Shown here: positions 1 through 36,248 of the stretch, piece after piece
How the letters are laid out: every line of letters begins with the position of its first letter
Position numbering within the stretch: the stretch's first letter is position 1
From: a virus
Lineage: Duplodnaviria > Heunggongvirae > Uroviricota > Caudoviricetes
Strand: one strand, 5' to 3'
Virus record (IMG/VR): IMGVR_UViG_2778261316_000009
DNA: 36,248 nucleotides
Notes under the pieces: generated by a model
Told to the model about the DNA's origin: nothing
Database searches by the model: none
What the model saw: the letters and a program-made list of their open reading frames with translations, nothing else
Position numbers and translations under genes: made by a program

Positions 1-762
1 ATGCACGTAAAAAATGTGTTTTTAATTGAGCAAATAACTAATCTCAAAGAGTGGGTTAATAAGTATATTGGAGATTGCACTGATGAGGAATTAAACGATC
101 GTGAATTTATTGCATCAGTTGTTGATCGGGCTATTTTTCATTTTGCGATTAATAGTATATGTAATCCTGAGGATAATAAAGATGCAACGCCCATAGAACG
201 ATATACTTTTGATGTAGAAACCAAGAATGGCCTTCCCTCCACGGTTCAGCTTTTTTATGAGGAATCTAAAGATAATGAACCTTTAGCGAATATACATTTG
301 CAAGCAATAGGTTCTGGTTTTTTAACGTTTGTTAATGCATGTCAGGAATATGATGACAACAGCTTAAAATTATTCGCTTCGCTGTTGATTTCACTTTCAT
401 ACTCTAGTGCCTACACAGATTTAGCAGGAGCAGAAAAAGTGAATATTAATGATGATAATGAGAACTATCTGACAGCTCAGTTTGAAGAGTTATCTCAACG
501 TGATATGAAGAAGTACCTGGGAGAGATGAAGCGTCTGGCAGATGGGGGAGAAATGAATTTTGATGGCTATCTGGATAAGATGTCACATCTGGTGAATGAA
601 GGAAAGCTCGCCCCTGATATTTTAAGCAAAATGCGAGATGCTGCACCGAAATTAATTGACTTTGCTAAGTCGTTTGACCCAAACTCAAAGGAAAAGATTA
701 AAATATATACAGACACTTCTAAATTAATTTATGATTTATTCGGGGTTAAATCGGAGAAATAA
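1..762 (+). CDS. hypothetical protein on the host-side flank upstream of dusA; ORF is open to the window edge and may be 5'-truncated
   Basis: 253-aa ORF in AT-rich DNA, followed by a hairpin terminator at 801-833; lies upstream of the dusA 5' fragment, so outside the prophage; no recognisable motif. Confidence 0.5.
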   Translation: MHVKNVFLIEQITNLKEWVNKYIGDCTDEELNDREFIASVVDRAIFHFAINSICNPEDNKDATPIERYTFDVETKNGLPSTVQLFYEESKDNEPLANIHLQAIGSGFLTFVNACQEYDDNSLKLFASLLISLSYSSAYTDLAGAEKVNINDDNENYLTAQFEELSQRDMKKYLGEMKRLADGGEMNFDGYLDKMSHLVNEGKLAPDILSKMRDAAPKLIDFAKSFDPNSKEKIKIYTDTSKLIYDLFGVKSEK

Positions 763-800
763 TATGTGAAGTTCTTCGATGGTATGGAAGGCATTACATA

Positions 801-833
801 AAAGAACCCAATGCTTATTGGGTTCTTTTTTTC
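801..833 (+). terminator. rho-independent terminator
   Basis: AGAACCCAAT / ATTGGGTTCT 10-bp stem with GCTT loop, followed by a T-run. Confidence 0.6.
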
Positions 834-1124
834 TCTATCAGTGCTATTAGCAGGGAGAGATATCACCGGAGTTTAATGTGTGATTTTTATTTATCGTCGA
901 ACCTGGATTGTTTATCATTGGCCTTAACAAAGCTAACGGCTAATAAGATTATTTCCATCACTTCGTGAGAGCTTCATGCCTTGAGAGGATCTCAATTTTC
1001 TTTTGCAATGAGACAGGCGCTTCCTGTTGTTATGGTATAGTACCCCGTTATTGAGCCTCCTGAACAGTGATGCTGAATAACATAACCCCATGATATATCG
1101 ATAAAATAATCTCTACATTTGAAA

Positions 1125-1247
1125 ATGCACGGTAATTCTGAAATGCAAAAAATCAACCAAACCAGCGCAATGCCTGAAAAAACTGACGTTCACTGGAGTG
1201 GTCGGTTTAGCGTTGCACCAATGCTCGATAGGATGTACCGTTTTTGA
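1125..1247 (+). pseudogene. dusA: truncated 5' end of tRNA-dihydrouridine synthase A, interrupted by the prophage
   Basis: translation MHGNSEMQKINQTSAMPEKTDVHWSGRFSVAPMLD matches the DusA N-terminus as I recall it, then diverges at about 1230 into RMYRF-stop. Confidence 0.7.
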
Positions 1248-1372
1248 AAAACAAGTAGTTATACACTTTGTGGGAGCCTATTGGGAACCCGGTGTTTTCA
1301 TTTCAAGGTGTAATCCATGCGGGGCATCAGAATGAGATATAATGAGATTTTTAGTGTTCCGCTTGAGAGTCT

Positions 1373-1909
1373 ATGATGCTTACCCTGGACGAGATAGGTC
1401 AATCTGTACGTAACAATATCCAGTTGATTATTGATCATGTCGGCTTACCTCTTGCTGTTGGTCCGCTCAGTGATGATGATTACAAGATTCTGTGTGGTGG
1501 CTATGGTGAGCTTGAATGGGACTATGCGTTAAGCACCTATGGCAACTCCAGAGAAAAGTATGAGTTCTGCATAAAACTTGTTCAGCAAGGTCGGGTTCAG
1601 GGAATACCATCAGGAGCAGCAATTTGTGTTTATGGGGTTGAAGAAAACATCTTTCGTATCCATATGATCGAAAGGTTTTCTAGAGAAGATGAATCTCACC
1701 CATTGAAAGGGCGCATGGTTTTACTCACTCTTATGAGTGCTTTTATATTTTGTAAAGCTGTTGAATGTAAAGTTGTCCACATTGTAGAGCCAGTACCAGA
1801 ACTGGTGCAGTATTACGAGTCTTTTGGTTTCCGCATGGAACAGTGCGGTTATGTGATGTCTGCAGTCATTGATGAGCTGCAGGATATCTTTCTTAAATTT
1901 GCTCAGTAG
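1373..1909 (+). CDS. hypothetical cargo protein, possibly GNAT-fold acyltransferase-like
   Basis: 178-aa ORF, moderately AT-rich, opposite in orientation to the early-left operon; C-terminal pattern (KGRMVLLTLM ... LVQYYESFGF) is reminiscent of GNAT motifs A/B, a weak call; a TATAAT hexamer lies at 1338-1343. Confidence 0.5.
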   Translation: MMLTLDEIGQSVRNNIQLIIDHVGLPLAVGPLSDDDYKILCGGYGELEWDYALSTYGNSREKYEFCIKLVQQGRVQGIPSGAAICVYGVEENIFRIHMIERFSREDESHPLKGRMVLLTLMSAFIFCKAVECKVVHIVEPVPELVQYYESFGFRMEQCGYVMSAVIDELQDIFLKFAQ

Positions 1910-2014
1910 GTATAGACGAGAAGGGGCTACAAATTGTAGGATACCCGTCCAGATTACCTTAAAGGTACATCTATGGCAGTCGTTTTGTGCTTAAACTACT
2001 AAGAAACGATGTCA

Positions 2015-2035
2015 CCAATCGACATGATCGATTGG
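2015..2035. promoter_or_regulatory. perfect 8-bp inverted repeat (CCAATCGA-N5-TCGATTGG), candidate operator upstream of the small ORF at 2106
   Basis: read directly from the sequence; further short inverted repeats follow between 2040 and 2095. Confidence 0.3.
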
Positions 2036-2105
2036 CATAAGTTAGCTAAACAAGCTAGCTTTAAAGAGAGGGTTAGAGACGCCTTTACTGTCTCGGGAGT
2101 TTTCT

Positions 2106-2279
2106 ATGAAAGATCAAAAAGCAACCAAGCCACAGGTTAAGTTCGACACAATGAAAGCATTCGCAGGTATGGGTGCTGCTGTTGAAGTTCTGATGAAGGC
2201 TGCTCCTAATGCGTTCACTCACGCTACTGTCTCTGGTAAAGAGCAGCAGGGTAAGCTTCGTCGTCGCAAAGCAGCATGA
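2106..2279 (+). CDS. small basic hypothetical protein (57 aa), absent from the ORF track because it is under 60 aa
   Basis: ATG at 2106 preceded by GGGAG; translation MKDQKATKPQVKFDTMKAFAGMGAAVEVLMKAAPNAFTHATVSGKEQQGKLRRRKAA; followed directly by a terminator. Confidence 0.45.
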   Translation: MKDQKATKPQVKFDTMKAFAGMGAAVEVLMKAAPNAFTHATVSGKEQQGKLRRRKAA

Positions 2280-2297
2280 TCATAGCTGGTGCTTTTT

Positions 2298-2325
2298 GAA
2301 AACCCGCCTTTAGGCGGGTTTTTTC
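2298..2325. terminator. bidirectional rho-independent terminator between convergent genes
   Basis: CCCGCC-TTTA-GGCGGG hairpin flanked by an A-run upstream and a T-run downstream. Confidence 0.65.
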
Positions 2326-2347
2326 TTTAGTGATGTTCTTTGCCCTT

Positions 2348-2608
2348 CTATTTGCCTGTTCTGACCTGTTCCCACTCGATACGTCCTTCTTCTCGTCTTT
2401 TGTCTATGTATTCCGCAAGATCCTGAATATTGATGCAACGTTTTGCTTTTTGTGATGTGCCGATGCGATATGTTGGAACGGGCAACTTACAAGCGTTTGC
2501 TTTTGCTTCTGCCGTGGCTGGACTCATGCCAAAGTACTTTTGGCTAACTGCTGAGAGTTCAATGTTAGGGGTATTGAATTCAGCCATCAGTAAAAACAAG
2601 GTGTTCAT
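2348..2608 (-). CDS. PrtN-family DNA-binding protein (putative excisionase or transcriptional activator)
   Basis: N-terminus MNTLFLLMAEF ... DLAEYIDKRR resembles the pyocin activator PrtN family; the longest ORF extends to 2635, the third Met (2608) is chosen by family resemblance. Confidence 0.6.
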   Translation of the reverse strand: MNTLFLLMAEFNTPNIELSAVSQKYFGMSPATAEAKANACKLPVPTYRIGTSQKAKRCINIQDLAEYIDKRREEGRIEWEQVRTGK

Positions 2609-2644
2609 AATTTTCTCCATCAAAACCGGCTGCACCCGGGAAAA

Positions 2645-3217
2645 TCATAATTCTGTGCTGGTGGCAGGAATTAATTTCTGCCAGATAGCGGAAACATATT
2701 TTGCCTGATGACGAGCATCAGCCAGGGCGTTGTGCCGTTCGCCATCGAAAGGCATGTCCATTTTGGGGTCGAATCCGATGAAACGCCCAAGCGTAACGAT
2801 CGTGCGTACATCGTGGTCATTCCAGCACGCCCATGGGCAGATTTGTCCTGCTCGCTCATAAGCCCCACGTAAAATTACGTTGTCGAAGGTGGCTCCGTTA
2901 CCCCAGACTTTTAAATATTTCGTATTGTCTGCGTGCCGGTTAATGAAATGGTTCAGTTCAGAGAGTGCATCGCTGATCGACAAAGTATCATCAATACAGA
3001 TTGCAGCTCGTGCTTCAGGGCTTTGTTTCAACCACCACAGGATGGTATCGCCGCCAGGTGTGGCCCCTTGCTCCATAGCACTTTCCAGGCTGACAACCGT
3101 ATAGAATTCTTGTCCGATGTCTCCGGTTTCTGGGGTGAAGAACACCGCGCCAATGGAAACGATTGGTGCATCCTTATTTTTCCCCATCGTCTCAAGGTCG
3201 ATCATTAAGTTGTTCAT
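2645..3217 (-). CDS. DnaQ-like 3'-5' exonuclease
   Basis: MNNLMIDLETMGKN ... PIVSIGAV start and conserved acidic/His residues typical of phage DEDDh-type exonucleases; start ATG overlaps the upstream gene stop (TGATG). Confidence 0.65.
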   Translation of the reverse strand: MNNLMIDLETMGKNKDAPIVSIGAVFFTPETGDIGQEFYTVVSLESAMEQGATPGGDTILWWLKQSPEARAAICIDDTLSISDALSELNHFINRHADNTKYLKVWGNGATFDNVILRGAYERAGQICPWACWNDHDVRTIVTLGRFIGFDPKMDMPFDGERHNALADARHQAKYVSAIWQKLIPATSTEL

Positions 3218-3768
3218 CACTTCACCTCCTGCGGCGGTTCCGGTAGCGGCATCCAGTGAGTTGCTTGCTCAATACCATTACCCGGCTTAATCGTTGCATC
3301 TCCGCGCCGAAAGGTGCTTCCGGTATAGCGTGCGGAGCATATTAGCGGTTCAACCAGAGAGCTATCGAAATTCACCGAAATAAGCACGTTCTGGCCCTTT
3401 TCAGGCATTCGATCACTACAGCTTATCCAACCATCCGGAATCACCGGAGAGTTGCCAGCCTGAAGTATGGCGGCATCGTATGGCTCTTCATCGAGATCAA
3501 TTGGCGAGTCGCATTTCGGGCAATAACCATCACAGTCACCTACTGCGGAAACTTCAATAACCTCTCTGCATGACCAGCACTGAACGGTAGGAACATAAAG
3601 CTCCGCATTAAACGCAGCAATAGCCTTATCAATCACCTTGACAGCATCAGCCATTGCGTAGCCGAGATTACCGCCGTCGCTTTGTGCTGCTGCTTTGCTG
3701 AGTACTTCGCGTATCTGGTGCAGGCGATCTATTGATACAGGACCGTGCGCCGGGTGGTTAGTTGTCAT
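3217..3768 (-). CDS. DUF551 domain phage protein
   Basis: C-terminal DRMPEKGQNVL ... THWMPLPEPP pattern typical of DUF551; ATGA overlap with the upstream gene. Confidence 0.6.
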   Translation of the reverse strand: MTTNHPAHGPVSIDRLHQIREVLSKAAAQSDGGNLGYAMADAVKVIDKAIAAFNAELYVPTVQCWSCREVIEVSAVGDCDGYCPKCDSPIDLDEEPYDAAILQAGNSPVIPDGWISCSDRMPEKGQNVLISVNFDSSLVEPLICSARYTGSTFRRGDATIKPGNGIEQATHWMPLPEPPQEVK

Positions 3769-4037
3769 GGCCTAATCTCCGTTCTGCCGCCGAGAAGGCG
3801 AATAGCAATCCGTTCCCGGAAAGTTAACTGCCGATGCTTGCCGCGAGCATTTACGATTTCCGGTTTCCCATTTGGTGGGTAATTAACCCTGACTGATTGA
3901 CCATCCAGCGCATGAGACGCCTCAAGTAGCGCAGATTTTAAATGCGGAGGACACTCAGTTTGCACTCGTTCGCCGTCTGAAATTACACCTGCAATACCCT
4001 GCAACATGCTCGCTAAATTACTGAGGTATTTTTTCAT
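3765..4037 (-). CDS. hypothetical phage protein
   Basis: 90-aa ORF with a strong RBS (GGGGGAG) and translational coupling on both sides. Confidence 0.5.
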   Translation of the reverse strand: MKKYLSNLASMLQGIAGVISDGERVQTECPPHLKSALLEASHALDGQSVRVNYPPNGKPEIVNARGKHRQLTFRERIAIRLLGGRTEIRP

Positions 4038-4038
4038 C

Positions 4039-4596
4039 TCACTCCCCCTTCACGCCAATGCCAGCGTCGGCACGTTCGGCTTCACTTTGTTCCCAAAACC
4101 ACTTGTGAAGCGCCATAAGCTCTTCGTCAATCGGTGCATATTTGCGGTCAAAGTAGGCCTGAGCATCTTTCTCAGACTCGTCAGGCAATTCACCAGGCCC
4201 AAACAGCGTGTTATAAATCCATGACAGCCCGTTCTTAGCGTCACCAGTTGCCTGCCATTCGATAATCGCAGCTTGCATGACCAGAATGTTCTTCCCGATT
4301 AACAGGTCCAGTTCTTTGTGTCGGTTGCAGATATATGCATTCTCTCTCTGTAATTCAGCATTGCGCTTCTCTGCGGCTTCCAGCGCATTTACCAGATCAT
4401 CAACGATTCCAGCAGATTGGCGTGCGTAATCTGTAATTGCCAGCTCGCATTCAATTTCAGTTCCGTTTTCGTTTGTGTGGCAAATAGCAAAGTAATCGGA
4501 GTCGATTTCGTTATCAGCCAAACGCCTCAGCGTGTCGGCAACCAGCACTCCGTTTTCAATCAGTATCTCTGTTGCGCGTTTGTTGATGTTGCTCAT
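4039..4596 (-). CDS. hypothetical phage protein
   Basis: 185-aa ORF with AGGAGG RBS; stop overlaps the next start. Confidence 0.5.
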   Translation of the reverse strand: MSNINKRATEILIENGVLVADTLRRLADNEIDSDYFAICHTNENGTEIECELAITDYARQSAGIVDDLVNALEAAEKRNAELQRENAYICNRHKELDLLIGKNILVMQAAIIEWQATGDAKNGLSWIYNTLFGPGELPDESEKDAQAYFDRKYAPIDEELMALHKWFWEQSEAERADAGIGVKGE

Positions 4597-5249
4597 TGGG
4601 CGGCCTCCTGGCGGTCTATGCGTTCAATTTCGGCCAGAATAAGTGCGCCAGCTTTCACCATGTCACGGCGTGGATTTGTCGGCTTCCACCATTCTGGTGT
4701 CCACGGCCAGTCAAATGGAATGCGGTTAAATGGATGGATGGCATTCAGTACGTAGCATGAGGATGCCCACAGTAACTGCGATTTGCTGTACTGGTCATCA
4801 TGCTCAGGCGTCCATCCCTCAACTGATTGATGGCGTTGACGCTCTGCAATTACTGACTGAACGGCATTGGATAGCGATTTCACACCCTGCGCACGCACTT
4901 CAGCCAGGATTGCGTCGGTGGCTGGGGTTTCACAGTAAGCAACACGCAAATTAGGCATGCACTTATCCATCATCTGCTCCATTTCGCCAGGCTCAGCAGC
5001 AGCCCAATGAGCCAATGTTTCTTTCGCTGCCGCCTTCAGCCCCGCATTCTCCACAGCCAGCGCCGCGCACTTGGCCTCAAGGTTATCAATCGTGATTCCA
5101 GCAGAACGACACTCCCGCAACGCCGTTTCTAGTTTTGATTCAAGTTCACCGAACTTACGGACAAGATATTCAGCGTTTGTTTCATTCACTTTCAGATCTC
5201 GTGGTACACATTTCCCGCGAAGAAACCCTTCCATTTCGAAAACATTCAT
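4593..5249 (-). CDS. phage protein with a DUF550-like C-terminal domain (Ea22/ead-like)
   Basis: C-terminal GWTPEHDDQY ... WPWTPEWWKP ... VKAGALILAEIERIDR pattern; start placed at the third Met for ATGA coupling with the HD gene stop. Confidence 0.5.
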   Translation of the reverse strand: MNVFEMEGFLRGKCVPRDLKVNETNAEYLVRKFGELESKLETALRECRSAGITIDNLEAKCAALAVENAGLKAAAKETLAHWAAAEPGEMEQMMDKCMPNLRVAYCETPATDAILAEVRAQGVKSLSNAVQSVIAERQRHQSVEGWTPEHDDQYSKSQLLWASSCYVLNAIHPFNRIPFDWPWTPEWWKPTNPRRDMVKAGALILAEIERIDRQEAAQ

Positions 5250-5782
5250 GCGCATTTGCGTAACTCCGATAACTCGTTAAAACGTTCCATAAACATCCCG
5301 TAGGCATGGCCCGGTGCCAGTGGAATCACGTTGAACATCTCAGTTGCCGGGATACCTTCCAGTACAGGCCAGAAAGAGCCATCATCAAGCCCGAGATCGC
5401 GGCGTTCGGTTGCCAGCATAATGAGATCGGCATATTTCACTGGCGTGCTCATAACAGGAGGTAACCCGTATTTCTCACGTATTACGGCGTCTATTTTTTC
5501 TTCCATCCGTTTATAGTCAGGAAGAAGTCGTTTCAGTGGTGCGGGGATGTCCTGGCAATATGCTTCTGTTGCATCATGCATTAAAGCTTCAAAAGCAAAT
5601 TCCTGTGGCACCAGCTGGCTGCAAAGCACCGCATGTTGGGCGACACTGTAGAAGTGTGAAAGATGTCCTGCAAAGCGACAGATATTTGAAAGGGAAACCG
5701 CGATATCGTTAATAACGATGTCGTCTTTATTTATCCTGTCATAATAAAAATGCTTCCCGGAAAAAGTTTTAATAAATGACAT
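5246..5782 (-). CDS. HD-domain phosphohydrolase
   Basis: His/Asp motifs (HSVAQHA ... HDATEAY); start at MSFIKTF with GGAGAA RBS, the upstream Met at 5809 lacks an RBS. Confidence 0.65.
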   Translation of the reverse strand: MSFIKTFSGKHFYYDRINKDDIVINDIAVSLSNICRFAGHLSHFYSVAQHAVLCSQLVPQEFAFEALMHDATEAYCQDIPAPLKRLLPDYKRMEEKIDAVIREKYGLPPVMSTPVKYADLIMLATERRDLGLDDGSFWPVLEGIPATEMFNVIPLAPGHAYGMFMERFNELSELRKCA

Positions 5783-5825
5783 TTTGTTCTCCACGTATAT
5801 GCGCTGCACCGCGCTGAATTCGGGT

Positions 5826-6166
5826 AAAAGGAAGCCCTCACCGTCCGGCGATTATTGAGTCAATTACATTTCCATAAATGCCCCCGTAGGGGCGGTTAGT
5901 TTCTCCACAAAACAGAGAAGAACACCTGCGGTGGCAGCCGCCCGGATGGATTGGGTTATGAGCCCGTCGTCCGGTGATGCTCTTCTCTGTTTTGTAAAAA
6001 GGACGGTACCAGCCGGAAGCAAGGGTACAAGCTGGTACCGCCAAGACTACACACAGCATAAAGTTGTGGTGCCGGGTGCCTCCCGGTGCCTGGCGAAGGT
6101 TGCACACCAGGCGGGTGGGTATCCACAGAAGGTCGACTATCAGCCTCAACCTTAACCCGCGTGCGC
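5826..6166. other. GC-rich, highly structured non-coding element (candidate ncRNA or miniature palindromic insertion)
   Basis: no credible ORF (overlapping Arg/Pro/Gly-rich frames on both strands); 15-bp perfect inverted repeat 5907-5921 / 5981-5995 plus at least four further hairpins (5880-5893, 6005-6039, 6072-6086, 6088-6112). Confidence 0.35.
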
Positions 6167-6172
6167 TGAGCC

Positions 6173-6262
6173 GCATTCACCACAACGCTAAGGATTCTCT
6201 CTGGTTGAAAATACTTAGCTGTTATGTGCCTGTCTTTTCACCACTTCAGGCTCGGTGGTATC
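6173..6262. repeat. repeat B copy 1 (90 bp), identical to 6828-6917 as read
   Basis: direct comparison of the two stretches in the sequence. Confidence 0.8.
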
Positions 6263-6295
6263 CTTTTAAGCCCGTATACATAAAAGGAAAATCAA

Positions 6296-6541
6296 ATGAC
6301 TTTTGATGAAAAAGAACTTGATAATGCAATTAATAAAATCATCGTAACGTCGCTCTTTTCCTGTCTCAGCGACACTCAGCAGAAACAGTTCTACGAATCG
6401 GCTTTCAACATGATCGAGCGTTGTTGTTTCTGCGATGCCGACGAGTTACCTGAAAAAATCAGGAAACAGTTGGCTGATGCTCTTCGAGTGCGACTTTCTG
6501 ACCAATTTTCTGAAATGTACTCTCCGAATTTGGACAAATAG
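6296..6541 (+). CDS. small hypothetical protein (81 aa), cassette 1 plus-strand gene
   Basis: AAAAGGAAAA RBS 6 nt before the ATG; transcribed opposite to the pL operon. Confidence 0.45.
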   Translation: MTFDEKELDNAINKIIVTSLFSCLSDTQQKQFYESAFNMIERCCFCDADELPEKIRKQLADALRVRLSDQFSEMYSPNLDK

Positions 6542-6734
6542 AAAAAGGCCATTTCCATTCAGGGTCTGATGGAAAGACTTCAGCCTGTTCCAAAGCACGG
6601 TGTAAAGAGAATACAACTCCAGCCATAATCTGATGTTTCCCATTGGTCCAGCTATCGCCGCTCTGATCTACAGGAGCGGCTATGTCGTATGACCAAACGA
6701 CTTCACCACTATTGTTTAAAATCTGGACTTTCAT
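6459..6734 (-). CDS. small hypothetical protein (91 aa), cassette 1 minus-strand gene
   Basis: start MKVQILNN lies inside repeat A; converges on and overlaps the 3' end of the 6296-6541 gene. Confidence 0.4.
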   Translation of the reverse strand: MKVQILNNSGEVVWSYDIAAPVDQSGDSWTNGKHQIMAGVVFSLHRALEQAEVFPSDPEWKWPFSICPNSESTFQKIGQKVALEEHQPTVS

Positions 6735-6827
6735 TTTGTTCTTTAACCTCCAGATACGGGCGTTTAATTGCCCCGCCGAACAGCTCTTTTCCGCAATAGC
6801 TGCAATGTCTTTCGCGCATCAGCCTGC
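6693..6827. repeat. repeat A copy 1 (about 135 bp), second copy at 7321-7455, a few mismatches
   Basis: direct comparison; A copy 1 is contiguous with B copy 2. Confidence 0.8.
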
Positions 6828-6917
6828 GCATTCACCACAACGCTAAGGATTCTCTCTGGTTGAAAATACTTAGCTGTTATGTGCCTGTCTTTTCACCACT
6901 TCAGGCTCGGTGGTATC
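6828..6917. repeat. repeat B copy 2
   Basis: identical to 6173-6262 as read. Confidence 0.8.
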
Positions 6918-6951
6918 TTGGTGTTTTCATATAGCCAAGAAGGAAATAGTT

Positions 6952-7143
6952 ATGACCAAAGAAGAAAAAATTCTTTATTTATTCCAACTATCGGTTAAGA
7001 CTCACACTGCATATCAGACTGCTGCCATGACATCAGATAAAAATTACAGTACGTCAGAAAACCCGATAGACGACATAAGCAAGCTTTACGATAAGTTCGA
7101 AGCACTACTCGATAAAAAGTTTGCTGAGGCTGGGCTTGAGTGA
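6952..7143 (+). CDS. small hypothetical protein (63 aa), cassette 2 plus-strand gene
   Basis: AAGGAAA RBS before the ATG at 6952; the longer ORF from 6910 would start at a GTG inside repeat B. Confidence 0.45.
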   Translation: MTKEEKILYLFQLSVKTHTAYQTAAMTSDKNYSTSENPIDDISKLYDKFEALLDKKFAEAGLE

Positions 7144-7311
7144 TTGTTGAATAATCGACAAAACCCAACTTAAATTTTCGTCAGTGGGCTCGATGCCATG
7201 TGCGGTGAGCTCACTTTTCAAAACTCCAAGCAATTCAGAGCTGATTTTCAATATATCTGCTTGATTTCTAACTATTCCCACTTTTTCCTCCCTTGGTCTA
7301 CGCGCGGTCAT
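7105..7311 (-). CDS. small hypothetical protein, cassette 2 minus-strand gene
   Basis: 68-aa ORF; an internal GTG with GGGAGG RBS near 7282 is an alternative start; converges on the 6952-7143 gene. Confidence 0.35.
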   Translation of the reverse strand: MTARRPREEKVGIVRNQADILKISSELLGVLKSELTAHGIEPTDENLSWVLSIIQQSLKPSLSKLFIE

Positions 7312-7320
7312 GTTTTACGC

Positions 7321-7469
7321 CCAAACGACTTCACAGTTATTGTTTAAAATCTGGACTTTCATTTTGTTCTTTAACCTCCAGATACGGGCGTTTAATGGCC
7401 CCGCCGAACAGCTCTTTTCCGCAATAGCTGCAATGTCTTTCGCGCATCAGCCTGCGCATTCACCACAAC
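7321..7469. repeat. repeat A copy 2; carries a 15-codon truncated MKVQILNNNCEVVWA-stop remnant on the minus strand
   Basis: direct comparison with 6693-6840. Confidence 0.8.
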
Positions 7470-7471
7470 TC

Positions 7472-7509
7472 TAAAAACAAATGTAGGATATCCAACATGT
7501 GAGTGTCAA
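7472..7509 (-). promoter_or_regulatory. candidate pL promoter with embedded operator
   Basis: minus-strand TTGACA (7509-7504), 18-bp spacer, TACATT (7485-7480); 18-bp palindromic operators at 7481-7498 and 7516-7533. Confidence 0.55.
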
Positions 7510-7550
7510 GAGTTTATGTTGGTTATCCTACATAAAAAGATAGGCTCATA

Positions 7551-7576
7551 AAAAAACCGGGGATACCCCGGTTTTG
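7551..7576. terminator. bidirectional rho-independent terminator downstream of the repressor gene
   Basis: A6-CCGGGG-ATA-CCCCGG-T4. Confidence 0.65.
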
Positions 7577-7595
7577 CGATAGTGAGGAAGATGTG

Positions 7596-8249
7596 TCAAA
7601 AATCCATTATTACTTGTTTGACAAGACCAACTATTCTGCAGTTCTCACCGCATTCAATAGTTTTATAGTTAGGATTTAGTGGGACGAGATACCTGTTCGG
7701 CCAGTCCTCAACAAATTTTTTGAGTGTCGCTTCTTGCCCACCATTGATATGGGCAACAACGATTTTTCCGTTAATACACTCTGTATCAATAATATCTGGC
7801 TCTACGATAACGATAGAACCTTCTGGTATCGATGGTGAGCCGAGGGGATTGGTCATTGAATCACCACGGACCCGTAGTGCAAATGCCATTTCTGATACAA
7901 GGGCGGTAGTATAAACCCACTCTTCAGCATCTTCTTTCCTGACACCAGGCTCCGTCATTGTCCATGAACCCGCCTGAACCCACGAGATGAGGGGGACTTT
8001 TTTAACTGCGAATATTTCAGGTTTTAGATTTATCTTTGGTTCAGGCGAGCCTTTTCCGCTAACAAGCCACAGAGGATCGCATTTAAGTGCGTTGGCTAGG
8101 GCTTGAAGGTTGGCTCCATTTGGTTGGTAGTCGTCCTTTTCCCATCCAGTAACCGTGACACGGTTCACACCAGTCAAATCAGCCAGTGCTTGTTGTGTCA
8201 GGTTCAGTTCTTTTCGCCTTTGGCGAATACGATCACTCATGTTCATCAT
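7596..8249 (-). CDS. cI-like prophage repressor (HTH plus S24 LexA-type peptidase domain)
   Basis: N-terminal HTH LTQQALADLTGVNRVTVTGWE; C-terminal VRGDSM autocleavage-domain motif; flanked by operator palindromes. Confidence 0.85.
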   Translation of the reverse strand: MMNMSDRIRQRRKELNLTQQALADLTGVNRVTVTGWEKDDYQPNGANLQALANALKCDPLWLVSGKGSPEPKINLKPEIFAVKKVPLISWVQAGSWTMTEPGVRKEDAEEWVYTTALVSEMAFALRVRGDSMTNPLGSPSIPEGSIVIVEPDIIDTECINGKIVVAHINGGQEATLKKFVEDWPNRYLVPLNPNYKTIECGENCRIVGLVKQVIMDF

Positions 8250-8313
8250 GTAGGCAATCCTACCACATGCCCATGTAGGATTCTTGACATTGGTATGTTG
8301 GATATCCTACATT
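8248..8313 (+). promoter_or_regulatory. OR region: operators plus candidate pR, with a pRM-like arrangement abutting the repressor start
   Basis: sites ATGTAGGATTCTTGACAT (8273-8290) and ATGTTGGATATCCTACAT (8295-8312), degenerate site 8248-8268; TTGACA 8284-8289, 18-bp spacer, TACATT 8308-8313. Confidence 0.55.
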
Positions 8314-8344
8314 TCTGCTTAACGTAATTTAACGGGAGACAGAA

Positions 8345-8542
8345 ATGCGGAAATCCGACGTGATTAATTATTTCGGCGGAGTTTGTAAAACCGCCGAAGC
8401 CCTAGGTATTAAGCATCCGTCTGTTTCAGAGTGGCCTGAGATTATTCCTGAAGGCCGAGCGTACCAGTTAGAAAAAATTACTAACGGGAAACTGAAAGTT
8501 GACGTGTCTTTATATCAAAAGACTAACAGTGCTGCGGCATAA
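8345..8542 (+). CDS. Cro-like DNA-binding regulator
   Basis: 65-aa protein divergent from the repressor, GGGAGA RBS, downstream of pR. Confidence 0.7.
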   Translation: MRKSDVINYFGGVCKTAEALGIKHPSVSEWPEIIPEGRAYQLEKITNGKLKVDVSLYQKTNSAAA

Positions 8543-8569
8543 AAACACCACAGAAATGAGGAATTAACC

Positions 8570-9154
8570 GTGGGTAAAGAACCTGAATGGAAAGTTGATA
8601 AACAACCAGCATGGCTGGTGGCAGCAATACGAAGAACGATTGCTGATTTACCTCATGGCTATGAGGAAGCAGCAGAAATTCTTGGTTTGTATAAATCTGA
8701 TGATATCACCCCAGCAAAAGATCAATTGCATAACAGACTGCGTAGCGGTGGGGATCAAATTTTTCCACTTGAGTGGGCCATGGTTTTACAGGATGCCAGT
8801 GGTACCAGGCATGTAACAGATGCAATAGCCCGTCGTAGTAATGGGGTGTTTGTGCCGCTGGTGGTCATTGATGACATTGACAATGGTGACATTAATCAGC
8901 GGCTGATGGAGTCAATAGAATGGATTGGCAAGCATTCCCAGTACTTACGCAAGGCAACTGCTGATGGAGTTATTGACCAAGCTGAGCGTGAGCAAATCGA
9001 AGAGAACAGCTACCAAGTAATGGCGAAGTGGCAGGAGCATTTAACACTGTTATTTCGTGTTTTTTGTGCGCCGGAAAAGAGTAACGCCCGCGAGTGTGCA
9101 GCTCCGGGCGTCGTGGCGTCGATTGCTTCTGGTTGTGGAGAAACTAACGCATGA
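8570..9154 (+). CDS. phage regulatory protein, CII-like / YmfL-like
   Basis: 194-aa ORF, GTG start with GAGGAA RBS; position after cro and size match the e14 ymfL slot; assignment from recall. Confidence 0.45.
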
Positions 9155-9489
9155 ACAGTTTAACAACACACTACCGTCGCTCGCAACTGATTGCGCTTCC
9201 TGTACCGGGTGGAAAAGCGAAGGTGGAGTATTGCTATGCAGTGAATGTACCAGGTGACAGGGAAATTGTAACCCACAGCTTTGCAGAGTGGGCTGTGGGG
9301 GATTTCAACCGGCAGAAGGAGACAGTCCTTTGCGACAAGTTAACCGCTGGTTCAAAGATCACTACGGAGTGCCCGTCAGAGTCATTCGTTGGGAACCGGA
9401 AACACAACGGGTTATCTACCTCCGCGAAGGCTATGAGCATGAGTGCTTCAGTCCGCTCGAACAGTTTCGTCGTAAATTCAGGGAAATAG
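9151..9489 (+). CDS. hypothetical protein (YmfM-like slot); possible frame change into the overlapping 9288-9509 ORF
   Basis: ATGA overlap with the upstream stop; the C-terminal half is Ser-rich and low-complexity, whereas the alternative frame ends in a stop overlapping the next start. Confidence 0.4.
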
Positions 9490-9498
9490 AGGTCGGTC

Positions 9499-10440
9499 AT
9501 GAGCACTAAATTAACCGGCTATGTATGGGATGGTTGCGCAGCGTCAGGCATGAAATTATCCAGCGTGGCAATTATGGCCCGCCTGGCTGATTTCAGTAAT
9601 GACGAAGGTGTGTGCTGGCCATCAATTGAAACCATTGCCCGCCAGATTGGCGCGGGGATGAGTACCGTCAGAACGGCTATCGCACGGCTGGAAGCAGAAG
9701 GCTGGTTAACGCGTAAGGCGCGTCGCCAGGGTAACCGCAATGCGTCGAATGTTTATCAGCTTAACGTTGCGAAGCTTCAGGCAGCGGCATTTTCTCAACT
9801 GTCAGATTCTGACCCGTCAAAATCTGACGCATCAAAATCTGACCCGTCAAAATTTGATGCGTCGAAATCTGGCAAAAAAGCGGGTTTTCACCCGTCAGAA
9901 TCTGGCGGGGATCCGTCAGTAAAATCAAAACATGATCCGTCAGATAAAAAACCTTCTCGTCCGGACGCTTCGCAACCGGACACGCAGACGGCTGAACAGG
10001 ATTTTTTAACTCGCCATCCTGATGCGGTTGTATTCAGCCCTAAAAAACGCCAGTGGGGGACGCAGGATGATTTGACCTGCGCACAGTGGCTCTGGAAAAA
10101 AATCATCGCCCTGTACGAGCAGGCTGCCGAATGTGACGGCGAGGTGGTTCGTCCCAAAGAACCGAACTGGACAGCCTGGGCAAACGAAATTCGCCTGATG
10201 TGTGTGCAGGATGGTCGTACTCACAAACAAATCTGCGAGATGTACAGCCGCGTCAGCCGCGATCCGTTCTGGTGCCGTAACGTGCTCAGCCCGTCGAAGC
10301 TGCGGGAAAAATGGGATGAGCTTTCCCTGCGCTTATCGCCGTCCGTCAGCACATACACAGAAAAACGTGAAGATCCGTACTTCAAATCCAGTTACGACAA
10401 CGTGGACTACAGCCAGATCCCGGCAGGATTCAGGGGGTGA
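9499..10440 (+). CDS. phage replication initiation protein (O-like) with an internal iteron-bearing linker
   Basis: N-terminal HTH block (SSVAIMARLADFSNDEGVCWPSIETIARQIGAGMSTVRTAIARLEAEGWL) typical of phage replication proteins; central SDPSK/SDASK repeat; Trp-rich C-terminal domain. Confidence 0.6.
   Translation: MSTKLTGYVWDGCAASGMKLSSVAIMARLADFSNDEGVCWPSIETIARQIGAGMSTVRTAIARLEAEGWLTRKARRQGNRNASNVYQLNVAKLQAAAFSQLSDSDPSKSDASKSDPSKFDASKSGKKAGFHPSESGGDPSVKSKHDPSDKKPSRPDASQPDTQTAEQDFLTRHPDAVVFSPKKRQWGTQDDLTCAQWLWKKIIALYEQAAECDGEVVRPKEPNWTAWANEIRLMCVQDGRTHKQICEMYSRVSRDPFWCRNVLSPSKLREKWDELSLRLSPSVSTYTEKREDPYFKSSYDNVDYSQIPAGFRG
9800..9950 (+). repeat. iteron array (candidate origin of replication) inside the replication gene
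   Basis: four tandem 15-bp units TCTGAC(C/G)C(G/A)TCAAAA followed by degenerate CCGTCAGA copies and an A-rich stretch. Confidence 0.5.
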
Positions 10441-10442
10441 TC

Positions 10443-10931
10443 ATGAGTCTTTTGAATGAAGTTCAGAAATTCATTGAAGCCCATCCGGGGTGTACTTCCG
10501 GAGACATTGCGGATGCTTTTGCAGGTTACTCACGGCAGCGCGTTCTGCAGTCAGCAAGCAAGTTACGTCAGAGTGGGCGTGTGGCTCACCGTTGTGAAGG
10601 AGATACACGCAGACATTTCTCGCGCCTGACTGAGAGAGCGCAGGAGCCGGAACCACAACCAGTTCGTGAAACCAGACCTGTGCGCAAGTTCTATGTCGGC
10701 ACTAACGACCCCCGGGTGATTTTGTGCCTGACCCGCCAGGCTGAAGAACTGGAGTCGAGGGGCTTATACCGTCGTGCTGCAACGGTGTGGATGGCGGCAT
10801 TCCGTGAAAGCCACTCCCAGCCAGAACGAAACAATTTTCTGGCGCGTCGTGAACGGTGTTTACGGAAAAGCAGTAAGCGGGCTGCATCAGGTGAAGAGTG
10901 GAATCTCTCAGGGAATTACGTGGGGGCTTAA
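10443..10931 (+). CDS. PerC-like transcriptional regulator
   Basis: AEELESRGLYRRAATVWMAA matches the PerC-family signature as recalled; GGGGG RBS before the ATG. Confidence 0.5.
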   Translation: MSLLNEVQKFIEAHPGCTSGDIADAFAGYSRQRVLQSASKLRQSGRVAHRCEGDTRRHFSRLTERAQEPEPQPVRETRPVRKFYVGTNDPRVILCLTRQAEELESRGLYRRAATVWMAAFRESHSQPERNNFLARRERCLRKSSKRAASGEEWNLSGNYVGA

Positions 10932-11584
10932 TGAGTAATAAATATTGCCAGGCGCTGGCGGAACTGCGGAACAAACCAGCCCATGAACTGAAGGAAGTGG
11001 GCGATCAGTGGCGCACGCCGGACAACATTTTCTGGGGAATTAACACCCTGTTTGGCCCGTTTGTTCTGGATCTGTTCACTGACGGTGATAACGCCAAATG
11101 TGCTGCGTATTACACGGCGGAAGACAACGCGCTGGCGCATGACTGGTCAGAACGCCTTGCGGAGCTTAAAGGTGCTGCCTTTGGTAATCCCCCATACAGC
11201 CGCGCCAGTCAGCATGAGGGGCAATACATCACCGGCATGCGTTACATCATGAAGCATGCCAGTGCCATGCGTGATAAAGGCGGGCGCTATGTTTTCCTGA
11301 TCAAAGCTGCCACCAGCGAAGTGTGGTGGCCGGAAGATGCAGATCATATTGCTTTTATTCGCGGGCGTATTGGTTTTGAACTGCCTGCCTGGTTTATCCC
11401 GAAGGATGAGAAGCAGGTGCCGACAGGCGCTTTCTTCGCTGGTGCTATTGCTGTTTTCGACAAGACCTGGAAGGGACCGGCAATCAGCTACATCGGGCGC
11501 GATGAACTTGAGGCATGTGGTGAGGCCTTTCTGGCGCAGGTTCGCCAGCAGGCAGAAAAACTGGTCAGGGAGATGGCGGCATGA
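10931..11584 (+). CDS. phage DNA N6-adenine methyltransferase (Dam-like)
   Basis: NPPY catalytic motif (FGNPPYSR); start MSNKYCQ at a TAATG overlap with the upstream stop. Confidence 0.75.
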   Translation: MSNKYCQALAELRNKPAHELKEVGDQWRTPDNIFWGINTLFGPFVLDLFTDGDNAKCAAYYTAEDNALAHDWSERLAELKGAAFGNPPYSRASQHEGQYITGMRYIMKHASAMRDKGGRYVFLIKAATSEVWWPEDADHIAFIRGRIGFELPAWFIPKDEKQVPTGAFFAGAIAVFDKTWKGPAISYIGRDELEACGEAFLAQVRQQAEKLVREMAA

Positions 11585-11907
11585 CGACGTTAACTCAATG
11601 CCAGCAGCAGGTGCTGGATATGCTGATTTCTTATCAGAAAGAACGTGGCTTCCCGCCAACCAATCAGGAGGTGGCAACCATGCTGGGATACCGTTCAGTG
11701 AATGCAGCGGTGGAGCATCTTCGCGCACTGGAGAAAAAAGGCGTCATCACGATAAAGCGTGGCGTGGCCCGGGGCATCACGCTTCATACCGCGGTGAAGG
11801 ACGACGACAGCGAGGCGGTCGGGATTATCCGCGCACTGCTTGCCGGTGAGGCAAACGCCAGGCTGCGTGCAGCCCACTGGTTACATGAGAGGGGCCTGAA
11901 AGTATGA
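11581..11907 (+). CDS. LexA-type DNA-binding domain protein
   Basis: QQVLDMLISYQKERGFPPTNQEVATMLGYRSVNAAVEHLRALEKKGVI resembles the LexA N-terminal winged helix; ATGA coupling. Confidence 0.5.
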   Translation: MTTLTQCQQQVLDMLISYQKERGFPPTNQEVATMLGYRSVNAAVEHLRALEKKGVITIKRGVARGITLHTAVKDDDSEAVGIIRALLAGEANARLRAAHWLHERGLKV

Positions 11908-12293
11908 AGCTAATACTGCCTTTTCCGCCCAGCGTGAACACGTACTGGCGACACCCCAACAAAGGGGCGCTTGCAGGTAAGAGCCTGATAAGCGCGGCGG
12001 GGCGAAAATTCCAGAGCGCAGCGTGTGCAGCCATCATTGAGCAGTTACGTCGTCTGCCGAAACCAACGTCGGCACCAGCTTCAGTGGAGATCGTGTTGTT
12101 TCCTCCGGATAACCGGCTTCGCGATCTGGACAACTATAACAAGGCGCTGTTTGACGCCCTGACCCACGCGGGTGTGTGGGTGGACGACAGCCAGGTGAAA
12201 AGAATGCTGGTGGAGTGGGGGCCGGTTATCCCGGAAGGGAAGGTCGAAATCACTATCAGTAAGTACGAGAAAACGGCGGGTGCAGCCGCCTGA
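11904..12293 (+). CDS. rusA: RusA-family Holliday junction resolvase
   Basis: MKLILPFPPSVNTYWRHP ... RLRDLDNYNKALFDALTHAGVWVDDSQV is the characteristic RusA signature. Confidence 0.85.
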   Translation: MKLILPFPPSVNTYWRHPNKGALAGKSLISAAGRKFQSAACAAIIEQLRRLPKPTSAPASVEIVLFPPDNRLRDLDNYNKALFDALTHAGVWVDDSQVKRMLVEWGPVIPEGKVEITISKYEKTAGAAA

Positions 12294-12312
12294 TTAAGAG
12301 GAGAAACGAAGT

Positions 12313-13122
12313 ATGAATAATCTGATGGTTATTGATGGTATTGAAGTTCGTCGTGATGCTTATGGGCGTTACAGCCTGAACGATCTGCATCGCGCAGCAG
12401 TAGCATCTGGTGCAAATGCCAGAACCAAGGAGCCAGGAAAGTTTCTTTCCAGCCAACAAACTGTTGAGCTTGTTCATGAATTAACCAACACCCAGAATTT
12501 GGGTGTTGACCCGGTGAGTGTGATTCATGGGGGAAATGAACGGGGAACGTATGTCTGTAAGGAACTGGTGTATGCCTATGCAATGTGGATCAGCCCGTCA
12601 TTCCATCTGAAGGTGATCCGTACTTTCGATATGGTAACCAGCGCACCGGAAAAATTATCCGGACAGGCTGCTGACAAGATGCAGGCTGGCGTGATTCTGC
12701 TGGACTTTATGCGCCGGGAGTTAAATCTGTCTAACTCATCTGTGCTTGGGGCCTGTCAGAAACTCCAGGAGGCTGTTGGCTTACCGAATCTGGCACCGCG
12801 CTATGCCATTGATGCACCTGCTGACGCGCCTGATGGCTCAAGCCGCCCGACGCTGTCGCTGAGTGCACTGCTGAAGCAGTATGGTATCCGCCTGACGGCT
12901 AATCAGGCATATCACCAGATGGTGAAGCTGGGGATCGTCGAGCAGCGCGAACGATACAGCCGTACCGGGATTAACAACATCAAAAAATTCTGGTCGCTGA
13001 CGGCGAAAGGCTGCATGTTCGGCAAGAACATCACCAGTCCCGCAAATCCGCGTGAGACGCAGCCGCATTTCTTCGAATCCCGATTCCCTGAGCTGTTAAA
13101 GCTGCTCGATACCGTTCATTGA
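12313..13122 (+). CDS. KilA-N domain protein
   Basis: N-terminal IDGIEVRRDAYGRYSLNDLHRAA ... pattern typical of KilA-N; strong GAGGAGA RBS. Confidence 0.6.
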   Translation: MNNLMVIDGIEVRRDAYGRYSLNDLHRAAVASGANARTKEPGKFLSSQQTVELVHELTNTQNLGVDPVSVIHGGNERGTYVCKELVYAYAMWISPSFHLKVIRTFDMVTSAPEKLSGQAADKMQAGVILLDFMRRELNLSNSSVLGACQKLQEAVGLPNLAPRYAIDAPADAPDGSSRPTLSLSALLKQYGIRLTANQAYHQMVKLGIVEQRERYSRTGINNIKKFWSLTAKGCMFGKNITSPANPRETQPHFFESRFPELLKLLDTVH

Positions 13123-13123
13123 G

Positions 13124-14119
13124 GTGACCGTGAGAGCACTACTGACCCCTGAAATAGCCCCGCGTATGGGGATTGTATTGTTCAGACCAGGTTCAGAGCT
13201 GATGCCCCTGTTTATGCAGGGGCGTGTCCTGCTGGAGCCTGAGCCGGAACGTTATTCATCTTTCGCCAGTGGTGCCGTTCCGGCGGCATCACAACCGCTG
13301 GCGGATGATCCTGCCGTTAGGGCCGTGTTCCGCAATGAGGCAGTGATCCGTCGTGCTGGTGGCGTGGAATGTCTTGAAAGCTGGTTACTTCGTGAAAAAG
13401 GCTGCCAGTGGCCTCATTCCGACTGGCACAGCGAGAACATGACCACAATGCGACACGCGCCGGGCGCGATCCGTCTGTGCTGGCACTGCGATAACCAGCT
13501 GCGCGATCAGTTCACGGAACGGCTGGAATCAATGGCAACGGATAACTGTGCCCGCTGGGTGTTGTCTGTAGTCCGTCTGGATCTCGGTTTTGATGATAAC
13601 CATGCCGTGACAATGCCGGAACTGTGCTGGTGGCTGATTCGTAATGACCTGGCGGATGCCTTACCGGAAAGTGCAGCCCGTAAGGCACTGAGATTACCGA
13701 AGCCTGTTGTGCCGTCTGTCACCCGGGAAAGTGACCTTGTGCCTTCGGTTCCTGCCACCAGCATCATCCAGGATAAGGCGAAAAAGGTGCTGGCGCTGAA
13801 AGTGGATCCGGAGTCGCCGGAGTCTTTTATGTTACGCCCAAAACGCCGCCGCTGGGTTAATGAAAAGTACACGCGCTGGGTTAAGACACAGCCGTGTGCA
13901 TGTTGTGGAAAGCCTGCTGATGATCCCCACCACCTGATAGGCCACGGTCAGGGTGGAATGGGTACAAAAGCGCATGACCTCTTTGTGTTGCCTTTGTGCA
14001 GAAAGCATCACGACGAGCTGCATGCGGATACCGTGGCATTTGAAGAGAAGTATGGCTCTCAGCTGGAGCTGATATTTCGTTTTATCGATCGTGCGCTGGC
14101 AATTGGCGTATTGGCGTAA
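13124..14119 (+). CDS. DUF968 domain protein
   Basis: C-terminal Cys/His cluster (CACCGKPADDPHH ... CRKHHDELH); GTG start. Confidence 0.55.
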   Translation: MTVRALLTPEIAPRMGIVLFRPGSELMPLFMQGRVLLEPEPERYSSFASGAVPAASQPLADDPAVRAVFRNEAVIRRAGGVECLESWLLREKGCQWPHSDWHSENMTTMRHAPGAIRLCWHCDNQLRDQFTERLESMATDNCARWVLSVVRLDLGFDDNHAVTMPELCWWLIRNDLADALPESAARKALRLPKPVVPSVTRESDLVPSVPATSIIQDKAKKVLALKVDPESPESFMLRPKRRRWVNEKYTRWVKTQPCACCGKPADDPHHLIGHGQGGMGTKAHDLFVLPLCRKHHDELHADTVAFEEKYGSQLELIFRFIDRALAIGVLA

Positions 14120-14132
14120 GTGGAGAACGAGC

Positions 14133-14885
14133 ATGAACCTTGAAGCCTTACCAAAATATTACTCCCCAAAATCTCCAAAATTGAGCGATGACGCACCGGC
14201 GACAGGCTCAGGTGGTTTAACGATTACGGATGTGATGGCTGCGCAGGGGATGGTGCAGTCGAAAGCACCGCTTGGGTTTGCCTTATTCCTGGCAAAAGTT
14301 GGTGTTCAGGATCCTCAATTTGCGATTGAAGGTCTGCTCAATTACGCGATGGCACTGGATAACCCGACATTGAACAAATTGAGTGAAGAAACCCGGTTAC
14401 AGATCATCCCTTACCTTGTGAATTTTGCCTTTGCTGATTATTCCAGGTCTGCGGCAAGTAAGGCTCGCTGTGAGCATTGTGCTGGTACTGGATTTCATAA
14501 TGTATTGCGCGAAGTGGTGAAACACTCCAGAAGCGGGGAATCTGTTATCAAGGAAGAGTGGGTGAAGGAACTATGTCAGCATTGTCATGGTAAGGGAGAA
14601 GTCAGCACAGCGTGCAGAGGGTGTAAGGGTAAAGGTATTGTCCTGGATGAAAAAAGGACCCGGCTTCATGGCACGCCTGTTTATAAGATTTGTGGGCGTT
14701 GCAATGGAAACCGGTTTAGCCGTTTACCAACCACGCTGGCACGACGTCATGTCCAGAAGCTGGTACCAGACCTGACCGATTATCAGTGGTATAAGGGGTA
14801 TGCGGACGTCATTGGTAAACTGGTAACAAAGTGCTGGCAGGAAGAAGCATACGCGGAAGCGCAATTGAGGAAGGTGACGAGATAA
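14133..14885 (+). CDS. late-gene antiterminator Q (QuuQ-like, with DnaJ-type zinc finger)
   Basis: CxxCxGxG repeats (CEHCAGTG, CQHCHGKG, CRGCKGKG); sits directly upstream of a promoter/terminator pair and the lysis genes; about 250 aa. Confidence 0.65.
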   Translation: MNLEALPKYYSPKSPKLSDDAPATGSGGLTITDVMAAQGMVQSKAPLGFALFLAKVGVQDPQFAIEGLLNYAMALDNPTLNKLSEETRLQIIPYLVNFAFADYSRSAASKARCEHCAGTGFHNVLREVVKHSRSGESVIKEEWVKELCQHCHGKGEVSTACRGCKGKGIVLDEKRTRLHGTPVYKICGRCNGNRFSRLPTTLARRHVQKLVPDLTDYQWYKGYADVIGKLVTKCWQEEAYAEAQLRKVTR

Positions 14886-14916
14886 ATGATTTTTGCTGAA
14901 GATGGCGACATGATGC

Positions 14917-14945
14917 TTGCATTTTTCAAAAAATATGGATAAGAT
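14917..14945 (+). promoter_or_regulatory. candidate late promoter pR'
   Basis: TTGCAT, 17-bp spacer, TAAGAT, immediately after Q. Confidence 0.5.
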
Positions 14946-14991
14946 TTTCCCAACGATGGGCTTTGTATGTCTACCGTTGATAAGATTTAGG

Positions 14992-15016
14992 AACCCGCCA
15001 CTGAGCGGGTTTTTTG
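14992..15016 (+). terminator. rho-independent terminator (tR'-like)
   Basis: ACCCGC-CACTGA-GCGGGT hairpin followed by a T-run. Confidence 0.7.
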
Positions 15017-15137
15017 TACCTGTAAACTTGGTGCAGTACAGTAAACACGCTGGTGGTCGTGAATACTGACTTTTTATCTTGCTGGATTTTTAGACAAGAG
15101 TTATTGGTATGTCATGTTAACCAGAAGGGAAAAAGAC

Positions 15138-15341
15138 ATGCTAAAACAGCAAGATATGACAGAAACCGCCGCCGCAGTCCTTCATTTCTTACCTGCTGAC
15201 AAGTGGGTAACGCCACGCATGATGACGAGAACTACCGGAGTAAGCGAAGCCCGGTGCCAGTTAATACTGACTCAGTTAGTTCTGGCGGGTCTGGCGAAGG
15301 ATAACGGCGGGTACGGGAATAAATTCAGACGCTGCCAGTAA
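15138..15341 (+). CDS. small winged-helix protein (PapI/FaeA-like?)
   Basis: AAGGGA RBS before the second ATG; pattern VSEARCQLILTQLVLAGLA is wHTH-like; weak call. Confidence 0.35.
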   Translation: MLKQQDMTETAAAVLHFLPADKWVTPRMMTRTTGVSEARCQLILTQLVLAGLAKDNGGYGNKFRRCQ

Positions 15342-15491
15342 TGGCGGTTTCCTGCTGTGAAAATGGGCGGCTGGTGGGTGTTGGTAGCACCTGCCAGCCA
15401 TTCGCTCATGCTTACTGGTCACAAGCGAACCACGGCCCACTGCTTTAGCGCAAAAGCAGAGTGAGCCTACCAGAGTTACGCTTACTGATCC

Positions 15492-16544
15492 ATGAAAAAT
15501 ACTGTAAAAATAAACAGTGTTGATTTAATCAACGCTGATTGCCTGCATTTTATTCAGTCCCTGCCTGATGATTCCATTGACCTGATTGTTACCGATCCGC
15601 CTTACTTCAAGGTGAAACCTAACGGTTGGGACAATCAGTGGAAAGGGGATGAAGATTACCTTAAGTGGCTGGACCACTGTCTGGCCCAGTTCTGGCGGGT
15701 GTTGAAACCTGCCGGAAGCCTTTACCTGTTCTGTGGGCATCGCCTAGCATCTGATATTGAGATCATGATGCGTGAACGTTTCAACGTGCTTAACCATATC
15801 ATCTGGGCGAAGCCGTCCGGACGTTGGAATGGGTGTAATAAAGAAAGTCTGCGCGCATATTTTCCTGCCACAGAGCGCGTTCTGTTTGCTGAACATTACC
15901 AGGGGCCATATCGCGGCAAAAGTGACGGCTATGCGGCAAAAGAAAGGGAACTCAAACAGCACATAATGGCACCGCTGATATCGTATTTCAGGGATGCTCG
16001 TGCCGAACTGGGTATAACGGCAAAACAAATTGCCGAAGCCACAGGTAAGAAAAATATGGTTTCCCACTGGTTTGGTGCCAGTCAGTGGCAGTTGCCGAAT
16101 GAGGCTGACTATCGGAAGTTACAGGCACTGTTTTCCCGTATAGCGGCAGAGAAGTTTCAGGAACAACAACTGGAACAACCACACCACCAGCTGGTGGCAT
16201 CTTATGATTCACTGAATCGCAAATATTCTGAATTGCTGGATGAGTTTAAATCTCTCCGGCGCTATTTCTCCGTATCAGTCTCCGTGCCTTATACCGATGT
16301 CTGGACGCATAAGCCCGTTCAGTTCTACCCGGGTAAACATCCGTGCGAGAAACCGACGGATATGCTCCGGCAAATAATCAATGCCAGTAGTCGACCTGGT
16401 GATCTGGTTGCTGATTTCTTTATGGGATCCGGTTCCACAATAAAAGCAGCAATGGCGCTGGGGCGTCGGGCGTTAGGTGTTGAACTTGAGTCAGAGCGGT
16501 TTAATCAGACGGTGAAAGAGGTAAGTGAACTGGTGGGGAAATAA
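15492..16544 (+). CDS. DNA methyltransferase (N6-adenine/N4-cytosine family) in the late-region moron position
   Basis: DPPY catalytic motif (DLIVTDPPYF) N-terminal and AdoMet-binding FxGxG (DFFMGSGST) C-terminal. Confidence 0.8.
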   Translation: MKNTVKINSVDLINADCLHFIQSLPDDSIDLIVTDPPYFKVKPNGWDNQWKGDEDYLKWLDHCLAQFWRVLKPAGSLYLFCGHRLASDIEIMMRERFNVLNHIIWAKPSGRWNGCNKESLRAYFPATERVLFAEHYQGPYRGKSDGYAAKERELKQHIMAPLISYFRDARAELGITAKQIAEATGKKNMVSHWFGASQWQLPNEADYRKLQALFSRIAAEKFQEQQLEQPHHQLVASYDSLNRKYSELLDEFKSLRRYFSVSVSVPYTDVWTHKPVQFYPGKHPCEKPTDMLRQIINASSRPGDLVADFFMGSGSTIKAAMALGRRALGVELESERFNQTVKEVSELVGK

Positions 16545-16549
16545 TTCTG

Positions 16550-16575
16550 GTGGCCACGTTGCGTGGCCTTTTTAT
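16550..16575 (+). terminator. rho-independent terminator after the methyltransferase
   Basis: GGCCACG-TTG-CGTGGCC followed by T5. Confidence 0.6.
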
Positions 16576-16620
16576 TTCCAACACAGCACCCGCAAATATC
16601 GCGAGGTGAGAGATGACGAA

Positions 16621-16956
16621 ATGCCTCATAACCCAAATACCTGGCCGGACTGGCTGGAGTTGTTTCAGAGCTGGTGGCGTGGAGACACACCGCTGGGTGC
16701 AGTGATTATGTCGATCGTTATGGCTGGTTTGCGCATCGCCTATTTTGGCGGTGGTGGTGGCTGGAAGCGAAAAACGCTCGAGATTTTGCTCTGTGGCGCT
16801 CTGACGCTGACCTTTGCATCCGCTCTTGAATATGTCGGATGGCCTAAATCGCTTTCTGTTGCCATTGGTGGTGGCGTGGGGCTGATCGGTGTCGATGCTA
16901 TTCGTGGGGCTGCAATGCGAGTAATCGGTAACAAATTTGGTAGCTCGAAGGAGTAA
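16621..16956 (+). CDS. holin (lambda S-like)
   Basis: hydrophobic helices and basic C-terminus; immediately upstream of the endolysin; start chosen downstream of the terminator. Confidence 0.6.
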   Translation: MPHNPNTWPDWLELFQSWWRGDTPLGAVIMSIVMAGLRIAYFGGGGGWKRKTLEILLCGALTLTFASALEYVGWPKSLSVAIGGGVGLIGVDAIRGAAMRVIGNKFGSSKE

Positions 16957-16959
16957 TTT

Positions 16960-17436
16960 ATGCAGGCACTAAATTCCCAGCGTAAAGCTTTCCTGGATAT
17001 GGTGGCATGGTCAGAAGGAACGGATAACGGGCGACAACCGACACGTAACCACGGTTATGATGTTATTGTTGGTGGCGAACTGTTCACTGATTACTCCGAT
17101 CACCCTCGCAAACTTGTCACGCTAAACCCCAAACTCAAATCAACAGCCGCCGGACGTTACCAGCTTCTTTCACGCTGGTGGGATGCTTACCGTAAACAGC
17201 TTGGCCTGAAAGATTTTTCTCCAGAAAGCCAGGACGCTGTAGCTCTGCAGCAGATTAAAGAGCGTGGTGCTTTACCGATGATTGACCGCGGCAGTATTCG
17301 TCAGGCAATCGACCGTTGCAGCAATATCTGGGCGTCGTTACCTGGTGCAGGTTACGGTCAGTATGAACATAAAATCGGTGACCTGATTGCCCGATTTAAA
17401 AAAGCTGGTGGGGTAGTAAATGAAGCTGAGATATAA
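16960..17436 (+). CDS. endolysin, lambda R-type lytic transglycosylase
   Basis: QRKAFLDMVAWSEGTDNGRQ ... NHGYDVIVGGELFTDYSDHPRKLVTLNPKLKSTAAGRYQLLSRWWDAYRKQLGLKDF closely matches lambda R as recalled. Confidence 0.9.
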   Translation: MQALNSQRKAFLDMVAWSEGTDNGRQPTRNHGYDVIVGGELFTDYSDHPRKLVTLNPKLKSTAAGRYQLLSRWWDAYRKQLGLKDFSPESQDAVALQQIKERGALPMIDRGSIRQAIDRCSNIWASLPGAGYGQYEHKIGDLIARFKKAGGVVNEAEI

Positions 17437-17812
17437 GCTGGTTATTGTTGCCTTCGTTGTTACCGTCATTGGTTCCTTCATCTGGTCTGCCGGGCATTAC
17501 TACAGCAAATATCAGCACGAAAAGGAGCGTGCTGATGAGGCTGTACGAAATGCTGAATCAGCAACTGCCATTACCCGTAACGTTCTGCAATCACTGCAAA
17601 TCGTCAATACAGTTCTGGAGGCTAACCAGCATGCAAAACAGCAGATCGCACTGGAGTCACAGAGAACCCAGGAAGATATCAAAGTGGCTGTTGCGGATGA
17701 TGATTGTGCTTCACGTCATGTGCCTGCTGCCGCTGCTGACCGGTTGCGGAAGTACGCGAACAGTTTACGTACCGATTCCGGCGGTACCGTTGCCAGCAAG
17801 CCTGACTACTGA
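17420..17812 (+). CDS. i-spanin (Rz-like)
   Basis: N-terminal TM helix (LVIVAFVVTVIGSFIW) plus a charged periplasmic domain; overlaps the endolysin stop. Confidence 0.6.
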   Translation: MKLRYKLVIVAFVVTVIGSFIWSAGHYYSKYQHEKERADEAVRNAESATAITRNVLQSLQIVNTVLEANQHAKQQIALESQRTQEDIKVAVADDDCASRHVPAAAADRLRKYANSLRTDSGGTVASKPDY

Positions 17813-17969
17813 AACTCCCCAGCCAGTCATTCCCGAGCCGATGACCTATGGGGCCAGTCTGGATCTGAATGTGAGCCTGCTTTCGGCGTTGGGACAATGC
17901 AATATTGACAAAGCGGGGATTCGAAGTATCGAGATGCGCCGTAACGCTTTGCTGGCAGCAGTCAAATAG
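17697..17969 (+). CDS. o-spanin (Rz1-like lipoprotein) in an alternative frame, overlapping and extending past Rz
   Basis: lipobox LLTGC followed by a Pro-rich sequence. Confidence 0.55.
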   Translation: MMIVLHVMCLLPLLTGCGSTRTVYVPIPAVPLPASLTTETPQPVIPEPMTYGASLDLNVSLLSALGQCNIDKAGIRSIEMRRNALLAAVK

Positions 17970-17995
17970 TCCGGATAAAGAACAGGAATATATTT

Positions 17996-18346
17996 ATGCC
18001 CCCTCGAACTCCAAAAGCCTGCCGCGTTCGCGGCTGCCGTAATACCACGACAGACCCGTCAGGCTACTGCGAAAGCCACAAAAGCGAAGGCTGGAAGCAA
18101 TACAAGCCAGGACAATCCCGTCATCAGCGCGGTTATGGTTCGAAGTGGGATGTTATCCGCGTGCGTGTGTTGAAGCGTGACAAAGGACTGTGCCAGTTGT
18201 GCCTGCGTGCCGGTGTGGTGCGTGAAGCGAAAACCGTTGATCACATCATCCCTAAAGCGCATGGCGGCTCTGATGCCGACAGTAATCTGCAGAGCCTGTG
18301 CTGGCCGTGTCATAAGGCGAAGACGGCCCGTGAACGGTTGAAGTGA
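17996..18346 (+). CDS. HNH endonuclease
   Basis: Cys/His motifs (CRVRGC, DHIIPKAHGG, NLQSLCWPCH); position just before the small terminase subunit. Confidence 0.8.
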   Translation: MPPRTPKACRVRGCRNTTTDPSGYCESHKSEGWKQYKPGQSRHQRGYGSKWDVIRVRVLKRDKGLCQLCLRAGVVREAKTVDHIIPKAHGGSDADSNLQSLCWPCHKAKTARERLK

Positions 18347-18367
18347 TAATAATTCTCAACTGCCTGA

Positions 18368-18431
18368 GGGGAGGGGCGGGTCAAATCCCTGCGGCCTGAC
18401 GTCTTCCGGACTGCCCGCCCCATCGTTTTTT
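18368..18431 (+). other. candidate cos-region structure or terminator
   Basis: GGGGCGGG ... CCCGCCCC inverted repeat with a 33-nt loop, then a T7 run, between HNH and terminase. Confidence 0.3.
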
Positions 18432-18471
18432 TATACCCGCGAAAAATGAAATTTAACCAGGAGTGCCGCAT

Positions 18472-18966
18472 ATGGCTGGAACGGCGGGGCGTTCCGGGCG
18501 TCGCCCCAAGCCAACGGCGCGCAAGGCGCTGGCCGGAAACCCCGGCAAGCGAGCCCTGAACAAAGATGAACCTGTTTTTACGCCCATCAAAGGTGTTGAG
18601 CCACCAGAGTGGTTCGCTGAAGAAGATCTCCCTCTCGCCACGATCATGTGGCAACTGACAACCAAAGAACTCTGCGGTCAGGGCCTGTTGTGCGTGACTG
18701 ACCTCGCGGTGCTTGAGCGGTGGTGCGTGGCCTATGAGTTCTGGCGACGTGCCGTGAAAAATATTGCCATACAGGGCAACACCATCACCGGTGCAATGGG
18801 CGGCAGGGTCAAAAATCCGGAGCTGACCGCCAAAAAAGAACAGGAGTCCGAGATGAGCAGCACGGGGGCAATGCTCGGACTCGACCCCAGCAGCCGCCAG
18901 CGTCTGATTGGCCTGGCGGGGCAGAAGAAAGCCACTAACCCGTTTCTGAAAATCATCGAGTCATGA
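18472..18966 (+). CDS. terminase small subunit (P27 family)
   Basis: [27 protein letters not shown] start is typical of P27-family TerS; AGGAG RBS. Confidence 0.8.
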
Positions 18967-20696
18967 GCCGGAAATCTTACCCCAACGTAAATGCTGCCAA
19001 TCAGTATGCCCGTGATGTTGTGCGCGGAAAGATTGTGGCCTGCCAGTTTGTGATTCAGGCCTGCCAGCGCCATCTTGATGACCTGATGGCGGAAAAAAGT
19101 AAGTCGTTTCGTTACCGCTTCGACAAGGACCTGGCTGAACGGGCCGCCAAATTTATTCAGCTGTTGCCGCACACCAAGGGTGAGTGGGCATTCAAGAGGA
19201 TGCCCATCACGCTGGAGCCGTGGCAGCTATTTGTGGTCTGCTGTGCGTTTGGCTGGGTCAATAAAGGGTCCCGGCTGCGCCGCTTCCGGGAGGTGTATAC
19301 CGAAATCCCCCGTAAGAACGGCAAATCGGCAATCTCTGCCGGTGTTGCCCTGTATTGTTTTGCCTGTGATAACGAGTTTGGCGCGGAAGTGTATTCCGGT
19401 GCCACGACAGAGAAACAGGCGTGGGAAGTCTTTCGCCCGGCGCGACTGATGTGTAAACGCACACCCATGCTGACGGAAGCGTTCGGGATTGAGGTTAACG
19501 CCTCAAACATGAATCGTCCGGAGGATGGCGCGCGGTTTGAACCGCTGATCGGTAACCCCGGTGATGGTTCATCACCCCACTGTGCGGTGGTGGATGAATA
19601 TCACGAGCACGCCACCGATGCGCTTTACACCACGATGCTTACCGGGATGGGGGCGCGACGTCAGCCACTGATGTGGGCCATTACTACTGCCGGGTACAAC
19701 ATTGAGGGGCCGTGCTACGACAAGCGAAGGGAAGTTATCGAGATGCTCAACGGGTCGGTACCCAACGATGAACTGTTCGGGATCATCTATACCGTTGACG
19801 AAGGCGATGACTGGACCGACCCGCAGGTGCTGGAAAAAGCTAACCCGAATATTGGCGTGTCGGTTTATCGCGAATTTTTGTTAAGTCAGCAGCAGCGTGC
19901 GAAAAATAACGCCCGTCTGGCAAACGTCTTTAAAACAAAACACCTCAATATCTGGGTGTCGGCGCGTTCGGCGTATTTCAACCTGGTGAGCTGGCAGAGC
20001 TGCGAGGATAAATCACTGACCCTTGAGCAGTTCGAGGGGCAGCCGTGCATTCTGGCCTTTGACCTGGCGCGTAAGCTGGATATGAACAGCATGGCGCGAC
20101 TTTATACCCGCGAGATTGACGGTAAAACGCATTACTACAGTGTGGCCCCGCGTTTCTGGGTACCGTATGACACGGTGTACAGCGTCGAGAAAAATGAAGA
20201 TCGCCGGACAGCCGAACGCTTTCAGAAATGGGTGGAAATGGGCGTCCTGACCGTTACCGATGGTGCAGAGGTGGATTATCGCTACATCCTCGAAGAGGCC
20301 AAAGCGGCGAACAAAATCAGCCCGGTCAGCGAGTCACCCATCGACCCCTTCGGGGCGACCGGGCTGTCACATGACCTTGCTGATGAAGACCTGAATCCCA
20401 TCACCATCATTCAGAACTACACCAACATGTCCGACCCGATGAAAGAGCTGGAAGCGGCAATTGAATCGGGGCGCTTTCATCATGATGGCAATCCCATCAT
20501 GACCTGGTGTATCGGCAACGTGATCGGCAAAACCATTCCGGGTAACGATGATGTGGTGAAGCCCGTCAAAGAGCAGGCGGAAAACAAAATCGATGGTGCA
20601 GTTGCGCTGATTATGGCGGTTGGCAGAGCCATGCTGTATGAGAAAGAAGACACGCTGTCCGACCACATTGAGTCCTACGGGATCCGCTCGCTTTAA
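18963..20696 (+). CDS. terminase large subunit
   Basis: 577 aa with a Walker A-like EIPRKNGKS and nuclease-domain acidic residues; ATGA coupling to TerS. Confidence 0.85.
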
Positions 20697-20707
20697 CTGA
20701 GGTAATT

Positions 20708-20890
20708 ATGATCATGCTGATTCTCGCGCCTCTGGTGGGCGTGCTGGGTGCGCTTTTGCTGGCGTATGGTGCCTGGCTGATTTATCCCCCGGCGGGGTTT
20801 GTTGTTGCCGGGGCGTTGTGCCTGTTCTGGTCGTGGCTGGTGGCGCGATATCTCGACCGTACACAGTCGTCTGTCGGCGGAGGTAAATAG
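20708..20890 (+). CDS. small membrane protein (two predicted TM helices)
   Basis: 60-aa hydrophobic ORF with GAGG RBS; stop overlaps the portal GTG start. Confidence 0.45.
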
Positions 20891-22131
20891 TGTTCTTTTC
20901 GGGATTATTTCAACGAAAAAGTGACGCACCGGTGACCACGCCAGCAGAGCTGGCGGATGCTATCGGTTTGTCCTACGACACCTATACCGGAAAGCAGATC
21001 AGCAGCCAGCGGGCCATGCGACTGACGGCGGTTTTTTCCTGTGTCAGGGTGCTGGCGGAGTCGGTCGGGATGTTGCCCTGCAACCTGTATCACCTGAACG
21101 GCAGCCTGAAGCAGAGAGCCACTGGCGAACGTCTGCATAAGCTGATCTCCACGCATCCCAATGGCTATATGACGCCGCAGGAGTTCTGGGAGCTGGTGGT
21201 CACCTGTCTGTGCCTGCGGGGAAACTTTTACGCCTACAAAGTGAAAGCATTTGGCGAAGTGGCTGAACTGCTGCCCGTCGATCCCGGCTGTGTGGTACCG
21301 AAGCTTAACAGTAGCTGGGAGCCGGTCTATCAGGTCACATTCCCGGATGGCTCCACGGATGTACTGAGCCAGGAGGATATCTGGCATGTGCGCACGCTGA
21401 CGCTGGACGGACTGGTGGGGCTGAATCCCATCGCCTATGCCCGCGAGGCAATATCGCTGGCGGCAGCGACCGAAGAGCACGGGGCCAGACTGTTCAGCAA
21501 TGGCGCGGTGACGTCGGGTGTGTTGCGTACAGAGCAGACGCTGTCAGATCAGGCTTATGAGCGCCTGAAGAAAGATTTTGAGGAGCGTCACACCGGGCTT
21601 GGCAATGCTCACCGCCCGATGATCCTTGAGATGGGGCTGGACTGGAAGTCGATGGCGCTGAACGCCGAGGACAGCCAGTTCCTGGAAACCCGCAAGTTTC
21701 AGCTTGAAGAAATCTGTCGTCTGTTCCGGGTGCCGTTGCACATGGTGCAGAACACCGATCGCGCCACCTTCAACAATATCGAAGAGCTGGGGCTGGGATT
21801 TATCAACTATTCACTGGTGCCGTATCTGACCCGCATCGAACAGCGGATCAACACCGGACTGGTACGAAAAAGTAAGCAGGGCGTTTATTACGCCAAATTT
21901 AACGCCGGGGCGTTACTGCGCGGGGATATGAAGTCCCGTTTTGAAGCCTACGCCACCGGGATCAACTGGGGAATTTACTCTCCCAATGACTGCCGCGACC
22001 TGGAAGATATGAATCCGCGTCCCGGTGGTGATGTCTATCTCACACCGATGAACATGACCACGCAACCCTCCGATGGCAGTAAAGCCGGTAAGCAGAAGGA
22101 TAACGCCAATGCAGACGAAACAACGTCTTGA
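20890..22131 (+). CDS. portal protein (HK97 family)
   Basis: 413 aa, position after terminase; GTG start. Confidence 0.8.
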   Translation: MFFSGLFQRKSDAPVTTPAELADAIGLSYDTYTGKQISSQRAMRLTAVFSCVRVLAESVGMLPCNLYHLNGSLKQRATGERLHKLISTHPNGYMTPQEFWELVVTCLCLRGNFYAYKVKAFGEVAELLPVDPGCVVPKLNSSWEPVYQVTFPDGSTDVLSQEDIWHVRTLTLDGLVGLNPIAYAREAISLAAATEEHGARLFSNGAVTSGVLRTEQTLSDQAYERLKKDFEERHTGLGNAHRPMILEMGLDWKSMALNAEDSQFLETRKFQLEEICRLFRVPLHMVQNTDRATFNNIEELGLGFINYSLVPYLTRIEQRINTGLVRKSKQGVYYAKFNAGALLRGDMKSRFEAYATGINWGIYSPNDCRDLEDMNPRPGGDVYLTPMNMTTQPSDGSKAGKQKDNANADETTS

Positions 22132-22759
22132 TGTACCGCTGAGTCTGAAATCTGTCAGTGACTCCGGTGAGTTTGAAGGGTATGGCTCCGTCTTTGGTGT
22201 AAAGGACAGCCACGATGATGTGGTGATGTCCGGGGCATTTGCTGCTTCCCTGCGGGCGTGGAGTGACAGAAAAGCGTTACCTGCGCTGCTCTGGCAGCAC
22301 CGCATGGATGAGCCCATCGGAGTTTACACCGAAATGAAGGAAGACGATGTCGGGCTTTACGTCAGGGGGCGGTTGCTCATTGATGATGATCCCCTGGCAA
22401 AACGCGCACATGCACACATGAAGGCCGGTTCGTTAACCGGCCTTTCTATTGGGTACGTCCTGAAAGACTGGGAATACGACCGGACGAAAGAAGCCTTTTT
22501 GCTGAAAGAAATCGACCTCTGGGAAGTCAGTCTGGTGACGTTTCCGTCTAACGACGAGGCGCGGATCAGCGACGTCAAGAACGCGCTGGCCCGCGGGGAA
22601 ATCCCTGAACAGAAAAAAATCGAAAGAGTCCTGCGTGATGTCGGACTCTCCCGTACCCAGGCCAAAGCATTCATGGCCGGGGGCTATGGCGCACTGTCCC
22701 TGCGCGACGCTGAGGATGTGGGCTCTGCACTGAATGCACTGAAAAATCTGAACTTCTAA
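22109..22759 (+). CDS. prohead protease (HK97 family)
   Basis: EGYGSVFGVKDSHDDVVMSGAF motif typical of HK97 proteases; start at MQTKQRL. Confidence 0.8.
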   Translation: MQTKQRLDVPLSLKSVSDSGEFEGYGSVFGVKDSHDDVVMSGAFAASLRAWSDRKALPALLWQHRMDEPIGVYTEMKEDDVGLYVRGRLLIDDDPLAKRAHAHMKAGSLTGLSIGYVLKDWEYDRTKEAFLLKEIDLWEVSLVTFPSNDEARISDVKNALARGEIPEQKKIERVLRDVGLSRTQAKAFMAGGYGALSLRDAEDVGSALNALKNLNF

Positions 22760-22773
22760 TCAGGAGAAATACG

Positions 22774-23979
22774 ATGGCGGTTGATATTAAAGATGTGGAA
22801 CAGGTCGCGCAGGAGCTGCAGCAGAAGTTTGACGACTTCAAGGCAAAGAACGACAAGCGCGTGGATGCGATTGAGCAGGAAAAAGGCAAACTTGCCGGGC
22901 AGGTGGAAACCCTGAACGGGAAACTCAGCGAGCTGGAAAATCTCAAAAGCGATCTTGAAAAAGAGCTGCTTGAGCTGAAACGTCCGGCAGGTGGTGTGCA
23001 AAATAAACTGGCCACTGAGCATAAAGAAGCGTTTGTGGGCTTTCTGCGTAAAGGCCGTGAAGACGGTCTGCGCGATCTGGAGCGCAAGGCATTACAGGTG
23101 GGCACCGATGAAGACGGTGGCTATGCCGTGCCGGAAGCACTGGATCGCAACATTCTCACCCTGCTGAAAGATGAAGTGGTGATGCGCCAGGAAGCTACGG
23201 TGATCACTGTTGGCGGTTCCGACTACAAAAAACTGGTGAATCTGGGCGGTACGGCTTCCGGATGGGTGGGGGAAACGGATACGCGATCCCAGACTGCCAC
23301 CTCCAGACTGGAGCTGATTGAACCTCTCATGGGGGAAATTTACGGCAACCCGCAGGCTACCCAGAAAATGCTGGACGATGCCTTCTTCAACGTGGAGGCC
23401 TGGATCAACAGCGAGCTGGCAACCGAATTTGCCGAACAGGAAGAAATTGCCTTTACCTCAGGCGATGGCACCAAGAAGCCGAAAGGGTTCCTGGCGTATG
23501 AATCCACTGATGAAAACGACAAGGTCCGGGCGTTCGGCAAACTTCAGCATATTGTATCCGGCGAAGCGACCGCGGTGACCGCAGACGCCATTATCAAACT
23601 GATTTACACGCTGCGTAAGGCACACCGCACTGGCGCGAAGTTCATGATGAACAACAACAGCCTGTTTGCCATCCGTCTGCTGAAAGACACCGAGGGTAAC
23701 TATCTGTGGCGTCCGGGGCTGGAACTGGGGCAGCCGTCCTCTCTGGCGGGTTACGGTATCGCTGAAAACGAACAGATGCCGGATATCGCCGCTGATGCGA
23801 AAGCCATTGCATTTGGTAACTTCAAACGGGGTTACACCATCGTTGACCGTATCGGCACCCGCATTCTGCGTGACCCGTACACCAATAAACCGTTTGTCGG
23901 TTTTTATACCACCAAGCGCACCGGCGGGATGCTGGTCGATTCGCAGGCCATCAAACTGCTGAAGATTGCAGCGGCGTAA
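22774..23979 (+). CDS. major capsid protein (HK97 fold) with N-terminal coiled-coil delta domain
   Basis: 401 aa, AGGAGA RBS, coiled-coil N-terminus, position after the protease. Confidence 0.85.
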   Translation: MAVDIKDVEQVAQELQQKFDDFKAKNDKRVDAIEQEKGKLAGQVETLNGKLSELENLKSDLEKELLELKRPAGGVQNKLATEHKEAFVGFLRKGREDGLRDLERKALQVGTDEDGGYAVPEALDRNILTLLKDEVVMRQEATVITVGGSDYKKLVNLGGTASGWVGETDTRSQTATSRLELIEPLMGEIYGNPQATQKMLDDAFFNVEAWINSELATEFAEQEEIAFTSGDGTKKPKGFLAYESTDENDKVRAFGKLQHIVSGEATAVTADAIIKLIYTLRKAHRTGAKFMMNNNSLFAIRLLKDTEGNYLWRPGLELGQPSSLAGYGIAENEQMPDIAADAKAIAFGNFKRGYTIVDRIGTRILRDPYTNKPFVGFYTTKRTGGMLVDSQAIKLLKIAAA

Positions 23980-24005
23980 TCACTCAGGGGCGTGGAACCG
24001 CGCCC

Positions 24006-24028
24006 CCTGTTCTGACGGGTGAAGAATC
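24006..24028 (+). terminator. hairpin after the capsid gene (weak terminator)
   Basis: GGGGCG-loop-CGCCCC followed by TGTTCT. Confidence 0.35.
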
Positions 24029-24220
24029 ATGATCCTGAAACAAGATCTGAAATGGTCACCGGACGGTATGCGTGTTGAGGTCATTCGGGCCGGTGAGTAT
24101 GACGACGGGGCGCTTCCTGCCCGGGTGCAGGAGATTGCACTTCAGGCCGGGTTAGCAGAGCGCGGAACCAGTGCAAAAAGCAGTAAAGCGACAAAAGAGA
24201 AAAAAAGCCACGACCAGTAA
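24029..24220 (+). CDS. small hypothetical head-module protein
   Basis: 63-aa ORF with a Lys-rich C-terminus. Confidence 0.4.
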   Translation: MILKQDLKWSPDGMRVEVIRAGEYDDGALPARVQEIALQAGLAERGTSAKSSKATKEKKSHDQ

Positions 24221-24232
24221 AGAGGGCTGAGT

Positions 24233-24556
24233 ATGCTTCTGACAATGGAAGAGATTAAAGCCCAACTCAGGCTGGATGAGGATTTCGATGCTGATGACCG
24301 CCATCTGCAACTGCTGGCCTGTGCGGCGCAAAAGCGGACGGAAACGTATCTGAACCGGAAGCTCTATGCTCCGGATGAAACCATTCCGGACAGCGATCCG
24401 GACGGGCTGCACCTGCCGGATGATATTCGTCTGGGGATGCTGATGCTTATCAGCCATTTTTACGAAAACCGCTCGTCGGTTACGGAAGTGGAGAAACTCG
24501 ACATGCCGCAGAGTTTTGGCTGGCTTGTCGGCCCGTACAGGTACTTTCCGCAATGA
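24233..24556 (+). CDS. head-tail connector protein (gp6-like)
   Basis: MLLTMEEIKAQLRLDEDFDADD start typical of the gp6-like connector family. Confidence 0.65.
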   Translation: MLLTMEEIKAQLRLDEDFDADDRHLQLLACAAQKRTETYLNRKLYAPDETIPDSDPDGLHLPDDIRLGMLMLISHFYENRSSVTEVEKLDMPQSFGWLVGPYRYFPQ

Positions 24557-24963
24557 AAATTCGTCAGGCGCAGACCAGCGCAACCTACATTCTGCCGGAC
24601 CCCGGTGAACTGAATAAACGCGTCCTGATCCGCCAGCGGGTGGATATGCCCGCGGATAACTTTGGCGTGGATCCTCAATACCCGGTTGCGTTCCGGACAT
24701 GGGCGAAGGTTGTCCAGACCAGTGCCACCACCTGGCAGGAAACCGCGCAGACCGGGGACGCCATCACCCATTACATCACCATTCGTTACCGCCGGGGGAT
24801 CACCGCTGATTATGAGGTGGTCTGCGGTGACAGTGTGTACCGGGTGAAACGTCAGCGCGATCTGAACGGGGCGCGGCGCTTTCTGCTGCTGGAGTGTACG
24901 GAACTGGGCGAATTTACGCAGAGTCACGGAGGCAGCAATGGTGACTCCCTTTTTTCACGTTGA
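24553..24963 (+). CDS. head closure / head-tail adaptor protein
   Basis: size, position and ATGA coupling; pattern resembles SPP1 gp16-like head completion proteins. Confidence 0.6.
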   Translation: MKIRQAQTSATYILPDPGELNKRVLIRQRVDMPADNFGVDPQYPVAFRTWAKVVQTSATTWQETAQTGDAITHYITIRYRRGITADYEVVCGDSVYRVKRQRDLNGARRFLLLECTELGEFTQSHGGSNGDSLFSR

Positions 24964-25444
24964 TGTTCAGCAGCCCGCGGAGATGCGCTTTAACCGTGCC
25001 CGTGTCCGGCGGGCGTTTGTCACGATTGGGCAGCGTCATATGCGTGATGCCCGTCGGCTGGTGATGCGCCGTGCGCGGTCGGCACCGGGTGAAAACCCCG
25101 GTTATCAGACCGGACGCCTGGCTCGTTCGATTGGTTACATGGTGCCGATAGCCAGTAAAAAGCGAGCCGGTTTTATGACACGCATTGCCCCTAACCAGCG
25201 CAACGGGAAGGGGAACCGGATGATCTCTGGTGACTTCTATCCGGCGTTTCTGTTTTTTGGTGTCCGGGGAGGAGCAAAGCGTCGTCGCAGCCATCATCGT
25301 GGTGCATCCGGTGGCAGCGGCTGGCGACTGGCTCCACGTAATAACTTTATGGTGGAAACGCTTGAAAAGAACCGCAGCTGGACACGCTATTTTCTGGCGC
25401 GGGAATTACGTAAATCACTGAAGCCGGAGCGACGACACAGATGA
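24938..25444 (+). CDS. HK97 gp10-like tail completion protein
   Basis: basic 168-aa protein at the head-tail joining position; GGAGG RBS. Confidence 0.55.
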   Translation: MVTPFFHVDVQQPAEMRFNRARVRRAFVTIGQRHMRDARRLVMRRARSAPGENPGYQTGRLARSIGYMVPIASKKRAGFMTRIAPNQRNGKGNRMISGDFYPAFLFFGVRGGAKRRRSHHRGASGGSGWRLAPRNNFMVETLEKNRSWTRYFLARELRKSLKPERRHR

Positions 25445-26001
25445 AACTGACGCCTGTTATTGCTGCGCTGCGTGCCCGCTGCCCGTATTTTGAAAACCGG
25501 GTGGCAGGCGCGGCACAGTTCAAAAATCTGCCGGAGGTCGGAAAGCTGAGACTCCCGGCGGCGTATGTGGTACCGGGTGATGACTCTCCGGGAGAAAACA
25601 AAAGCCAGACCGACTACTGGCAGGAGCTGAAAGAGGGCTTCTCCGTGGTTGTCATACTGAGTAACGGGCGTGATGAGCGCGGTCAGTTTGCTTCGTATGA
25701 TGTGGTGGACGATGTCCGGCAGATGCTCTTTAAGGCCCTGCTGGGCTGGAACCCGGAAGCGTGCGGTAACCCGATTACCTATGACGGCGGCACGCTGCTG
25801 GATCTGAATCGTCATGAACTGATTTATCAGTTCGATTTTTCGGTCATCAGCGAGCTGACCGAAGACGATACCCGCCAGCAGGATGACCTGAACAGTCTGG
25901 ATGAACTGCGAACGCTGGCGATTGATGTTGATTATCTCGATCCCGGTAACGGGCCTGACGGCGATATCGAACATCACACCGAAATAACCCTTCCTTCCTG
26001 A
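25441..26001 (+). CDS. Mu gp37-like tail protein (DUF1834-like)
   Basis: position immediately upstream of the gp38-like and sheath genes; MKLTPVIAALRARC start resembles this family. Confidence 0.5.
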   Translation: MKLTPVIAALRARCPYFENRVAGAAQFKNLPEVGKLRLPAAYVVPGDDSPGENKSQTDYWQELKEGFSVVVILSNGRDERGQFASYDVVDDVRQMLFKALLGWNPEACGNPITYDGGTLLDLNRHELIYQFDFSVISELTEDDTRQQDDLNSLDELRTLAIDVDYLDPGNGPDGDIEHHTEITLPS

Positions 26002-26009
26002 GAATCTTC

Positions 26010-26180
26010 ATGTTTGTGAAACCTGTTAAAGGGCGGTCAGTGCCTGACCCTGCCCGCGGTGACCTTTTGCCCACCGAAGGGCGAAATGTTGATGAGAACA
26101 ACTACTGGCTGCGCCGTGAAGCAGCGGGTGATATCCGGCGCGTGAATAAAAAGGTGAACACCGATGACGATAAGCTTTAA
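26010..26180 (+). CDS. Mu gp38-like small protein (56 aa), absent from the ORF track
   Basis: MFVKPVKGRSVPDPARGDLLPTEGRNV ... NYWLRR matches the small protein conserved before Mu-type sheath genes; overlaps the sheath start. Confidence 0.55.
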   Translation: MFVKPVKGRSVPDPARGDLLPTEGRNVDENNYWLRREAAGDIRRVNKKVNTDDDKL

Positions 26181-27660
26181 CACCATTCCGTCGAATACGC
26201 TGGTTCCGCTGTTTTATGCGGAAATGGATAACCAGGCGGCGAATACTGCACAGGACAGCGGAGCATCGCTGCTGATTGGTCATGCCAATAACGGTGCAGA
26301 GATTGTTGCCAACAGTCTGGTGCTGATGCCGTCGGCAGACTATGCACGCCAGATTTGTGGTGCGGGAAGTCAGCTGGCGCGTATGGTCGAGGCTTATCGC
26401 CAGACCGACCCGTTTGGTGAGCTGTATGTGATTGCCGTTCCTGAATCCACGGGCGCGGCGGCAACGGTTACGCTGACGGTGACCGGGGCGGCAACCGAAA
26501 CCGGCACGGTTAATGTTTATGTGGGACGTACCCGCGTACAGGCACCGGTGACCAACGGCGATAACGTTGCGACGATTGCCAGCAGTATCAAAGATGCCAT
26601 CAATGCCGTTCCGGCCCTGCCGTTTACGGCTTCATCTTCGGCAGGCGTGGTCACACTGACCGCGCGTCATAAGGGGCTTTGCGGGAATGAAATTCCTGTC
26701 AGCCTCAATTACTACGGGTTTGGTGGGGGCGAAGTGCTGCCAGCGGGCGTACAGATTGCCGTGGCGACGGGTACCGCCGGAACGGGCGCTCCGGTTCTCA
26801 CCGGCGCGGTGGCTGCAATGGCGGATGAGCCGTTTGATTATATCGGCCTGCCGTTCAACGACACGGCCTCCGTTAACACGCTGGTGACCGAGATGAACGA
26901 TACCAGCGGTCGCTGGAGCTATGCGCGTCAGCTGTATGGTCATGTGTATACGGCAAAGATCGGCACGCTGTCAGAACTGGTGACCGCAGGTGACCAGTTT
27001 AACCAGCAGCACATTACCCTGGCGGGATACGAAAAAGACACTCAGACGCCAGCCGACGAGCTGGCGGCAAGCCGTACCGCCCGCGCAGCGGTGTTTATTC
27101 GCAACGATCCGGCACGTCCCACGCAGACCGGTGAGCTGGTGGGTATGCTGCCTGCGCCGAAGGGGAAACGGTTCACGATGACCGAGCAACAGACCCTGCT
27201 GTCTCATGGCGTGGCAACGGCGTATGTCGAAAGTGGGGTACTGCGCATTCAGCGTGATGTCACCACGTACAGGAAAAACGCTTACGGGGTTGCGGATAAC
27301 AGCTACCTCGACAGTGAGACGCTGCATACCAGCGCGTATGTACTGCGCAAACTGAAATCCGTCATTACCAGTAAGTACGGGCGTCACAAGCTTGCCAGTG
27401 ACGGTACCCGCTTTGGTCCCGGTCAGGCGATTGTCACCCCGGCGGTGATCAAAGGGGAACTGCTGGCAACCTACCGTCAGCTCGAGCGTGCGGGGATCGT
27501 GGAAAACTACGAACTGTTTAAGCAGTACCTGGTTGTGGAGCGTGATGCCAGCGATCCGAACCGCCTGAACACGCTGTTCCCGCCTGACTATGTTAACCAG
27601 TTGCGTGTCTTTGCCGTGGTTAACCAGTTCCGTCTTCAGTATTCAGAGGAGTCTGCATAA
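26164..27660 (+). CDS. contractile tail sheath protein (Mu gpL-like)
   Basis: 498 aa, followed by tube, chaperone and tape measure genes. Confidence 0.85.
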   Translation: MTISFNTIPSNTLVPLFYAEMDNQAANTAQDSGASLLIGHANNGAEIVANSLVLMPSADYARQICGAGSQLARMVEAYRQTDPFGELYVIAVPESTGAAATVTLTVTGAATETGTVNVYVGRTRVQAPVTNGDNVATIASSIKDAINAVPALPFTASSSAGVVTLTARHKGLCGNEIPVSLNYYGFGGGEVLPAGVQIAVATGTAGTGAPVLTGAVAAMADEPFDYIGLPFNDTASVNTLVTEMNDTSGRWSYARQLYGHVYTAKIGTLSELVTAGDQFNQQHITLAGYEKDTQTPADELAASRTARAAVFIRNDPARPTQTGELVGMLPAPKGKRFTMTEQQTLLSHGVATAYVESGVLRIQRDVTTYRKNAYGVADNSYLDSETLHTSAYVLRKLKSVITSKYGRHKLASDGTRFGPGQAIVTPAVIKGELLATYRQLERAGIVENYELFKQYLVVERDASDPNRLNTLFPPDYVNQLRVFAVVNQFRLQYSEESA

Positions 27661-28016
27661 TGGCCCGTATCGGGGGAACCTGTTATTTCAAAATTGACGG
27701 TCAGCAGCTATCGCTGACCGGCGGCATTGAGGTGCCCATGAACAAAACGGTTAACGATGACATCATCGGCCTGGACGGTTCAGTGGACCGCAAGGAAACT
27801 CACCGTGCACCTTATGTCAAAGGGACCTTCAAGGTGCCGAAGAATTTTCCGGTGAGCAAAATCACCTCGTCTGATGAGATGACCATCACTGCCGAGCTGG
27901 CGAACGGTCAGGTCTATGTACTGTCGTCTGCCTGGCTGCACGGCGAAGCGAACCATAATGCCGAAGAAGGCACGGTCGATCTTGAGTTCCACGGTGAAGA
28001 AGGGGATTACCAGTAA
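27660..28016 (+). CDS. tail tube protein (Mu gpM-like)
   Basis: 118 aa, TAATG coupling to the sheath gene. Confidence 0.8.
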   Translation: MARIGGTCYFKIDGQQLSLTGGIEVPMNKTVNDDIIGLDGSVDRKETHRAPYVKGTFKVPKNFPVSKITSSDEMTITAELANGQVYVLSSAWLHGEANHNAEEGTVDLEFHGEEGDYQ

Positions 28017-28285
28017 TGAAAGAGCTTGAGTTAAAGAAACCGATTACCGCTCATGGCGAGACACTCTCCGTACTGGAGTTTGATGAGCCCACCGGGAAAG
28101 ATGTCCGCGAGCTGGGATATCCCTACCAGATGAATCAGGATGAGTCCGTCAGACTTCTGGCGCATGTGGTATCGAAATACATCGTGCGGCTGGCGAAAGT
28201 GCCGCAAAGCTCTGTCGACCAGATGTCTCCGGCAGACCTGAATGCAGCGGCGTGGCTTGTGGCCGGTTTTTTCCTCCAGGCCTGA
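28016..28285 (+). CDS. tail assembly chaperone; a predicted -1 frameshift product extends to 28434
   Basis: slippery heptamer T_TTT_TTC at 28267-28273 in the zero frame; the -1 frame ORF runs to the tape measure start. Confidence 0.7.
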   Translation: MKELELKKPITAHGETLSVLEFDEPTGKDVRELGYPYQMNQDESVRLLAHVVSKYIVRLAKVPQSSVDQMSPADLNAAAWLVAGFFLQA

Positions 28286-28426
28286 CGGCTGAATACCTCA
28301 CTGATCGCTTCTTTGACTGCGCCAGTTACTGGCGCATTAATCCCTTCGAATTGCTGAATATGCCGATCAGTGAAATTCCCTTGCTGGTCAGTCAGGCAAA
28401 CAGGATAGAGCAGGAGAAACGCACAC

Positions 28427-30262
28427 ATGGCTGAATTTGAGCTTAAGGCGTTGATCACCGGTGTCGACAGGCTTTCTCCCGCGCTGTCGAAAATGCAAAA
28501 GAAAATCCGGGGATTTAAACGCCAGGCGGAAGAAGCGTCACAGGGTGGGCTGGCGCTTGGTGGCGGACTGGCAGCGGGTCTGACGCTTTCCCTGAAATCT
28601 TATGCCGATCAGGAAAACGCCGCCACCGGGCTGAAAGTCGCCATGATGGATGCGAACGGCGAGGTTGGAAAGAGCTTTCAGGACATCAATAAACTGGCTA
28701 TTGGCCTGGGTAACCAGCTACCCGGTACAACGGCTGATTTCCAGAACATGATGCAGATGCTGGTGCGTCAGGGGATCCCGGCAGAAAACATTCTTGGTGG
28801 TGTGGGTAAAGCGACAGCTTATCTTGCGGTACAACTGAAAAAAACACCGGAAGCGGCTGCTGAGTTTGCTGCAAAGATGCAGGATGCTACCGGAACGGCG
28901 TCAGAAGACATGATGGGGCTGTTCGACACTATCCAGAAGGCGTTTTATCTGGGCGTTGACGATACCAACATGTTGTCCTTCTTCACTAAAACCAGTTCTG
29001 TTCTGAAGATGGTGAACAAGGACGGTCTTCAGGCTGCACAGAGCCTTGCCCCCATCAGCGTCATGATGGATCAGATGGGGATGAACGGGGAGTCGGCAGG
29101 TAATGCCCTGCGAAAAGTTATCCAGTCCGGATTAAGCGTTAAGAAAATCAGGGACGTCAATAAAGTCATGGCCCGCCAGAGACTCGGGGTACAGCTCGAT
29201 TTTACTGACGGCAAAGGAAGTTTTGGCGGTCTTGATAACATGTTCAGGCAACTGGCAAAGCTGCGAAAACTGACCGACGTTAAGCGAACAGGTGTACTTA
29301 AGGCAATATTTGGTGATGATGCCGAAACCCTTCAGGTGGTCAATGCACTAATCGATAAAGGAAAGGATGGCTACGATCAGATCCAGCAGAAGATGAATAA
29401 ACAGGCCAGCCTGAATAAACGTGTTCAGGCACAGCTTGGTACGCTGTCCAACCTGTGGGAGGCAATGACGGGGACCGCAACTAACGGCCTTGCGGCTATT
29501 GGCGGCGCATTTTCTGGTGACGCCAAAAATATCACGCAATGGCTGGGGGAGTTGGGGGAAAAATTCACGAAGTTTGCGGATGAAAATCCCCGGGTTATTC
29601 GCGGCGTCGTCGGGCTTGCTGCCGGTCTTGCGATTCTGAAACTGGGATTGATGGGCGTGGGCAGTGCCATCAGTATCGTCAGCAGGATCATGTCGATGAC
29701 GCCGATTGGCATGATTGCGACGGCGATTGCCCTGGCTGCGGGATTAATTATCACTAACTGGGATGTTGTTGGACCTTATTTCAAGAAGCTCTGGGAAACC
29801 ATTGGTCCTTATTTTGAGGCTGGCTGGGAACTTCTGAAGAAGGTTTTTGCCTGGTCGCCGCTGGGGATGGTAATCAATAACTGGGGACCGGTTGTTAAGT
29901 GGTTTCAGGATATGTGGGACAAGCTGAAGCCAATTATTGAGTGGTTTACCGACAGTTCCGGTGACACGGTCGATGCCATTAACTCTGCGCAGTGGGGCGC
30001 GGGTGCTTATGATGCTTATGGGACGGGAATACCGGCGCGGGGATACACACCTTATCCGGCGGTAGATCCGGCTCAGTCAAACAACGCCTCCGATGCTACA
30101 GGCCCGAATCCCTTCATGATTAACAAAGCTTCTGCGCCAAAAGTTGACGGTGAGATCAAGGTCTCTTTTGTGAATTTGCCTCCGGGTATGCGGGTTATGG
30201 AAACGCGATCCAGCGGTTTTGATATAAATCACGATGTTGGCTATACGCATATTGGCAGATGA
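28427..30262 (+). CDS. tail tape measure protein
   Basis: 611 aa, Ala/Gly-rich with TM-like segments, downstream of the chaperone. Confidence 0.85.
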   Translation: MAEFELKALITGVDRLSPALSKMQKKIRGFKRQAEEASQGGLALGGGLAAGLTLSLKSYADQENAATGLKVAMMDANGEVGKSFQDINKLAIGLGNQLPGTTADFQNMMQMLVRQGIPAENILGGVGKATAYLAVQLKKTPEAAAEFAAKMQDATGTASEDMMGLFDTIQKAFYLGVDDTNMLSFFTKTSSVLKMVNKDGLQAAQSLAPISVMMDQMGMNGESAGNALRKVIQSGLSVKKIRDVNKVMARQRLGVQLDFTDGKGSFGGLDNMFRQLAKLRKLTDVKRTGVLKAIFGDDAETLQVVNALIDKGKDGYDQIQQKMNKQASLNKRVQAQLGTLSNLWEAMTGTATNGLAAIGGAFSGDAKNITQWLGELGEKFTKFADENPRVIRGVVGLAAGLAILKLGLMGVGSAISIVSRIMSMTPIGMIATAIALAAGLIITNWDVVGPYFKKLWETIGPYFEAGWELLKKVFAWSPLGMVINNWGPVVKWFQDMWDKLKPIIEWFTDSSGDTVDAINSAQWGAGAYDAYGTGIPARGYTPYPAVDPAQSNNASDATGPNPFMINKASAPKVDGEIKVSFVNLPPGMRVMETRSSGFDINHDVGYTHIGR

Positions 30263-30278
30263 CGGAACCAGATATAAT
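30252..30278 (+). promoter_or_regulatory. candidate promoter for the tail-module moron
   Basis: TTGGCA (30252-30257), 15-bp spacer, consensus TATAAT (30273-30278). Confidence 0.4.
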
Positions 30279-30314
30279 TTGTCTTTAAGTTTGTTATCAA
30301 CTGAAGGGAAATCT

Positions 30315-30692
30315 ATGGGTCTGTTACATGCCATTATAGGTAATGCCGGTGAAATTAATGCATCAGATGCACAACAGGAATTAGGGGCTGTTTTAGGTGA
30401 GGGAGAAAATGTCGAACTTGCCTATAAACTCATTCGTGACCAAATTATTCTGACTAACAGAAGGTTAATTTTTATTGATAAGCAGGGTGTCACAGGGAAA
30501 AAAGTAGAGTATCGTTCGATTCCTTATAAATCTGTGACAAACTTTTCTATTGAAACCGCCGGGCATCTTGATCTTGATGCTGAAATGAAGATATGGATTT
30601 CTGGTATTGCAGAACCGATAAAAAAACAGTTCAGTAAAGGAGCAAACATTTATAAATTGCAGGCTCATCTGGCTCAAAAAATAGCAGGGTAA
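30315..30692 (+). CDS. moron: small bacterial PH-domain-like protein
   Basis: AT-rich 125-aa ORF with AAGGGA RBS and its own terminator, inserted between tape measure and gp43-like genes; LIFIDKQGVTGKKVEYRSIPYKSVTNFSIE resembles bacterial PH domains, a weak call. Confidence 0.55.
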   Translation: MGLLHAIIGNAGEINASDAQQELGAVLGEGENVELAYKLIRDQIILTNRRLIFIDKQGVTGKKVEYRSIPYKSVTNFSIETAGHLDLDAEMKIWISGIAEPIKKQFSKGANIYKLQAHLAQKIAG

Positions 30693-30715
30693 ACCTTACA
30701 TTAATTTATGTCTTT

Positions 30716-30741
30716 CATGCCCACTTCGGTGGGCTTTTTTA
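30716..30741 (+). terminator. rho-independent terminator after the moron
   Basis: GCCCAC-TTCG-GTGGGC followed by T6. Confidence 0.7.
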
Positions 30742-30755
30742 TATCCGGAGTTTAT

Positions 30756-32210
30756 ATGACGTGGAAAGACAGGCTTCAGGACGCGTCATTTCGCGGTGTG
30801 CCGTTTAAGGTTGAAGAAGAAAGTGCGGGAACAGGTCGCCGTGTGGAAACACACGAATATCCGAACCGCGACAAACCCTATACCGAAGATCTGGGAAAAG
30901 TCACTTTCCGCCCGTCCATCACGGCTTATGTGGTGGGCGATGACTGCTTTGACCAGCGCGATCGCCTGATTGACGCGCTGAATAAACCCGGTCCCGGCAC
31001 GCTTGTCCACCCGACTTACGGTGAGCTGAAAGTCTGTGTTGACGGAGAGGTTCGGGTCAGCACATCGAAAAGTGAAGGGCGTATTGTCCGCTTTGACCTG
31101 AAGTTTGTCGAAGCGGGAGAACTCTCTTACCCCACATCAGGTGCGGCGACGGCGCAGACGCTGATGTCATCCTGTTCTGCACTGGATGACTGCATCAGTG
31201 ACAGCTTCAGCGGTTTCAGTATCGATGGTGTGGCGGATTTCGTGCAGAACGACGTTATCGGTAATGCCAGCATAATGCTGGGGTATGTTTCTGATGCGAT
31301 GAAAGTGGTGGATTCTGCCGTATCGGATGCCGCCAGGCTGTTGCAGGGGGATATCTCGGTACTTCTGCCGCCGCCATCGTCAGGCAAAAATTTCGTTGAG
31401 CAGGTGCAGAAAATGTGGCGTACCGGGAAACGCCTTTATGGTAACGCCAGCGACCTGGTCACCATGATCAAAACGCTTTCCGGTGTCAGCCTCGGCAGCG
31501 ATCTGCAACCGCGCGGCGTCTGGAAAACGGACAGTAAAACCACCGCCACGGCGACGCAGCAGCGTAACGTGGTTGCCAGCACCCTTCGTGCGACCGCAAT
31601 CAGCGAAGCGGCGTATGCCGTCACCCGATTGCCTGCGCCAACAACTTCCGCGGTGATGCAGAATGCCGCAGTGGGGCAGTCAACAACTTCCGCGGTGATG
31701 CAGAATGCCGCAGTGGGGCAGTCAACAACTTCCGCGGTGATGCAGAATGCCGCAGTGGGGCAGTCAACAACTTCCGCGGTGATGCAGAATGCCGCAGTGG
31801 GGCAGTCAACAACTTCCGCGCAGAGCACCGGCTGGCCTTCCGTCACGCATCCGGCACTGAACAATGCACCGGCGGTGAAAAACACGGTTGACCTGCCAAC
31901 GTGGGAAGAACTGACTGACATTCGCGACACACTGAATACGGCAATTGATAAGGAGTTGTCCCGTACAACCAGTGATGCGCTGTTTCTGGCGCTGCGCCGG
32001 GTGAAAGCAGATCTGAATGCGGATATCAACACGCGCCTTGAACAGTCTGCTCGGATCATTCAGCGCACGCCGGATGAGGTCTTACCCGCGCTGGTGCTGG
32101 CGGCGACCTGGTTTGATAACGCGGCGCGTGACGCGGACATTATCCGGCGTAATGCCATTACGCATCCCGGCTTTGTGCCGGTGATCCCTCTGAAGGTGCC
32201 AGTGCAATGA
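30756..32210 (+). CDS. Mu N / gp43-like DNA circularisation protein with an internal tandem repeat
   Basis: MTWKDRLQDASFRGVPFKVEEE start typical of the DNA circularisation N-terminal domain; CCGGAG RBS. Confidence 0.75.
   Translation: MTWKDRLQDASFRGVPFKVEEESAGTGRRVETHEYPNRDKPYTEDLGKVTFRPSITAYVVGDDCFDQRDRLIDALNKPGPGTLVHPTYGELKVCVDGEVRVSTSKSEGRIVRFDLKFVEAGELSYPTSGAATAQTLMSSCSALDDCISDSFSGFSIDGVADFVQNDVIGNASIMLGYVSDAMKVVDSAVSDAARLLQGDISVLLPPPSSGKNFVEQVQKMWRTGKRLYGNASDLVTMIKTLSGVSLGSDLQPRGVWKTDSKTTATATQQRNVVASTLRATAISEAAYAVTRLPAPTTSAVMQNAAVGQSTTSAVMQNAAVGQSTTSAVMQNAAVGQSTTSAVMQNAAVGQSTTSAQSTGWPSVTHPALNNAPAVKNTVDLPTWEELTDIRDTLNTAIDKELSRTTSDALFLALRRVKADLNADINTRLEQSARIIQRTPDEVLPALVLAATWFDNAARDADIIRRNAITHPGFVPVIPLKVPVQ
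31641..31820 (+). repeat. perfect 42-bp tandem repeat, four copies plus a partial, in frame (TTSAVMQNAAVGQS)
   Basis: identical units starting at 31641, 31683, 31725 and 31767. Confidence 0.9.
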
Positions 32211-33286
32211 ACGATAACGTCACGCTACGGGTAAATGGCCGGGAGTGGAATGGCTGGACATCGGTGCGCATCGGTGCCGGTATTGAACGGCTGGCGCGGG
32301 ATTTCAGCGTGGAGATCACCCGCCAGTGGCCGGGAGATGAGGGTATCACCACGCTTCAGCCGCGCATTAAAAATGGTTCAAAAGTGGAAGTGCTGATTGG
32401 TGATGAGCTGGTGATCACCGGCTGGGTGGAGGCGACCCCCGTTCGTTACGATGCCCGTTCGGTCAGCACCGGTATTGCCGGACGTAGTCTGACGGCTGAC
32501 CTGATTGACTGTGCAGCCGAACCGACACAGTTTAACGGACGCTCGCTGGTGCAGATTGCGCAGGCGCTTGCTGCGCCTTTCGGCATTGAGGTGGTGAACA
32601 GCGATGCGCCGTCGGGTGTTATTCCGGATGTCCAGCCTGATCACGGTGAAACGGTGATCGAGGTGATCAACAAAATACTCGGTCAGCAGCAGGCGCTGGC
32701 TTATGACGACCCGCACGGCAGGCTGGTGATTGGTGGTATTGGCTCAACGCGGGCACATACCGCGCTGGTACTTGGGGAAAACATCCTTTCCTGTGATACG
32801 GAGAAGAGTATCCGGGAGCGGTTTTCAGTTTACCAGGTGGCGGGGCAGCGTGCCGGAAACGACGATGATTTCGGTGAGGCCACCACCACCGCGCTGCGGG
32901 CCCGCACAGAGGACGCATTTATTGCCCGTTACCGTCCGATGTATATCAGGCAGACAGGGCAGGCTACGGGGGCAGGCTGTATTGCCCGTGCGGACTTTGA
33001 AGCCCGACAACGGGCGGCGCGGACGGATGAAACCACCTATGTGGTGCAGGGCTGGCGACAGGGTAACGGTACGCTGTGGCAGCCCAACCAGCGGGTGATT
33101 GTCTTTGATCCGGTCTGTGGTTTCGACAATACCGAACTGCTTGTTTCGGAAGTCACGTTTACTCAGGACCAGAACGGCACCCTGACGGAAATCCGTGTCG
33201 GCCCACCTGATGCTTATCTGCCTGAACCCGAAGCCCCCGGCGCGCGGAAAAAGAAAAAAGCCAGAGTACAGGAGGAGCCGTTCTGA
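32207..33286 (+). CDS. Mu P / gp44-like baseplate hub protein
   Basis: 359 aa, ATGA coupling, position after the gp43-like gene. Confidence 0.7.
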   Translation: MNDNVTLRVNGREWNGWTSVRIGAGIERLARDFSVEITRQWPGDEGITTLQPRIKNGSKVEVLIGDELVITGWVEATPVRYDARSVSTGIAGRSLTADLIDCAAEPTQFNGRSLVQIAQALAAPFGIEVVNSDAPSGVIPDVQPDHGETVIEVINKILGQQQALAYDDPHGRLVIGGIGSTRAHTALVLGENILSCDTEKSIRERFSVYQVAGQRAGNDDDFGEATTTALRARTEDAFIARYRPMYIRQTGQATGAGCIARADFEARQRAARTDETTYVVQGWRQGNGTLWQPNQRVIVFDPVCGFDNTELLVSEVTFTQDQNGTLTEIRVGPPDAYLPEPEAPGARKKKKARVQEEPF

Positions 33287-33834
33287 TGAGGACGATTGAA
33301 GCCATGCAGCGACAACTCCTCGGCCTGATTGGGCGGGCCGTGGTGAAAAGCATCAGTGCCGCCACGAAATGTCAGACCGTGGATGTGTCCCTGATTGCCG
33401 GTGAACCCAAAGCCGGGGTTGAACATCTTGAACCCTACGGTTTTACCGCAAGGGCAAACAGCGGTGCGGAAGCGGTGGTGTTGTTTCCGGATGGCGACCG
33501 TTCTCATGCGGTGGTTGTTACGGTGTCGGACCGTCGCTACCGCCTGAAAGGGCTGCAAACGGGGGAGGTGGCTGTCTATGACGATCAGGGGCAGTCCGTG
33601 ACGCTGACCAGGGAGGGGATCGTGGTGGACGGTGCAGGTAAAACGATCACGTTTCGCAATGCGCCCAGAGCACGCTTTGAAATGGACCTGGAAGTGACAG
33701 GACAGGTGAAAGACCTGTGCGACTCCGGCGGCACCACCATGTCAGCGATGCGGCTTGCCTATAACGGGCATCGTCACAGAGAGAACGGTCAGGGAAGTAA
33801 CACCGACAAACCTGATAAAGCGATGGAGGCATGA
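33286..33834 (+). CDS. baseplate assembly protein V / spike (Mu gp45-like)
   Basis: LEPYGFTARANSGAEAVVLFPDGDRSHAVVVTVSDRRYR matches the phage baseplate V family pattern. Confidence 0.75.
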   Translation: MRTIEAMQRQLLGLIGRAVVKSISAATKCQTVDVSLIAGEPKAGVEHLEPYGFTARANSGAEAVVLFPDGDRSHAVVVTVSDRRYRLKGLQTGEVAVYDDQGQSVTLTREGIVVDGAGKTITFRNAPRARFEMDLEVTGQVKDLCDSGGTTMSAMRLAYNGHRHRENGQGSNTDKPDKAMEA

Positions 33835-34259
33835 TGGAACTGTGGCTGACGGTGAACGGTAAACGCACCTGCGCCAGCGCACCGCTGGATCCGCTGCCCC
33901 GCGCCGTGGTGATTTCCCTGTTCACCTGGCGGCGGGCGGAGCCTGATGACAACGCCGACGTCCCGATGGGATGGTGGGGGGATACCTGGCCTGCGGTACA
34001 GAATGACCGTTACGGCTCCCGACTGTGGCTGCTTCAGCGCAGCAAACTGACCAATCAGCTGGTGCAGACGGTAAGGGGGTATATCCGCGAATGCCTGCAA
34101 TGGATGATTGATGACGGCGTGGTGTCCCGTATTGATCTGGATATCCGCCGCACCGGGATTAATGAGCTTGGTAACAGTATCACTCTCTGGCGTCGTGACG
34201 GACCGGTAATGATTTCTTTTGATGATCTGTGGAGTGCGATAACGCATGGCGGACAGTGA
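33831..34259 (+). CDS. Mu gp46-like baseplate protein
   Basis: 142 aa, position and ATGA coupling. Confidence 0.65.
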   Translation: MMELWLTVNGKRTCASAPLDPLPRAVVISLFTWRRAEPDDNADVPMGWWGDTWPAVQNDRYGSRLWLLQRSKLTNQLVQTVRGYIRECLQWMIDDGVVSRIDLDIRRTGINELGNSITLWRRDGPVMISFDDLWSAITHGGQ

Positions 34260-35304
34260 ATTTCAGCGCCCGACGCTGGCAGAAAATATCAGTATGCTCC
34301 GTAACGATTTATTCGCCAGGCTGGACGTCAGCGACACGCTCCGGCGCATGGATGAAGACGTGCGGGCAAAGGTGTATGCGGCGGCGCTGCATACGGTTTA
34401 CGGGTACATCGATTATCTGGCAATGAATATGCTGCCTGACCTGTGCGATGAGTCCTGGCTGGCGCGACATGCTGCGATGAAACGGTGTCCGCGCAAGGGG
34501 GCCACGGCTGCCAGCGGGTATATGCGCTGGGAAGGTGTCAGCGATGGCCTGAAGGTGACTGCCGGGAGCGTGATTCAGCGCGATGACCTGGTTCAGTACA
34601 CGGCAACTGCCGATGCAACCAGCTCCGGTGGTGTCCTGCGTGTGCCGATCACTTGCTCAACTACAGGCGCGGTCGGTAACGCTGACGACGGTACGGCATT
34701 AATCCTGGTCACGCCGGTGAATGGTCTGCCGTCTTCCGGTGTTGCAGATACCCTGACTGGCGGATTCGATACTGAAGATCTGGAAACGTGGCGCGCCCGC
34801 GTCATTGAGCGGTATTACTGGACGCCGCAGGGCGGGGCTGACGGGGACTATGTCGTCTGGGCTAAAGAAGTGCCCGGCATTACCCGCGCATGGACATACC
34901 GTCACTGGATGGGAACGGGAACTGTCGGTGTGATGATTGCCAGCAGTGACCTGATTAATCCCATTCCGGAAGAATCAACGGAAACGGCGGCAAGACAACA
35001 TATCGTGCCACTGGCCCCGGTGGCAGGCTCTGATTTGTATGTGTTCAGGCCGGTGGCACATACGGTGGATTTTCATATCCGCGTGACGCCGGACACACCG
35101 GAAATACGGGCTGCCATCACCGCGGAGTTGCGTTCGTTCCTGCTGCGTGATGGTTATCCGCAGGGAGAACTGAAGGTATCGCGTATCAGTGAGGCGATTT
35201 CCGGTGCGAACGGGGAATACAGCCATCAGTTGTTTGCACCGGCAGACAATATCTCCATTGCAAAAAATGAACTGGCGGTACTGGGGACGATTTCATGGAC
35301 GTGA
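34246..35304 (+). CDS. baseplate J-like protein (Mu gp47-like)
   Basis: 352 aa, position. Confidence 0.75.
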
Positions 35305-35879
35305 CAAACGATGATTACATCCGTCTGTTGTCGGCACTGTTGCCCCCCGGTCCGGCGTGGTCAGCCAGCGATCCGGCGATTGCCGGTGCGGCACCGTCAT
35401 TAACCCGCGTTCATCAGCGTGCGGATGCCCTGATGCGGGAGCTGGATCCGCGCACCACCACCGAACTGATAAATCGCTGGGAGCGTCTGTGCGGCCTGCC
35501 GGATGAATGTATTCCCGCAGGGACACAGACCCTTCGCCAGCGTCAGCAACGACTGGATGCGAAGGTTAACCTGGCGGGCGGCATCAATGAGGATTTTTAC
35601 CTTGCACAGCTTGCTGCCCTGGGCAGACCAGACGCCACCATCACGCGATACGACAAAAGCACGTTCACCTGCTCATCGGCCTGTACTGACGCGGTGAATG
35701 CGCCGGAATGGCGGTATTACTGGCAGGTCAACATGCCAGCCGCCACCAACACCACCTGGATGACATGTGGCGATCCCTGTGATTCCGCACTGCGTATCTG
35801 GGGCGACACCGTTGTCGAGTGTGTGCTTAACAAACTCTGCCCGTCGCATACCTACGTAATTTTTAAATATCCGGAGTAA
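35295..35879 (+). CDS. ymfQ: DUF2313 tail protein (Mu gp48 / YmfQ-like)
   Basis: 194 aa, Cys-containing C-terminal region; position between the baseplate J and tail fibre genes as in e14. Confidence 0.65.
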
Positions 35880-35882
35880 TCC

Positions 35883-36248
35883 ATGCATCGTATAGACACG
35901 AAAACCGCGCAGAAGGATAAGTTCGGCGCGGGTAAGAACGGTTTTACCCGTGGTAATCCCCAGACTGGTACGCCTGCCACCGATCTGGATGATGACTACT
36001 TTGACATGTTGCAGGAGGAGCTTTGCAGCGTTGTGGAGGCATCCGGTGCCAGCCTGGAGAAGGGGCGGCATGACCAGTTGCTTACCGCACTTCGCGCACT
36101 GCTGTTAAGCCGCAATAATCCGTTTGGTGATATCAAATCGGACGGCACGGTACCAACGGCTCTCGAAAACCTTGGTTTGGGAGAAGGTTCGGCATTACCC
36201 GTTGGTGTGCCTGTTCCGTGGCCTTCCGCCACTCCGCCAACAGGCTGG
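35883..36248 (+). CDS. tail fibre protein, N-terminal part (truncated by the window end)
   Basis: [47 protein letters not shown] is the conserved N-terminus of enterobacterial phage side tail fibres; no stop reached. Confidence 0.75.

Follow-up and report, generated by a model that had tools for sequence, protein, structure and literature searches.

The DNA at positions 1125-1247 of the window (the whole stretch of 36,248 nucleotides that was analysed), together with its surroundings, is very probably attL, the junction at which host DNA meets the left end of a temperate phage inserted in codons 33-35 of E. coli dusA. Both this dusA junction and the integration system that produces it are already published, and the window holds a well-documented, common feature. 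Of 5426 complete E. coli genomes, 663 (about one in eight) have the same attL.

Host sequence up to the junction

The dusA' ORF begins with an ATG at 1125, ends with a stop codon at 1245-1247, and encodes 40 amino acids, of which residues 1-35 are MHGNSEMQKINQTSAMPEKTDVHWSGRFSVAPMLD. The original prediction had recognized the N-terminus of DusA in this ORF. A search with K-12 DusA by using tblastn confirms the assignment, as all 35 amino acids encoded at 1125-1229 are identical, and the same search of the whole 36-kb window finds nothing above noise beyond these positions. In both strain 81 and HH107, PGAP treats the same 105 nucleotides as a pseudogene, a partial tRNA-dihydrouridine synthase.

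Window positions 1101-1228 are present exactly in K-12 MG1655, and the longer stretch that could be aligned with K-12 (1060-1228) has one mismatch and is otherwise identical. In unoccupied E. coli genomes, a 196-nucleotide probe that starts at 1100 is matched over its bases 1-129, which correspond to window 1100-1228. Because unoccupied genomes match the probe only to 1228, host identity stops there, and divergence begins at 1229. An abrupt divergence had been predicted at about 1230. The proposed comparison of 1100-1260 with an uninterrupted dusA locus thus yields a host match that runs to 1228, with a continuous yjbM upstream. The original prediction depended on a nucleotide-level match to host dusA and on the absence of more dusA sequence that would complete the gene here; the match is present, and tblastn detects no further dusA sequence in the window.

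The host side is contiguous with yjbM, and the upstream gene order is that of K-12, in which the locus reads zur-yjbL-yjbM-dusA-pspG-qorA. The ORF for the DUF2713 protein is open from window base 1 and has 253 amino acids, compared with 235 in K-12 YjbM. In related genomes, PGAP gives a single frameshifted DUF2713 gene across the region that corresponds to K-12 yjbL-yjbM. No promoter was called by a consensus scan, either for native dusA or for the phage-side cargo ORFs. The features of the region are collected in Table 1.

Table 1. Features of the left prophage end and the adjoining host DNA (window coordinates)
Feature	Position	Strand	Basis or remark
DUF2713 protein gene (yjbM region), host, left neighbour of dusA	1..762	+	Pfam PF10897, E=4e-144
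Terminator-like hairpin 3' of yjbM	800..829	+	Consensus scan only
Native dusA upstream region, host DNA	830..1124	+	K-12 identity over the aligned part (1060-1228)
dusA' remnant: 35 native codons (1125-1229), 5 phage codons (RMYRF), and stop	1125..1247	+	K-12 DusA, 35/35 amino acids
Candidate core-type integrase half-sites, imperfect inverted repeat CCAAT-GCTCG-ATAGG	1218..1232		Read from site sequences
Common core ATGCTCGA, attL crossover region	1221..1228	+	Last host-specific base 1220, first phage-specific base 1229
P' arm of the phage attachment site, left prophage end	1229..1372		Near-identical to mEp460, same side of attP
Prophage body: lambdoid early and contractile-tail late regions, runs off the right window end	1229..36248		HH107 collinearity
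Paired repeats GGGAGCC-N4-GGGAACC, candidate arm-type protein-binding sites	1272..1289	+	Motif search
Cargo ORF, 178 amino acids, co-oriented with dusA'	1373..1909	+	phrog_4350, E=2e-103; homologue of mEp460 gp23
Cargo ORF, 57 amino acids	2106..2279	+	phrog_2741, E=8e-36; homologue of mEp460 gp24
G+C-rich hairpin in the convergent cargo/rdfN gap, T-runs on both sides	2298..2323		Terminator scan, 11-pair stem
PrtN-domain protein, putative RdfN-type recombination directionality factor (excisionase)	2348..2635	-	PF11112, E=3.5e-23
3'-5' exonuclease, first leftward early-operon gene after rdfN	2645..3220	-	PF16473, E=2.5e-73; same order in mEp460

Attachment sites and the crossover region

A four-way alignment was anchored on the octamer ATGCTCGA, with attB taken from K-12, attP from the packaged genome of phage mEp460 (NC_019716), and attR from HH107. 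The octamer is common to all four sites. In K-12, attB reads ...ttagcgttgcacca ATGCTCGA ctggacggacag..., and in mEp460, attP reads ...ttagcattgctcct ATGCTCGA taggatgtaccg..., whereas attL in the window is ...ttagcgttgcacca ATGCTCGA taggatgtaccg... and attR in HH107 is ...ttagcattgctcct ATGCTCGA ctggacggacag.... In shorter form, attP is ...GCATTGCTCCT ATGCTCGA TAGGATGTACC... and attB on the chromosome is ...GCGTTGCACCA ATGCTCGA CTGGACGGACA.... Each junction therefore consists of the core between one arm of each parent, with attL joining the left side of attB to the right side of attP, and attR joining the left side of attP to the right side of attB. That attL and attR are reciprocal halves of attB and attP places the exchange within window 1221-1228. 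Recombining attB with the mEp460 attP in this manner reconstructs the attL of the window exactly, in agreement with the predicted insertion of a prophage in the 5' end of dusA.

Over window 1221-1300, the mEp460 sequence of the P' arm and core agrees almost base for base. An independent view of the boundary comes from plasmid pEND_Eco18005, where a phage of the same type matches the window from 1222. The breakpoint in dusA lies at codons 33-35 (M-L-D), inside the conserved SVAPM(L/M)DW target, which is the same peptide position as in the A. baumannii attachment sites.

A direct repeat with a core of about 20 bp had been predicted around 1205-1230. The repeat exists: attL in the window and attR in relatives are identical at 27 of 32 positions over window 1202-1233. 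The predicted size of the core does not hold, as the exact core within this stretch is 8 bp. The 32-position stretch is itself part of a longer imperfect repeat, in which the phage counterpart of the dusA 5' end agrees with the native one at 86 of 105 positions over 35 codons.

An inverted repeat flanks the core. It is perfect in attP (TCCTAT-GCTCG-ATAGGA) and imperfect in attB (CCAAT-GCTCG-ACTGG). Judged from the site sequences, this would be the arrangement expected of two core-type recombinase half-sites around an overlap of 6-8 bp.

The plasmid pEND_Eco18005 (NZ_CP126947.1) is an F-type plasmid of avian pathogenic E. coli, and its phage resides in a ParB/Spo0J-like gene of the leading region. 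The plasmid junctions (at about 11990-12020 in L004 and about 5190-5215 in L006) have only TGC in common with the ATGCTCGA core. In this insertion, the overlap is that of the phage at attL and that of the plasmid at attR. Such a pattern is expected for an event at a secondary site that is resolved by replication, and it may have arisen in that way. In NZ_CP126947.1, PGAP labels the phage-borne imitation of dusA as partial DusA.

Genes at the left end of the prophage

Two cargo ORFs lie between attL and the excisionase-like gene. Neither has a match in Pfam, NCBIfam, or PADLOC, and their PHROGs families carry no function. A first impression of the 178-amino-acid protein as an acetyltransferase was dropped, as nothing supports it. 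The interval from attL to the excisionase gene is occupied by variable cargo that is always co-oriented with the stranded dusA promoter: HH107 has a Panacea-domain protein and a hypothetical protein in this location, whereas the window and mEp460 have the 178- and 57-amino-acid ORFs. The native dusA promoter may drive transcription of the cargo ORFs. A perfect TATAAT is present at 1338-1343, without a good -35 element, and could be an alternative source of cargo transcription.

Besides its PF11112 match, the PrtN-domain protein belongs to phrog_1300, which is annotated as 'excisionase' (E=7e-40), and its position is that of mEp460 gp25, also annotated as 'excisionase'. It is probably a recombination directionality factor (RDF), by analogy to the RDF role known from the Vibrio dusA island IMEVchUSA3. 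Gene order suggests that rdfN in the window is presumably under the control of the phage repressor and the SOS response.

No integrase is found beside the excisionase-like gene in the window, in contrast to the lambda-type module, in which int lies beside xis and attP is downstream of int. The original prediction attributed this absence to an integrase at the far end of the prophage. In the mEp460 virion genome, attP is located between the PrtN-like gene and int. Integration therefore separates the two genes, one to each end of the prophage, which accounts for the missing neighbour as predicted.

The far end in relatives: integrase and restored dusA

The window stops in the tail-fibre region, and the int-dusA end is expected about 5 kb farther on; the integrase of related prophages has no match anywhere in the window. 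The far end can be viewed in relatives, among them HH107 and strain 81, two complete genomes that have this same junction. The HH107 prophage is about 40 kb and is collinear with the window up to the window end; 86% of window 1-25000 is covered at 98.8% identity. For 25001-36248, the best match found by megablast among complete E. coli genomes has 99% coverage and 98.8% identity. At its far end, HH107 carries DinI, a 365-amino-acid tyrosine recombinase, and a divergent, intact dusA of 345 amino acids, followed by pspG and qorA. Strain 81 contains a heavily deleted remnant of 8 kb that retains both ends, including int and intact dusA.

An exact-sequence look-up of the baseplate J protein (encoded at 34246-35304) returned ten places. 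In nine of these ten contigs, the sequence ends with DinI, integrase (365 amino acids), Dus (345 amino acids), and PspG, about 5 kb beyond the position of the window end. Over the last 12 kb of the window (24246-36248), three of the nine (L007, L008, and L010) show 99.8-99.9% identity. The remaining contig (L013) has the same baseplate protein and ends in other genes, which indicates that phages inserted at other sites also have this tail module. The original prediction placed an integrase and a restored dusA at the far end, outside the window, and this is the arrangement in HH107, in strain 81, and in the nine contigs. Given these relatives, it is highly probable that the prophage of the window also keeps its int-dusA end.

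The integrase of the relatives matches PF00589, and that of HH107 shares 98.6% identity with the integrase of mEp460 and 99.2% with the integrase of Stx phage 1720a-02. Next to it, the phage supplies its own 35-codon version of the start of dusA, present both in the mEp460 attP and in the HH107 attR. A replacement 5' end supplied by elements of a dedicated integrase family had been predicted, and such a family is published (PMC4482086). The HH107 copy is in frame and agrees with the native sequence at 86 of 105 nucleotides and 26 of 35 amino acids; the mEp460 copy agrees at 88 of 105 nucleotides, and phage copies overall are 82-84% identical to the native sequence. In the 345-amino-acid DusA of HH107, 9 of the first 35 residues differ from those of K-12, as does one residue in the rest of the protein.

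The similarity between phage and host begins just upstream of the ATG, so the promoter of the restored dusA must be phage DNA. The coordinates of HH107 suggest that it would lie within the 88-bp gap between int and dusA.

Two further observations concern the late region. A perfect tandem repeat of 42 bp, with 4.3 copies, is located at window 31639-31820 inside the gene for a DNA-circularisation protein, and its copy number varies among prophages that are otherwise 99.8-99.9% identical. The last 77 bases of the window (36172-36248) have an inverted match in L007, L008, and L014, about 1.7 kb onward, beside a gene for a Pin-like resolvase. This inverted match implies that the window ends inside an invertible tail-fibre segment that has the opposite orientation in some relatives.

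Alternative explanations

A genuine attL could belong to a prophage whose right end has degraded, so that int, the restored dusA, or both are missing, and dusA is truly inactivated. The far end is outside the window, no exactly identical genome is present among those searched, and deleted derivatives do exist, with strain 81 retaining only about 8 kb. However, even that derivative has kept int and intact dusA. The window is also collinear with the full-length HH107 prophage up to the window end, and int and dusA are found about 5 kb onward in nine of the ten contigs that encode the identical baseplate protein. We therefore regard a degraded right end as improbable, and an attL with an intact partner at the far end as the better account.

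The remaining possibilities question the junction itself. Phages of this type carry an imitation of the dusA 5' end, and PGAP calls this imitation partial DusA in pEND_Eco18005, so the stretch in the window might be the element-borne copy and mark another kind of junction. But the stretch is 100% identical to K-12, as opposed to 82-84% for phage copies, host yjbM and the native dusA upstream sequence lie before it, and what follows it is the P' arm and not the rest of dusA. This reading was rejected on account of the K-12 identity, the upstream flank, and the downstream arm, and its probability is close to nil. Truncation by illegitimate recombination, by deletion, or by assembly of a chimeric sequence, and not by an integrase, could be proposed for any truncated gene, and nothing specific points to it here. 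The identical junction recurs across the 663 genomes noted above, and the breakpoint falls exactly in the core that is common to the attP of a virion. An origin as a deletion or assembly artefact was rejected for these two reasons and is every bit as implausible as the element-borne copy. A host-phage attL made by site-specific integration is thus the reading retained below.

Comparison with known integration systems

In mEp460, the integration module is near-identical, with an exonuclease, a PrtN-type excisionase, the 57- and 178-amino-acid ORFs, attP, integrase, and DinI. Its attP includes the dusA 5' imitation. The two phages differ elsewhere, as mEp460 is a free phage with a lambda-like tail fibre, whereas the prophage of the window has a contractile tail and a late region that resembles those of Mu and SfV. 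The presence of the same integration module with different late regions indicates that the module is common to mosaic phages.

A dedicated family of integrases (DAI) uses one site in the dusA 5' end in more than 200 bacteria, and about half of the elements are prophages (Farrugia et al. 2015, PMC4482086). The DAI target consists of the codons for S-V-A-P-M-(M/L)-D-W, and the A. baumannii attL is TCAGTAGCCCCTATGATGGATTGGAC (PMC4482086). The dusA islands carry a replacement 5' end and imperfect direct repeats, and 64% have a prtN homologue; the semi-conserved imperfect attL/attR repeats that flank DAI elements are about 21-28 bp (PMC4482086). Several E. coli lysogens are included in the table of Farrugia et al., and the mEp460 integrase is listed as a DAI homologue among the phage hits of their search (PMC4482086). 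The window has the insertion site of DAI elements and a PrtN-domain gene, its attL forms imperfect repeats with the attR of relatives, and the relatives have the adjacent integrase and the replacement 5' end, with the PrtN-type gene across attP from int in mEp460. The prophage of the window does not differ in kind from these dusA elements and represents one more example from E. coli.

The Stx2d phage 1720a-02 inserts about 100 bp into dusA, with a perfectly conserved core of 7 bases (Balasubramanian et al. 2019, PMC6328086). Its phage-borne 'PhidusA'' restores the reading frame, and integration and excision were demonstrated by experiment, with formation of attP dependent on Int (PMC6328086). 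The C. rodentium attB used by this phage is, as the reverse complement, GCTCCCATGCTCGACTGGA (PMC6328086). Phage 1720a-02 differs from the window prophage in carrying stx2 and another phage body, and it was studied in Citrobacter rodentium. The naming of the junctions is also reversed in that paper, in which attL is the junction that restores dusA (PMC6328086).

IMEVchUSA3 is the dusA island in which RdfN was shown to be an RDF, and its rdfN is located across attP from int (PMC8409611). A new promoter for the restored dusA was also demonstrated in this element (PMC8409611). In contrast to the window, where rdfN ends a leftward early phage operon, IMEVchUSA3 is a mobilizable island, and the AcaCD activator of IncC plasmids drives its rdfN.

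Elements that target tRNA genes likewise carry a copy of the displaced piece of the target gene, which stays functional. They replace the 3' end of the gene, and their int adjoins the intact gene, whereas dusA elements replace the 5' end and the promoter. The SXT ICE carries a copy of the displaced piece of prfC, so that this gene also stays functional (PMC8409611).

Candidate arm-type sites

The paired repeats GGGAGCC-N4-GGGAACC are found about 43 bp to the right of the core. They are the sole such pair in the window, compared with none in 100 shuffles. The int-proximal arm of mEp460 has three further copies of the repeat, one inverted and two direct. In three diverged dusA phages, repeats occur in equivalent positions and have a different sequence: GGGGTGCT in Yersinia YeP1 (68% integrase identity), GGTGTCC in Morganella IME1369_02 (68%), and GGGAGACT in Salinivibrio SMHB1 (56%). 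A fixed position with a changed sequence would fit arm-type binding sites, and the pair in the window may therefore be bound by a protein. Repeat sites in the attP arms were not found described in the dusA-element literature compared here.

Two proposals extend past the papers compared here. The paired 7-8-bp repeats on both attP arms (GGGARCC, GGGGTGCT, GGTGTCC, and GGGAGACT) would be arm sites that covary with the integrase, and integration would swap promoters, with the stranded native dusA promoter transcribing the cargo ORFs at 1373-2279 and a phage promoter driving dusA. We put them forward jointly and tentatively, with the chances leaning somewhat against the pair. Either one would be a detail within a known system.

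Proposed course of integration

The anatomy of the junction, the relation among attB, attP, attL, and attR, and the gene order in relatives are observed, and we interpret them as follows; the dependence of excision on Int and the RDF function of PrtN-type proteins are taken from published work. A DAI-family tyrosine integrase would carry out recombination between attP of the phage and attB of the chromosome, inside the core ATGCTCGA. The native dusA promoter and the first 35 codons would thereby be stranded as a dead-end ORF of 40 amino acids, while the imitation 5' end brought by the phage, preceded by phage DNA, would be fused in frame to host codon 36 and those that follow. The host would keep a full-length DusA, with nine substitutions among its first 35 residues. 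In the resulting prophage, int would be positioned at attR, and rdfN near attL.

Significance

The junction fixes the left boundary of the prophage to the base, at 1228/1229. Its value is mainly for annotation, and it opens no new question. It explains a 'partial tRNA-dihydrouridine synthase' pseudogene, with dusA not really lost in such lysogens, and it explains an excisionase-like gene that has no neighbouring integrase. The same integration module is present in the Stx phages 1720a-02 and phiSTEC1575-Stx2k. Because Stx phages use this module, recognizing the junction helps to type the insertion sites of E. coli prophages.

Follow-up and report, generated by a model that had tools for sequence, protein, structure and literature searches.

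Gene content and borders of the cassette

Two genes, orf178 and orf57, lie on the plus strand near one end of a 36,248-nt stretch of viral DNA (IMG/VR record IMGVR_UViG_2778261316_000009; the stretch in its whole length is referred to as the window), and the element that carries them is an mEp460-like lambdoid prophage integrated in the host gene dusA. On the attL side, a 5' remnant of dusA (1125-1229, + strand) reads MHGNSEMQ...APMLD (translation MHGNSEMQKINQTSAMPEKTDVHWSGRFSVAPMLD) before the sequence diverges and reaches a stop codon at 1245. The equivalent stretch of strain AH04 is labeled in RefSeq as an incomplete tRNA-dihydrouridine synthase pseudogene.

The first gene, orf178 (1376-1909, + strand; WP_000956557, mEp460_023, phrog_4350), encodes an acidic protein with a divergent GNAT fold. 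Its open reading frame spans 1373-1909, but all homologues and the RefSeq entry start at the second ATG, at 1376, so that the protein has 177 amino acids; a GAGAG sequence lies 6 nt before this start codon. A structured intercistronic spacer with a series of stem-loops follows (1910-2105, + strand) and leads to orf57 (2106-2279, + strand; WP_000654815, mEp460_024, phrog_2741), which is preceded by the Shine-Dalgarno sequence GGGAG (2095-2099) and encodes a basic, mostly disordered protein of 57 amino acids. The right edge of the cassette is an intrinsic terminator at 2298-2323 (GAAAACCCGCC-TTTA-GGCGGGTTTTT), with an 11-bp stem and a T run. It is located between orf57 and a convergent PrtN-family (excisionase-like) gene, the last of the early-left operon (2348-2635, - strand; Pfam PF11112, E 3.5e-23; phrog_1300, excisionase), and is common to both. 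The left edge with the upstream signals (1291-1375, + strand) contains the conserved box GTTTTCATTTCAAGG at 1294-1308, the hexamer TATAAT at 1338-1343, and a 5' UTR with the GAGAG sequence, and its border is marked by an alternative, Panacea-type allele in which the shared homology stops near 1290.

The region of the window from about 1291 to 2325 is a self-contained cargo unit, or "moron," of approximately 1 kb, which has a terminator and a putative promoter, is variably present, and occupies differing positions. All features listed in the earlier note on this DNA were found where it had placed them, and it was right that both genes are accessory cargo, located at the prophage end and encoded on the other strand from the early-left operon. 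The existence of the cassette and the pairing of its two genes are near-certain.

A divergent GNAT fold in orf178

Comparison at the level of the fold supported the earlier suggestion that the larger protein is GNAT-like, without a match to any sequence model. The protein has the GNAT core order beta1-alpha1-alpha2-beta2-beta3-beta4-alpha3-beta5-alpha4-beta6, and its structural neighbors include the protein N-terminal acetyltransferases NatD, NatB, RimI, and Naa50 as well as SpeG (polyamine), which score as highly as the toxins do. There was no Pfam or NCBIfam match at E<=1, no PDB sequence match, no sequence-level match to a GNAT model of Pfam, NCBIfam, or PADLOC, and, for ten distant relatives from a search of 1.84 billion proteins, no Pfam match at E<=0.01. 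Some members of the family are named "N-acetyltransferase" in UniRef. For both orf178 and orf57, searches of PDB, Pfam, NCBIfam, and PADLOC with single sequences and profiles gave nothing informative, and the matches in PHROGs were to families of unknown function only.

The motif YYESFGF, on which the suggestion was based, is present and is a candidate for GNAT motif B, but it occupies residues 147-153 of 178 and thus lies 25 residues before the C-terminus rather than at the very end of the protein. An alignment with E. coli YjaB placed beta4-alpha3-beta5-alpha4 in register, with Y148 opposite the motif-B tyrosine and YYESFGF opposite FYKKVGF, in a pairwise profile match that was weak (hhalign, E 0.037); Y148, G152, and F153 are invariant among 30 sequences. 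Motif A (Q/R-x-x-G-x-G/A) is degenerate, as the R-G-C-G-V-G of YjaB corresponds to S-H-P-L-K-G in orf178, where the last glycine alone is kept. The loop between beta4 and alpha3 comprises 13 residues and has an insertion, and H109-P-L and G113 within it are invariant. Because the canonical CoA-loop motif is replaced, with an insertion, the use of acyl-CoA by orf178 is putative. The invariant polar residues of the protein point to a constrained active site.

The earlier note also raised the possibility of a tRNA-acetylating toxin. This is less likely, as the family is acidic (pI 4.3-4.9, net charge -10 to -18) and has neither an RHH or DUF1778 partner nor a canonical motif A; the strongly acidic surface would itself argue against tRNA as the target.

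The small basic protein orf57

The product of orf57 is basic (pI 10.5, charge +7.6). Modeled alone with AlphaFold2, it gave a pLDDT of 60.6 and a single helix at residues 23-32, the rest being disordered, and neither this model nor Pfam and profile searches revealed a recognizable DNA-binding fold. Conserved positions are F13, T15, G23, L29, A32, P34, E46, G49, and the C-terminal alanine, and no lysine or N-terminal residue is invariant family-wide. The dN/dS values are 0.05-0.35, and the protein is more conserved than its GNAT neighbor (e.g., 91% versus 66% in locus L015). The C-terminal tail, RRRKAA, may be a degron by its resemblance to known ClpX degrons of the ssrA and MuA kind, which include ssrA (...ALAA), RseA (...VAA), and MuA (RRKKAI) (PMC8138137).

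Structured spacer and operon organization

The spacer contains, on the + strand, stem-loops H0 (1913-1929) and H1 (1954-1968), a sequence-variable helix (1981-2008), and stem-loops H2 (2015-2035), H3 (2039-2061), and H4 (2076-2094), the last of which abuts the Shine-Dalgarno sequence of orf57. H2 is the palindrome that the earlier note had read as an operator. Its arms, CCAATCGA (2015-2022) and TCGATTGG (2028-2035), form an inverted repeat that is perfect over 8 bp; the window holds about 10 such 8-bp repeats against about 3.5 in shuffled sequences, and the palindrome alone is weak evidence. It is, on the other hand, conserved across 17 divergent spacers. In the alignment of these spacers, 89.8% of the cells were paired, compared with 20-44% for slid partners, and G·U cells outnumbered A·C cells by 47 to 13 over all helices and by 19 to 3 in helix 2 alone, while four pairs of helix 3 changed on both sides in a compensatory manner. 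Because a G·U wobble works only on the sense RNA strand, the structure of the spacer appears to be kept as RNA. The perfect, conserved repeat is thus real, but the G·U pairs and compensatory changes mark it as an RNA stem-loop, and a role as a DNA operator is unlikely. The minimum free energy of the spacer is -58.5 kcal/mol (z -2.8).

Rfam gave no match within 1910-2105 and only sub-threshold, terminator-like matches at 2228-2331. A covariance model of the element (R1) recognized the + strand of copies from Salmonella and Enterobacter that had been left out of model building (68-98 bits), and the model, which comprises helices 2-4, had no match in the searched Photorhabdus, Xenorhabdus, Shewanella, and Panacea-allele loci. 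The RNA element has so far been detected only in the long-spacer branch of the Enterobacteriaceae. The ArcA-modulated sRNA-17 of mEp460-like prophages (PMC7719688) was considered as the spacer RNA and rejected, as its 5' part matches positions 6003-6023 of the window instead of 1373-2279, and the window does not contain its probe region.

The conserved sense-strand stem-loops point to a single operon with a structured intercistronic RNA rather than to a DNA operator bound by orf57, and consequently the view of the earlier note that each gene has its own expression signals was not supported; orf178 and orf57 look like one operon. The hexamer TATAAT at 1338-1343 is present as described. By itself it does not exceed chance, as the window has 4 copies where 8.9 would be expected; it carries weight because its position is conserved in divergent copies, where a -10-like hexamer (TATAAT, TACAAT, TAAAAT, or TAAACT) precedes the start codon by about 33-40 nt in enterobacterial representatives and a ATCTTTTACAAC-like box also occurs upstream of the GNAT gene. 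A promoter scan found no -35 element for this hexamer, and the cassette's own promoter is a putative one. An internal sigma-70 promoter for orf57 (TTGGCA-18-TAGCTT) was rejected since its "-10" coincides with the 3' arm of helix 3, which covaries; a consensus promoter scan called none at this position. No terminator-like site was predicted between 830 and 1726, and therefore none separates the dusA remnant from orf178, so that transcription from the host dusA promoter may extend into the cassette in a lysogen. In other genomic contexts, orf57 is likewise followed by a terminator; terminators flank the cassette in several of these, and upstream terminators insulate copies elsewhere.

Distribution and genomic slots

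Of the 134 loci at which a homologue of orf178 was identified (39-100% identity), 133 have a homologue of orf57 78-197 nt further downstream, the single exception being at a contig end, and distant branches (approximately 35-45% identity) also keep it. The earlier note had seen no obvious antitoxin-like partner; by this count, orf57 is an obligate partner. The cassette is common: of 5426 complete E. coli genomes, 358 carry it, O157:H7 and O111:H8 strains among them, and it also occurs in Salmonella, Enterobacter, and Photorhabdus, with a distant branch in Klebsiella and P2-like prophages. Almost all of the protein records inspected for it are named "hypothetical protein."

There are at least six different genomic contexts, and the slots include dusA-prophage ends, the interval between Q and the lysis genes, tail modules, and the gpA-gpQ defense hotspot of P2. 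In several phages, the cassette directly follows the antiterminator Q, which belongs to three families, and precedes holin and lysozyme genes. The distant branch in the P2 slot (hmmsearch, E 1e-63) lies in the interval from gpA/DinI to the portal gene beside the PADLOC candidate PDC-M03, which is matched by the adjoining HipA_C and HIRAN genes. Another copy adjoins the integrase of a satellite-like element, and one Xenorhabdus copy adjoins a Cas3 gene. The GNAT/orf57 pair moves as a unit among the cargo and defense slots of unrelated temperate elements.

PADLOC-DB v2.0 gave no match for orf178, orf57, or the P2-type and Klebsiella relatives. No paper that mentions the accession numbers or describes the cassette was found in the literature, and the words "GNAT" and "acetyltransferase" are absent from the main text of two papers on the hotspots (PMC9122126, PMC13586616).

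The two genes differ in their retention. The small gene is retained without an intact GNAT and the reverse was never seen, an asymmetry for which there are three or four independent instances, each a deletion or a swap on the left side. These cases comprise loci L132 and L133, the cluster L228 with a 65-aa GNAT remnant on 584 contigs, and 208 complete E. coli genomes in which a Panacea-antitoxin module replaces the GNAT gene at the same site, between the dusA attL arm and orf57. The antitoxin of this allele (L135) matches PF13274 (E 1.8e-18) and is directly followed by a 128-aa gene that is likely the toxin; a relationship between this gene and orf178 was sought and not found. Panacea domains are known to neutralize many unrelated toxins (PMC8832971). 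As orf57 is kept behind the Panacea module, it could have a function of its own that is unrelated to the GNAT.

Possible function of the cassette

The cassette is a good candidate for a toxin-antitoxin-like or anti-phage module, and a role of this general kind is slightly favored. We give a probability of roughly 0.45 to the reading of a toxin-antitoxin-like or defense moron in which the acidic GNAT is the effector and the small, disordered protein with the degron-like tail is its neutralizer, and the assignment of these specific roles to the GNAT and orf57 is tentative. In such a module, orf178 and orf57 would share one transcript that starts at a weak promoter within the cassette and possibly also at the host dusA promoter in a lysogen, and the structured spacer would set the relative output or the stability of the orf57 message. 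The GNAT, as the effector, would be an acyl-transferase with a basic target, and the central helix of orf57 would bind it and keep the enzyme in check. The RRRKAA tail would render orf57 protease-labile, and the enzyme would consequently be released when host expression is blocked, as by an infecting phage, so that the module would behave as a toxin-antitoxin or abortive-infection system. This reading is favored by the register of the active-site region with YjaB and its invariant polar residues, the Panacea swap at dusA, the slots after Q, in tail modules, in the P2 hotspot, and in the satellite-like element, the insulation of the unit, the opposite charges of the two proteins, their pairing, the asymmetry of retention, and the tail. 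Against a toxin-antitoxin role count an architecture unlike that of known GNAT pairs, with the partner downstream, and the lack of a family match.

The cassette may instead be a harmless lysogenic-conversion pair, in which a small molecule, or a protein of the host or of a phage, is acylated by the GNAT with neither toxicity nor phage exclusion, and orf57 is a dedicated substrate, activator, or targeting subunit that is tethered to the ribosome or to nucleic acid by its basic tails. The equal scores of NatD, NatB, RimI, Naa50, and SpeG and of the toxins, the combination of an acidic enzyme with a basic partner, and the stronger conservation of orf57, which would suit a protein in contact with a conserved structure of the cell, are consistent with this, as is the occurrence in the late operon after Q, a risky place for a toxin. 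However, the variability of lysines and the N-terminus in orf57 leaves no obvious fixed acceptor site, placement in defense and toxin-antitoxin hotspots and the Panacea swap fit defense better, and frequent truncation of the GNAT with orf57 kept would be odd if the enzyme were the active principle; we consider such a pair unlikely. The roles may also be reversed as in the YjhX-YjhQ pair, in which YjhQ is a GNAT; orf57 would then be the effector or toxin that the GNAT neutralizes by binding or acetylation, and the Panacea protein would neutralize it in the alternative allele. The 85-aa toxin YjhX (TopAI) is neutralized by the 181-aa YjhQ (PMC4666372), orf57 is the more conserved partner of its pair, and the toxins neutralized by Panacea domains are many and unrelated. 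Yet intact orf57 is widespread behind GNAT remnants, which would be lethal if its neutralization depended on the GNAT, the degron-like tail is on orf57 although the toxin is normally the stable partner, and the Panacea allele has its own likely toxin directly after the antitoxin, which makes reversed roles very improbable.

The genes could also be expressed independently, with orf57 as a DNA-binding regulator and the palindrome as the operator of its own promoter. In all enterobacterial copies, a -35-like TTGGCA or TTGGTA overlaps the right arm of the palindrome and has TAnnnT 18 bp downstream, its arms are conserved around a variable center with a constant 7-bp spacing, and orf57 is basic. 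This is quite improbable in view of the G·U excess, the covariation of the putative -10 with the 5' arm of helix 3, the lack of a promoter call at the palindrome, and the lack of a recognizable DNA-binding fold in orf57. Moreover, the left arm CTGATTGG of the L085-L096 clade breaks the DNA palindrome and preserves the RNA hairpin through two G·U pairs, and the palindrome is absent from the Panacea-allele, Photorhabdus, P2-type, and Shewanella copies, which keep orf57. Phage-encoded GNATs are common, and the anti-CRISPR AcrVA5 is a precedent for the inactivation of a host immune protein by acetylation. A counter-defense role of this type, with orf57 as a helper or regulator, might be suggested by the Xenorhabdus copy beside Cas3, but such genes usually sit in early operons rather than in insulated promoter-to-terminator units, and the cassette occupies defense-cargo slots and is replaceable by a toxin-antitoxin module; we regard this role as very improbable. 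It is also decidedly unlikely that orf57 is a constant, protease-labile partner or adaptor that links interchangeable effectors to a single conserved cue or target in the cell. The effectors would then be the GNAT in most lineages or the Panacea antitoxin with its 128-aa toxin in the 208 E. coli genomes, and the dedicated, structured leader RNA would tune the synthesis of orf57. In a related reading, the acyl-transferase and the disordered mini-protein would make up a kind of toxin-antitoxin system in which each regulates the other by acylation.

Comparison with known systems

As a toxin-antitoxin-like or defense module, the cassette would depart from the known GNAT pairs (TacT/TacA, AtaT/AtaR, KacT/KacA, and ItaT/ItaR), in which an RHH or DUF1778 antitoxin is encoded upstream of and adjacent to the toxin. 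Its 57-aa partner is encoded downstream and contains neither domain, the genes are 78-197 nt apart instead of overlapping, the spacer is structured, and the GNAT is acidic with a degenerate motif A. PanA-PanT (PMC8832971) is, like the cassette, a prophage-borne accessory module and occupies the same slot between dusA attL and orf57 in the 208 E. coli genomes, but there is no homology, as both orf178 and orf57 lack a Panacea domain and the 128-aa gene shows no relationship to orf178. The cargo of the P2 gpA-gpQ and P4 hotspots, such as old, tin, PARIS, and the Rst systems (PMC9122126, PMC13586616), similarly consists of small insulated units with a patchy spread, whereas the cassette is absent from the PADLOC v2 models. 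TopAI (YjhX)-YjhQ of E. coli (PMC4666372) has a similar size pairing, with an 85-aa protein neutralized by a partner of about 180 aa, but the gene order is opposite, and the persistence of the small protein of the cassette without the GNAT argues against orf57 as a toxin. Lambdoid morons in the Q-to-lysis slot (e.g., stx) resemble the cassette in their position after Q, their own terminator, and their variable presence; in contrast, the cassette probably encodes no secreted toxin or surface protein, neither of its products matches a known family that points to secretion, and it also occurs in several other slots.

The cassette is missing from PADLOC, yet it occupies slots from which anti-phage systems and toxin-antitoxin modules are known by experiment. 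If the adaptor reading of orf57 is true, it would represent a new modular architecture for prophage-borne immunity. A role of the cassette in defense or addiction, if it holds, would mean a further GNAT-based system, one with a mini-protein as its unconventional partner and an operon organized around structured RNA, and would account for part of the "dark" cargo in P2 and lambdoid hotspots.

The Prophage End and Its Signals

The dusA remnant, the annotation of strain AH04, and the gene order of phage mEp460 identify this region as the attL (left) end of a prophage of the mEp460 type, integrated in dusA. The window opens with E. coli chromosomal sequence, where a DUF2713 protein (yjbM-like) is encoded at 1-762, and retains the first 35 codons of dusA (1125-1229), after which the sequence diverges and reaches a stop at 1245. 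Strain AH04 (RefSeq) has a matching layout of an incomplete dusA pseudogene, two hypothetical proteins, a PrtN-family protein, a 3'-5' exonuclease, and lambdoid early genes. Genes 023 and 024 of mEp460, located between the integrase/attP region and a PrtN-like gene, encode both proteins of the pair studied here at 100% identity. Integration into dusA of this kind is a described case (PMC4482086). The PrtN-family ORF stops at a TAG (2348-2350) in the window, and the RefSeq CDS in strain AH04, a strain 99.7% identical here, reaches the equivalent of 2327. Elsewhere in the window, 6003-6023 (+) matches, with one mismatch, the 5' part of sRNA-17, which is modulated by ArcA and belongs to mEp460-like prophages of E. 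coli K1 (PMC7719688). The Northern-probe part of this sRNA has no match at ≤3 mismatches anywhere in the window, which suggests that the copy here is a degenerate one only.

The cassette (~1 kb, window ~1291-2325) comprises orf178 (1376-1909, +; WP_000956557), a spacer, orf57 (2106-2279, +; WP_000654815), which encodes a small basic protein, and a strong terminator (2298-2323) common to orf57 and the convergent PrtN-family gene. All features listed by the earlier note are present in the sequence. The start of orf178 is most likely the second ATG, at 1376, because of its better GAGAG spacing and the same start in RefSeq and all homologues. TATAAT occurs four times in the window against 8.9 expected, i.e., not above chance alone, and no -35 was found for the copy before orf178, while the 8-bp perfect inverted repeat in the spacer is only mildly unusual alone (~10 such sites in the window vs. 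~3.5 in shuffles); the weight of both derives from their conservation in divergent copies. Just upstream of the cassette there is often the terminator of the unit before it, accompanied by a -10-like hexamer and a conserved box. The box reads GTTTTCATTTCAAGG in the window (1294-1308) and is "ATCTTTTACAAC"-like in copies, where it is found ~30 nt 5' of the hexamer in most enterobacterial cases (upstream regions of loci L011, L015, L084, and L085). It is too far upstream for a -35; it could mark the boundary of the cassette or serve as an activator site.

A GNAT Fold in a Sequence Orphan

The orf178 protein has no match in Pfam, NCBIfam, PADLOC, or PDB sequence searches and belongs to phrog_4350 (unknown function) in PHROGs. 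Nevertheless, the AlphaFold2 model, built with 30 homologues, is confident (pLDDT 89.4, pTM 0.87), and the top 50 Foldseek matches in the PDB are all GNATs (E ~3e-6, TM 0.5-0.58), including Gcn5, SpeG, AtaT, TacT3, and KacT. The predicted structure therefore bears out the GNAT fold proposed in the earlier note, for a protein that is an orphan in sequence. The YYESFGF motif, likewise read as GNAT-like, corresponds to motif B in a weak profile alignment with E. coli YjaB (E 0.037), in which beta4-alpha3-beta5-alpha4 line up as expected, with HMIERF...HPLKGRM against HMDALF...GCGVGRM and QYYESFGF against GFYKKVGF. Y148 is invariant among the aligned homologues. The pyrophosphate loop is non-canonical, with S-H-P-L-K-G in place of R-G-C-G-V-G; it has 13 residues, among which H109-P-L and G113 do not vary. 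With 93 representatives at E ≤ 1e-3 in 1.84 billion proteins, the family is small; it is uniformly acidic, with a pI of 4.3-4.9 in 29 of the 30 aligned sequences and 5.5 in the truncated P0050. This strong acidity makes a tRNA target, as for TacT or AtaT, less likely, and a basic protein or other cationic target is more plausible.

A Constant Small Partner

The statement that no antitoxin-like partner is obvious does not hold, as orf57 is an obligate partner. Loci were collected from genomes, metagenomes, and viral contigs through their similarity to orf178 (homologue identity 100% to 39%). In 133 of 134, the orf178 homologue is followed, on the same strand and after 78-197 nt, by an orf57 homologue, and the single other sequence ends 55 nt past the orf178 homologue. 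The pairing extends to Shewanella (again at a dusA junction), Photorhabdus, and Xenorhabdus, and holds in a distant branch from a profile search (hmmsearch E ~1e-63 for the upstream proteins). The orf57 protein is basic (pI 10.5), is mostly disordered when modelled alone (one helix at 23-32, pLDDT 60.6), and is under purifying selection (dN/dS 0.05-0.35). Its signature is F-D-T...M-G-A-A-V-E-x-L-x-K-A-A-P...Q-G-K...K-A-A-COOH, and the conserved C-terminal Ala-Ala, preceded by basic residues, gives a tail that resembles ClpX degrons such as ssrA ...ALAA, RseA ...VAA, and MuA RRKKAI (table in PMC8138137). In comparisons of window 2106-2279 with 1376-1909 and of the counterpart genes in loci L066-L096, synonymous divergence is several-fold lower in orf57 than in orf178 of the same loci (e.g., 0.05 vs. 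0.59 and 0.36 vs. 0.81). Mosaic recombination explains this in the E. coli cases, and the remainder could reflect constraint at the RNA level.

Loss within the pair is asymmetric. Beside an intact small gene, L132/L133 and L228 have a GNAT gene that lacks its 5' end, and no intact GNAT gene without the small gene was seen among the loci examined. In P2-like prophages (L228 3225-3680; cluster P0266), an arrangement in which a 65-aa C-terminal GNAT remnant precedes an intact 59-aa partner gene is very common, with 584 contigs on record.

A Structured Spacer

Alignment of the 196-nt spacer (1910-2105) across 17 divergent enterobacterial copies reveals a chain of stem-loops, with a first hairpin directly 3' of the orf178 stop, then TTACC-N5-GGTAA and a helix that has a different sequence in each lineage. 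The palindrome at 2015-2035 (helix 2) comes next, and after it helix 3 and a last, short helix adjoining the Shine-Dalgarno. In helices 1-4, 89.8% of cells pair, compared to 20-44% with the 3' partners slid by 1-3 columns, and none of 500 shuffles matches the observed pairing or covariation score. Four pairs of helix 3 have changed on both sides, and RNAalifold independently recovers helices 1-3. The spacer has no Rfam family. A covariance model of helices 2-4 recovers the element in copies outside its training set, those of Salmonella and Enterobacter among them, with scores of 68-98 bits, and has no match in the Photorhabdus, Xenorhabdus, Shewanella, and Panacea-allele loci searched (the scan preceded the fetching of P2-type loci).

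The alternative for the palindrome is the DNA operator for the 57-aa protein suggested in the earlier note. G·U pairing works only in sense-strand RNA, and non-Watson-Crick cells are mostly G·U (47 vs. 13 A·C overall, 19 vs. 3 in helix 2), where cells are non-independent events and the count by pair is 11 with G·U vs. 7 with A·C. In one clade, moreover, helix 2 has CTGATTGG as its left arm, by which the DNA palindrome is lost and the RNA stem retained. Both observations argue for an RNA hairpin rather than an operator. The idea that each gene has its own expression signals also loses ground, since the sole promoter-like reading within the spacer borrows its "-10" from the 3' arm of helix 3. 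The pairing, covariation, and G·U excess instead point to one operon with a structured intercistronic RNA, whose putative roles are processing, stability, or translational control.

Mobility and the Panacea Allele

The cassette is mobile and occupies cargo and defense slots, as located from neighbor annotation. It is found at the dusA-attL end beside PrtN (E. coli, Salmonella, and Shewanella), and directly after antiterminator Q (three Q families), before methylase, holin, and lysozyme genes. This post-Q slot is the site of stx in Stx phages. Other copies lie inside tail or baseplate modules (Photorhabdus and one viral contig), next to the integrase gene of a Klebsiella satellite-like element at fis-dusB, in a few contexts without phage appearance, one adjoining Cas3, and in the P2 interval from gpA/DinI to the portal gene, a validated anti-phage hotspot (PMC9122126). 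One P2-type copy, in the gpA-gpQ hotspot, is directly preceded by genes for a HipA_C kinase and a HIRAN protein that match PADLOC candidate PDC-M03 (L226 583-2195). Of 363 E. coli places of orf178, 4 are on plasmids, e.g., NZ_CP126947.1 154960-155493 on a 204-kb plasmid of APEC E18005, and these may be phage-plasmids or plasmid-integrated prophages.

In other strains, the dusA-attL slot is shared with a known toxin-antitoxin family. Complete E. coli genomes carry orf178 in 358 cases (all at least 99% identity), a Panacea-domain protein (PF13274, E 1.8e-18) with a 128-aa gene in its place in 208, and orf57 with the terminator in 562, so that one or the other module always precedes orf57 (358 + 208 ~ 562). 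Likewise, 80 viral contigs fetched by orf57 have the GNAT in 61, the Panacea module in 19, and anything else in none. In E. coli AR_0085 (L135 1986-3187, in the slot of window 1291-2279), the allele encodes the 190-aa Panacea-domain protein, the 128-aa protein, and orf57. The two alleles switch near 1290 and again at 2093, which leaves 13 nt to the start of orf57. As antitoxins of type II systems, Panacea domains are promiscuous (PMC8832971). The 128-aa protein, with no Pfam or PADLOC match, is presumably the cognate toxin. In strain 13E0725, orf57 and the PrtN gene are separated by an inserted gene for a CoiA-like nuclease (344 aa, PF06054; L136 3320-4354), a further sign of a variable cargo site at the prophage end.

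Possible Function

From their complementary charge, the disorder of the partner alone, and their strict linkage, we infer binding between the two proteins. A toxin-antitoxin-like or defensive module is suggested, with a probability of roughly 0.55, by where the cassette lies, by the Panacea swap, and by the asymmetry of loss; the reported protection against phages by six of eight unknown loci from P4 hotspots (PMC13586616) also counts toward this reading. The asymmetry, known from few independent events, all left-side, is what one would see if the GNAT did harm in the absence of its partner while the partner alone did none. More tentatively, the GNAT would be the effector, held in check by orf57 as a labile neutralizer. 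Alternatively, the pair may be a harmless enzyme with its partner, or the roles may be reversed. The DNA-operator model and a counter-defense role are further alternatives.

The accession numbers of the two proteins were not mentioned in the literature searched, nor is a GNAT in the main text of the hotspot papers (PMC9122126; PMC13586616), and PADLOC has no model for the cassette. It is a GNAT-based two-gene module, hypothetical in function, whose partner, gene order, and RNA spacer are all non-canonical, and it is widespread and cheap to test.

Follow-up and report, generated by a model that had tools for sequence, protein, structure and literature searches.

A conserved structured non-coding RNA region in the early-left operon of a lambdoid prophage and its resemblance to the STnc100/PasD small-RNA family

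The stretch of lambdoid prophage DNA analyzed here (36,248 nucleotides, referred to as the window) carries a repressor gene (7596-8249) with its terminator. Just downstream of these lies a promoter-like site, pL, the hexamers of which are identical to those of a rightward site at 8284-8313. The leftward early operon that follows contains, 1.3 kb downstream of pL and in the setting given by the original prediction, a conserved region of structured non-coding RNA, encoded on the minus strand like the operon itself. A promoter scan gave no good promoter-like match directly upstream of this element, and the gene downstream of it encodes an HD hydrolase.

The element had been described, with no strand assigned, as a GC-rich, hairpin-dense segment at 5826-6166. 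The density of hairpins exceeds chance: the minus strand of the 356-nt segment 5870-6225 folds at −157 kcal/mol, compared with −119 ± 6 kcal/mol for shuffled sequences (z −6.0, equaled by 0 of 100 shuffles), and the plus strand gives a z of −4.9 in the shuffle test. The GC content of 0.53 to 0.59, against approximately 0.45 in the neighboring DNA, is only a mild enrichment. The G-U pairs of the closing helix P1 and of the long hairpin would be A-C mismatches on the plus strand, which identifies the minus strand as that of the RNA. A repeat search and the minimum-energy fold recovered every stem listed earlier, those at 6072-6086, 6088-6112, and 5880-5893 all being in the fold, but several coordinates needed to change. 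The 15-bp repeat 5907-5921/5981-5995 is the base of a 25-nt inverted repeat (5907-5931/5971-5995), and the stem at 6005-6039 is a perfect 10-bp repeat (6004-6013/6031-6040) that extends to 13 pairs and not 9. The GCCA placed after this stem belongs to the non-RNA strand; the RNA strand has UUUUU there, the mark of an intrinsic terminator. A right boundary at 6166 falls inside the main domain, in which 6178-6186 and 6063-6071 pair as the closing helix. The unit extends to at least 6219 and probably to 6236-6258, and homology with most relatives ends at about 6258. Read 5' to 3' on the minus strand, it consists of P0, module A, a 19-nt linker, the terminator t1, an 89-nt long hairpin, and a small hairpin (Table 1).

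Table 1. Features of the RNA element and of the related modules, with positions in the window
Feature	Position	Strand	Description or basis
Promoter-like pL	7480-7509	minus	TTGACA-18-TACATT; 10/12 matches; flanked by operator-like inverted repeats
Type-1 sister module, 5' part	7427-7469	minus	GUUGUGGUG AAU GCGCAGGCUGAUGCGC...; R1 match, 16.4 bits, E 0.04
Second truncated type-1 copy	6799-6841	minus	Within direct repeat D1 (6676-6846 = 7304-7474)
Upstream part of conserved unit	6220-6262	minus	Inside 91-nt direct repeat D2 (6172-6262 = 6827-6917)
P0 hairpin	6187-6219	minus	GCUAAG-U-AUUUUC...GAGAAU-C-CUUAGC; z −4.8; directly 5' of module A
Module A	6063-6186	minus	124-nt multi-branched domain; covariance models, RNAalifold, fold
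P1 closing helix	6186-6178 with 6071-6063	minus	GUUGUGGUG/CACCACAAC; covariation
Invariant AAU	6177-6175	minus	Directly after the P1 5' strand
Hairpin A	6174-6159	minus	Recovered by RNAalifold
Three internal hairpins of module A	6153-6129, 6126-6115, 6112-6088	minus	Fold
Hairpin B	6086-6072	minus	CCGGGAGGCACCCGG; recovered by RNAalifold
Linker	6044-6062	minus	UUUAUGCUGUGUGUAGUCU, 19 nt; between module A and t1
Intrinsic terminator t1	5996-6042	minus	13-pair G+C-rich stem 6042-6030/6014-6002, 15-nt loop, UUUUU 6000-5996
Long hairpin	5907-5995	minus	89 nt; 20-pair outer stem bearing two small arms
Tip of long-hairpin arm	5953-5966	minus	CGGGCUCAUAACCC; 14-nt identity with E. coli K-12 metZ
Small hairpin	5880-5893	minus	GCCCC-UACG-GGGGC; −12 kcal/mol, z −2.6; 14 nt past the long hairpin, before the first downstream gene

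The core of the module was aligned without gaps across 59 relatives, including a locus that Rfam calls STnc100 (L012). The original prediction had proposed comparing homologous prophages for compensatory base changes, and these are present: both strands of P1 have changed at 9 of 9 pairs, with a score that none of 500 shuffles reached. Pairing dropped to 34-46% in slid controls; the pairing percentage is partly a product of construction, since the partner strand was picked as a complementary stretch with AAT after it, with an estimated 3% or so of false partners per instance. RNAalifold, unaided, found P1, hairpin A, and hairpin B with nine compensatory pairs, and the many G-U pairs in P1 make this helix strand specific. 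A covariance model of our own, R1, built from 37 relatives, scored the window copy at 82.1 bits (E 1e-18) and the copies in the e14 prophage of E. coli K-12 and in Salmonella ST64B at 64 and 76 bits, respectively. Sets anchored on motifs were used to detect the modules; a regular-expression detector gave mostly false positives. The covariation defines the core of the family as a sequence-tolerant closing helix, an invariant AAU, and two fixed hairpins that flank a hypervariable middle. Conservation is highest in helices and loops and not in any single-stranded seed.

Upstream of module A, the unit comprises a hairpin (6259-6240) and the stretch AAGACAGGCACAUAACA (6236-6220), which is predicted to pair with linker positions 6057-6044 in the minimum-energy fold of 5990-6265. 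Relatives have a helix of other sequence at the position of P0 (AAGAGCAUU/AGUGCUCUU or AAGGGCAUUU/AAGUGUCCUU), together with larger inserts. Many relatives have a boxA-like GUGCUCUUU upstream, which would recall a lambda-type nut site (boxA plus a boxB hairpin, with a gene for an N-like protein downstream); it serves as one strand (3') of a covarying helix, the window copy lacks it, and no conserved first gene comes after the element in the records inspected. The similarly boxA-like GUGCUCUUUCC of relatives pairs with AAGAGCAUU and covaries, and is treated here as a helix strand.

The linker between module A and t1 may be a seed and Hfq-contact region or, alternatively, the 3' strand of an outer helix, given that it is free in the fold of 5870-6225 yet paired with 6236-6220 once more upstream sequence is added. 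The Salmonella ST64B relative retains GCUGUGUG.AGUCUU in its linker, and a search for linker complementarity across the window found no site besides the linker itself. The stem and U-tract of t1 start 20 nt after P1, and the U-tract exists on one strand only. The terminator is stable (−23 kcal/mol, z −4.5) and its stem has undergone compensatory changes, from GGUACC/GGUACC here to GGUGCC/GGCACC in two relatives (L349 and L381). A wholly different stem occupies the same place in ST64B, and the five U residues always follow the stem in relatives. Typical Hfq-dependent small RNAs have longer tracts than these five U.

The long hairpin (−47.5 kcal/mol, z −7.1) is paired in 96% of cells across 33 distinct relatives, with three pairs changed on both sides, and its G-U pairs 16-74 and 19-71 are possible on the minus strand only. 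It invariably follows t1 in relatives, also where the upstream domain is of type 1 (see below) and not of type 2. The tip of one arm is identical over 14 nt to the E. coli initiator tRNA genes metZ/W/V, metZ being annotated as initiator tRNA-Met (CAU). The identity covers three G-C pairs and the whole CUCAUAA loop of the anticodon arm; in contrast to the tRNA, there is no cloverleaf here and the arm tops a 20-bp stem. The small hairpin has counterparts of different sequence, CGACCUUGCAGGGUCG in relatives or GGCGGUGGCAACCCGCC in ST64B, and no U-tract follows it on the RNA strand.

Truncated copies of a second kind of module lie closer to pL. The first of these type-1 copies begins 1-3 nt after the predicted pL start and equals the intact type 1 of phage Lys8385Vzw over 86 nt, after which a ymfJ-like ORF interrupts it; positions 7427-7469 delimit the R1 match only, and the homology runs further left over the rest of the 86 nt. 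In several phages, Lys8385Vzw among them, type 1 begins at the predicted pL transcription start. Like type 2, it presents P1, AAU, a hairpin, a variable region, and a hairpin, often with the same first 15 nt (GUUGUGGUGAAUGCG), and in Lys8385Vzw, mEp460, and Stx2c phages the same t1 and long hairpin come after it. R1 scored intact type 1 in two loci (L005 and L004) at 25.6 bits (E 2e-4), and Rfam gave no meaningful match to an intact copy at any threshold tried. Judged by these model scores and this layout, type 1 is a sister form missing from Rfam. Its hairpins GCGCAGGCUGAUGCGC and GCCGGAGAUCAGCACCGGC have complementary loops (GCUGAU/AUCAGC). This loop-loop pairing is invariant, so covariation cannot prove it, the exception being one locus (L084) with a matching deletion in both loops. 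The direct repeats D1 and D2 duplicate cassettes in this prophage. The junction of D2 is an exact 15-mer common to type 1 and type 2, which implies recombination between modules, and the variable middle of the modules bears unrelated inserts, genes included.

All or part of the element was found in 2,788 of 5,426 complete E. coli genomes, at a median of 1 place per genome and a maximum of 5, as well as in Shigella serotype-converting phages, Stx2c phages, and Salmonella ST64B. This host range was read from phage and E. coli collections; a 15-mer genome scan gave mostly chance matches in unrelated phyla. In all inspected records the element occupies one constant place, flanked by repressor/pL and by the early-left genes, and it is annotated as a hypothetical protein, as YmfH, or not at all. 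These counts and the single shared prophage position argue against the miniature inverted-repeat or repetitive element that had been offered as one reading. A second one, an RNA partner of a neighboring protein, is not borne out either, as the downstream gene varies (HD hydrolase here, xis in e14, other ORFs in SfV and mEp460) and no protein is consistently linked. The third, a structured ncRNA, was the right choice for an element that is non-coding, structured, and conserved.

No family had been recognized, and the Rfam search that had been proposed bears this out at the curated gathering thresholds, with no match in the whole window. Below them a relative does appear: STnc100 (RF02076) matches 5993-6216 on the minus strand end to end (model 1-206 of 206) at 44.4 bits (E 3e-8), short of its cut-off of 47. 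Module A with t1 is, on model score and shared architecture, a near-threshold relative of the prophage small-RNA family STnc100/PasD. In both, a closing helix ending in ...GGUG is followed by the invariant AAU, and hairpin A is bulged with a ..GCG. loop; beyond the variable arms, hairpin B CACCGGGAGGCACCCGG directly abuts the 3' strand of P1, and the last parts are a linker and an intrinsic terminator. The kin of STnc100 (EcOnc27/sRNA103 of E. coli O157:H7 and PasD1/PasD2 of EPEC) are likewise prophage borne in enterobacteria. Sequences with the same core and a CCCCC-type hairpin A are bona fide Rfam STnc100 (72 and 53 bits at L012), and tandem STnc100 units repeat the domain-linker-terminator layout with promoter-like sites and terminators of their own. 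The window copy differs in having a hairpin A of GCGGCUCAGCGCACGC and not CCCCCUGUGCGGAGGGG type and three internal hairpins, and in being flanked by P0 and by the conserved long hairpin, the latter absent from canonical STnc100 units. It lies beside the repressor in the early-left operon, whereas STnc100 units occupy the late region near Q, stx, or lysis genes, and it has no convincing promoter of its own, unlike many of these units. PasD1 and PasD2 have been seen on Northern blots, are stabilized by Hfq, and have RIL-seq targets (PMC8550237); their relationship to STnc100 was proposed in a preprint (10.64898/2026.05.13.724894). EcOnc27/sRNA103 overlaps STnc100 downstream of stx2B and binds Hfq (PMC12711010).

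Two other known RNAs were compared with the element. DicF of the Qin prophage also lies inside a leftward prophage early operon and its 3' hairpin resembles t1 (UUGGCGGUACCAG against UUGGCGGUAUCAG), but the DicF 5' pairing region is absent here and the Rfam model (RF00039) gave 19.4 bits against a cut-off of 48, limited to the t1 hairpin. The putL and putR RNAs of HK022 are structured RNAs just past an early promoter, followed by terminators to be passed (PMC9378689), a situation shared by the element. The put RNAs are about 70 nt long with two stem-loops and occur after both pL and pR, unlike the element, for which R1 found no plus-strand copy after pR in the window. A put RNA was rejected after the HK022 pL/putL region had been read and searched with a motif and with R1, with no similarity and nothing below E 3 for R1 in the pL/put region (L006).

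With slightly better than even confidence, we read positions 5880-6236 on the minus strand as a composite non-coding leader of the early-left operon in a lambdoid prophage of the SfV/e14/ST64B type. The same guarded preference applies to the explanation as a whole, in which this leader combines a small-RNA unit of the STnc100/PasD kind with attenuation. The upstream half would be the small-RNA unit, composed of the multi-branched domain, the short linker, and t1. Its most likely product would be a small RNA of approximately 190-240 nt ending at t1, derived from transcripts that begin at pL or at a weak promoter within the repeat upstream. By analogy with its studied relatives, this RNA would be an Hfq-associated regulator that base pairs with its targets, the structured domain providing stability. 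Halting at t1 would also attenuate the operon and limit the genes downstream (xis-int in e14; the HD hydrolase and others here). In read-through transcripts, the small hairpin and the long hairpin, the latter topped by the initiator-tRNA-like sequence, would form a structured leader at the 5' end, plausibly a site for RNase III or translation control. The only hint of a nearby promoter is a weak transcription start ahead of e14 ymfH, recorded in one condition and one replicate (PMC12132413). Speaking against a small RNA, the operon promoter is repressed in lysogens and the studied relatives lie in the late region with promoters of their own.

A purely cis-acting leader, in which module A, t1, and the long hairpin set the flow of early-left transcription to xis, int, and other genes by attenuation, processive antitermination, or RNase III processing, and the short RNA has no function, is the strongest competitor, although we hold it to be rather unlikely. 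The constant position directly after pL and before the first gene fits this explanation, as do the inseparability of t1 and the long hairpin, even downstream of type 1, and the fact that early-left genes can be expressed only by read-through of t1. A GUUGUG can pair with an upstream CAUAAC/CACAAC or with the P1 3' strand, and both options are kept in some relatives. Long near-perfect stems are typical RNase III substrates, and the lambda N leader has one. However, family members elsewhere are self-contained units, each with a terminator, and small RNAs do accumulate from related loci, which argues that the domain does not abolish termination. The element also lacks resemblance to HK022 put and a second copy after pR, and no alternative pairing that disrupts t1 was found.

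A tRNA-derived mimic, with a cloverleaf-like module A and an initiator anticodon arm, would be handled by tRNA enzymes such as RNase P, or else would serve tRNA-sensing or tRNA-cutting systems of the host as a decoy or trigger; examples of such systems are retron-linked toxins and VapC-type nucleases with initiator tRNA as their substrate. The identity with the metZ anticodon stem-loop is in keeping with such a mimic, as is the recurrence of pieces like an anticodon stem-loop and a T arm in equivalent domains of other phage loci, several copies being within phage tRNA clusters. P1 stacked on hairpin B can be likened to the acceptor and T arms, AAU to positions 8-9, the 4-bp, 8-nt hairpin A to a D arm, and the complementary type-1 loops add to the likeness. 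A clone of e14 "ymfH" triggers the retron-Sen2 toxin RcaT, an effect attributed to a protein (preprint 10.1101/2020.06.22.160242); this clone holds nearly the whole RNA. On the other hand, ARAGORN called no tRNA or tmRNA gene in the window, the Rfam tRNA model had no match in 5600-6400 at E values up to 10, the anticodon-like loop is changed in e14 and ST64B, the loop-loop pairing shows no variation, and the retron result is credited to a protein. A conserved NCCA after P1, as in a tRNA-like 3' end, was sought and none was found. We judge the mimic improbable. A broader form, in which the type 1, type 2, and STnc100 cores and the anticodon-tipped hairpin are tRNA-derived scaffolds in wide use by enterobacterial temperate phages, is a speculation that we rate only a little higher. 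If true, such scaffolds would be excised or stabilized by tRNA-processing enzymes and present a hypervariable insert, a short RNA segment in some phages and whole gene cassettes in others, including the window. Host systems that sense or attack tRNA would then be diverted or triggered by the initiator-tRNA-like tip, the triggering of retron-Sen2 by e14 "ymfH" would be an RNA effect, and type 1 would be a new RNA class.

Very improbable is an element that acts at the DNA level and has no role as RNA, be it a hot spot of recombination, a palindrome or cruciform bound by protein, or a "linker" at mosaic boundaries. The duplicated cassettes of D1 and D2, the D2 junction at a 15-mer of both module types, and the unrelated inserts in the variable middle would suit it, but the G-U pairs make the helices strand specific, covariation keeps RNA pairing and not sequence, the U-tract terminator exists on one strand only, and conserved modules can recombine and still function as RNA.

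Least probable of all is a protein-coding YmfH-like gene of about 100-120 amino acids, as entered in RefSeq and phage records: a 112-amino-acid ORF is open at 5838-6176, and RefSeq names the e14 counterpart "protein YmfH" and many others "hypothetical protein", but the longest ORF is in frame 2 for the window type, 1 for e14, and 0 for ST64B, with no reading frame conserved among the three, starts fall inside invariant RNA motifs (AUG from AAU-G here, GUG in P1 of e14), Pfam has no match to the 112-amino-acid ORF, substitutions compensate in helices, and the ORF list has overlapping frames open on both strands, all in agreement with the original prediction that there is no credible ORF. Compared at this level, the element annotated as the protein gene ymfH in e14 is non-coding.

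Reading the element as RNA drops one y-gene from the protein list of E. coli K-12 and adds a testable prophage RNA. With this reading, the STnc100/PasD/EcOnc27 family of the late region also gains a member in the immediate-early leftward transcript. The modules mark joints at which small cassettes are inserted or duplicated, which bears on how morons enter phage operons. If a small RNA is produced from the early-left operon as soon as induction or infection sets in, messages of the host or of rival phages could be its targets.

The window is a lambdoid prophage, and the element lies 1.3 kb down the leftward operon from a promoter-like site. The minus strand of 5870-6225 folds at −157 kcal/mol with a z score of −6.0, the plus strand giving −4.9. 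This confirmed the original prediction of a structured stretch at 5826-6166, in which every stem listed is real. Its right edge, however, cuts through the multibranched domain (module A), the GCCA said to follow one stem is on the strand opposite the RNA, and "GC-rich" holds only as a modest rise in G+C (0.53-0.59). With upstream sequence added, the minimum-energy fold pairs 6220-6236 AAGACAGGCACAUAACA with the linker UGCUGUGUGUAGUCUU (6044-6057, minus strand), an outer helix that would enclose the 5' hairpin P0 and module A and hide the putative seed. In many relatives, a CAUAAC/CACAAC-like stretch upstream of P0 is able to pair with the 5' strand of the closing helix P1, as an alternative to P1 that sometimes covaries with it.

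Features of the element, its operon and related modules
Feature	Position	Strand	Remarks
LexA-type repressor gene	8249-7596	minus	followed by a terminator, then the promoter-like site
Promoter-like site TTGACA-18-TACATT	7509-7480	minus	hexamers identical to those of rightward site 8284-8313
Type-1 copies	7427-7469; 6799-6841	minus	own-model matches; each truncated after 86 nt
Intact type-1 copies	L005:3674-3808; L004:3674-3808
Direct repeat D1	6676-6846 = 7304-7474		171 nt
Direct repeat D2	6172-6262 = 6827-6917		91 nt
ymfJ-like ORF	6459-6734; truncated copy ~7360-7316	minus
Small ORF	6296-6541; 6910-7143	plus
P0 hairpin	6219-6187	minus	immediately 5' of module A
Module A	6186-6063	minus	P1 GUUGUGGUG/CACCACAAC, AAU, bulged hairpin A, three internal hairpins, hairpin B CCGGGAGGCACCCGG
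Linker	6062-6044	minus	19 nt
Terminator t1	6042-6002; U5 at 6000-5996	minus	13-pair stem
Long hairpin	5995-5907	minus	20-pair stem and two small arms
Small hairpin	5893-5880	minus	precedes first downstream gene
YfbR/HD-type gene	5809-5246	minus	directly after element; Pfam match slightly under cut-off

Comparative alignment revealed compensatory changes. Among 60 cores of STnc100 and of type 2, the form found in the window, each of the nine P1 pairs shows changes in both partners (e.g., GGCAUGGUG/CACCAUGCA and AAUGCAGUG/CACUGCAUU), and the P1 score was attained in none of 500 shuffles. Slid controls fall to 34-46% paired, the pairing percentage being partly by construction, as the 5' partner was located by a complementary 9-mer followed by AAT. 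A chance partner is estimated in ~3% of cases, and the hairpin after AAU independently supports the choice. RNAalifold, applied to a natural-length alignment of 37 sequences, recovered P1, hairpin A and hairpin B unaided, with three CG-to-GC swaps in hairpin A. G-U pairs are frequent in the helices, which fixes the strand. In the sister form, type 1, covarying pairs number 9/9 in P1 and 4/4 in hairpin A. The type-1 loops are complementary (GCUGAU/AUCAGC), and loop-loop pairing is not proven, because it is invariant apart from one locus (L084), where both loops carry a matching deletion.

An Rfam search at curated thresholds gave no match, but with E-value reporting STnc100 (RF02076) aligned end to end at 5993-6216(-) with E 3e-8, its 44.4 bits falling short of the cut-off of 47. 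Relatives gathered from viral contigs using three short motifs share a 9-bp closing helix of near-any sequence, AAU, hairpin A, a hypervariable middle (~12 to >200 nt) and hairpin B adjoining the 3' strand. In the canonical form, comprising the loci that Rfam itself calls STnc100, hairpin A is of the CCCCC...GGGG type; type 1 carries GCGCAGGCUGAUGCGC and GCCGGAGAUCAGCACCGGC and has no Rfam match at all. Under our own covariance model, derived from 37 sequences, the window copy reaches 82 bits, ST64B 76, e14 of Escherichia coli K-12 64, intact type 1 25.6 (E 2e-4) and the window's two truncated type-1 copies 16.4. The model finds nothing in HK022. HK022 put and DicF were each rejected for lacking a defining feature.

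Canonical units consist of promoter-like sites, a structured domain, an A/U-rich linker and a terminator. They can be arranged in tandem (L287:4380-5460, also L238 and L253; spacing ~253 nt), where every unit has a terminator of its own in addition to an A/T-rich promoter-like stretch, domain and linker. The order of domain, linker and terminator recurs in the window element, which is atypical in its short U5 tail, in a linker that may pair with 6236-6220 and in being without a clear promoter of its own. In several phages, including Lys8385Vzw, the type-1 domain starts at the predicted transcription start of pL, the leftward promoter. In the window, the type-1 copy nearest pL breaks off after 86 nt, with the intact type-2 unit downstream of it.

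The t1 stem is maintained through compensatory changes, with a wholly different stem at the same site in ST64B. It is always followed by U5 and then ACAAAAC, the opening bases of the long hairpin. Among 33 distinct sequences, this hairpin is 94% conserved and 96% paired, with both-sided changes at three pairs; given the low diversity, support from covariation is modest. Its tip, CGGGCUCAUAACCC (5953-5966, minus), has a 14-nt identity with the anticodon stem-loop of the E. coli K-12 initiator tRNA metZ. At the element, no tRNA is recognised by either ARAGORN or the Rfam tRNA model, and tRNA identity was discarded on that ground. The motif GGGNUCAUAACCCRAYC recurs beside related modules in other phage loci (L012, L035, L048, L095 and L015, upstream of modules). 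T-arm-like GGUUCGAnUCC pieces occur in some equivalent domains of phage loci, none called as tRNA.

Nucleotide searches of phage genomes showed 96-99% identity in Shigella phages SfII, SfV and SfIV and several E. coli phages, and ~78% in Salmonella ST64B. In every record inspected, the element is flanked by the repressor on one side and by the first early-left gene on the other, and the latter varies between phages. The t1-long hairpin block (5882-6044) is also found alone, with another upstream domain, in Stx2c phages, mEp460 and Lys8385Vzw. Among 5,426 complete E. coli genomes, 2,788 carry part of the element, with a median copy number of one. The original interpretation is supported in part: of the identities first proposed, a structured RNA stands, as a relative of STnc100, and a repetitive element does not. 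Matches to isrK and C4 antisense RNA (P1-type immunity RNA) occur elsewhere in the early regions of related phages, in Lys8385Vzw (L005:5850-6035) and a viral contig (L102:285-488), with none within the window.

The element is not a gene, as the absence of a credible ORF had indicated. The 112-aa ORF (5838-6176) takes its start AUG from the invariant AAU and the G that follows. Among 34 distinct homologues, the longest frame left open is 2 for the window type, 1 for e14 and 0 for ST64B, and the ORF has no Pfam match; with no single conserved frame, a protein gene was rejected. In e14 the counterpart is annotated as ymfH (L001:2981-3292), with a GUG start within a P1 strand, and spans the terminator and long hairpin; module A is there at L001:3173-3295. 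A "ymfH" clone reportedly triggers the toxin RcaT of retron-Sen2 (preprint 10.1101/2020.06.22.160242). This clone contains nearly the whole RNA, and since ymfH starts in the closing helix and spans terminator and long hairpin, the RNA rather than a protein might cause the effect.

D1 and D2 duplicate a block (region 6172-7474) of the type-1 5' half, the ymfJ-like minus-strand ORF, the small plus-strand ORF and P0. The end of D2 falls precisely on GTTGTGGTGAATGCG, a 15-mer common to both module types, suggesting that small genes are inserted and copied as RNA modules recombine with one another. Within D2, just upstream of the small plus-strand ORFs, is a terminator-like hairpin ACCACTTCAGGCTCGGTGGT followed by ATCCTTTTAA (6240-6259, plus strand).

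PasD1 and PasD2 accumulate as Hfq-associated small RNAs, as seen by Northern blot and RIL-seq (PMC8550237), and EcOnc27/sRNA103 is an Hfq-associated small RNA overlapping STnc100 downstream of stx2B (PMC12711010). Preprint 10.64898/2026.05.13.724894 makes the case for a relationship between PasD and STnc100. Because the element shares the domain-linker-terminator layout with canonical units of the family, the best-supported reading, which we hold to be moderately probable, is a small RNA of ~190-240 nt ending at t1. A purely cis-acting leader is a less probable reading. With helices that are strand-specific, a role at the DNA level is unlikely to explain the element alone, although the modules do coincide with recombination joints.

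Besides ending the small RNA, t1 would attenuate early-left transcription, because it sits inside the operon. Transcripts passing t1 would bear the long hairpin as a leader, for which RNase III processing or translation control is suggested by analogy only. In Lys8385Vzw, where the type-1 domain begins at the predicted pL start, the type-1 RNA would be the first leftward product. A more novel reading, in which the modules form a family of tRNA-derived scaffolds and type 1 is a new class, is unproven; the element is a prophage RNA related to STnc100, with additional modules and an unusual place in the operon, that is now annotated as a protein.

Follow-up and report, generated by a model that had tools for sequence, protein, structure and literature searches.

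Two tandem convergent gene cassettes in a probable pL-proximal accessory slot of an e14/SfV-type lambdoid prophage

The early-left promoter pL of this phage adjoins two tandem cassettes, each a pair of small convergent genes, and the cassettes are bounded by two repeats. The question is what the repeats and the genes between them represent. The whole stretch of DNA analyzed (the window) is 36,248 nt. The region is probably an accessory slot next to pL in a lambdoid prophage of the e14/SfV type, with two convergent-pair cassettes in place of the usual one; this is the best explanation of the region as a whole.

Repeat B is 91 nt and its two copies (positions 6172-6262 and 6827-6917) are 100% identical. 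Repeat A is 171 nt, with 94% identity between the copies at 6676-6846 and 7304-7474. The second copy of A is directly downstream of pL and represents a transcribed leader; the first is internal, without an adjoining promoter or operator. A and B share 20 nt (6827-6846), the last of A and the first of B, and the second copy of B has only the first 45 nt of the sRNA discussed below and then joins repeat A. Repeats of such length and identity are far beyond chance. The initial annotation had reported two near-identical repeats, and these are confirmed, but its limits for repeat A (6693-6827 and 7321-7455) are too short. The repeats are taken as real because the 34-base element that bounds the cassettes marks an RNA end in E. 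coli K-12 (see below). The same order, B-cassette 1-A-B-cassette 2-A, is also found in nine complete E. coli genomes with ~99% identity, which rules out an assembly artefact. Some part of 5810-7480 (the sRNA region, B or a cassette) is matched in 2,902 of 5,426 complete E. coli genomes.

The OL operators and pL are located at 7472-7533 on the minus strand. The promoter is TTGACA-18-TACATT, 7509 to 7480, i.e., the -35 is at 7509 and the -10 ends at 7480. Positions 7472-7511 and 8282-8321 represent the OL/OR inverted repeat. Because pL is on the minus strand and OL and OR form this inverted repeat, the plus-strand genes of both cassettes run against pL, as had been proposed.

Cassette 1 has a plus-strand (anti-pL) gene of 81 aa at 6296-6541 (phrog_3311) and a minus-strand (pL-sense) gene of 91 aa at 6459-6734 (phrog_3195), the equivalent of SfV orf33. 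Cassette 2 has a plus-strand gene of 63 aa at 6952-7143 (phrog_2605) and a minus-strand gene of 58 aa at 7105-7281. The genes converge in both cassettes and overlap at their 3' ends by 83 nt in cassette 1 and 39 nt in cassette 2, in agreement with the first description. All four small genes have coding-type substitution patterns. Comparison of the 81-aa gene with a 69%-identical copy (L067) gives 15/4/30 differences at codon positions 1/2/3, and the non-overlapping part of the 91-aa gene, in its own frame, gives 6/6/16. The values are 6/4/24, 9/3/27, 8/2/26 and 3/0/16 for the 63-aa gene and four diverged copies, and range from 7/8/19 to 5/4/17 for the cassette 2 minus gene. The 39-nt overlap is kept in all diverged copies of the cassette 2 genes. 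The first ~65 aa of the 91-aa protein are conserved and the C-terminal tail, which is within the overlap, is variable; in homologues of the gene down to 57% identity the tails are variable or frameshifted.

The cassette 2 minus gene most likely starts at GTG 7281, since its homologues are 58-59 aa in length and a GGGAGG Shine-Dalgarno sequence precedes this codon. The open reading frame extends back to ATG 7311 (68 aa), and the annotation should be corrected to the GTG start. The minus strand also has a 15-codon ORF, MKVQILNNNCEVVWA-stop, at 7315-7362, which represents a fossil 5' end of the 91-aa gene. The initial annotation regarded it as a second gene copy broken after 15 codons. The ORF is present as described, but it is a fossil that is fixed in every SfII-type cassette-2 phage, including SfII. 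It is absent from the Kluyvera cassette-2 copy, where a 59-aa gene directly follows the leader. Repeat A has a 40-aa ORF (motif CSYCGK) that was considered as a ClpX-type zinc finger and rejected; the real one is 67 aa and is found in a different leader module (L004).

A toxin/antitoxin or exclusion role had been suggested for the cassette proteins, but it finds no support in Pfam, NCBIfam, PADLOC or the fold search. Pfam, NCBIfam, PADLOC and the PHROGs functional categories show no toxin, antitoxin or defense match for these proteins. The 58-aa protein is predicted to be a helical hairpin (AlphaFold2 pLDDT 73), and in a fold search against the PDB with this model no match is better than E = 2. 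For the 91-aa protein the AlphaFold2 model is unreliable (pLDDT 48) and too poor for a fold search.

These results bear on a reading in which the convergent pair is a two-protein module. The plus product (exclusion, defense or host-modulating, SieB-like) would be made in the lysogen and neutralized on induction by the first pL product (antitoxin- or Esc-like). This can coexist with the accessory slot as the best explanation, and several pairings favor it. Five lineages at 64-85% identity have both the 63-aa and the 58-aa gene, always with the 39-nt overlap; YmfI-like and YmfJ-like proteins are paired in E. coli and Edwardsiella, as are the 81-aa and 91-aa genes in L067; and the Rac exclusion gene sieB has the same position and orientation. 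However, co-inheritance could reflect the absence of a recombination point inside the cassette, and some contexts are without a credible minus-strand partner (L035). Together with the lack of database matches, the generic nature of the 58-aa helical hairpin and the poor 91-aa model, this makes the two-protein module rather unlikely.

Repeat B is a composite, in which the leftmost 45 nt correspond to the 5' end of a pL-strand sRNA. Positions 5993-6216 (minus strand) match the full length of the STnc100 model (Rfam RF02076, model positions 1-206) with 44.4 bits and E 6.6e-8. The sRNA is termed STnc100-like and not a member of STnc100 because the score is below the gathering score of 47. Scores of relatives are below this threshold too (Rac-SA53, 43.8 bits; ST64B, 35.1 bits), and Rfam at gathering thresholds gives no match in the whole window. 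The match to DicF (RF00039) is 19.4 bits at 6001-6055 (minus strand), below the threshold of 48, and the resemblance is that of the terminator hairpin only. The intrinsic terminator of the sRNA is at ~6045-5997. In K-12 e14, which has the identical arrangement, a 3' end maps to the sRNA terminator at 1201195 (Term-seq, Adams et al. 2021, PMC7815308). The sRNA region folds better on the minus than on the plus strand (z -7.65 vs -4.91). Left B (6172-6216) corresponds to the first 45 nt of the sRNA. ORFs annotated as ymfH and SfII_35 lie over the sRNA; these are probably not real genes and the annotation should be changed.

The right part of repeat A (6756-6844 and, in the second copy, 7384-7472, minus strand) resembles the 5' domain of this sRNA, with UGGUGAAU followed by a hairpin. 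It is 100% identical over 89 nt to a segment of mEp460 (L009, 2723-2811), where a DicF-like terminator adjoins it. Judged from these sequence similarities, right A is a putative homologue of the sRNA 5' domain and not a promoter. A lambda-type nut site was considered and rejected. A and B, read on the minus strand, show no boxA (CGCUCUUUA), and UGGUGAAU with the hairpin that follows corresponds instead to the 5' domain of this sRNA family.

The right part of repeat B represents a 34-nt core, GCCTGTCTTTTCACCACTTCAGGCTCGGTGGTAT, at positions 6228-6261 (copy 1) and 6883-6916 (copy 2) of the minus strand; the evidence is the same for both copies. The core is nearly invariant, with identical copies in Escherichia, Klebsiella, Salmonella, Enterobacter, Shimwellia and Edwardsiella, and it precedes at least 17 unrelated plus-strand small genes. 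A literature search with the core sequence in all four orientations shows no match. LexA, CRP and DnaA boxes in the core and a sigma-54 promoter were considered, and none fits its consensus on reading the sequence.

On the minus strand the core is predicted to form an H-type pseudoknot, ACCAC-CGA-GCCUG-AA-GUGGU-GAAAAGA-CAGGC, with loops of 3/2/7 nt, the third of which is A-rich. Substitutions are located in the loops or at the ends of stem 2. The Rac-type core retains stem 1 and the A-rich loop and has compensating changes in stem 2, GCCCGG/CCGGGC, i.e., U-A to C-G plus one extra pair. The variant GCCCAG produces a G.U pair only on the minus strand. There are a few uncompensated changes at the ends of stem 2, and C20 to T favors the plus strand. 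No stem-1 variants at positions 14, 15 and 16 are found in 2.9 million viral contigs (three scans), and a scan of one genome per species shows only canonical stems and no stem-1 covariation. The evidence for the pseudoknot consists of one compensating class and the pattern of invariance, and not of broad covariation.

Hairpin 2 adjoins the core. Its arms are TCCTTTTA and TAAAAGGA in cassette 1 (6261-6288), where the 3' arm extends into the plus gene's Shine-Dalgarno sequence, and TCTTGG and CCAAGA in cassette 2 (6916-6940). This hairpin does covary, with 22 distinct perfectly complementary arm pairs across 44 unique contexts. The arms show 276 Watson-Crick, 6 G-T and 4 A-C pairs, and the ratio of 6 to 4 leaves the strand undecided.

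RNA ends have been mapped next to the core in E. coli K-12. Minus-strand 3' ends are found by Term-seq at 1201423 in e14 (...CAGGCAC) and at 1418562 in Rac (...CCGGGCACA) (Adams et al. 2021, PMC7815308). In both prophages these are 2-3 nt after the pseudoknot. In the table of PMC7815308, the e14 core 3' end has a "No" in the presumed Rho column and a low value in the presumed column for the intrinsic-terminator score. This RNA evidence is carried over from e14, where B is identical, and from Rac, where the core has diverged. By homology, RNA 3' ends would be expected at about 6226 for core 1 and 6881 for core 2, and they may come from either processing or termination. Instead of the pL mRNA, the RNA with this 3' end might be a short antisense transcript. 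The best-supported role of right B would be that of a pL-strand element where an RNA 3' end maps.

A broader reading is put forward tentatively. The core and the covarying hairpin may possibly represent a new RNA element, a pseudoknot without a U-tract that sets or protects 3' ends in pL transcripts from many prophages of enterobacteria, at the point where DicF/STnc100-type sRNAs are released. The same DNA would contain the promoter of an antisense gene expressed in the lysogen, and the bounded pairs would be effector/counter-effector modules that are swapped whole. If the core does set 3' ends without a U-tract, this would explain how sRNAs of the DicF, KilS and STnc100 types are separated from the upstream mRNA, and the catalogues of RNA motifs would gain a new entry.

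The core and hairpin 2 might also function on the opposite strand, as a 5' leader RNA through which translation of the plus gene is regulated, either as a riboregulator or as an operator bound by a protein or an sRNA. In favor of this, the spacing from these structures to the Shine-Dalgarno sequence and ATG does not vary, hairpin 2 touches or takes in the Shine-Dalgarno sequence with its 3' arm, and the plus-strand UUCACCAC is complementary to GUGGUGAA of the sRNA. This 5' leader is nevertheless unlikely. The plus-strand loops would be 7/2/3 nt, with the last judged too short to span the stem, and it is on the minus strand that the GCCCAG variant pairs and that RNA ends have been mapped. In addition, there is little space for an upstream plus promoter because in L137 and L023 terminator-like hairpins are situated ~15-35 nt left of the core, and in other loci divergent genes start 5-20 nt left of it. 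In K-12 Rac the structures are at least about 60 nt upstream of the sieB start and are upstream of the best -10-like site.

Inspection of the sequence suggests that the plus promoter is likely an extended -10, TGgTATnCT, that overlaps the core. A2 and T6 of this -10 are conserved in almost every one of the 44 contexts, and in L145 the -10 persists despite a shift of 2 nt; K-12 Rac lacks it. Read against the consensus it scores 4+4 of 12 plus TG, which is below the scan threshold, and the promoter consensus scan reports no site in repeat B. Reporter fusions described in the literature showed little promoter activity upstream of "ymfH". The e14 locus has no entry in the ROSE, Cappable-seq and SMRT-Cappable-seq supplements. 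The earlier proposal of repeats as promoter-bearing boundaries is retained in part: right B may hold the putative plus promoter, but left B is the 5' end of the sRNA and right A appears to be the 5'-domain homologue.

A terminator scan of the window shows no intrinsic terminator after either plus gene. In e14, plus-strand 3' ends are at 1201911 and a Rho termination region is at 1202011, inside ymfJ; the plus-strand 3' ends downstream of ymfI were obtained by Term-seq from uninduced K-12 (PMC7815308). The pairs ymfI-ymfJ and sieB-ydaF are both listed as convergent excludons from RNA-seq (ExcludonFinder, PMC12288877). The mRNA and protein of ymfJ are induced late in the SOS response; the late rise of ymfJ is ~4.8 log2, and ymfI is little changed. 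By analogy with these loci, the overlapping convergent transcripts characteristic of an excludon would be present here, in view of the ORF overlaps of 83 and 39 nt and the RNA-level listing of the homologous pairs. This is in line with the antisense transcripts postulated in the initial annotation, as homologous e14 plus transcripts end Rho-dependently in the minus gene. The late rise of ymfJ with little change of ymfI is suggestive of mutually exclusive expression.

A mechanism can be proposed for the slot. Each cassette consists of a minus gene read from pL and a plus gene read counter to pL, with overlapping 3' ends, and the portable 34-bp core and covarying hairpin, the right third of B, are ahead of each plus gene. 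In the pL-strand RNA the hairpin and the H-type pseudoknot with its A-rich third loop would form, with the 3' end 2-3 nt beyond. Since the RNA ends 2-3 nt past the structure, the structure would close the mRNA of the first pL gene. This mRNA would have a long 3' part antisense to the plus gene, and the structure would separate it from the STnc100/DicF-like sRNA, which would start just downstream in left B. In the lysogen, transcription of the plus gene would be weak and would be halted by Rho inside the minus gene. On induction, pL transcription would read the minus genes and cross the plus genes in antisense, resulting in excludon-type mutual exclusion.

Comparison with related phages, proposed at the outset as a check, shows the exchange of cassettes and supports a modular slot. 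SfV and SKA5 have cassette 1 only and SfII has cassette 2 only, between the same boundaries, and B is present in all three; its sequence is identical in SfV, SfII, SKA5 and K-12 e14. The variety of unrelated plus genes after the core and independent tandem arrays in L023 and L145-147 are further signs of modularity. The rac10/rac11 pair of Rac-SA53 also has the convergent layout.

From its sequence, the tandem looks like the product of a single unequal crossover in which two phages with one cassette each recombined within the 14-nt GCATTCACCACAAC, which is common to the 5' region of the sRNA (left B) and the pL leader (right A). This motif is at 6828-6841, at the A/B junction, and is also read from the sequence at 6173-6186 and 7456-7469. 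The shorter GTGGTGAA occurs 6 times on the minus strand in 6176-7466 and 10 times in the whole window, vs 1.5 expected. The initial annotation expected cassette swapping at the A/B boundaries; the tandem junction is in this sRNA-derived motif and not at a dedicated cassette boundary. The core is very unlikely to serve as a DNA site for the mobility of cassettes (an integron-like site or a preferred short-homology crossover point), conserved through recombination: the same short sequence does bound many unrelated genes, only the core is repeated in the tandem arrays (L023, L145-147) and an identical core is found beside genes diverged to 69% identity, but there is no dedicated recombinase, the core is on one side of the cassette only, the junction here is not in the core, and homology exchange leaves the stem-avoiding substitutions and mapped RNA ends unexplained. 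An integron gene cassette is rejected, with the conserved element at the 5' end of the plus gene and a junction that is a 14-nt microhomology; no integron integrase is found in the region.

The K-12 prophage e14 (xisE-"ymfH"-ymfI/ymfJ-ymfK) shows its parts in the same order as here, namely early-left genes, structured sRNA region (annotated as the ORF ymfH), identical B, converging and overlapping pair, pL leader and cI-like repressor. The ymfI (plus) and ymfJ (minus) genes overlap by 63 nt. It differs in that there is one cassette with the unrelated proteins YmfI and YmfJ, another pL leader, and no repeat A or tandem. K-12 Rac (kilR-KilS-sieB/ydaF-ydaG-racR) also resembles the slot described here. 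It has the Hfq-dependent DicF-like KilS and a variant core whose pseudoknot has the same topology; sieB (plus) converges on the first pL genes (ydaF), and Term-seq places a 3' end at the corresponding site. However, the Rac core differs in stem 2 and in the loops, and the -10-like TATnCT is absent. The ~60 nt between core and sRNA in Rac are reported to hold an independent KilS promoter. The slot is directly testable in standard strains because it is also present in these two K-12 prophages. If the core does define 3' ends without a U-tract, it would also provide a sequence handle for many uncharacterized small prophage genes that are in the position of sieB in Rac.

Lambdoid-phage morons, reported by Juhala et al. 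(2000), are extra genes in a phage operon with their own transcription in the lysogen. Classical morons have their own sigma-70 promoter and an intrinsic terminator. The inserted genes and convergent overlapping units described here are similar to morons and excludons (Sesto et al. 2013; ExcludonFinder, PMC12288877), but differ from morons in that the plus transcript ends Rho-dependently in e14 and the window scan shows no intrinsic terminator. In the literature, no description was found of a shared, near-invariant boundary element that has a role in RNA of the other strand.

The sRNA resembles STnc100 (RF02076)/PasD and DicF (RF00039) in its full-length STnc100 match, its UGGUGAAU motif and its DicF-like terminator hairpin, but its scores are below the gathering thresholds (44.4 vs 47 and 19.4 vs 48). 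The DicF of Qin is cut out of a pL-like operon transcript. Published copies of STnc100 have been reported mostly in the vicinity of late genes, Q and stx, whereas the copy described here is in the early-left operon.

Repeat B occupies positions 6172–6262 and 6827–6917 (91 nt, 100% identity between the copies) and repeat A positions 6676–6846 and 7304–7474 (171 nt, 94% identity), with the end of A overlapping the start of B by 20 nt at 6827–6846. The tandem cassettes described in the initial annotation are thus confirmed, and both bounding repeats are genuine and longer than given there. Its four open reading frames and their convergent overlaps also match: an 81-aa plus gene (6296–6541) and a 91-aa minus gene (6459–6734) overlap by 83 nt in cassette 1, and a 63-aa plus gene (6952–7143) and a minus gene (7105–7281, 58 aa from its most likely start) by 39 nt in cassette 2. 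The repressor gene (7596–8249, minus strand), cro (8345–8542, plus strand) and a 40 nt inverted repeat (7472–7511/8282–8321) carrying two TTGACA-18-TACATT promoters locate pL at 7509 to 7480, with leftward transcription. The plus genes of both cassettes therefore run against pL, as had been proposed. The gap from the end of cI to OL contains, at 7549–7575 (minus strand), a strong intrinsic terminator (ACCGGGG-TATC-CCCGGT and then a T run), so read-through of repressor transcripts into the pL region is not expected.

Coding status was assessed from differences at codon positions 1/2/3 relative to diverged copies, in the non-overlapping parts only. Comparison with the L067 locus, whose copy of the 81-aa gene is 69% identical, gives 15/4/30 for the 81-aa gene and 6/6/16 for the 91-aa gene. 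Four cassette 2 copies at 74–85% give 6/4/24, 9/3/27, 8/2/26 and 3/0/16 for the 63-aa gene and 7/8/19, 13/8/19, 12/8/18 and 5/4/17 for the 58-aa gene. By these patterns all four genes look real. The 39 nt overlap of cassette 2 is present in all diverged copies and its conservation is unusually high; the tail of the 91-aa protein within its overlap is variable or frameshifted across homologues. Homologues of the cassette 2 minus gene are 58–59 aa, and its start is most likely GTG 7281, after GGGAGG. The MKVQILNNNCEVVWA ORF, which a Kluyvera copy of cassette 2 lacks, is a fossil remnant of the 91-aa gene. Library searches with all four proteins assigned no function. Structure modeling predicts a helical hairpin for the 58-aa protein, with no match in a PDB search, and the model of the 91-aa protein is unreliable. 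The convergent pairs may be effector/counter-effector modules, a reading kept in view by the exclusion gene sieB, which has the same position in Rac, and by the co-inheritance of the pairs.

The right part of B consists of a 34-nt core, GCCTGTCTTTTCACCACTTCAGGCTCGGTGGTAT, and then a hairpin. The core is identical across Escherichia, Klebsiella, Salmonella, Enterobacter, Shimwellia and Edwardsiella; its left flank differs and is unrelated between contexts. It precedes no fewer than 17 small plus-strand genes that are unrelated to one another, and in the contexts examined it is mostly followed by a convergent pair with an overlap of 4–167 nt. The hairpin covaries, with 22 distinct arm pairs that are all perfectly complementary. 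The pL strand of the core reads ACCAC-CGA-GCCUG-AA-GUGGU-GAAAAGA-CAGGC, from which we infer an H-type pseudoknot whose loops measure 3, 2 and 7 nt, the last being A-rich. In a plus-strand fold the loop lengths would be reversed, with a last loop judged too short for the stem. Diverged cores carry their substitutions in loops or at stem 2 ends, and never in stem 1. In the Rac-type core, stem 1 and the A-rich loop are retained and stem 2 is GCCCGG/CCGGGC, i.e., a compensated U-A to C-G change and one extra pair; the recurrent variant GCCCAG of this type gives a G-U pair on the pL strand only. Entries in the Term-seq data from uninduced K-12 (Adams et al. 2021, PMC7815308) include minus-strand 3' ends at 1201423 in e14 (...CAGGCAC) and 1418562 in Rac (...CCGGGCACA), both 2–3 nt past the pseudoknot. 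In these homologous prophages the ends lend direct support to the core serving the pL strand. The table entry for 1201423 has "No" in the presumed Rho column and a low presumed terminator score. The core had no match in Rfam or in a literature search for its sequence and appears to be undescribed; the cassette architecture itself is already present in annotated K-12 prophages.

The left 45 nt of B are part of a structured pL-strand RNA. Against Rfam STnc100, positions 5993–6216 (minus strand) score 44.4 bits over the full length of the model, just missing the gathering score of 47, and a DicF-like terminator hairpin closes this RNA. In e14 the sRNA terminator coincides with a 3' end at 1201195 among the Term-seq entries for uninduced K-12 (Adams et al. 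2021, PMC7815308), and at the equivalent place in K-12 Rac the sRNA is the published Hfq-dependent KilS (2406–2503, minus strand, of locus L150). A 112-aa ORF over the sRNA (5838–6176, minus strand), annotated in relatives as SfII_35 and in K-12 as ymfH, is probably not a gene; its position is that of the structured sRNA, its product has the look of translated non-coding DNA, and no family matches it. A preprint reports that "ymfH" overexpression triggers a retron toxin, which may be an RNA effect. The Shine-Dalgarno sequence of the 91-aa gene and its opening 15 codons make up the left part of A. The rightmost 89 nt of A match, at 100% identity, a segment of phage mEp460 adjoining a DicF-like terminator, and have a UGGUGAAU-plus-hairpin motif in common with the STnc100 consensus; on this sequence evidence, right A is a homologue of the sRNA 5' domain and acts as the pL leader in this prophage.

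Segment 5879–5995, which separates the sRNA terminator from the yfdR-like gene, contains a long near-perfect hairpin (arms 5907–5931/5971–5995) and a small GC hairpin (5879–5894). It is 93–95% conserved in Stx2, Stx2c, mEp460 and many other phages; it may serve as a site for RNase III or as a second terminator. The Rac-SA53 sRNA (1652–1706, minus strand, of L141) scores 41 bits against Rfam DicF and adjoins a second STnc100-like element. An above-threshold Rfam isrK match (64 bits) in ST64B (5232–5308, plus strand, of L006), right of the immunity region, has no relation to the cassettes.

An extended -10, TGgTATnCT, spans part of the core and of the hairpin's 5' arm. Almost every context retains A2 and T6, and the motif survived a 2-nt shift in L145. 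It is missing from K-12 Rac and below threshold in a promoter scan of the window, so a plus-strand promoter at this site is putative. The uninduced K-12 entries of Adams et al. 2021 (PMC7815308) include a plus-strand 3' end at 1201911 and a Rho termination region at 1202011, within ymfJ, which together indicate that ymfI is transcribed in uninduced K-12. The pairs ymfI-ymfJ and sieB-ydaF have been listed as convergent excludons, and ymfJ mRNA and protein are both up in the late SOS response. The suggestion that the repeats bear promoters should be replaced by a description of the repeats as an sRNA 5' part, a 3'-end element of pL-strand RNA that may also carry a promoter, and an sRNA-derived leader.

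The window is a member of the SfV/SfII/SKA5/e14 group of lambdoid phages. Cassette 1 is found alone in SKA5 and SfV and cassette 2 alone in SfII, where the 15-codon MKVQILNN... remnant is already present; the modular slot proposed in the initial annotation is well supported. Of 129 core instances in the loci compared, which are mostly IMG/VR contigs, more than 50 belong to cassette 1 and about 15 to cassette 2. Nine complete E. coli genomes have the B-cassette 1-A-B-cassette 2-A tandem (about 99% identity), adjoining different immunity regions. The A|B junction falls within GCATTCACCACAAC, and these 14 nt recur at 6173–6186 (left end of B) and 7456–7469 (pL-proximal end of A), as expected from the homology of right A to the sRNA 5' domain. 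A single unequal crossover between a cassette 2 phage and a cassette 1 phage would explain the tandem. Independent tandem arrays in L023 and L145–147 have only the core repeated. L023 and L145 (reverse strand, 1276–2400), from other phages, fill this slot with tandem cassettes of different content, each plus gene with its own core, e.g., a 69-aa zinc-ribbon gene (plus strand) converging on a 108-aa gene (minus strand) and adjoining a 63/58-aa pair. In some tandem-carrying E. coli prophages the first pL gene encodes a 67-aa protein whose C4 zinc finger is of the ClpX type (CSFCG...CSEC; 3482–3685, minus strand, of L004); this protein is absent from the window.

The minus-strand segment 9084–9130 (47 nt) falls in the 3'-terminal part of the YmfL/cII-like gene (8570–9154). 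A highly abundant Term-seq 3' end of the K-12 minus strand, 1203751, which is antisense to ymfL, is found at sequence 100% identical to these 47 nt, and the segment resembles an OOP-type antisense RNA targeting the cII analogue.

Follow-up and report, generated by a model that had tools for sequence, protein, structure and literature searches.

Which type of lysis/lysogeny switch surrounds the repressor gene of this phage, and which immunity specificity does it confer? The window, i.e. the whole 36,248-bp stretch of viral DNA that was analysed, was originally predicted to carry an immunity switch with 18-bp palindromic operators flanking cI. The families of the encoded proteins, the layout of related loci and the covariation of recognition helix and operator support this assignment. 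Very probably, the locus serves a lambdoid E. coli prophage as an immC-type lysis/lysogeny switch that follows the plan of phage P22 and has an operator specificity of its own. As far as can be judged from the sequence, the design is a known one with a new immunity specificity, and the operator sequence was not found described. A full-text match of several versions of the operator string to the literature gave unrelated primer matches only, and no experimental work on this GTAGG immunity type was found in the literature searched.

Repressor and Cro Proteins

The cI gene (7596..8249, minus strand) encodes a protein of 217 amino acids with an N-terminal helix-turn-helix of the P22 C2 type and a C-terminal self-cleaving S24 domain. 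Pfam assigned HTH_3 (PF01381, 1.1e-15) to residues 8-62 and also detected Peptidase_S24 (PF00717, 3.7e-25). The N-terminal domain matched the DNA-binding structures of P22 C2 (2r1j/3jxb, 5.7e-14; 1adr, about 5e-14) and the full-length protein matched lambda cI (PDB 3bdn, 7e-25). The identity to P22 C2 is 44% over 207 amino acids. The motifs VQAGSW, GDSM and LKK align with VQAGMF, GNSM and FKK of the lambda protein, with lambda K192 corresponding to K177. The self-cleavage residues Ala93-Gly94, Ser131 and Lys177 are invariant across 24 homologues. The protein combines the Cro/C1-type helix-turn-helix with the S24 Ala-Gly site and Ser/Lys dyad and is a lambdoid repressor of the CI/C2 type.

The repressor gene adjoins a divergent cro gene (8345..8542, plus strand) with 95 bp between the two start codons. 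It encodes 65 amino acids and is preceded by the Shine-Dalgarno sequence GGGAGA at 8334-8339. The protein belongs to the P22 Cro family (PF14549 P22_Cro, 7.6e-22; PDB 1rzs, 7e-12). The gene after cro encodes a CII-like activator (PF06892, phrog_101). A YmfL-like neighbouring gene was the reason for weighing e14 YmfK as the closest K-12 relative. It was rejected since its C-terminal domain alone aligns (35% over 146 amino acids) and the e14 operators are of the GGTAC type.

Operator Sites and Early Promoters

Three 18-mers in the window match ATGTAGGATATCCTACAT with at most 2 mismatches, compared to a chance expectation of 0, and none of 100 dinucleotide shuffles contained a strong operator match. 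When the symmetric consensus was searched with a tolerance of 3 mismatches, only the same three matches were obtained in all 36,248 bp. Operators are given here without strand. OL1 (7481..7498, ATGTAGGATATCCAACAT) occupies the spacer of the promoter pL and the first 5 nt of its -10 element, and OL2 (7516..7533, ATGTTGGTTATCCTACAT) lies immediately upstream of the pL -35 element. Mismatch scan and shuffles thus confirmed the two sites that had been proposed on the left of cI. The third strong site, OR1 (8295..8312, ATGTTGGATATCCTACAT), is located on the right within the spacer and -10 element of the promoter pR.

The two other sites proposed on the right are weaker. OR2 (8273..8290, ATGTAGGATTCTTGACAT) has 5 mismatches; one of its half-sites is perfect and the other half is taken up by the pR -35 element. 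The degenerate site formerly placed at 8248-8268 is better defined as 8248..8265. This operator, OR3 (ATGTAGGCAATCCTACCA; TGGTAGGATTGCCTACAT in minus-strand reading), has 4 mismatches, and its core is the perfect 14-bp palindrome GTAGGCAATCCTAC.

OR1 is the exact reverse complement of OL1, and both are identical in their orientation relative to their own promoters. The centre-to-centre spacing is 35 bp for OL1-OL2, 25 bp for OR3-OR2, 22 bp for OR2-OR1 and 814 bp for OL1-OR1. The 4-bp operator centres are ATAT, TTAT, CAAT and ATTC. Operators of this form, 18 bp long and two-fold symmetric around a 4-bp centre, with the outer bases conserved, are those of a P22-type switch. The three OL sites of that type were not found; the left side consists of OL1 and OL2 only, and no 18-mer with up to 8 mismatches is present between OL2 and the cI stop codon or left of OL1. 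The space between OL2 and the cI stop codon holds a terminator, here and in the relatives. Allowing up to 5 mismatches to the consensus, the whole window contains 7 sites, 5 of them in the two control regions. The search for additional copies elsewhere in the window, suggested with the original prediction, yielded just one site with 4 mismatches (16832-16849), which is without positional support.

The promoter pL of the leftward early operon (7480..7509, minus strand) is composed of the -35 element TTGACA (7509..7504), an 18-bp spacer and the -10 element TACATT (7485..7480). The promoter pR, which serves cro and the rightward early operon (8284..8313, plus strand), shows the same elements at 8284-8289 and 8308-8313, respectively, again with an 18-bp spacer. 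Each agrees with the promoter consensus in 10 of 12 positions. The predicted pair of divergent TTGACA-18bp-TACATT promoters with an operator in the spacer is therefore present, with the operator also covering the first five -10 bases. Both promoters lie within a 40-nt inverted repeat of 83% complementarity (7472-7511 / 8282-8321). A promoter scan alone was not significant, with 5 promoters found and 5.3 expected in shuffles. The weight of the pL/pR call comes from the relatives: in both operator types described below, most loci have TTGACA-N18-TACATT with an operator in the spacer downstream of cI.

Covariation and Conservation in Related Loci

The covariation of operator and repressor was followed in 40 loci. 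The GTAGG group comprises the window and 19 loci from other genera, including Enterobacter, Pantoea, Erwinia, Rahnella, Proteus and Morganella, with repressors about 50-90% identical. All 20 loci share the recognition helix GVNRVTVTGWE and carry GTAGG-type sites at the same positions (62 sites next to cI, none of the GTAAC type). The remaining 20 loci all have the helix GVSRVSVTKWE and in the same places a total of 59 ATGTAAC-N4-GTTACAT sites and none of the GTAGG type. The Cro helix shifts in parallel with the operator type (HPSVSEW or HASVSGW versus HPAVC/SRW). The operator type covaries perfectly with the recognition helix of CI and with the Cro helix.

The sister GTAAC group was found in Yersinia, Buttiauxella, Kluyvera, Edwardsiella and other prophages, and its repressors are about 50-54% identical to the CI protein of the window. 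It shares the OR3 site abutting the ATG, the pL sequence TTGACA-18-TACATT, the terminator after cI and the two OL sites. In contrast, it has AC at operator positions 6-7 where the window has GG. The helix residues differ by N29S, T32S and G35K, accompanied by the parallel change in the Cro helix.

A phylogenetic footprint was derived from a MAFFT alignment of 17 loci, which replaced an ungapped profile distorted by 1-nt indels and a mis-anchored sequence. The column identity was 0.95 for OR3, 0.87 for OR2 and 0.88 for OR1, compared to 0.56-0.57 in the intervening gaps and 0.47 in the pR leader.

Start of the cI Transcript

OR3 shares 2 nt with the cI start codon (8247-8249, minus strand), its last two bases being the AT of the ATG. 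The earlier proposal of an operator abutting the cI start codon was thus correct, and the ATG directly follows OR3 in all relatives. A proposed extended -10 element of the promoter PRM, TGG plus TAGGAT (8265..8257, minus strand; TGGTAGGAT), lies at the position homologous to the annotated P22 PRM. Its TGG departs from the ATG of the operator consensus, and this departure is kept in 15 of 17 loci. The candidate -35 element, 17 bp further upstream, is the weak AAGAAT (8285..8280). Since the -10 element is located within OR3, its conservation is inseparable from that of the operator. Another point against it is that relatives of the GTAAC group are without a TGn extended -10 element. By position, the right operator would consist of three sites about two helical turns apart, of which OR3 abuts the start codon and contains the PRM -10 element; the 17 aligned loci share this layout. 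The -10 element lies 7 nt before A8249 and 5 nt before A8251, and transcription is predicted to start at one of these two nucleotides, leaving a leader of 0 or 2 nt, respectively. Site spacing, the PRM -10 element inside OR3 and OR3 abutting the ATG are all as in P22; on these sound grounds we infer a cI mRNA which is leaderless or has a 2-nt leader.

A different course of events would be a maintenance start further upstream, or a switch in which only a cII-dependent PRE-type transcript matters, with AGGA (8261..8258) as Shine-Dalgarno sequence. AGGA lies inside OR3, 8 nt before the cI AUG, and with this spacer would form a workable ribosome-binding site on a longer transcript, so that a leaderless mRNA is not forced. 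The poor -35 element of the proposed PRM also speaks for this course, and the CII-like gene after cro makes a longer leftward establishment transcript likely as well. However, from pR to the AUG the minus strand contains no further TAnnnT with a plausible -35 element which could serve as another PRM with a longer leader. Relatives of the GTAAC group are without a Shine-Dalgarno-like sequence before the operator-abutting ATG. In P22, where OR3 abuts the start codon in the same layout, the 5' end of the RM transcript is annotated 4 nt before the AUG. Moreover, the two modes do not exclude each other: in lambda the cI mRNA from PRM is leaderless and transcripts from PRE have a Shine-Dalgarno sequence. 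Taken together, a cI mRNA that is not leaderless is unlikely, though it deserves serious consideration. We therefore retain the leaderless or 2-nt-leader transcript from PRM.

Number of Right Operator Sites

The right operator might consist of two real sites only (8295-8312 and 8248-8265), with 8273-8290 being the pR -35 element next to a chance half-site and with no cooperative OR1-OR2 pair. With its 5 mismatches, OR2 is no closer to the consensus than two unrelated places in the window, among them 1877, and its TTGACA half is explained by the promoter alone. The case for OR2 is consequently one of position and conservation only. On this side, the cI-proximal half ATGTAGGAT is perfect in 9 of 9 positions, and the distances of the site to OR1 and OR3, 22 and 25 bp, come close to the 23 and 25 bp of P22. 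Its column identity in the 17 loci is 0.84, compared to 0.56 for the flanking gaps, and it switches with the operator type, becoming (G/T)TTACAT-like in the GTAAC group. A poor OR2 also has a precedent. The P22 operator consensus is ATTTAAG-N4-CTTAAAT; the P22 sites deviate from it by 3-6 mismatches, and OR2 is the poorest with 6. An arrangement of two sites is thus improbable. OR2 is probably a weak putative site which depends on cooperative binding.

It is highly improbable that the palindromes are chance repeats or sites of a host regulator or of Cro alone; none of the 100 shuffles contained a single copy, the sites of all 40 informative loci are confined to the surroundings of cI and switch exactly with the recognition helix, and the design copies that of P22, for which crystallography and biochemistry have demonstrated binding (PMC4267663).

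The GTAGG and GTAAC groups may represent a natural minimal specificity swap in one repressor family, in which three helix residues retarget operator positions 6-7 only while the outer ACAT is frozen. We put this forward tentatively, as a possibility rather than a probability. ACAT would be frozen because it doubles as the pL/pR -10 element (TACATT) and as the cI start codon. Independently of the swap and just as tentatively, the two-site OL together with the duplicated pL/pR could give this Stx2c-associated switch an induction behaviour that differs from P22. If the swap took place in this way, the promoter and start-codon duty would limit the operator positions that are free for new immunities.

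The Terminator after cI

Between the cI stop codon and OL2 an intrinsic terminator (7551..7576, minus strand) was identified, with the stem CCGGGG, the loop UAU, the stem CCCCGG and 7 U. When the 61-nt stretch 7540-7600 containing the hairpin CCGGGG-ATA-CCCCGG was folded, the minus strand reached -17 kcal/mol (z = -3.0). Nearly all related loci have a G+C hairpin and T-run at this place. A run of 7 U follows the stem on the minus strand, which is the cI sense, and one of just 4 U on the plus strand. The proposal of a bidirectional terminator was thus borne out in the cI direction by fold and U-run; termination in the opposite direction is weakly supported. Apparently, the hairpin is a strong terminator in the cI direction only. 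A terminator scan missed it, probably due to the extension of the stem into A/U runs, and folding recovered it. As an Rfam scan of the whole window detected no RNA family, the region does not correspond to any known riboregulator.

Proposed Mechanism of the Switch

CI dimers would bind the 18-bp two-fold symmetric operators via the P22 C2-type helix-turn-helix. In the operator consensus ATGTAGG-ATAT-CCTACAT the outer bases would be contacted and the 4-bp A/T centre read indirectly. As OL1 and OR1 lie in the spacer and -10 element of near-duplicate promoters, their occupancy is expected to block RNA polymerase at pL and pR. OR2, located 22 bp from OR1 over the pR -35 element, would be weak and probably filled cooperatively. 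OR3 would carry the PRM -10 element and overlaps the cI AUG, so that the cI mRNA of the lysogen would have a leader of 2 nt or none at all, and abundant repressor should shut off its own synthesis at this site. The hairpin and U7 after cI would halt PRM transcripts before they reach pL. During lytic growth, the P22-type Cro protein may act on the same sites. RecA-stimulated self-cleavage of CI at Ala93-Gly94 would lead to prophage induction.

Distribution and Significance

The module was found with at least 99% identity in 140 of 5,426 complete E. coli genomes. Furthermore, it is present at this level of identity in six phage records, three of them from Stx2c-converting phages (99.6-99.8%). 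In 102 viral contigs the exact operator string was found, as a rule in two copies 814 bp apart. Conceptually, the switch adds nothing beyond the lambda/P22 paradigm. With operators, promoters and a likely cI start at hand, superinfection immunity groups become predictable and reporter and induction assays feasible. The two sister specificities form a natural test set for changes of DNA specificity in P22-type repressors and Cro.

Comparison with Known Switches

The locus resembles that of lambda in the divergent cI and cro genes and the tripartite OR and, as predicted, in the repression of pR and pL at O1/O2, a PRM autoregulated at OR3 and a leaderless cI mRNA. The C-terminal domain of the repressor matches that of lambda, and the Ala-Gly, Ser and Lys residues of self-cleavage are shared. 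In contrast, the lambda sites are 17 bp long and are read by a different N-terminal domain that bears an arm; OL of lambda has three sites, and rexAB is situated between cI and pL. In lambda, the centre of OR3 lies near -19 and that of OR2 near -42 of PRM. In the window, as in P22, OR3 would cover the PRM start and -10 element (centre about -7) and OR2 would overlap the PRM -35 element (about -32).

Phage 933W has three OR sites and two OL sites and lacks OL3 (PMC5977221), as observed for the window. Its repressor and operator sequences are unrelated, and Stx2a-type repressors are about 34-36% identical to the window CI. The two-site-OL switch can be compared with that of the 933W-type 'hair-trigger' Stx phages (PMC5977221).

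The closest correspondence is to P22. The spacings in P22 and the window are 25 and 25 bp for OR3-OR2, 23 and 22 bp for OR2-OR1, 35 and 35 bp for OL1-OL2 and 819 and 814 bp for OL1-OR1, respectively. In the P22 pL (TTGACC-17-TAAAT|T) the spacer contains OL1 and the -10 element is formed by the end of this operator, as in the window pL. The -10 element of the P22 PRM (AGGAAT-17-TAAGAT) is found at OR3 positions 4-9, exactly where TAGGAT is situated in the window. The window differs in its pR, which is a copy of pL with the -35 element inside OR2 and the -10 element formed by the OR1 end, whereas the P22 -10 element precedes OR1; pR is thereby about 14 bp further from cI than in P22. The window has two OL sites compared to three in P22, and, unlike P22, a terminator between cI and OL. 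Phage 21 has a repressor of the same kind.

The window falls outside the P22/21 specificity group with its sites ATTTAAG-N4-CTTAAAT and its recognition helix SNVAISQ. Its half-site is ATGTAGG and its helix NRVTVTG, which points to a different immunity type. P22 repressor contacts positions 2-7 and 12-17 of its 18-bp sites, with a non-contacted centre at positions 8-11 which is preferentially A/T-rich, and an exchange of T to C at position 3 leads to the loss of specific binding (PMC4267663). P22 operators have T at position 3 and A at position 6; the window operators have G at both. Thus, P22 and the phage of the window should be hetero-immune.

Putative operator sites flanking the repressor gene

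The repressor gene cI (7596-8249, minus strand) encodes a protein of 217 residues with HTH_3 (1.1e-15) and Peptidase_S24 (3.7e-25) domains, which matches the full-length lambda repressor (3bdn, 7e-25). The first 66 residues match the solved DNA-binding domain of P22 C2 (2r1j, 3jxb, 1adr; about 5e-14), and identity to C2 is 44% over 207 residues. Ala93-Gly94, Ser131 and Lys177, which do not vary among 24 homologues, align with the self-cleavage residues of lambda cI; CI would undergo SOS cleavage. The divergent gene cro (8345-8542, plus strand; ribosome-binding site GGGAGA) encodes a P22-family Cro (PF14549, 7.6e-22; PDB 1rzs, 7e-12) and is followed by a gene for a CII-like/YmfL-family protein (8570-9154). 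RefSeq offers only the generic labels "LexA family protein" and "Cro/CI family transcriptional regulator".

Reading of 7200-8700 revealed the 18-mers OL1 (7481-7498, ATGTAGGATATCCAACAT) and OL2 (7516-7533, ATGTTGGTTATCCTACAT) left of cI and OR1 (8295-8312, ATGTTGGATATCCTACAT), the exact reverse complement of OL1, on its right, exactly where the original prediction had placed them. Within the 36,248-bp window only these three lie within three mismatches of the symmetric consensus ATGTAGGATATCCTACAT, and 100 dinucleotide-preserving shuffles yielded no such match. Relaxing the threshold brought up OR3 (8248-8265, ATGTAGGCAATCCTACCA; four mismatches, with a perfect 14-bp core palindrome) and OR2 (8273-8290, ATGTAGGATTCTTGACAT; five mismatches), one half-site of which is perfect while the other carries TTGACA. 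A degenerate 21-mer had been proposed at the position of OR3; a site is indeed present there, but its correct register is the 18-bp one. Five of the seven window sites with up to five mismatches fall inside two short regions flanking cI. The search for further copies across the window gave, beyond the flanking sites, a single 18-mer within four mismatches (16832-16849, ATGTCGGATGGCCTAAAT), which lies in the late region without positional support and is probably a chance match. A search of open-access text for the operator string turned up no paper that contains it. The original observation was confirmed and its interpretation supported, with small corrections.

When the cI-cro intergenic regions of 17 loci with operators of the same class (GTAGG-type) were aligned with MAFFT, mean column identity was 0.95 for OR3, 0.87 for OR2 and 0.88 for OR1, compared with 0.56 and 0.57 for the spacers and 0.47 for the pR leader. 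The cI-proximal half of OR2 alone reached 0.84, and it shifts towards (G/T)TTACAT in loci of the second operator class (GTAAC-type). Consequently, the weak OR2 is probably a real site. Binding in P22 is favoured by A/T-rich operator centres and weakened by centres that contain G/C (PMC4267663). By this rule, should it hold for the window, the strongest sites would be OL1 and OR1 (centre ATAT), with OL2 (TTAT) close behind and OR3 (CAAT, altered outer bases) weaker; OR2 would rely on a dimer bound next to it. Cooperative filling is likewise predicted, as is activation of PRM, the proposed cI maintenance promoter, from OR2.

Covariation of recognition helix and operator type

The repressor search led to a broad enterobacterial family. 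Aligning 24 of its members allowed 63 loci to be retrieved from contigs that represent each species by one genome. Sites were counted in 42 loci (41 fetched loci and the window) from 130 bp upstream to 170 bp downstream of the repressor gene, with 18-mers scored at the 14 contacted positions only and up to two mismatches allowed. Two types of recognition helix were found. The 20 loci with GVNRVTVTGWE (GVNRVTITGWE in one), the window included, carried 62 GTAGG-type and no GTAAC-type sites near cI. In contrast, the 20 loci with GVSRVSVTKWE carried no GTAGG-type and 59 GTAAC-type sites (ATGTAAC-N4-GTTACAT) at homologous positions. Two loci with the intermediate helix GVSRVTVTGWE (L015, L016) had at most one GTAGG-type site near cI. 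By best tblastn segment, the GVNRVTVTGWE repressors share about 50-90% identity; they come from Enterobacter, Pantoea, Erwinia, Rahnella, Kluyvera, Proteus, Morganella and others. The Cro helix shifts in parallel, from HPSVSEW or HASVSGW in the GTAGG group to HPAVC/SRW in the GTAAC group. We infer that CI and Cro read these sites, on evidence about as strong as sequence can provide.

Away from the repressor gene only three operator matches occurred in about 160 kb, two of them displaced OL sites of an Erwinia tracheiphila locus (L006) with a disrupted cI. In this locus (2001-2850) the repressor homologue apparently ends at a premature stop, after which the C-terminal coding segment is repeated ahead of the terminator and OL sites; the prophage is probably decaying.

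Promoters and terminator

As predicted, the early promoters pL (7509..7480, minus strand) and pR (8284-8313, plus strand) both read TTGACA-18-TACATT with an operator in the spacer. They are the two best promoter-like matches in 6000-9500 and lie within a 40-nt inverted repeat (7472-7511/8282-8321, 83% complementary). The promoter scan of this region was itself at chance level (5 found, 5.3 expected); the assignment of pL and pR therefore rests on comparative evidence.

The proposed PRM is AAGAAT (8285..8280)-17-TAGGAT (8262..8257) on the minus strand. A site had been described as abutting the start codon, and OR3 in fact shares 2 nt with the ATG. Homology would place the start of the cI transcript at A8251, with a 2-nt leader, or at A8249, leaderless. 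Every relative, whichever its specificity group, has the ATG directly after OR3, and the GTAAC group lacks a Shine-Dalgarno-like sequence there, which favours a leaderless cI mRNA. The half-site of the GTAGG group includes an AGGA, 8 nt ahead of the AUG, that could serve longer transcripts of the PRE (establishment promoter) type. The outer bases of OR3 are TGG instead of the consensus ATG in 15 of 17 loci. This creates a TGn extended -10 in a promoter without a good -35 and would strengthen PRM and weaken OR3.

On the minus strand, the folding energy of the 61-nt segment 7540-7600, which includes CCGGGG-ATA-CCCCGG, is -17 kcal/mol (z = -3.0). Seven U follow the stem on this strand and only four on the plus strand. 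Nearly all relatives possess a G+C hairpin and T-run between the cI stop and OL2. The proposed bidirectional terminator thus holds in the cI direction; activity in the other direction is possible but unsupported. The hairpin is best read as an essentially unidirectional terminator of cI (PRM/PRE) transcripts, which would prevent maintenance transcription from running on into the left operon while that is repressed.

Repeats and leader region left of pL

Two pairs of direct repeats lie just left of pL: 6172-6262/6827-6917 (91 nt, 100% identity, 655 bp apart) and 6676-6846/7304-7474 (171 nt, 94%, 628 bp apart). The latter carries the pL leader, a 40-aa CxxC ORF (MRRLMRERHCSYCGKEL...) without a family match and the initial codons of the phrog_3195 gene. 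Two cassettes of roughly 630-650 bp are enclosed by the repeats, each with two small convergent genes that overlap at their 3' ends and have PHROG matches without known function: 7105-7311(-) phrog_15476 with 6910-7143(+) phrog_2605, and 6459-6734(-) phrog_3195 with 6296-6541(+) phrog_3311. The arrangement suggests that cassettes were inserted or duplicated through recombination at a common leader module.

The 86-bp segment 7384-7469, in which the 40-aa ORF begins and which includes bases upstream of it, recurs at 97-99% identity in otherwise unrelated phages: P1, the P1-like RCS47 and JL22 (under the annotation plp), mEp460, IME207 and several Stx2a phages. Most of the 1,239 E. coli genomes with a match in the genome search are probably explained by this segment, which may be a mobile mosaic-junction or leader module.

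Many related prophages carry a conserved element of about 60 nt (…CATCAACAGCGAACAGGCAGGACGCCCACGAAGTAGCCGCC..GGCGTATGAA…) about 10-70 nt downstream of pL (L007, L008, L011, L021, L022, L026, L029, L033, L035, L041), as does K-12 e14 (L169, 3140-3180). The window lacks this element, which has no match among Rfam families; its location points to a nutL/put-like antitermination or leader RNA. The sister-group prophage of Yersinia artesiana (L021, 3208-3289) has an Rfam match to the Hfq-binding sRNA isrB (38.4 bits, gathering score 35), a few hundred bp to the left of pL.

Distribution and comparison with P22

The window is an E. coli prophage. Of 5,426 complete E. coli genomes, 140 contain its 1.3-kb immunity module at 99-100% identity, and six phage records have it too (vB_EcoM-720R4, SKA5, Lys8385Vzw and three Stx2c-converting phages). 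The module is thus common in E. coli prophages and also found in some Stx2c phages.

The nearest model for the switch is P22, not lambda. The P22 RefSeq record annotates OR1-3, OL1-3, pL, pR, the lysogen c2 promoter and the RM transcript 5' nucleotide, and these features were re-measured on the P22 sequence. Centre spacings in P22 and the window are 25 and 25 bp for OR3-OR2, 23 and 22 bp for OR2-OR1, and 35 and 35 bp for OL1-OL2; OL1 and OR1 are 819 and 814 bp apart. P22 pL is TTGACC-17-TAAATT, and in both phages OL1 lies in the spacer with its last five bases forming the -10 (TAAAT|T, TACAT|T). P22 PRM (AGGAAT-17-TAAGAT) has its -10 at OR3 operator positions 4-9, which are also those of TAGGAT in the window. 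The P22 RM transcript starts, as annotated, 4 nt ahead of the c2 AUG, and P22 OR3 ends immediately before the ATG instead of overlapping it. The plus-strand genes within the leftward operon recall P22 sieB.

No OL3 was found in the window; 933W also lacks one (PMC5977221). The window further differs from P22 in the terminator between cI and OL and in pR, which duplicates pL: its -35 falls within OR2, and the end of OR1 supplies its -10. This pR lies about 14 bp further from cI than P22 pR, the -10 of which precedes OR1. The half-site is ATGTAGG in the window and ATTTAAG in P22, and the recognition helices are NRVTVTG and SNVAISQ, respectively. Since the P22 repressor loses specific binding upon a T to C change at position 3 (PMC4267663), the two phages should be hetero-immune. 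The window thus carries a mechanistically ordinary P22-type switch with a previously uncharacterised immunity specificity.

Follow-up and report, generated by a model that had tools for sequence, protein, structure and literature searches.

The window, by which we mean the whole stretch of 36,248 nucleotides that was analyzed (IMGVR_UViG_2778261316_000009), is a lambdoid Shigella/E. coli phage of the SfII/SfIV-like kind. Its early region carries a cI-like repressor gene on the minus strand (7596-8249), followed by cro (8345-8542), a YmfL/CII-like gene (8570-9154), and a DUF4222 gene (9288-9509) that lies directly upstream of the replication initiator gene on which we focus here. The latter is an ORF of 942 bp on the plus strand (9499-10440), encoding a protein of 313 aa that was characterized by its matches to Pfam HTH_36 and PHROG 391 and by the domain/pLDDT profile of an AlphaFold2 model. 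A PerC-like gene comes next on the same plus strand (10443-10931; YfdN/PerC-like, with an N-terminal winged helix; Pfam PerC, 5e-9), in a coupled arrangement with the initiator gene, and is itself followed by genes for Dam, a LexA-DBD protein, RusA, and KilA-N. The initiator gene recurs with 100% identity in Escherichia phage vB_EcoM-720R4 (ON470603) and with 98.8-98.9% identity in SfIV and SfII of Shigella, whose annotations variously call it "DNA replication protein O," "primosomal protein," or "replication protein," its RefSeq product name being only "helix-turn-helix domain-containing protein." The window-type form is thus carried by the serotype-converting phages SfII and SfIV, variant forms of the gene are found in Stx phages, and the gene is very common, 1945 of the 5426 complete E. 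coli genomes containing the candidate origin segment described below at a coverage of at least 80%.

The AlphaFold2 model of the initiator, built with 66 homologues, consists of a winged helix (aa 1-98), a segment with a pLDDT <50 (aa 102-161), and a helical domain (aa 162-282) whose pLDDT is mostly about 90 or higher, with a dip to about 71 near aa 211-220, after which only a short tail remains. Because the segment at aa 102-161 has a pLDDT <50 and is placed between two confident domains, the label "linker" is justified for it; as this segment coincides exactly with what the repeats and the A-rich stretch discussed hereafter encode, the model upholds the view, taken in an earlier sequence-only reading of the locus, that the repeats fall within a linker. 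At the N-terminal side, Pfam recognizes HTH_36 at residues 23-70 (4e-11), and the Phage_rep_O domain, which we take to be Pfam PF04492, was absent from a scan (E up to 0.01) that returned HTH_36, GntR, HTH_29, PaaX, DnaD_N, RP-C, and MarR. The family PHROG 391 ("replication initiation O-like") matches the whole protein (8e-136). The C-terminal domain, encoded on the plus strand at 9982-10344, has homologous counterparts at the C-terminus of lambda O and of phi80 gp15: against lambda O, it is matched by BLASTP with an E of 7e-26 over aa 173-277, the alignment of the protein with lambda O starting only at residue 70, and phi80 gp15 is 36% identical to it over 112 aa, with homology spanning residues 169-278. 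Matches of the DnaD type, namely DnaD_N in Pfam (19.4 bits, under the 27-bit cut-off) and the PHROG families "DnaD-like helicase loader" and "replisome organizer" (4e-29 and 6e-12), could reflect the shared combination of a winged helix and a C-terminal domain. No specific family for the initiator was found in NCBIfam, a sequence search of the PDB returned weak MarR matches only, and a Foldseek comparison of the model with the PDB gave weak winged-helix (MarR/ArsR) matches for the N-domain (E of about 3e-3) and was uninformative for the C-terminal domain.

The iteron array and the adjoining A-rich stretch

A 13-bp site with dyad symmetry, GTCARAWTCTGAC, occurs six times within 9801-9906; no strand is assigned to its copies, nor to the spacer, boxes, and A-rich stretch that accompany them. 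The first five iterons (GTCA-N5-TGAC) start at 9801, 9816, 9831, 9846, and 9861 and thus span 9801-9873 with a 15-bp phasing, and the sixth (GTCAGAATCTGGC, 9894-9906) is reached by a 33-bp step from the fifth, across a spacer at 9874-9893 (AAAAAAGCGGGTTTTCAC) in which an A6 tract and a T4 tract can be read from the sequence. In GTCAGAWTCTGAC, 6 of 6 positions pair, an internal dyad symmetry that binding by a dimer would predict. When up to two mismatches to GTCARAWTCTGAC were allowed, the 36-kb window yielded 11 strand-hits, all of which fall within 9801-9906 and correspond to the six sites, against a mean of 2.6 strand-hits in shuffled sequence, none of 100 shuffles reaching 11; neither Tandem Repeats Finder nor the pattern search detected a further repeat cluster of this kind in the window. 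Tandem Repeats Finder reported a period of 15 at 9808-9871 (4.3 copies, 81% matches, consensus TCTGACCCGTCAAAA) and, as a second call, a period of 30 (2.1 copies, 88% matches). These calls confirm the tandem 15-bp units put forward in the sequence-only reading, which are nonetheless better described as the 13-bp palindrome GTCARAWTCTGAC; in the same manner, translation of the repeats within ORF 9499-10440 (SDSDPSKSDASKSDPSKFDASKSGKK) bears out the SDPSK/SDASK peptide that they had been said to encode, and the degenerate copies of CCGTCAGA reported after them do occur, at 9892, 9913, and 9937.

The copies of CCGTCAGA at 9913 and 9937 are parts of a 15-nt direct repeat, GATCCGTCAGWWAAA (9910 and 9934), and the same two positions mark the starts of two constant boxes, GATCCGTCAG (9910-9919 and 9934-9943), which are 24 bp apart and between which a possible degenerate seventh site can be discerned (ATCAAAACATGAT, 9924-9936). 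Across relatives, two boxes of the form GATCCRTYA are found in 61 of 87 distinct genes, with the 24-bp spacing in 53, and this independently of the iteron type. They encode invariant DPSV...DPS residues, and their conservation may be of protein-level or of DNA-level origin. We also observed that each box contains a Dam site (GATC) and that the phage carries a Dam gene of its own, two genes downstream of the initiator. As for the A-rich stretch at 9911-9955 (33% GC, 44% A), it is of low stability and constitutes a candidate DNA-unwinding region: the least stable 40-mers inside the gene are located there, and they rank among the least-stable ~3% of the 40-mers of the window. The A-rich stretch noticed at first sight is real, but it is modest, short, and moderately unstable.

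Variation and constraint of the array among relatives

A set of 89 related loci was obtained by pooling earlier loci with 80 further ones fetched from a scan of one genome per species, and a tandem array was present in the linker of 86 of them. Once these loci were grouped into 20 N-domain clusters (85% identity), the repeat unit proved to switch between clusters and to be constant inside each, the types encountered including GTCAA-N3-TTGAC, TCCAGAWTCTGGA, TTCAGATTCTGAA, the 23-bp CATCGGGTCAAAGTGACCTGATG, and the 21-24-bp GTGCAGGAGATTCACC, with dyad symmetry kept in all unit types. The unit of the window, with its 15-bp phasing, recurs in phiNP as well as in 65 of 87 related loci; phiNP and locus L010, whose N-domains resemble that of the window, both retain it, in about ten copies in L010. 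At the same place in the gene, mEp460 displays four to five 23-bp units (CATCGGGTCAAAGTGACCTGATG) and Stx2a_1447 five GTGCAGGAGATTCACC units at 21-24 bp. Units are spaced at 15 bp in L008 (GTCAA-N3-TTGAC) and in L009 (GTCCAGAWTCTGGAC), where the final site comes after a 33-bp step as in the window, a step to the last iteron that is conserved in phiNP as well. Since the site that occupies the position of the sixth iteron in L009 is of L009's own iteron type (TCCAGAATCTGGA), the sixth site co-varies with the rest of the array. Some co-variation between iterons and N-domain is nevertheless expected from linkage in mosaic genomes, because the two are physically adjacent.

The codons of the repeat provide another line of evidence. 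An iteron logo derived from pattern matches is partly circular, its units being chosen by pattern, and we used instead a codon test in which repeats were picked by their peptide alone (S[DE]xS[KE]), which gave 209 instances in 69 distinct genes. In these repeats, the first Ser is encoded by TCT in 83% of cases, versus 9% elsewhere in the same genes, and the second Ser by TCA in 86% of cases, versus a background of 16%; Lys is encoded by AAA in 89% of cases and by AAG in 0%. On the basis of these codon counts, selection at the level of the peptide cannot account for the fixed synonymous codons of the repeat. The peptides encoded by the different unit types (SDPSK, PETER, DPSNI/DPSTV, GSAGDSP) are moreover unrelated to one another. 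A comparison of the window with phiNP goes in the same direction, the iteron block being 92.5% identical versus 78% for the region that codes for the N-domain, where 49 of 65 differences, over 100 codons, fall at third codon positions; the homology with phiNP stops just past the candidate origin, at a mosaic junction.

With regard to copy number, a pattern-based count gave 3-9 window-type sites per gene (median 5) in 65 loci. The full-length form of 942 bp is carried by 14 of the 14 isolated phages that have the gene, and complete E. coli genomes sampled broadly gave 40 full-length matches, of which 39 have this length and one is longer by 15 bp. Among protein clusters, the 313-aa form dominates, with one cluster of 5414 members; a 303-aa form in which two units are missing has 87 members, and forms of 282-287 aa that are devoid of the array occur in bacterial genomes, where they are rare. 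The comparison of iteron number across relatives that accompanied the sequence-only reading therefore has a mixed outcome: the number is not constant, as it changes by 15-bp steps, but neither does it vary freely, as the 942-bp form dominates.

Helicase recruitment and the DnaT-like tail

The absence of any helicase or helicase-loader gene downstream of the initiator, first remarked on from the sequence of the window, withstood database searches. When the ORFs of the early region were scanned against Pfam and PHROGs, neither a helicase or primase nor an AAA+ loader or lambda P was retrieved, and the annotation of vB_EcoM-720R4 (ON470603), whose initiator gene is identical, lists no helicase or loader. 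None of the scanned ORFs matched Phage_lambda_P, the downstream genes being those for the PerC-like product, Dam, the LexA-DBD protein, and RusA; a loader is also absent from L009, L010, and L014, and likewise from most relatives. An unrecognized loader could be hidden among the early ORFs, to several of which no function could be assigned. Furthermore, the DnaA-box pattern TTWTNCACA had 66 matches when 61 were expected, none of them clustered at the array, and with matches at chance level, a plasmid-like, DnaA-assisted model is unsupported.

The protein encoded by the window ends in ...SYDNVDYSQIPAGFRG, and 8 of 9 residues of its tail SQIPAGFRG (10411-10437, plus strand) are those found at the extreme end of E. 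coli DnaT, SQIPPGFRG. Only these last 9 residues align when DnaT is compared with the protein by BLASTP, and neither the N-terminal domain of DnaT nor its three-helix ssDNA-binding domain was detected by BLASTP, Pfam, or NCBIfam, so that, as far as these searches can tell, the initiator is without DnaT homology beyond its tail. We then defined classes of initiator tails on the last 15-25 residues. W-rich, lambda-like tails (GHWNSPEAWENTL or DFDNTDWIYG) were found at nine loci, and ...P.GFR(G/S) tails at 57 related loci; a Phage_lambda_P gene comes next in 9/9 of the former and lambda P is present in 0/50 of the GFR-tail loci with readable downstream sequence, an association that links neighboring DNA segments in loci that are phylogenetically non-independent. 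A DnaC-like gene is among the next three ORFs in 1 of these 50 GFR-tail loci according to the ORF chain, and in three GFR-tail loci overall (L008, L012, and L082) according to tblastn with a DnaC-like reference. The usual first downstream neighbors in this class are DNA methyltransferases (20) and the PerC-like gene (18 of the 50). The latter gene is missing in phiNP, L010, and L014, and probably lies outside the replication module; we rejected it as an obligatory partner or loader, given that it does not accompany many initiators whose iterons and tail are the same.

The GFR tail is found on at least three C-terminal domains, namely the lambda-O type (window), Phg_2220_C (phiNP, L038, and L048), and the type of Stx2a_1447. 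The match to DnaT extends over about 20 residues in L048, which ends in ERDINAISRPDTTIPPGFRG (E of 7e-8 against DnaT), as well as in L012, which ends in VNHISEPDTEIPPGFRG and is directly followed by a DnaC-like gene, an order of GFR-tail initiator and DnaC-like gene that mirrors the host dnaT-dnaC operon. That such phage genes bear the names "primosomal protein" and "Primosomal protein I" in databases is probably due to this DnaT-like tail. In the current primosome model, it is the N-terminal domain of DnaT that is favored for DnaB/DnaC recruitment, and the handover of DnaB-DnaC by DnaT to restart sites was still unsettled in a structural paper of May 2026 (PMC13377028). Our literature search retrieved no function assigned to the DnaT tail and no paper that ties DnaT-like tails to phage initiators.

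The direct recruitment of host DnaB/DnaC suggested in the sequence-only reading gains a concrete candidate in the DnaT-like tail. This tail might, together with the lambda-O-type domain, engage host DnaB-DnaC, a possibility that we prefer but to which we give rather less than an even chance; we grade it low because it is based on mimicry and on an association of neighboring DNA segments. We would also tentatively propose, as a somewhat doubtful idea, that the IPxGFRG-COOH tail could be a short linear motif that recruits host DnaB-DnaC or DnaC, mimicry of DnaT replacing a P-type loader. If this were true, the same tail would be the element by which DnaT hands DnaB-DnaC to restart sites. The absence of a loader combined with the DnaT-like tail offers a simple genetic handle on how lambdoid phages devoid of P load DnaB, as well as on the role of the conserved DnaT C-terminus in replication restart.

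A probable embedded origin, its alternatives, and its relation to known systems

Taken together, these observations make it very probable that the repeats are the replication origin of an SfII/SfIV-like lambdoid phage, placed inside the linker-coding part of its own initiator gene. The candidate origin of the sequence-only reading is in this respect supported by dyad symmetry, by a position like that in lambda and phi80, by co-variation, and by the constraint on synonymous codons. Recognition of this origin very probably works as in lambda, judging from anatomy, homology, co-variation, and DNA-level constraint, and it is helicase recruitment that must differ from lambda. In the scenario that we propose, derepression would trigger rightward early transcription and thereby synthesis of the initiator, whose N-terminal winged-helix dimers would bind the six GTCA-N5-TGAC sites and form a nucleoprotein complex; this complex would destabilize the adjoining A-rich stretch at 9911-9955, flanked by the two GATC-containing boxes, and host DnaB would be brought in by the initiator itself. 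The initiator must indeed bring host DnaB because no gene of the P, DnaC-like, or DnaB-like type is recognizable in the phage, and its most likely handle would be the C-terminal domain with the DnaT-like tail, which may engage host DnaB-DnaC or some other protein to which DnaT binds. What we observed are the anatomy of the locus, its conservation, the co-variation, the constraint on the DNA, the homologies, and the lack of a recognizable loader; that the sites are bound, that the DNA unwinds, that replication starts there, and what the tail contacts are inferred.

Other readings of the locus deserve to be weighed against this one. The repeats could be nothing more than a slippage-prone, low-complexity peptide linker (SDPSK/SDASK), with no function at the DNA level and with the origin located elsewhere, as would fit a region that encodes a predicted disordered linker, whose copy number moves by steps of 15 bp, from 3 to 9 sites, and which lacks the array in some prophages. 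We hold this to be extremely improbable: the repeat uses nearly invariant synonymous codons that depart strongly from usage elsewhere in the same genes, every unit type is dyad-symmetric in DNA though the encoded peptides are unrelated, the array is better conserved than the flanking coding sequence, and proven iterons occupy this position in lambda and phi80, the initiators of which have a homologous C-terminal domain (PMC7466680). It also seems very unlikely that the sites serve regulation (autoregulation, transcription roadblock, or handcuffing copy control) when replication starts elsewhere, since the unit co-varies with the N-domain of the encoded protein and not with freely swapped neighbor genes, since the adjoining AT-rich element and the conserved boxes are needed by an origin but not by a pure operator, and since there is no other such repeat cluster in the window. 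What gives this regulatory reading some appeal is that the iterons of plasmids act both in initiation and in negative control, and that the operon encodes other DNA-binding proteins, namely Cro, the YmfL/CII-like product, the PerC-like winged-helix protein, and the LexA-DBD protein.

Alternatively, the origin could be correctly assigned and the helicase loaded not by the tail but by an unrecognized phage loader, for which the PerC-like product, DUF4222, or an early ORF would be candidates. The PerC-like gene is coupled with the initiator and often stands first downstream of it in GFR-tail loci (18/50), but it is missing beside many initiators that have the same tail and the same iterons (among them those of phiNP, L010, and L014), and its product resembles a transcription factor made of a winged helix and a PerC domain. 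A DUF4222 gene stands before the initiator gene in L011 and L014 as it does in the window, and several early ORFs are without assigned function, yet the candidate proteins have no ATPase or lambda-P signature, and we regard a hidden loader as unlikely. If the repeats are the origin, as we favor, then defining both the origin and its specificity determinants would make origin typing of such prophages possible, and would allow replication incompatibility or cross-activation among co-resident prophages to be predicted and minimal replicons to be built.

The closest parallel is lambda, for which the arrangement of iterons and origin within the initiator gene is experimentally established (PMC7466680). 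Lambda (O gene) and phi80 (gene 15) have annotated iterons at a gene position equivalent to that of the window array and, like the window, the origins of lambda, phi80, and the Stx phages 933W/P27 combine iterons and an AT-rich tract mid-gene, between the N- and C-terminal domains (PMC7466680). Lambda-type iterons are each dyad-symmetric, as in the window, and their number varies, with 4 in lambda and 6 in Stx phages. By the features that can be tested on sequence, the candidate origin of the window is a lambda-type embedded origin. The earlier statement that the locus mirrors lambda consequently stands as regards the C-terminal domain, which is homologous, and the place of the iterons, which is the same, but not as regards the N-terminal domain, which belongs to another Pfam family (HTH_36 vs. 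Phage_rep_O in lambda O). The sites themselves are of 13 bp with a 15-bp phasing, versus about 18-19 bp with a 20-24-bp spacing in lambda, and because this 15-bp phasing (~1.4 helical turns) differs, the lambda O-some cannot serve as a direct template for how the complex is arranged in space. The C-terminal domain of lambda O interacts with P, and whereas lambda has a P gene and a W-rich tail, the window has no P gene and a DnaT-like tail. As judged from domain matches and gene content, the initiator thus departs from the lambda O family in two of the features that define it, since it has neither the N-terminal domain nor the P partner of that family.

A second comparison is with the Eru replication regions of Stx phages, several of which (Eru5, 6, 8, 11, and 13) encode an HTH_36 protein, Eru typing being by gene content only and iterons, origin, and helicase-recruitment route being absent from the Eru papers (PMC8951638). 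These regions have the same kind of HTH_36 "replication protein" adjoining the immunity region as the window. Stx2a_1447 has the gene order of the Eru6 reference Stx2a_WGPS2, with near-identical gene coordinates, and its initiator has the terminal 76 bp and the downstream block in common with the window, whereas its N-domain and iterons differ. Initiator-only modules were reportedly described by Weigel and Seitz in 2006; our literature search retrieved no paper on the present origin and nothing relevant on "initiator-solo" modules.

Beyond phages, the initiators of iteron plasmids (pSC101 RepA, R6K pi, RK2 TrfA, and F RepE) are winged-helix proteins that act on repeated sites beside an AT-rich region and rely on host DnaB-DnaC. 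The window is similar to these plasmids in its single winged-helix initiator, direct repeats, and AT-rich region, but is unlike them in that its origin lies inside coding sequence and its initiator has a lambda-O-type C-terminal domain; Pfam moreover gave no match to the Rep_3 domain in this protein. Finally, DnaT is targeted by PriA/PriB to forks, whereas the window initiator, with its DnaT-like tail, would use its own sequence-specific domain and act at a duplex origin.

GATC boxes and methylase genes

With regard to the A-rich stretch that follows the iterons, two GATC-containing boxes, GATCCGTCAG, lie 24 bp apart at positions 9910-9919 and 9934-9943 of the window, and this pair is kept in 61 of the 87 related genes, independently of the type of iteron that accompanies it. 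The phage itself encodes a Dam methylase (10931-11584), two genes downstream of the initiator, as well as a second DNA methylase (15492-16544). It is possible that the origin is under methylation control.

Iteron-like sequences in lambda, phi80, and K-12

Sequences resembling the window iteron CCGTCAGAATCTGGCGG are also present in lambda (TCGTCAGAGAATTCTGGCGA, at about 1161-1180 of locus L006, that is, lambda 39160-39179) and in phi80 (TCGTCCGAGAATTCTGACGA, at about 8780-8800 of locus L007). Each is found immediately to the right of the AT-rich region of its phage, and the positions that they encode are homologous in protein (SSENSGES vs. PSESGGD). They may represent a relic or a shared element.

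The iteron segment is moreover retained, at 98.9% identity, in K-12-type strains (Escherichia coli K-12 records H74-H80), where its position in MG1655-type genomes is about 2.46 Mb. Two comparison loci (L017 and L018), similarly placed on the chromosome, harbor a copy of the initiator gene devoid of its first ~78 codons. This would correspond to cryptic prophage CPS-53, with the truncated copy as its gene yfdO; if this identity holds, K-12 would carry an orphan origin beside a defective initiator.

Other repeats and a LexA-domain protein

Elsewhere in the window, the interval separating the leftward early genes from the cI-like repressor contains a 171-nt direct repeat (6676-6846 and 7304-7474; 94% identical, copies 628 bp apart). 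Within a 500-aa ORF of the tail region (30708-32210) there is a perfect 42-bp tandem repeat (31639-31820; 4.3 copies, 100% matches), in frame with that ORF because 42 bp correspond to 14 codons. Downstream of the initiator, a 108-aa protein (11581-11907) comprises a LexA DNA-binding domain only, without the peptidase domain, and is kept at this place in the mosaic relatives mEp460 and Stx2a_1447 and in several further loci.

C-terminal tails of the initiators

The final nine residues of the initiator, SQIPAGFRG (10411-10437), match SQIPPGFRG, the extreme C-terminus of the host DnaT (E. coli K-12 dnaT; L096, 3979-4518, minus strand). Among related initiators, the C-terminal domains that bear this DnaT-like tail are of at least three unrelated kinds, and the tail never occurs together with a lambda P gene (0 of the 50 tail-bearing loci with readable downstream sequence). 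Another instance of tail mimicry may be provided by a related initiator followed by a DnaC-like gene (L087, 3001-3903), whose C-terminal end, ...GGTDDDFI, is reminiscent of the acidic tail at the SSB C-terminus (DDDIPF).

Follow-up and report, generated by a model that had tools for sequence, protein, structure and literature searches.

Why does a temperate phage whose host itself methylates GATC carry a gene for a Dam-type methyltransferase in its early region, in addition to a second methyltransferase gene late in its genome? The question arises from a gene in the window, by which we mean the whole 36,248-nt stretch of viral DNA that was analysed (IMG/VR record IMGVR_UViG_2778261316_000009). 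The initial annotation had described this gene as encoding an NPPY-motif, Dam-like phage methyltransferase whose ends overlap a PerC-like gene upstream and the gene of a LexA-type DNA-binding protein downstream. It had also counted two unrelated orphan methyltransferases in one phage and proposed layered protection against restriction, or methylation-dependent control. We consider it probable, at roughly 80%, that the gene is a functional SfV-type dam allele that targets GATC and forms an optional delayed-early cassette of a lambdoid, SfV-like temperate phage.

The early methyltransferase gene and its operon

The dam product, which begins with MSNKYCQ, matches the PF05869 'Dam' profile with an E-value of 9.8e-46 (score 156 bits, cut-off 28.1; aligned to positions 3-167 of the 169 in the profile) and the NCBIfam equivalog TIGR01712, phage_N6A_met, with 255.6 bits (cut-off 97.05; positions 1-165 of 165). 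No Pfam family other than PF05869 matched the protein at E-values up to 0.01. The motifs conserved in the family, an N-terminal DxWxTP, an Asp in LDLF and the NPPY, are all present, and in an alignment of 26 homologues with identities down to 33%, D25, W27, T29, D47, N66, P87, P88, Y89 and S90 are invariant while N86 is near-invariant (at least 90%). A six-frame search for [DNS]PP[YFWH] in all window ORFs of 80 aa or more returned only two sites, the NPPY of dam and a DPPY in the late methyltransferase. The predicted structure shows the Rossmann-type fold of AdoMet-dependent amino-methyltransferases. The positions of dam and of the other features discussed here are collected in Table 1.

Table 1. 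Features of the early operon and of the late methyltransferase region, in window coordinates
Feature	Position	Strand	Basis and details
PR-like promoter, TTGACA-18-TACATT	8284-8313	+	Consensus match only
Replication initiator (HTH_36/DnaD-like), directly upstream of the PerC-family ORF	9499-10440	+	Profile match
PerC-family ORF (yfdN-like)	10443-10931	+	162 aa from ATG at 10443; alternative GTG at 10437
Dam-type orphan N6-adenine DNA methyltransferase, SfV dam (orf41) allele	10931-11584	+	217 aa; PF05869/TIGR01712
Codons of catalytic motif IV, N-P-P-Y (aa 86-89)	11186-11197	+	Kept in the homologue alignment
LexA N-terminal DNA-binding-domain-only protein	11581-11907	+	108 aa; PF01726
RusA Holliday-junction resolvase, next gene in the operon	11904-12293	+	Profile match
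Antiterminator Q	14091-14885	+	Splits the early operon (dam) from the late operon (second methyltransferase)
tR'-like intrinsic terminator, AACCCGC-loop-GCGGGTT and T run	14992-15016	+	Sequence
Conserved covarying leader (~135 nt) upstream of the late methyltransferase	15357-15491	+	Covariation
Late beta-class M.EcoGII-family adenine methyltransferase (= SfV orf48)	15492-16544	+	350 aa; PF01555
LexA/SOS-box-like palindrome, TACTGTAAAAATAAACAGTG	15500-15519	.	Codons 4-9 of the late methyltransferase gene

The name 'Dam-type' needs a qualification. E. coli Dam, T4 Dam and DpnM are alpha-class enzymes with a DPPY motif, whereas the window protein has NPPY and another motif order, lacks the target-recognition domain of the alpha-class enzymes and shows no sequence-level match to them. 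A PDB sequence search with the protein found no sequence relative, although structures of the E. coli, T4 and DpnM Dam enzymes are deposited. Because the similarity to alpha-class Dam exists only at the level of the fold, with 8-12% identity in a structural alignment, we use 'Dam-type' as a functional label and not as an assignment to the alpha-class Dam family. We also considered membership in the non-specific Hia5/Hin1523 group and rejected it, as those proteins are DPPY enzymes related to alpha-class Dam and do not belong to PF05869.

The gene is under purifying selection. Among 53 full-length dam loci taken from phages, which represent 45 distinct alleles, 73 variants are synonymous and 29 non-synonymous (pN/pS ~0.11). 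The lack of any stop or indel in the 45 alleles, together with this ratio, indicates that dam has been kept by selection. There is no restriction endonuclease gene beside it, its neighbours being PerC-family, LexA-NTD, RusA, KilA-N and replication genes, and its product is an orphan (solitary) methyltransferase.

Both flanking genes have the character that the initial annotation had given them. The upstream ORF matches PF06069 (PerC) above threshold, with an E-value of 4.8e-9 and 36.8 bits against a cut-off of 22.6. The match is confined to the C-terminal third of the protein, where residues 100-151 align with profile positions 5-56 of 90, and the N-terminal half lies outside the profile; the ANR family also matched, but below its threshold. 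The homologue carries the RefSeq label yfdN, PerC family. By profile, the ORF is thus a member of the PerC family, and a role as an activator is putative. The downstream protein matches PF01726 (LexA_DNA_bind) over the entire profile (positions 1-65 of 65; E 2.9e-19, 69 bits) and aligns with residues 2-86 of E. coli LexA. A Pfam search found no Peptidase_S24 domain in its 108 residues, and TIGR00498 reached 70.7 bits, below the cut-off of 110.95 and over profile positions 1-91 of 203 only. To judge from these profiles, the product is a LexA-domain protein and not a LexA orthologue, and 'LexA repressor' is the wrong name for it.

The overlaps described at both ends of dam are also present in the sequence. 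At the upstream junction, TAATG, the stop codon TAA of the PerC-family ORF (10929-10931) and the dam start codon (ATG, 10931-10933) have one base in common. At the downstream junction, ATGA, the dam stop codon (TGA, 11582-11584) overlaps the ATG of the LexA-like gene at 11581-11583, and a second ATGA at 11904-11907 joins the LexA-like gene to rusA. From these overlaps, dam is probably translationally coupled to both of its neighbours.

The replication gene, the PerC-like gene, dam, the LexA-like gene and rusA form a tightly packed string. Inside the replication initiator gene lies an array of 15-bp iterons (9787-9948), which is a probable ori and contains GATC at 9910 and 9934. Further upstream, a PR-like promoter adjoins a divergent cI-like repressor gene (7596-8249, minus strand). 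From this promoter to Q, the plus-strand gene string is unbroken with overlapping junctions, and a terminator scan found no strong terminator between the two. The PR-like promoter is likely the source of an early transcript that would contain dam. Between Q and the late methyltransferase sits the tR'-like terminator, and the SfV record annotates a terminator at the equivalent place. An internal promoter was considered as well, since the SfV record annotates dam with its own -35 and -10 signals (TTGCGC / TACGGA). We rejected this candidate, as the signals are weak in SfV, the -35 hexamer reads TGGCGC in the window and the consensus scan did not detect them.

Distribution of the module and target of the early enzyme

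As judged from sequence matches, the module that contains dam is already known and very common in E. coli and Shigella prophages. Over 1.6 kb, it is 99.9% identical to that of Escherichia phage vB_EcoM-720R4 and 97-99% identical to those of mEp460, phage cdtI, many Stx2c/Stx2a phages, 1720a-02 and Shigella phage SfV. Of 5426 complete E. coli genomes, 2675 contain a match to the module, and in 1610 of these the match spans 80% or more of its length. RefSeq already gives the three genes the names chosen in the initial annotation, and some records mislabel dam as 'phosphoadenosine phosphosulfate reductase'.

The SfV dam gene (orf41; U82619, AAL89443) encodes a protein that is identical to the window protein at 214 of 217 positions, with three substitutions, and that the depositors named 'DNA adenine methylase'. 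The SfV module, orf40-dam-orf42-orf43 (rusA), has the same neighbours, order and overlaps as the window, and SfV likewise carries the late methyltransferase gene (orf48, 98% nucleotide identity to the window gene). The two phages differ in the upstream replication gene, which in SfV is another allele with 38% identity to that of the window, and in the -35 hexamer mentioned above. Allison et al. reportedly found in 2002 that SfV encodes multiple DNA methylases, and the orf-41 product is said to have been experimentally confirmed as a Dam methylase acting on GATC.

The module is also found in reduced forms. In the cryptic prophage CPS-53 (KpLE1) of E. coli K-12, yfdN-yfdM is the counterpart of the PerC-family and methyltransferase genes, in the same order and with 97.5% nucleotide identity over the first half of the module query. 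In a K-12-derived genome, the match ends inside dam (query positions 1-761 of 1474), the remnant of which is annotated as yfdM, and the LexA-like and rusA genes lie outside the match. E. coli 19AR1321 contains GGGGGCTTAATGACGACG, in which dam has been removed exactly from its own ATG to the next ATG, so that the ends of this natural deletion of the 650-bp cassette meet at ATGA. The module also occurs with dam cleanly missing in SfIV and in numerous E. coli prophages. Because these phages and prophages carry the module without it, dam is, on the evidence of their genomes, an optional and dispensable one-gene cassette.

Both methyltransferases occur together in SfV, mEp460, vB_EcoM-720R4, PhiR40_1, Stx2c phages and 1720a-02, and Citrobacter phage phiNP has three methyltransferases. 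In the phage sequences compared, the two-methyltransferase arrangement is common and not unusual.

Two characterised enzymes, M.EcoVT2Dam (orf32 of VT2-Sakai) and HP1 Dam (orf13), belong to PF05869 like the window protein, share with it DxWxTP, the invariant Asp and NPPYS in the same order, and are also products of orphan genes of the early or nin region. They are, however, only 26-31% identical to the window protein and shorter (173-175 aa compared with 217 aa), the window protein being longer by 11 residues inserted after NPPYS and by a further helix of 27 residues at its C terminus. M.EcoVT2Dam has been reported to be GATC-specific (PMC6602927). From the 99% identity to SfV Dam and the GATC target of M.EcoVT2Dam, we infer that the early enzyme most probably methylates GATC, of which the window contains 141 sites (~1 per 257 bp). 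On present evidence, the early enzyme would thus have the same target motif as host Dam, and the layered specificities proposed in the initial annotation are not supported.

The late methyltransferase, its LexA-like box and its leader

The late methyltransferase matches PF01555 (E 1.6e-42) and shows the beta-class motif order, with DPPY at aa 35-38 and FFMGSGST (FxGxG) near the C terminus. The phage therefore does have two unrelated orphan methyltransferases as first described, one of PF05869 before Q and the other of PF01555 after Q and the terminator. Over its full length, the late enzyme is identical to M.EcoGII, the sequence of which was taken from the supplement of PMC11551740, at 282 of 349 positions (81%). 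By this similarity it is a member of the M.EcoGII family, and a non-specific activity of the window allele is predicted. The gene is followed by a second terminator and the lysis genes, and it occupies the late 'moron' position that is held by stx in Stx phages. A 75-aa ORF lies upstream and the lysis genes downstream, with no restriction partner among these neighbours. We also examined a small ORF at 15114-15341 as a PapI/FaeA-type regulator, for which only a sub-threshold MarR-like signal was obtained (E 0.058).

M.EcoGII itself comes from a prophage of E. coli O104:H4 C227-11, and the window enzyme is likewise of prophage type but 19% divergent; phage 1720a-02 carries a very similar M.EcoGII-type enzyme in addition to the dam module. 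In the paper that describes it, M.EcoGII is a non-specific adenine methyltransferase that is silent in lysogens and harmful if constitutive, and the authors suggest that the enzyme is switched on as the prophage excises.

Near the start of the late methyltransferase gene, we observed the palindrome listed in Table 1, which is the sole perfect CTGT-N8-ACAG in the window. It was scored with a weight matrix based on operators of E. coli LexA, whose training sites score 13.0-27.4 bits. The palindrome reaches 23.0 bits, the next best window site 13.5 bits, and none of 200 shuffles reached 23.0. Across 49 members of the late-methyltransferase family, chosen to be at least 3% apart in nucleotide sequence and with protein identities down to 61%, CTGT-N8-[AC]CAG is kept at the same place in 41. 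The codons within the box were compared with those elsewhere, using sequences that had not been pre-filtered on the box. Thr4 is encoded by ACT in 42 of 42 sequences (28% of Thr codons elsewhere), Asn8 by AAC in 31 of 31 (61% elsewhere) and Ser9 by AGY in 43 of 43 (39% elsewhere), and the spacer codons and their amino acids are variable across the family. We rejected the idea that the box travels with the phage LexA-like gene: in a co-occurrence test, 51 of the 56 loci that bear the box and have 4 kb or more of sequence upstream were without that gene. Because the box is not linked to the phage gene, host LexA is the likelier candidate partner. The M.EcoGII paper contains no mention of LexA or SOS.

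The leader directly upstream of the late gene is conserved with compensatory changes. In a four-helix model built on 27 diverse sequences, 79.7% of the cells pair, compared with at most 45% when the partners are slid. Double changes occur in 14 pairs compared with 8.7 ± 1.4 in shuffles, and none of 500 shuffles reached the observed value. An Rfam search gave no match inside the leader; at E-values up to 1, the only hits lie near the upstream tR' terminator and are below the gathering scores. A covariance model of the leader found one copy in the window and also detected it in SfV, Stx2c, phiNP and Kp4866-6. With the same model, no copy was found in VT2-Sakai, and ten loci of the box-less clade gave one weak hit only. 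No Shine-Dalgarno sequence precedes the ATG of the late methyltransferase gene, and a GATC at 15487-15490, 1 nt before this ATG, is invariant in the 27 diverse relatives.

We regard the odds as evenly balanced for the proposal that genes of the M.EcoGII family are under LexA control and carry a new cis-regulatory RNA as their leader. A wider proposal joins dam and the LexA-like gene of the early operon with the late M.EcoGII-type gene in one timed circuit, in which they would not be independent passengers. In such a circuit, the time at which the late enzyme is produced would be gated by host LexA, perhaps aided by the uncleavable phage LexA-domain protein, and by the GATC methylation that the early Dam performs. 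The control logic would resemble that of mom/com, applied to another DNA-modifying enzyme, in this case a non-specific methylase that is potentially toxic. We consider the full circuit distinctly improbable; the narrower proposal of LexA control and a leader RNA has a far higher probability than one that also ties in the dam and LexA-like genes.

Possible roles of the early enzyme

In our preferred reading, in which dam is a functional, GATC-targeting delayed-early cassette, the position of the gene between the replication initiator, with its probable ori, and Q suggests that the three are transcribed together in the delayed-early PR operon. Lambda DNA from dam+ cells is only about half methylated, and host Dam lags before packaging (PMC3299994). 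An early phage Dam would be produced while replication of the phage DNA outpaces the scarce host Dam, and the progeny DNA could thereby become fully GATC-methylated before packaging. Full methylation may protect this DNA from MboI/DpnII-type restriction in the next host, and it may keep replicating phage DNA from MutH and SeqA, which act on hemi- or unmethylated GATC. Several points weigh against this reading: the host itself methylates GATC, so that a protective benefit is not obvious, the identity of the window protein to the other characterised PF05869 members is low, and the cassette is dispensable. A paper from 2020 describes the role of phage Dam enzymes as still poorly understood, and the expression time and the biological role given here for the window allele are inferred.

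The proposal that the two enzymes differ in specificity from each other and from the host, and combine into a layered defence against restriction, draws on the presence of two intact methyltransferases of different families, both under purifying selection and neither with a nuclease partner. M.EcoGII, to which the late one has 81% identity, modifies adenine irrespective of sequence context, and its authors note that phage methyltransferases are assumed to guard against restriction. However, an early enzyme nearly identical to SfV Dam, for which GATC is the reported target, would duplicate the site of host Dam, and the dam cassette is often missing from otherwise identical modules. Moreover, because a non-specific late enzyme would already cover GATC, the early Dam would add timing rather than new protected sites. 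Layered protection in this form is therefore unlikely, and broad anti-restriction cover would more plausibly, and probably does, come from the late M.EcoGII-type enzyme rather than from the early Dam. A relaxed or different specificity of the 217-aa Dam subfamily, which would make the early enzyme itself a broad anti-restriction methylase, could be suspected from the insertion after NPPYS, the extra C-terminal helix and the distance from the HP1 and VT2 enzymes. PF05869 also has no solved structure detectable by sequence in the PDB, and small changes in methyltransferases can in general shift specificity (PMC6602927). This explanation is hard to reconcile with the near-identity to the SfV enzyme, which is reported to have been tested as a Dam methylase, and with the harm that constitutive non-specific adenine methylation does to cells in the case of M.EcoGII, given that dam is widespread and lies in the early operon, where nothing points to special control. 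We regard it as highly improbable.

The role of Dam could instead be mainly regulatory, acting on phage replication or gene expression, or altering the Dam-dependent regulation of host genes in lysogens. The mom gene of phage Mu, which is controlled by Dam and OxyR, sets a precedent for such a role. The proximity of dam to a replication gene whose iteron array has two GATC sites, the invariant GATC before the late methyltransferase gene and the separate dam promoter annotated by the SfV depositors are all consistent with it. The ori and leader sites would, however, be methylated by host Dam anyway, the invariant GATC is also found in many relatives without a phage dam, and the annotated promoter is the weak one that our scan did not recover. 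A mainly regulatory role thus appears to be a minority possibility, on a par with layered protection. Finally, dam could be a cryptic-prophage passenger that is decaying or has lost its activity, as the truncated yfdM beside yfdN in E. coli K-12 and the truncated and fused versions among database entries might suggest. The window ORF, by contrast, is full length with all conserved motifs, the 53 intact loci and their low pN/pS speak for maintenance, and inducible phages are among the matches to the window, for example vB_EcoM-720R4 at 99.9%. We give this last explanation almost no weight.

The dam finding adds little beyond the re-discovery of the SfV-type dam cassette, and its value lies mostly in annotation. 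Nevertheless, the natural dam-plus and dam-minus versions of the module offer a convenient system for studying phage Dam function in Dam+ hosts. The observations on the late gene could matter more, as they would provide a testable explanation for the silence of M.EcoGII, a widely used enzyme, in lysogens, and the covarying sequence before that gene suggests a structured leader RNA that has not been described before.

dam as a one-gene cassette

Comparison of the window with related phages and E. coli genomes showed that dam (10931-11581) acts as a precise one-gene cassette within the string of PerC-like, dam, LexA-like and rusA genes. In E. coli 19AR1321, the module is otherwise the same while dam is missing exactly from its ATG to the ATG of the LexA-like gene, and the resulting junction, TAATGACG, is bounded by ATGA (positions 790-800 of the 19AR1321 locus, L004). 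SfIV is likewise without the methylase. In ~1000 E. coli genomes, the module was matched only in part.

380-aa PerC-Dam fusion proteins are present in the databases, one of which (P0013) is present in 12 contigs. Their junction, ...VGGLMSNK..., matches one extra G in the G5 run at 10922-10926, just ahead of TAATG; the extra G is either an artefact of sequencing through the homopolymer or a true slippage variant joining both proteins. In some public records, including those of phage Kati and RefSeq mEp460, dam is named 'phosphoadenosine phosphosulfate reductase'. We traced this label to PHROG 33262, whose profile spans 495 positions and has the Dam domain as the C-terminal portion of fusion proteins. 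Distant homologues do include long fusions of the PAPS-reductase type.

Upstream of the module, the replication initiator gene contains an iteron array that is probably the phage ori and is translated into the repetitive peptide DPSKSDASKS. Its right-hand GATCCGTCAG repeats contain two GATC sites (9910 and 9934). The coordinates of this array and of the elements around the late methyltransferase gene are collected below.

Sequence elements located in the window
Feature	Coordinates	Location	Remarks
Iteron array	9787-9948	within replication initiator ORF 9499-10440	six to eight 15-bp copies, GTCAAAATCTGACCC-like, partly palindromic
Conserved leader	15357-15491	5' of late methyltransferase gene	~135 nt; compensatory base changes
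GATC	15487-15490	1 nt upstream of late methyltransferase ATG	
LexA/SOS-box-like palindrome	15500-15519	codons 4-9 of ORF 15492-16544	TACTGTAAAAATAAACAGTG; strong match

A LexA-like protein and a LexA-like box

The product of 11581-11907 keeps the LexA-like residues of the recognition helix (RSvNAAvEHL, compared with RSPNAAEEHL in LexA). The alignment extends through the region of the LexA cleavage site (LAGE versus AAGE), after which the phage protein has a short extra helix and ends. The protein resembles an uncleavable N-terminal fragment of LexA, and 'LexA repressor', its title in some RefSeq records, is the wrong name.

The LexA-like site inside the late methyltransferase gene, which is of the M.EcoGII type, scored 23 bits with a PWM that was built from E. 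coli LexA sites, and none of 200 shuffles reached this score. Of 49 diverse members of this family, 41 retain the palindrome, and the synonymous positions that define the box are frozen (Thr4 as ACT in 42/42, Asn8 as AAC in 31/31 and Ser9 as AGY in 43/43), unlike the spacer, which varies. The M.EcoGII paper makes no reference to the box. The box does not travel with the phage LexA-like gene, which most of the box-bearing loci compared lack.

Late methyltransferase genes in other phages

The Citrobacter phage phiNP (L086) has three annotated methyltransferase genes (79-2680 and 5001-6053). Two of them directly follow the replication gene and encode an N-6-adenine methyltransferase and a 'putative methylase' of 575 aa. 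The remaining one is the late gene for an M.EcoGII-type enzyme and carries the same LexA box as the window's. In VT2-Sakai (L005), tblastn revealed a C-terminal remnant of an M.EcoGII-type methyltransferase gene (~20457, 69% identity). This remnant lies between Q and the tRNA/stx2 genes, upstream of the tRNA genes and of stx2, which suggests that the stx cassette replaced or truncated an M.EcoGII-type gene.

The leader and GATC site of the late gene

The window has a single copy of the late gene's leader, which is shared by SfV, Stx2c, phiNP and Kp4866-6. A search of VT2-Sakai did not find it, and the clade without the LexA box gave a single weak match (L100). In helix 2 (15370-15401), both sides are changed in 8 of 12 pairs, and the closing helix is UGGGC/GCCUA. 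The leader contains no Shine-Dalgarno sequence and has no match in Rfam; possibly it represents a cis-regulatory RNA that has not been described before. The GATC ahead of the ATG is invariant in 27 of 27 diverse sequences (columns 141-144 of the leader alignment) and, by analogy with Mu mom, could possibly serve as a Dam-sensitive control point.
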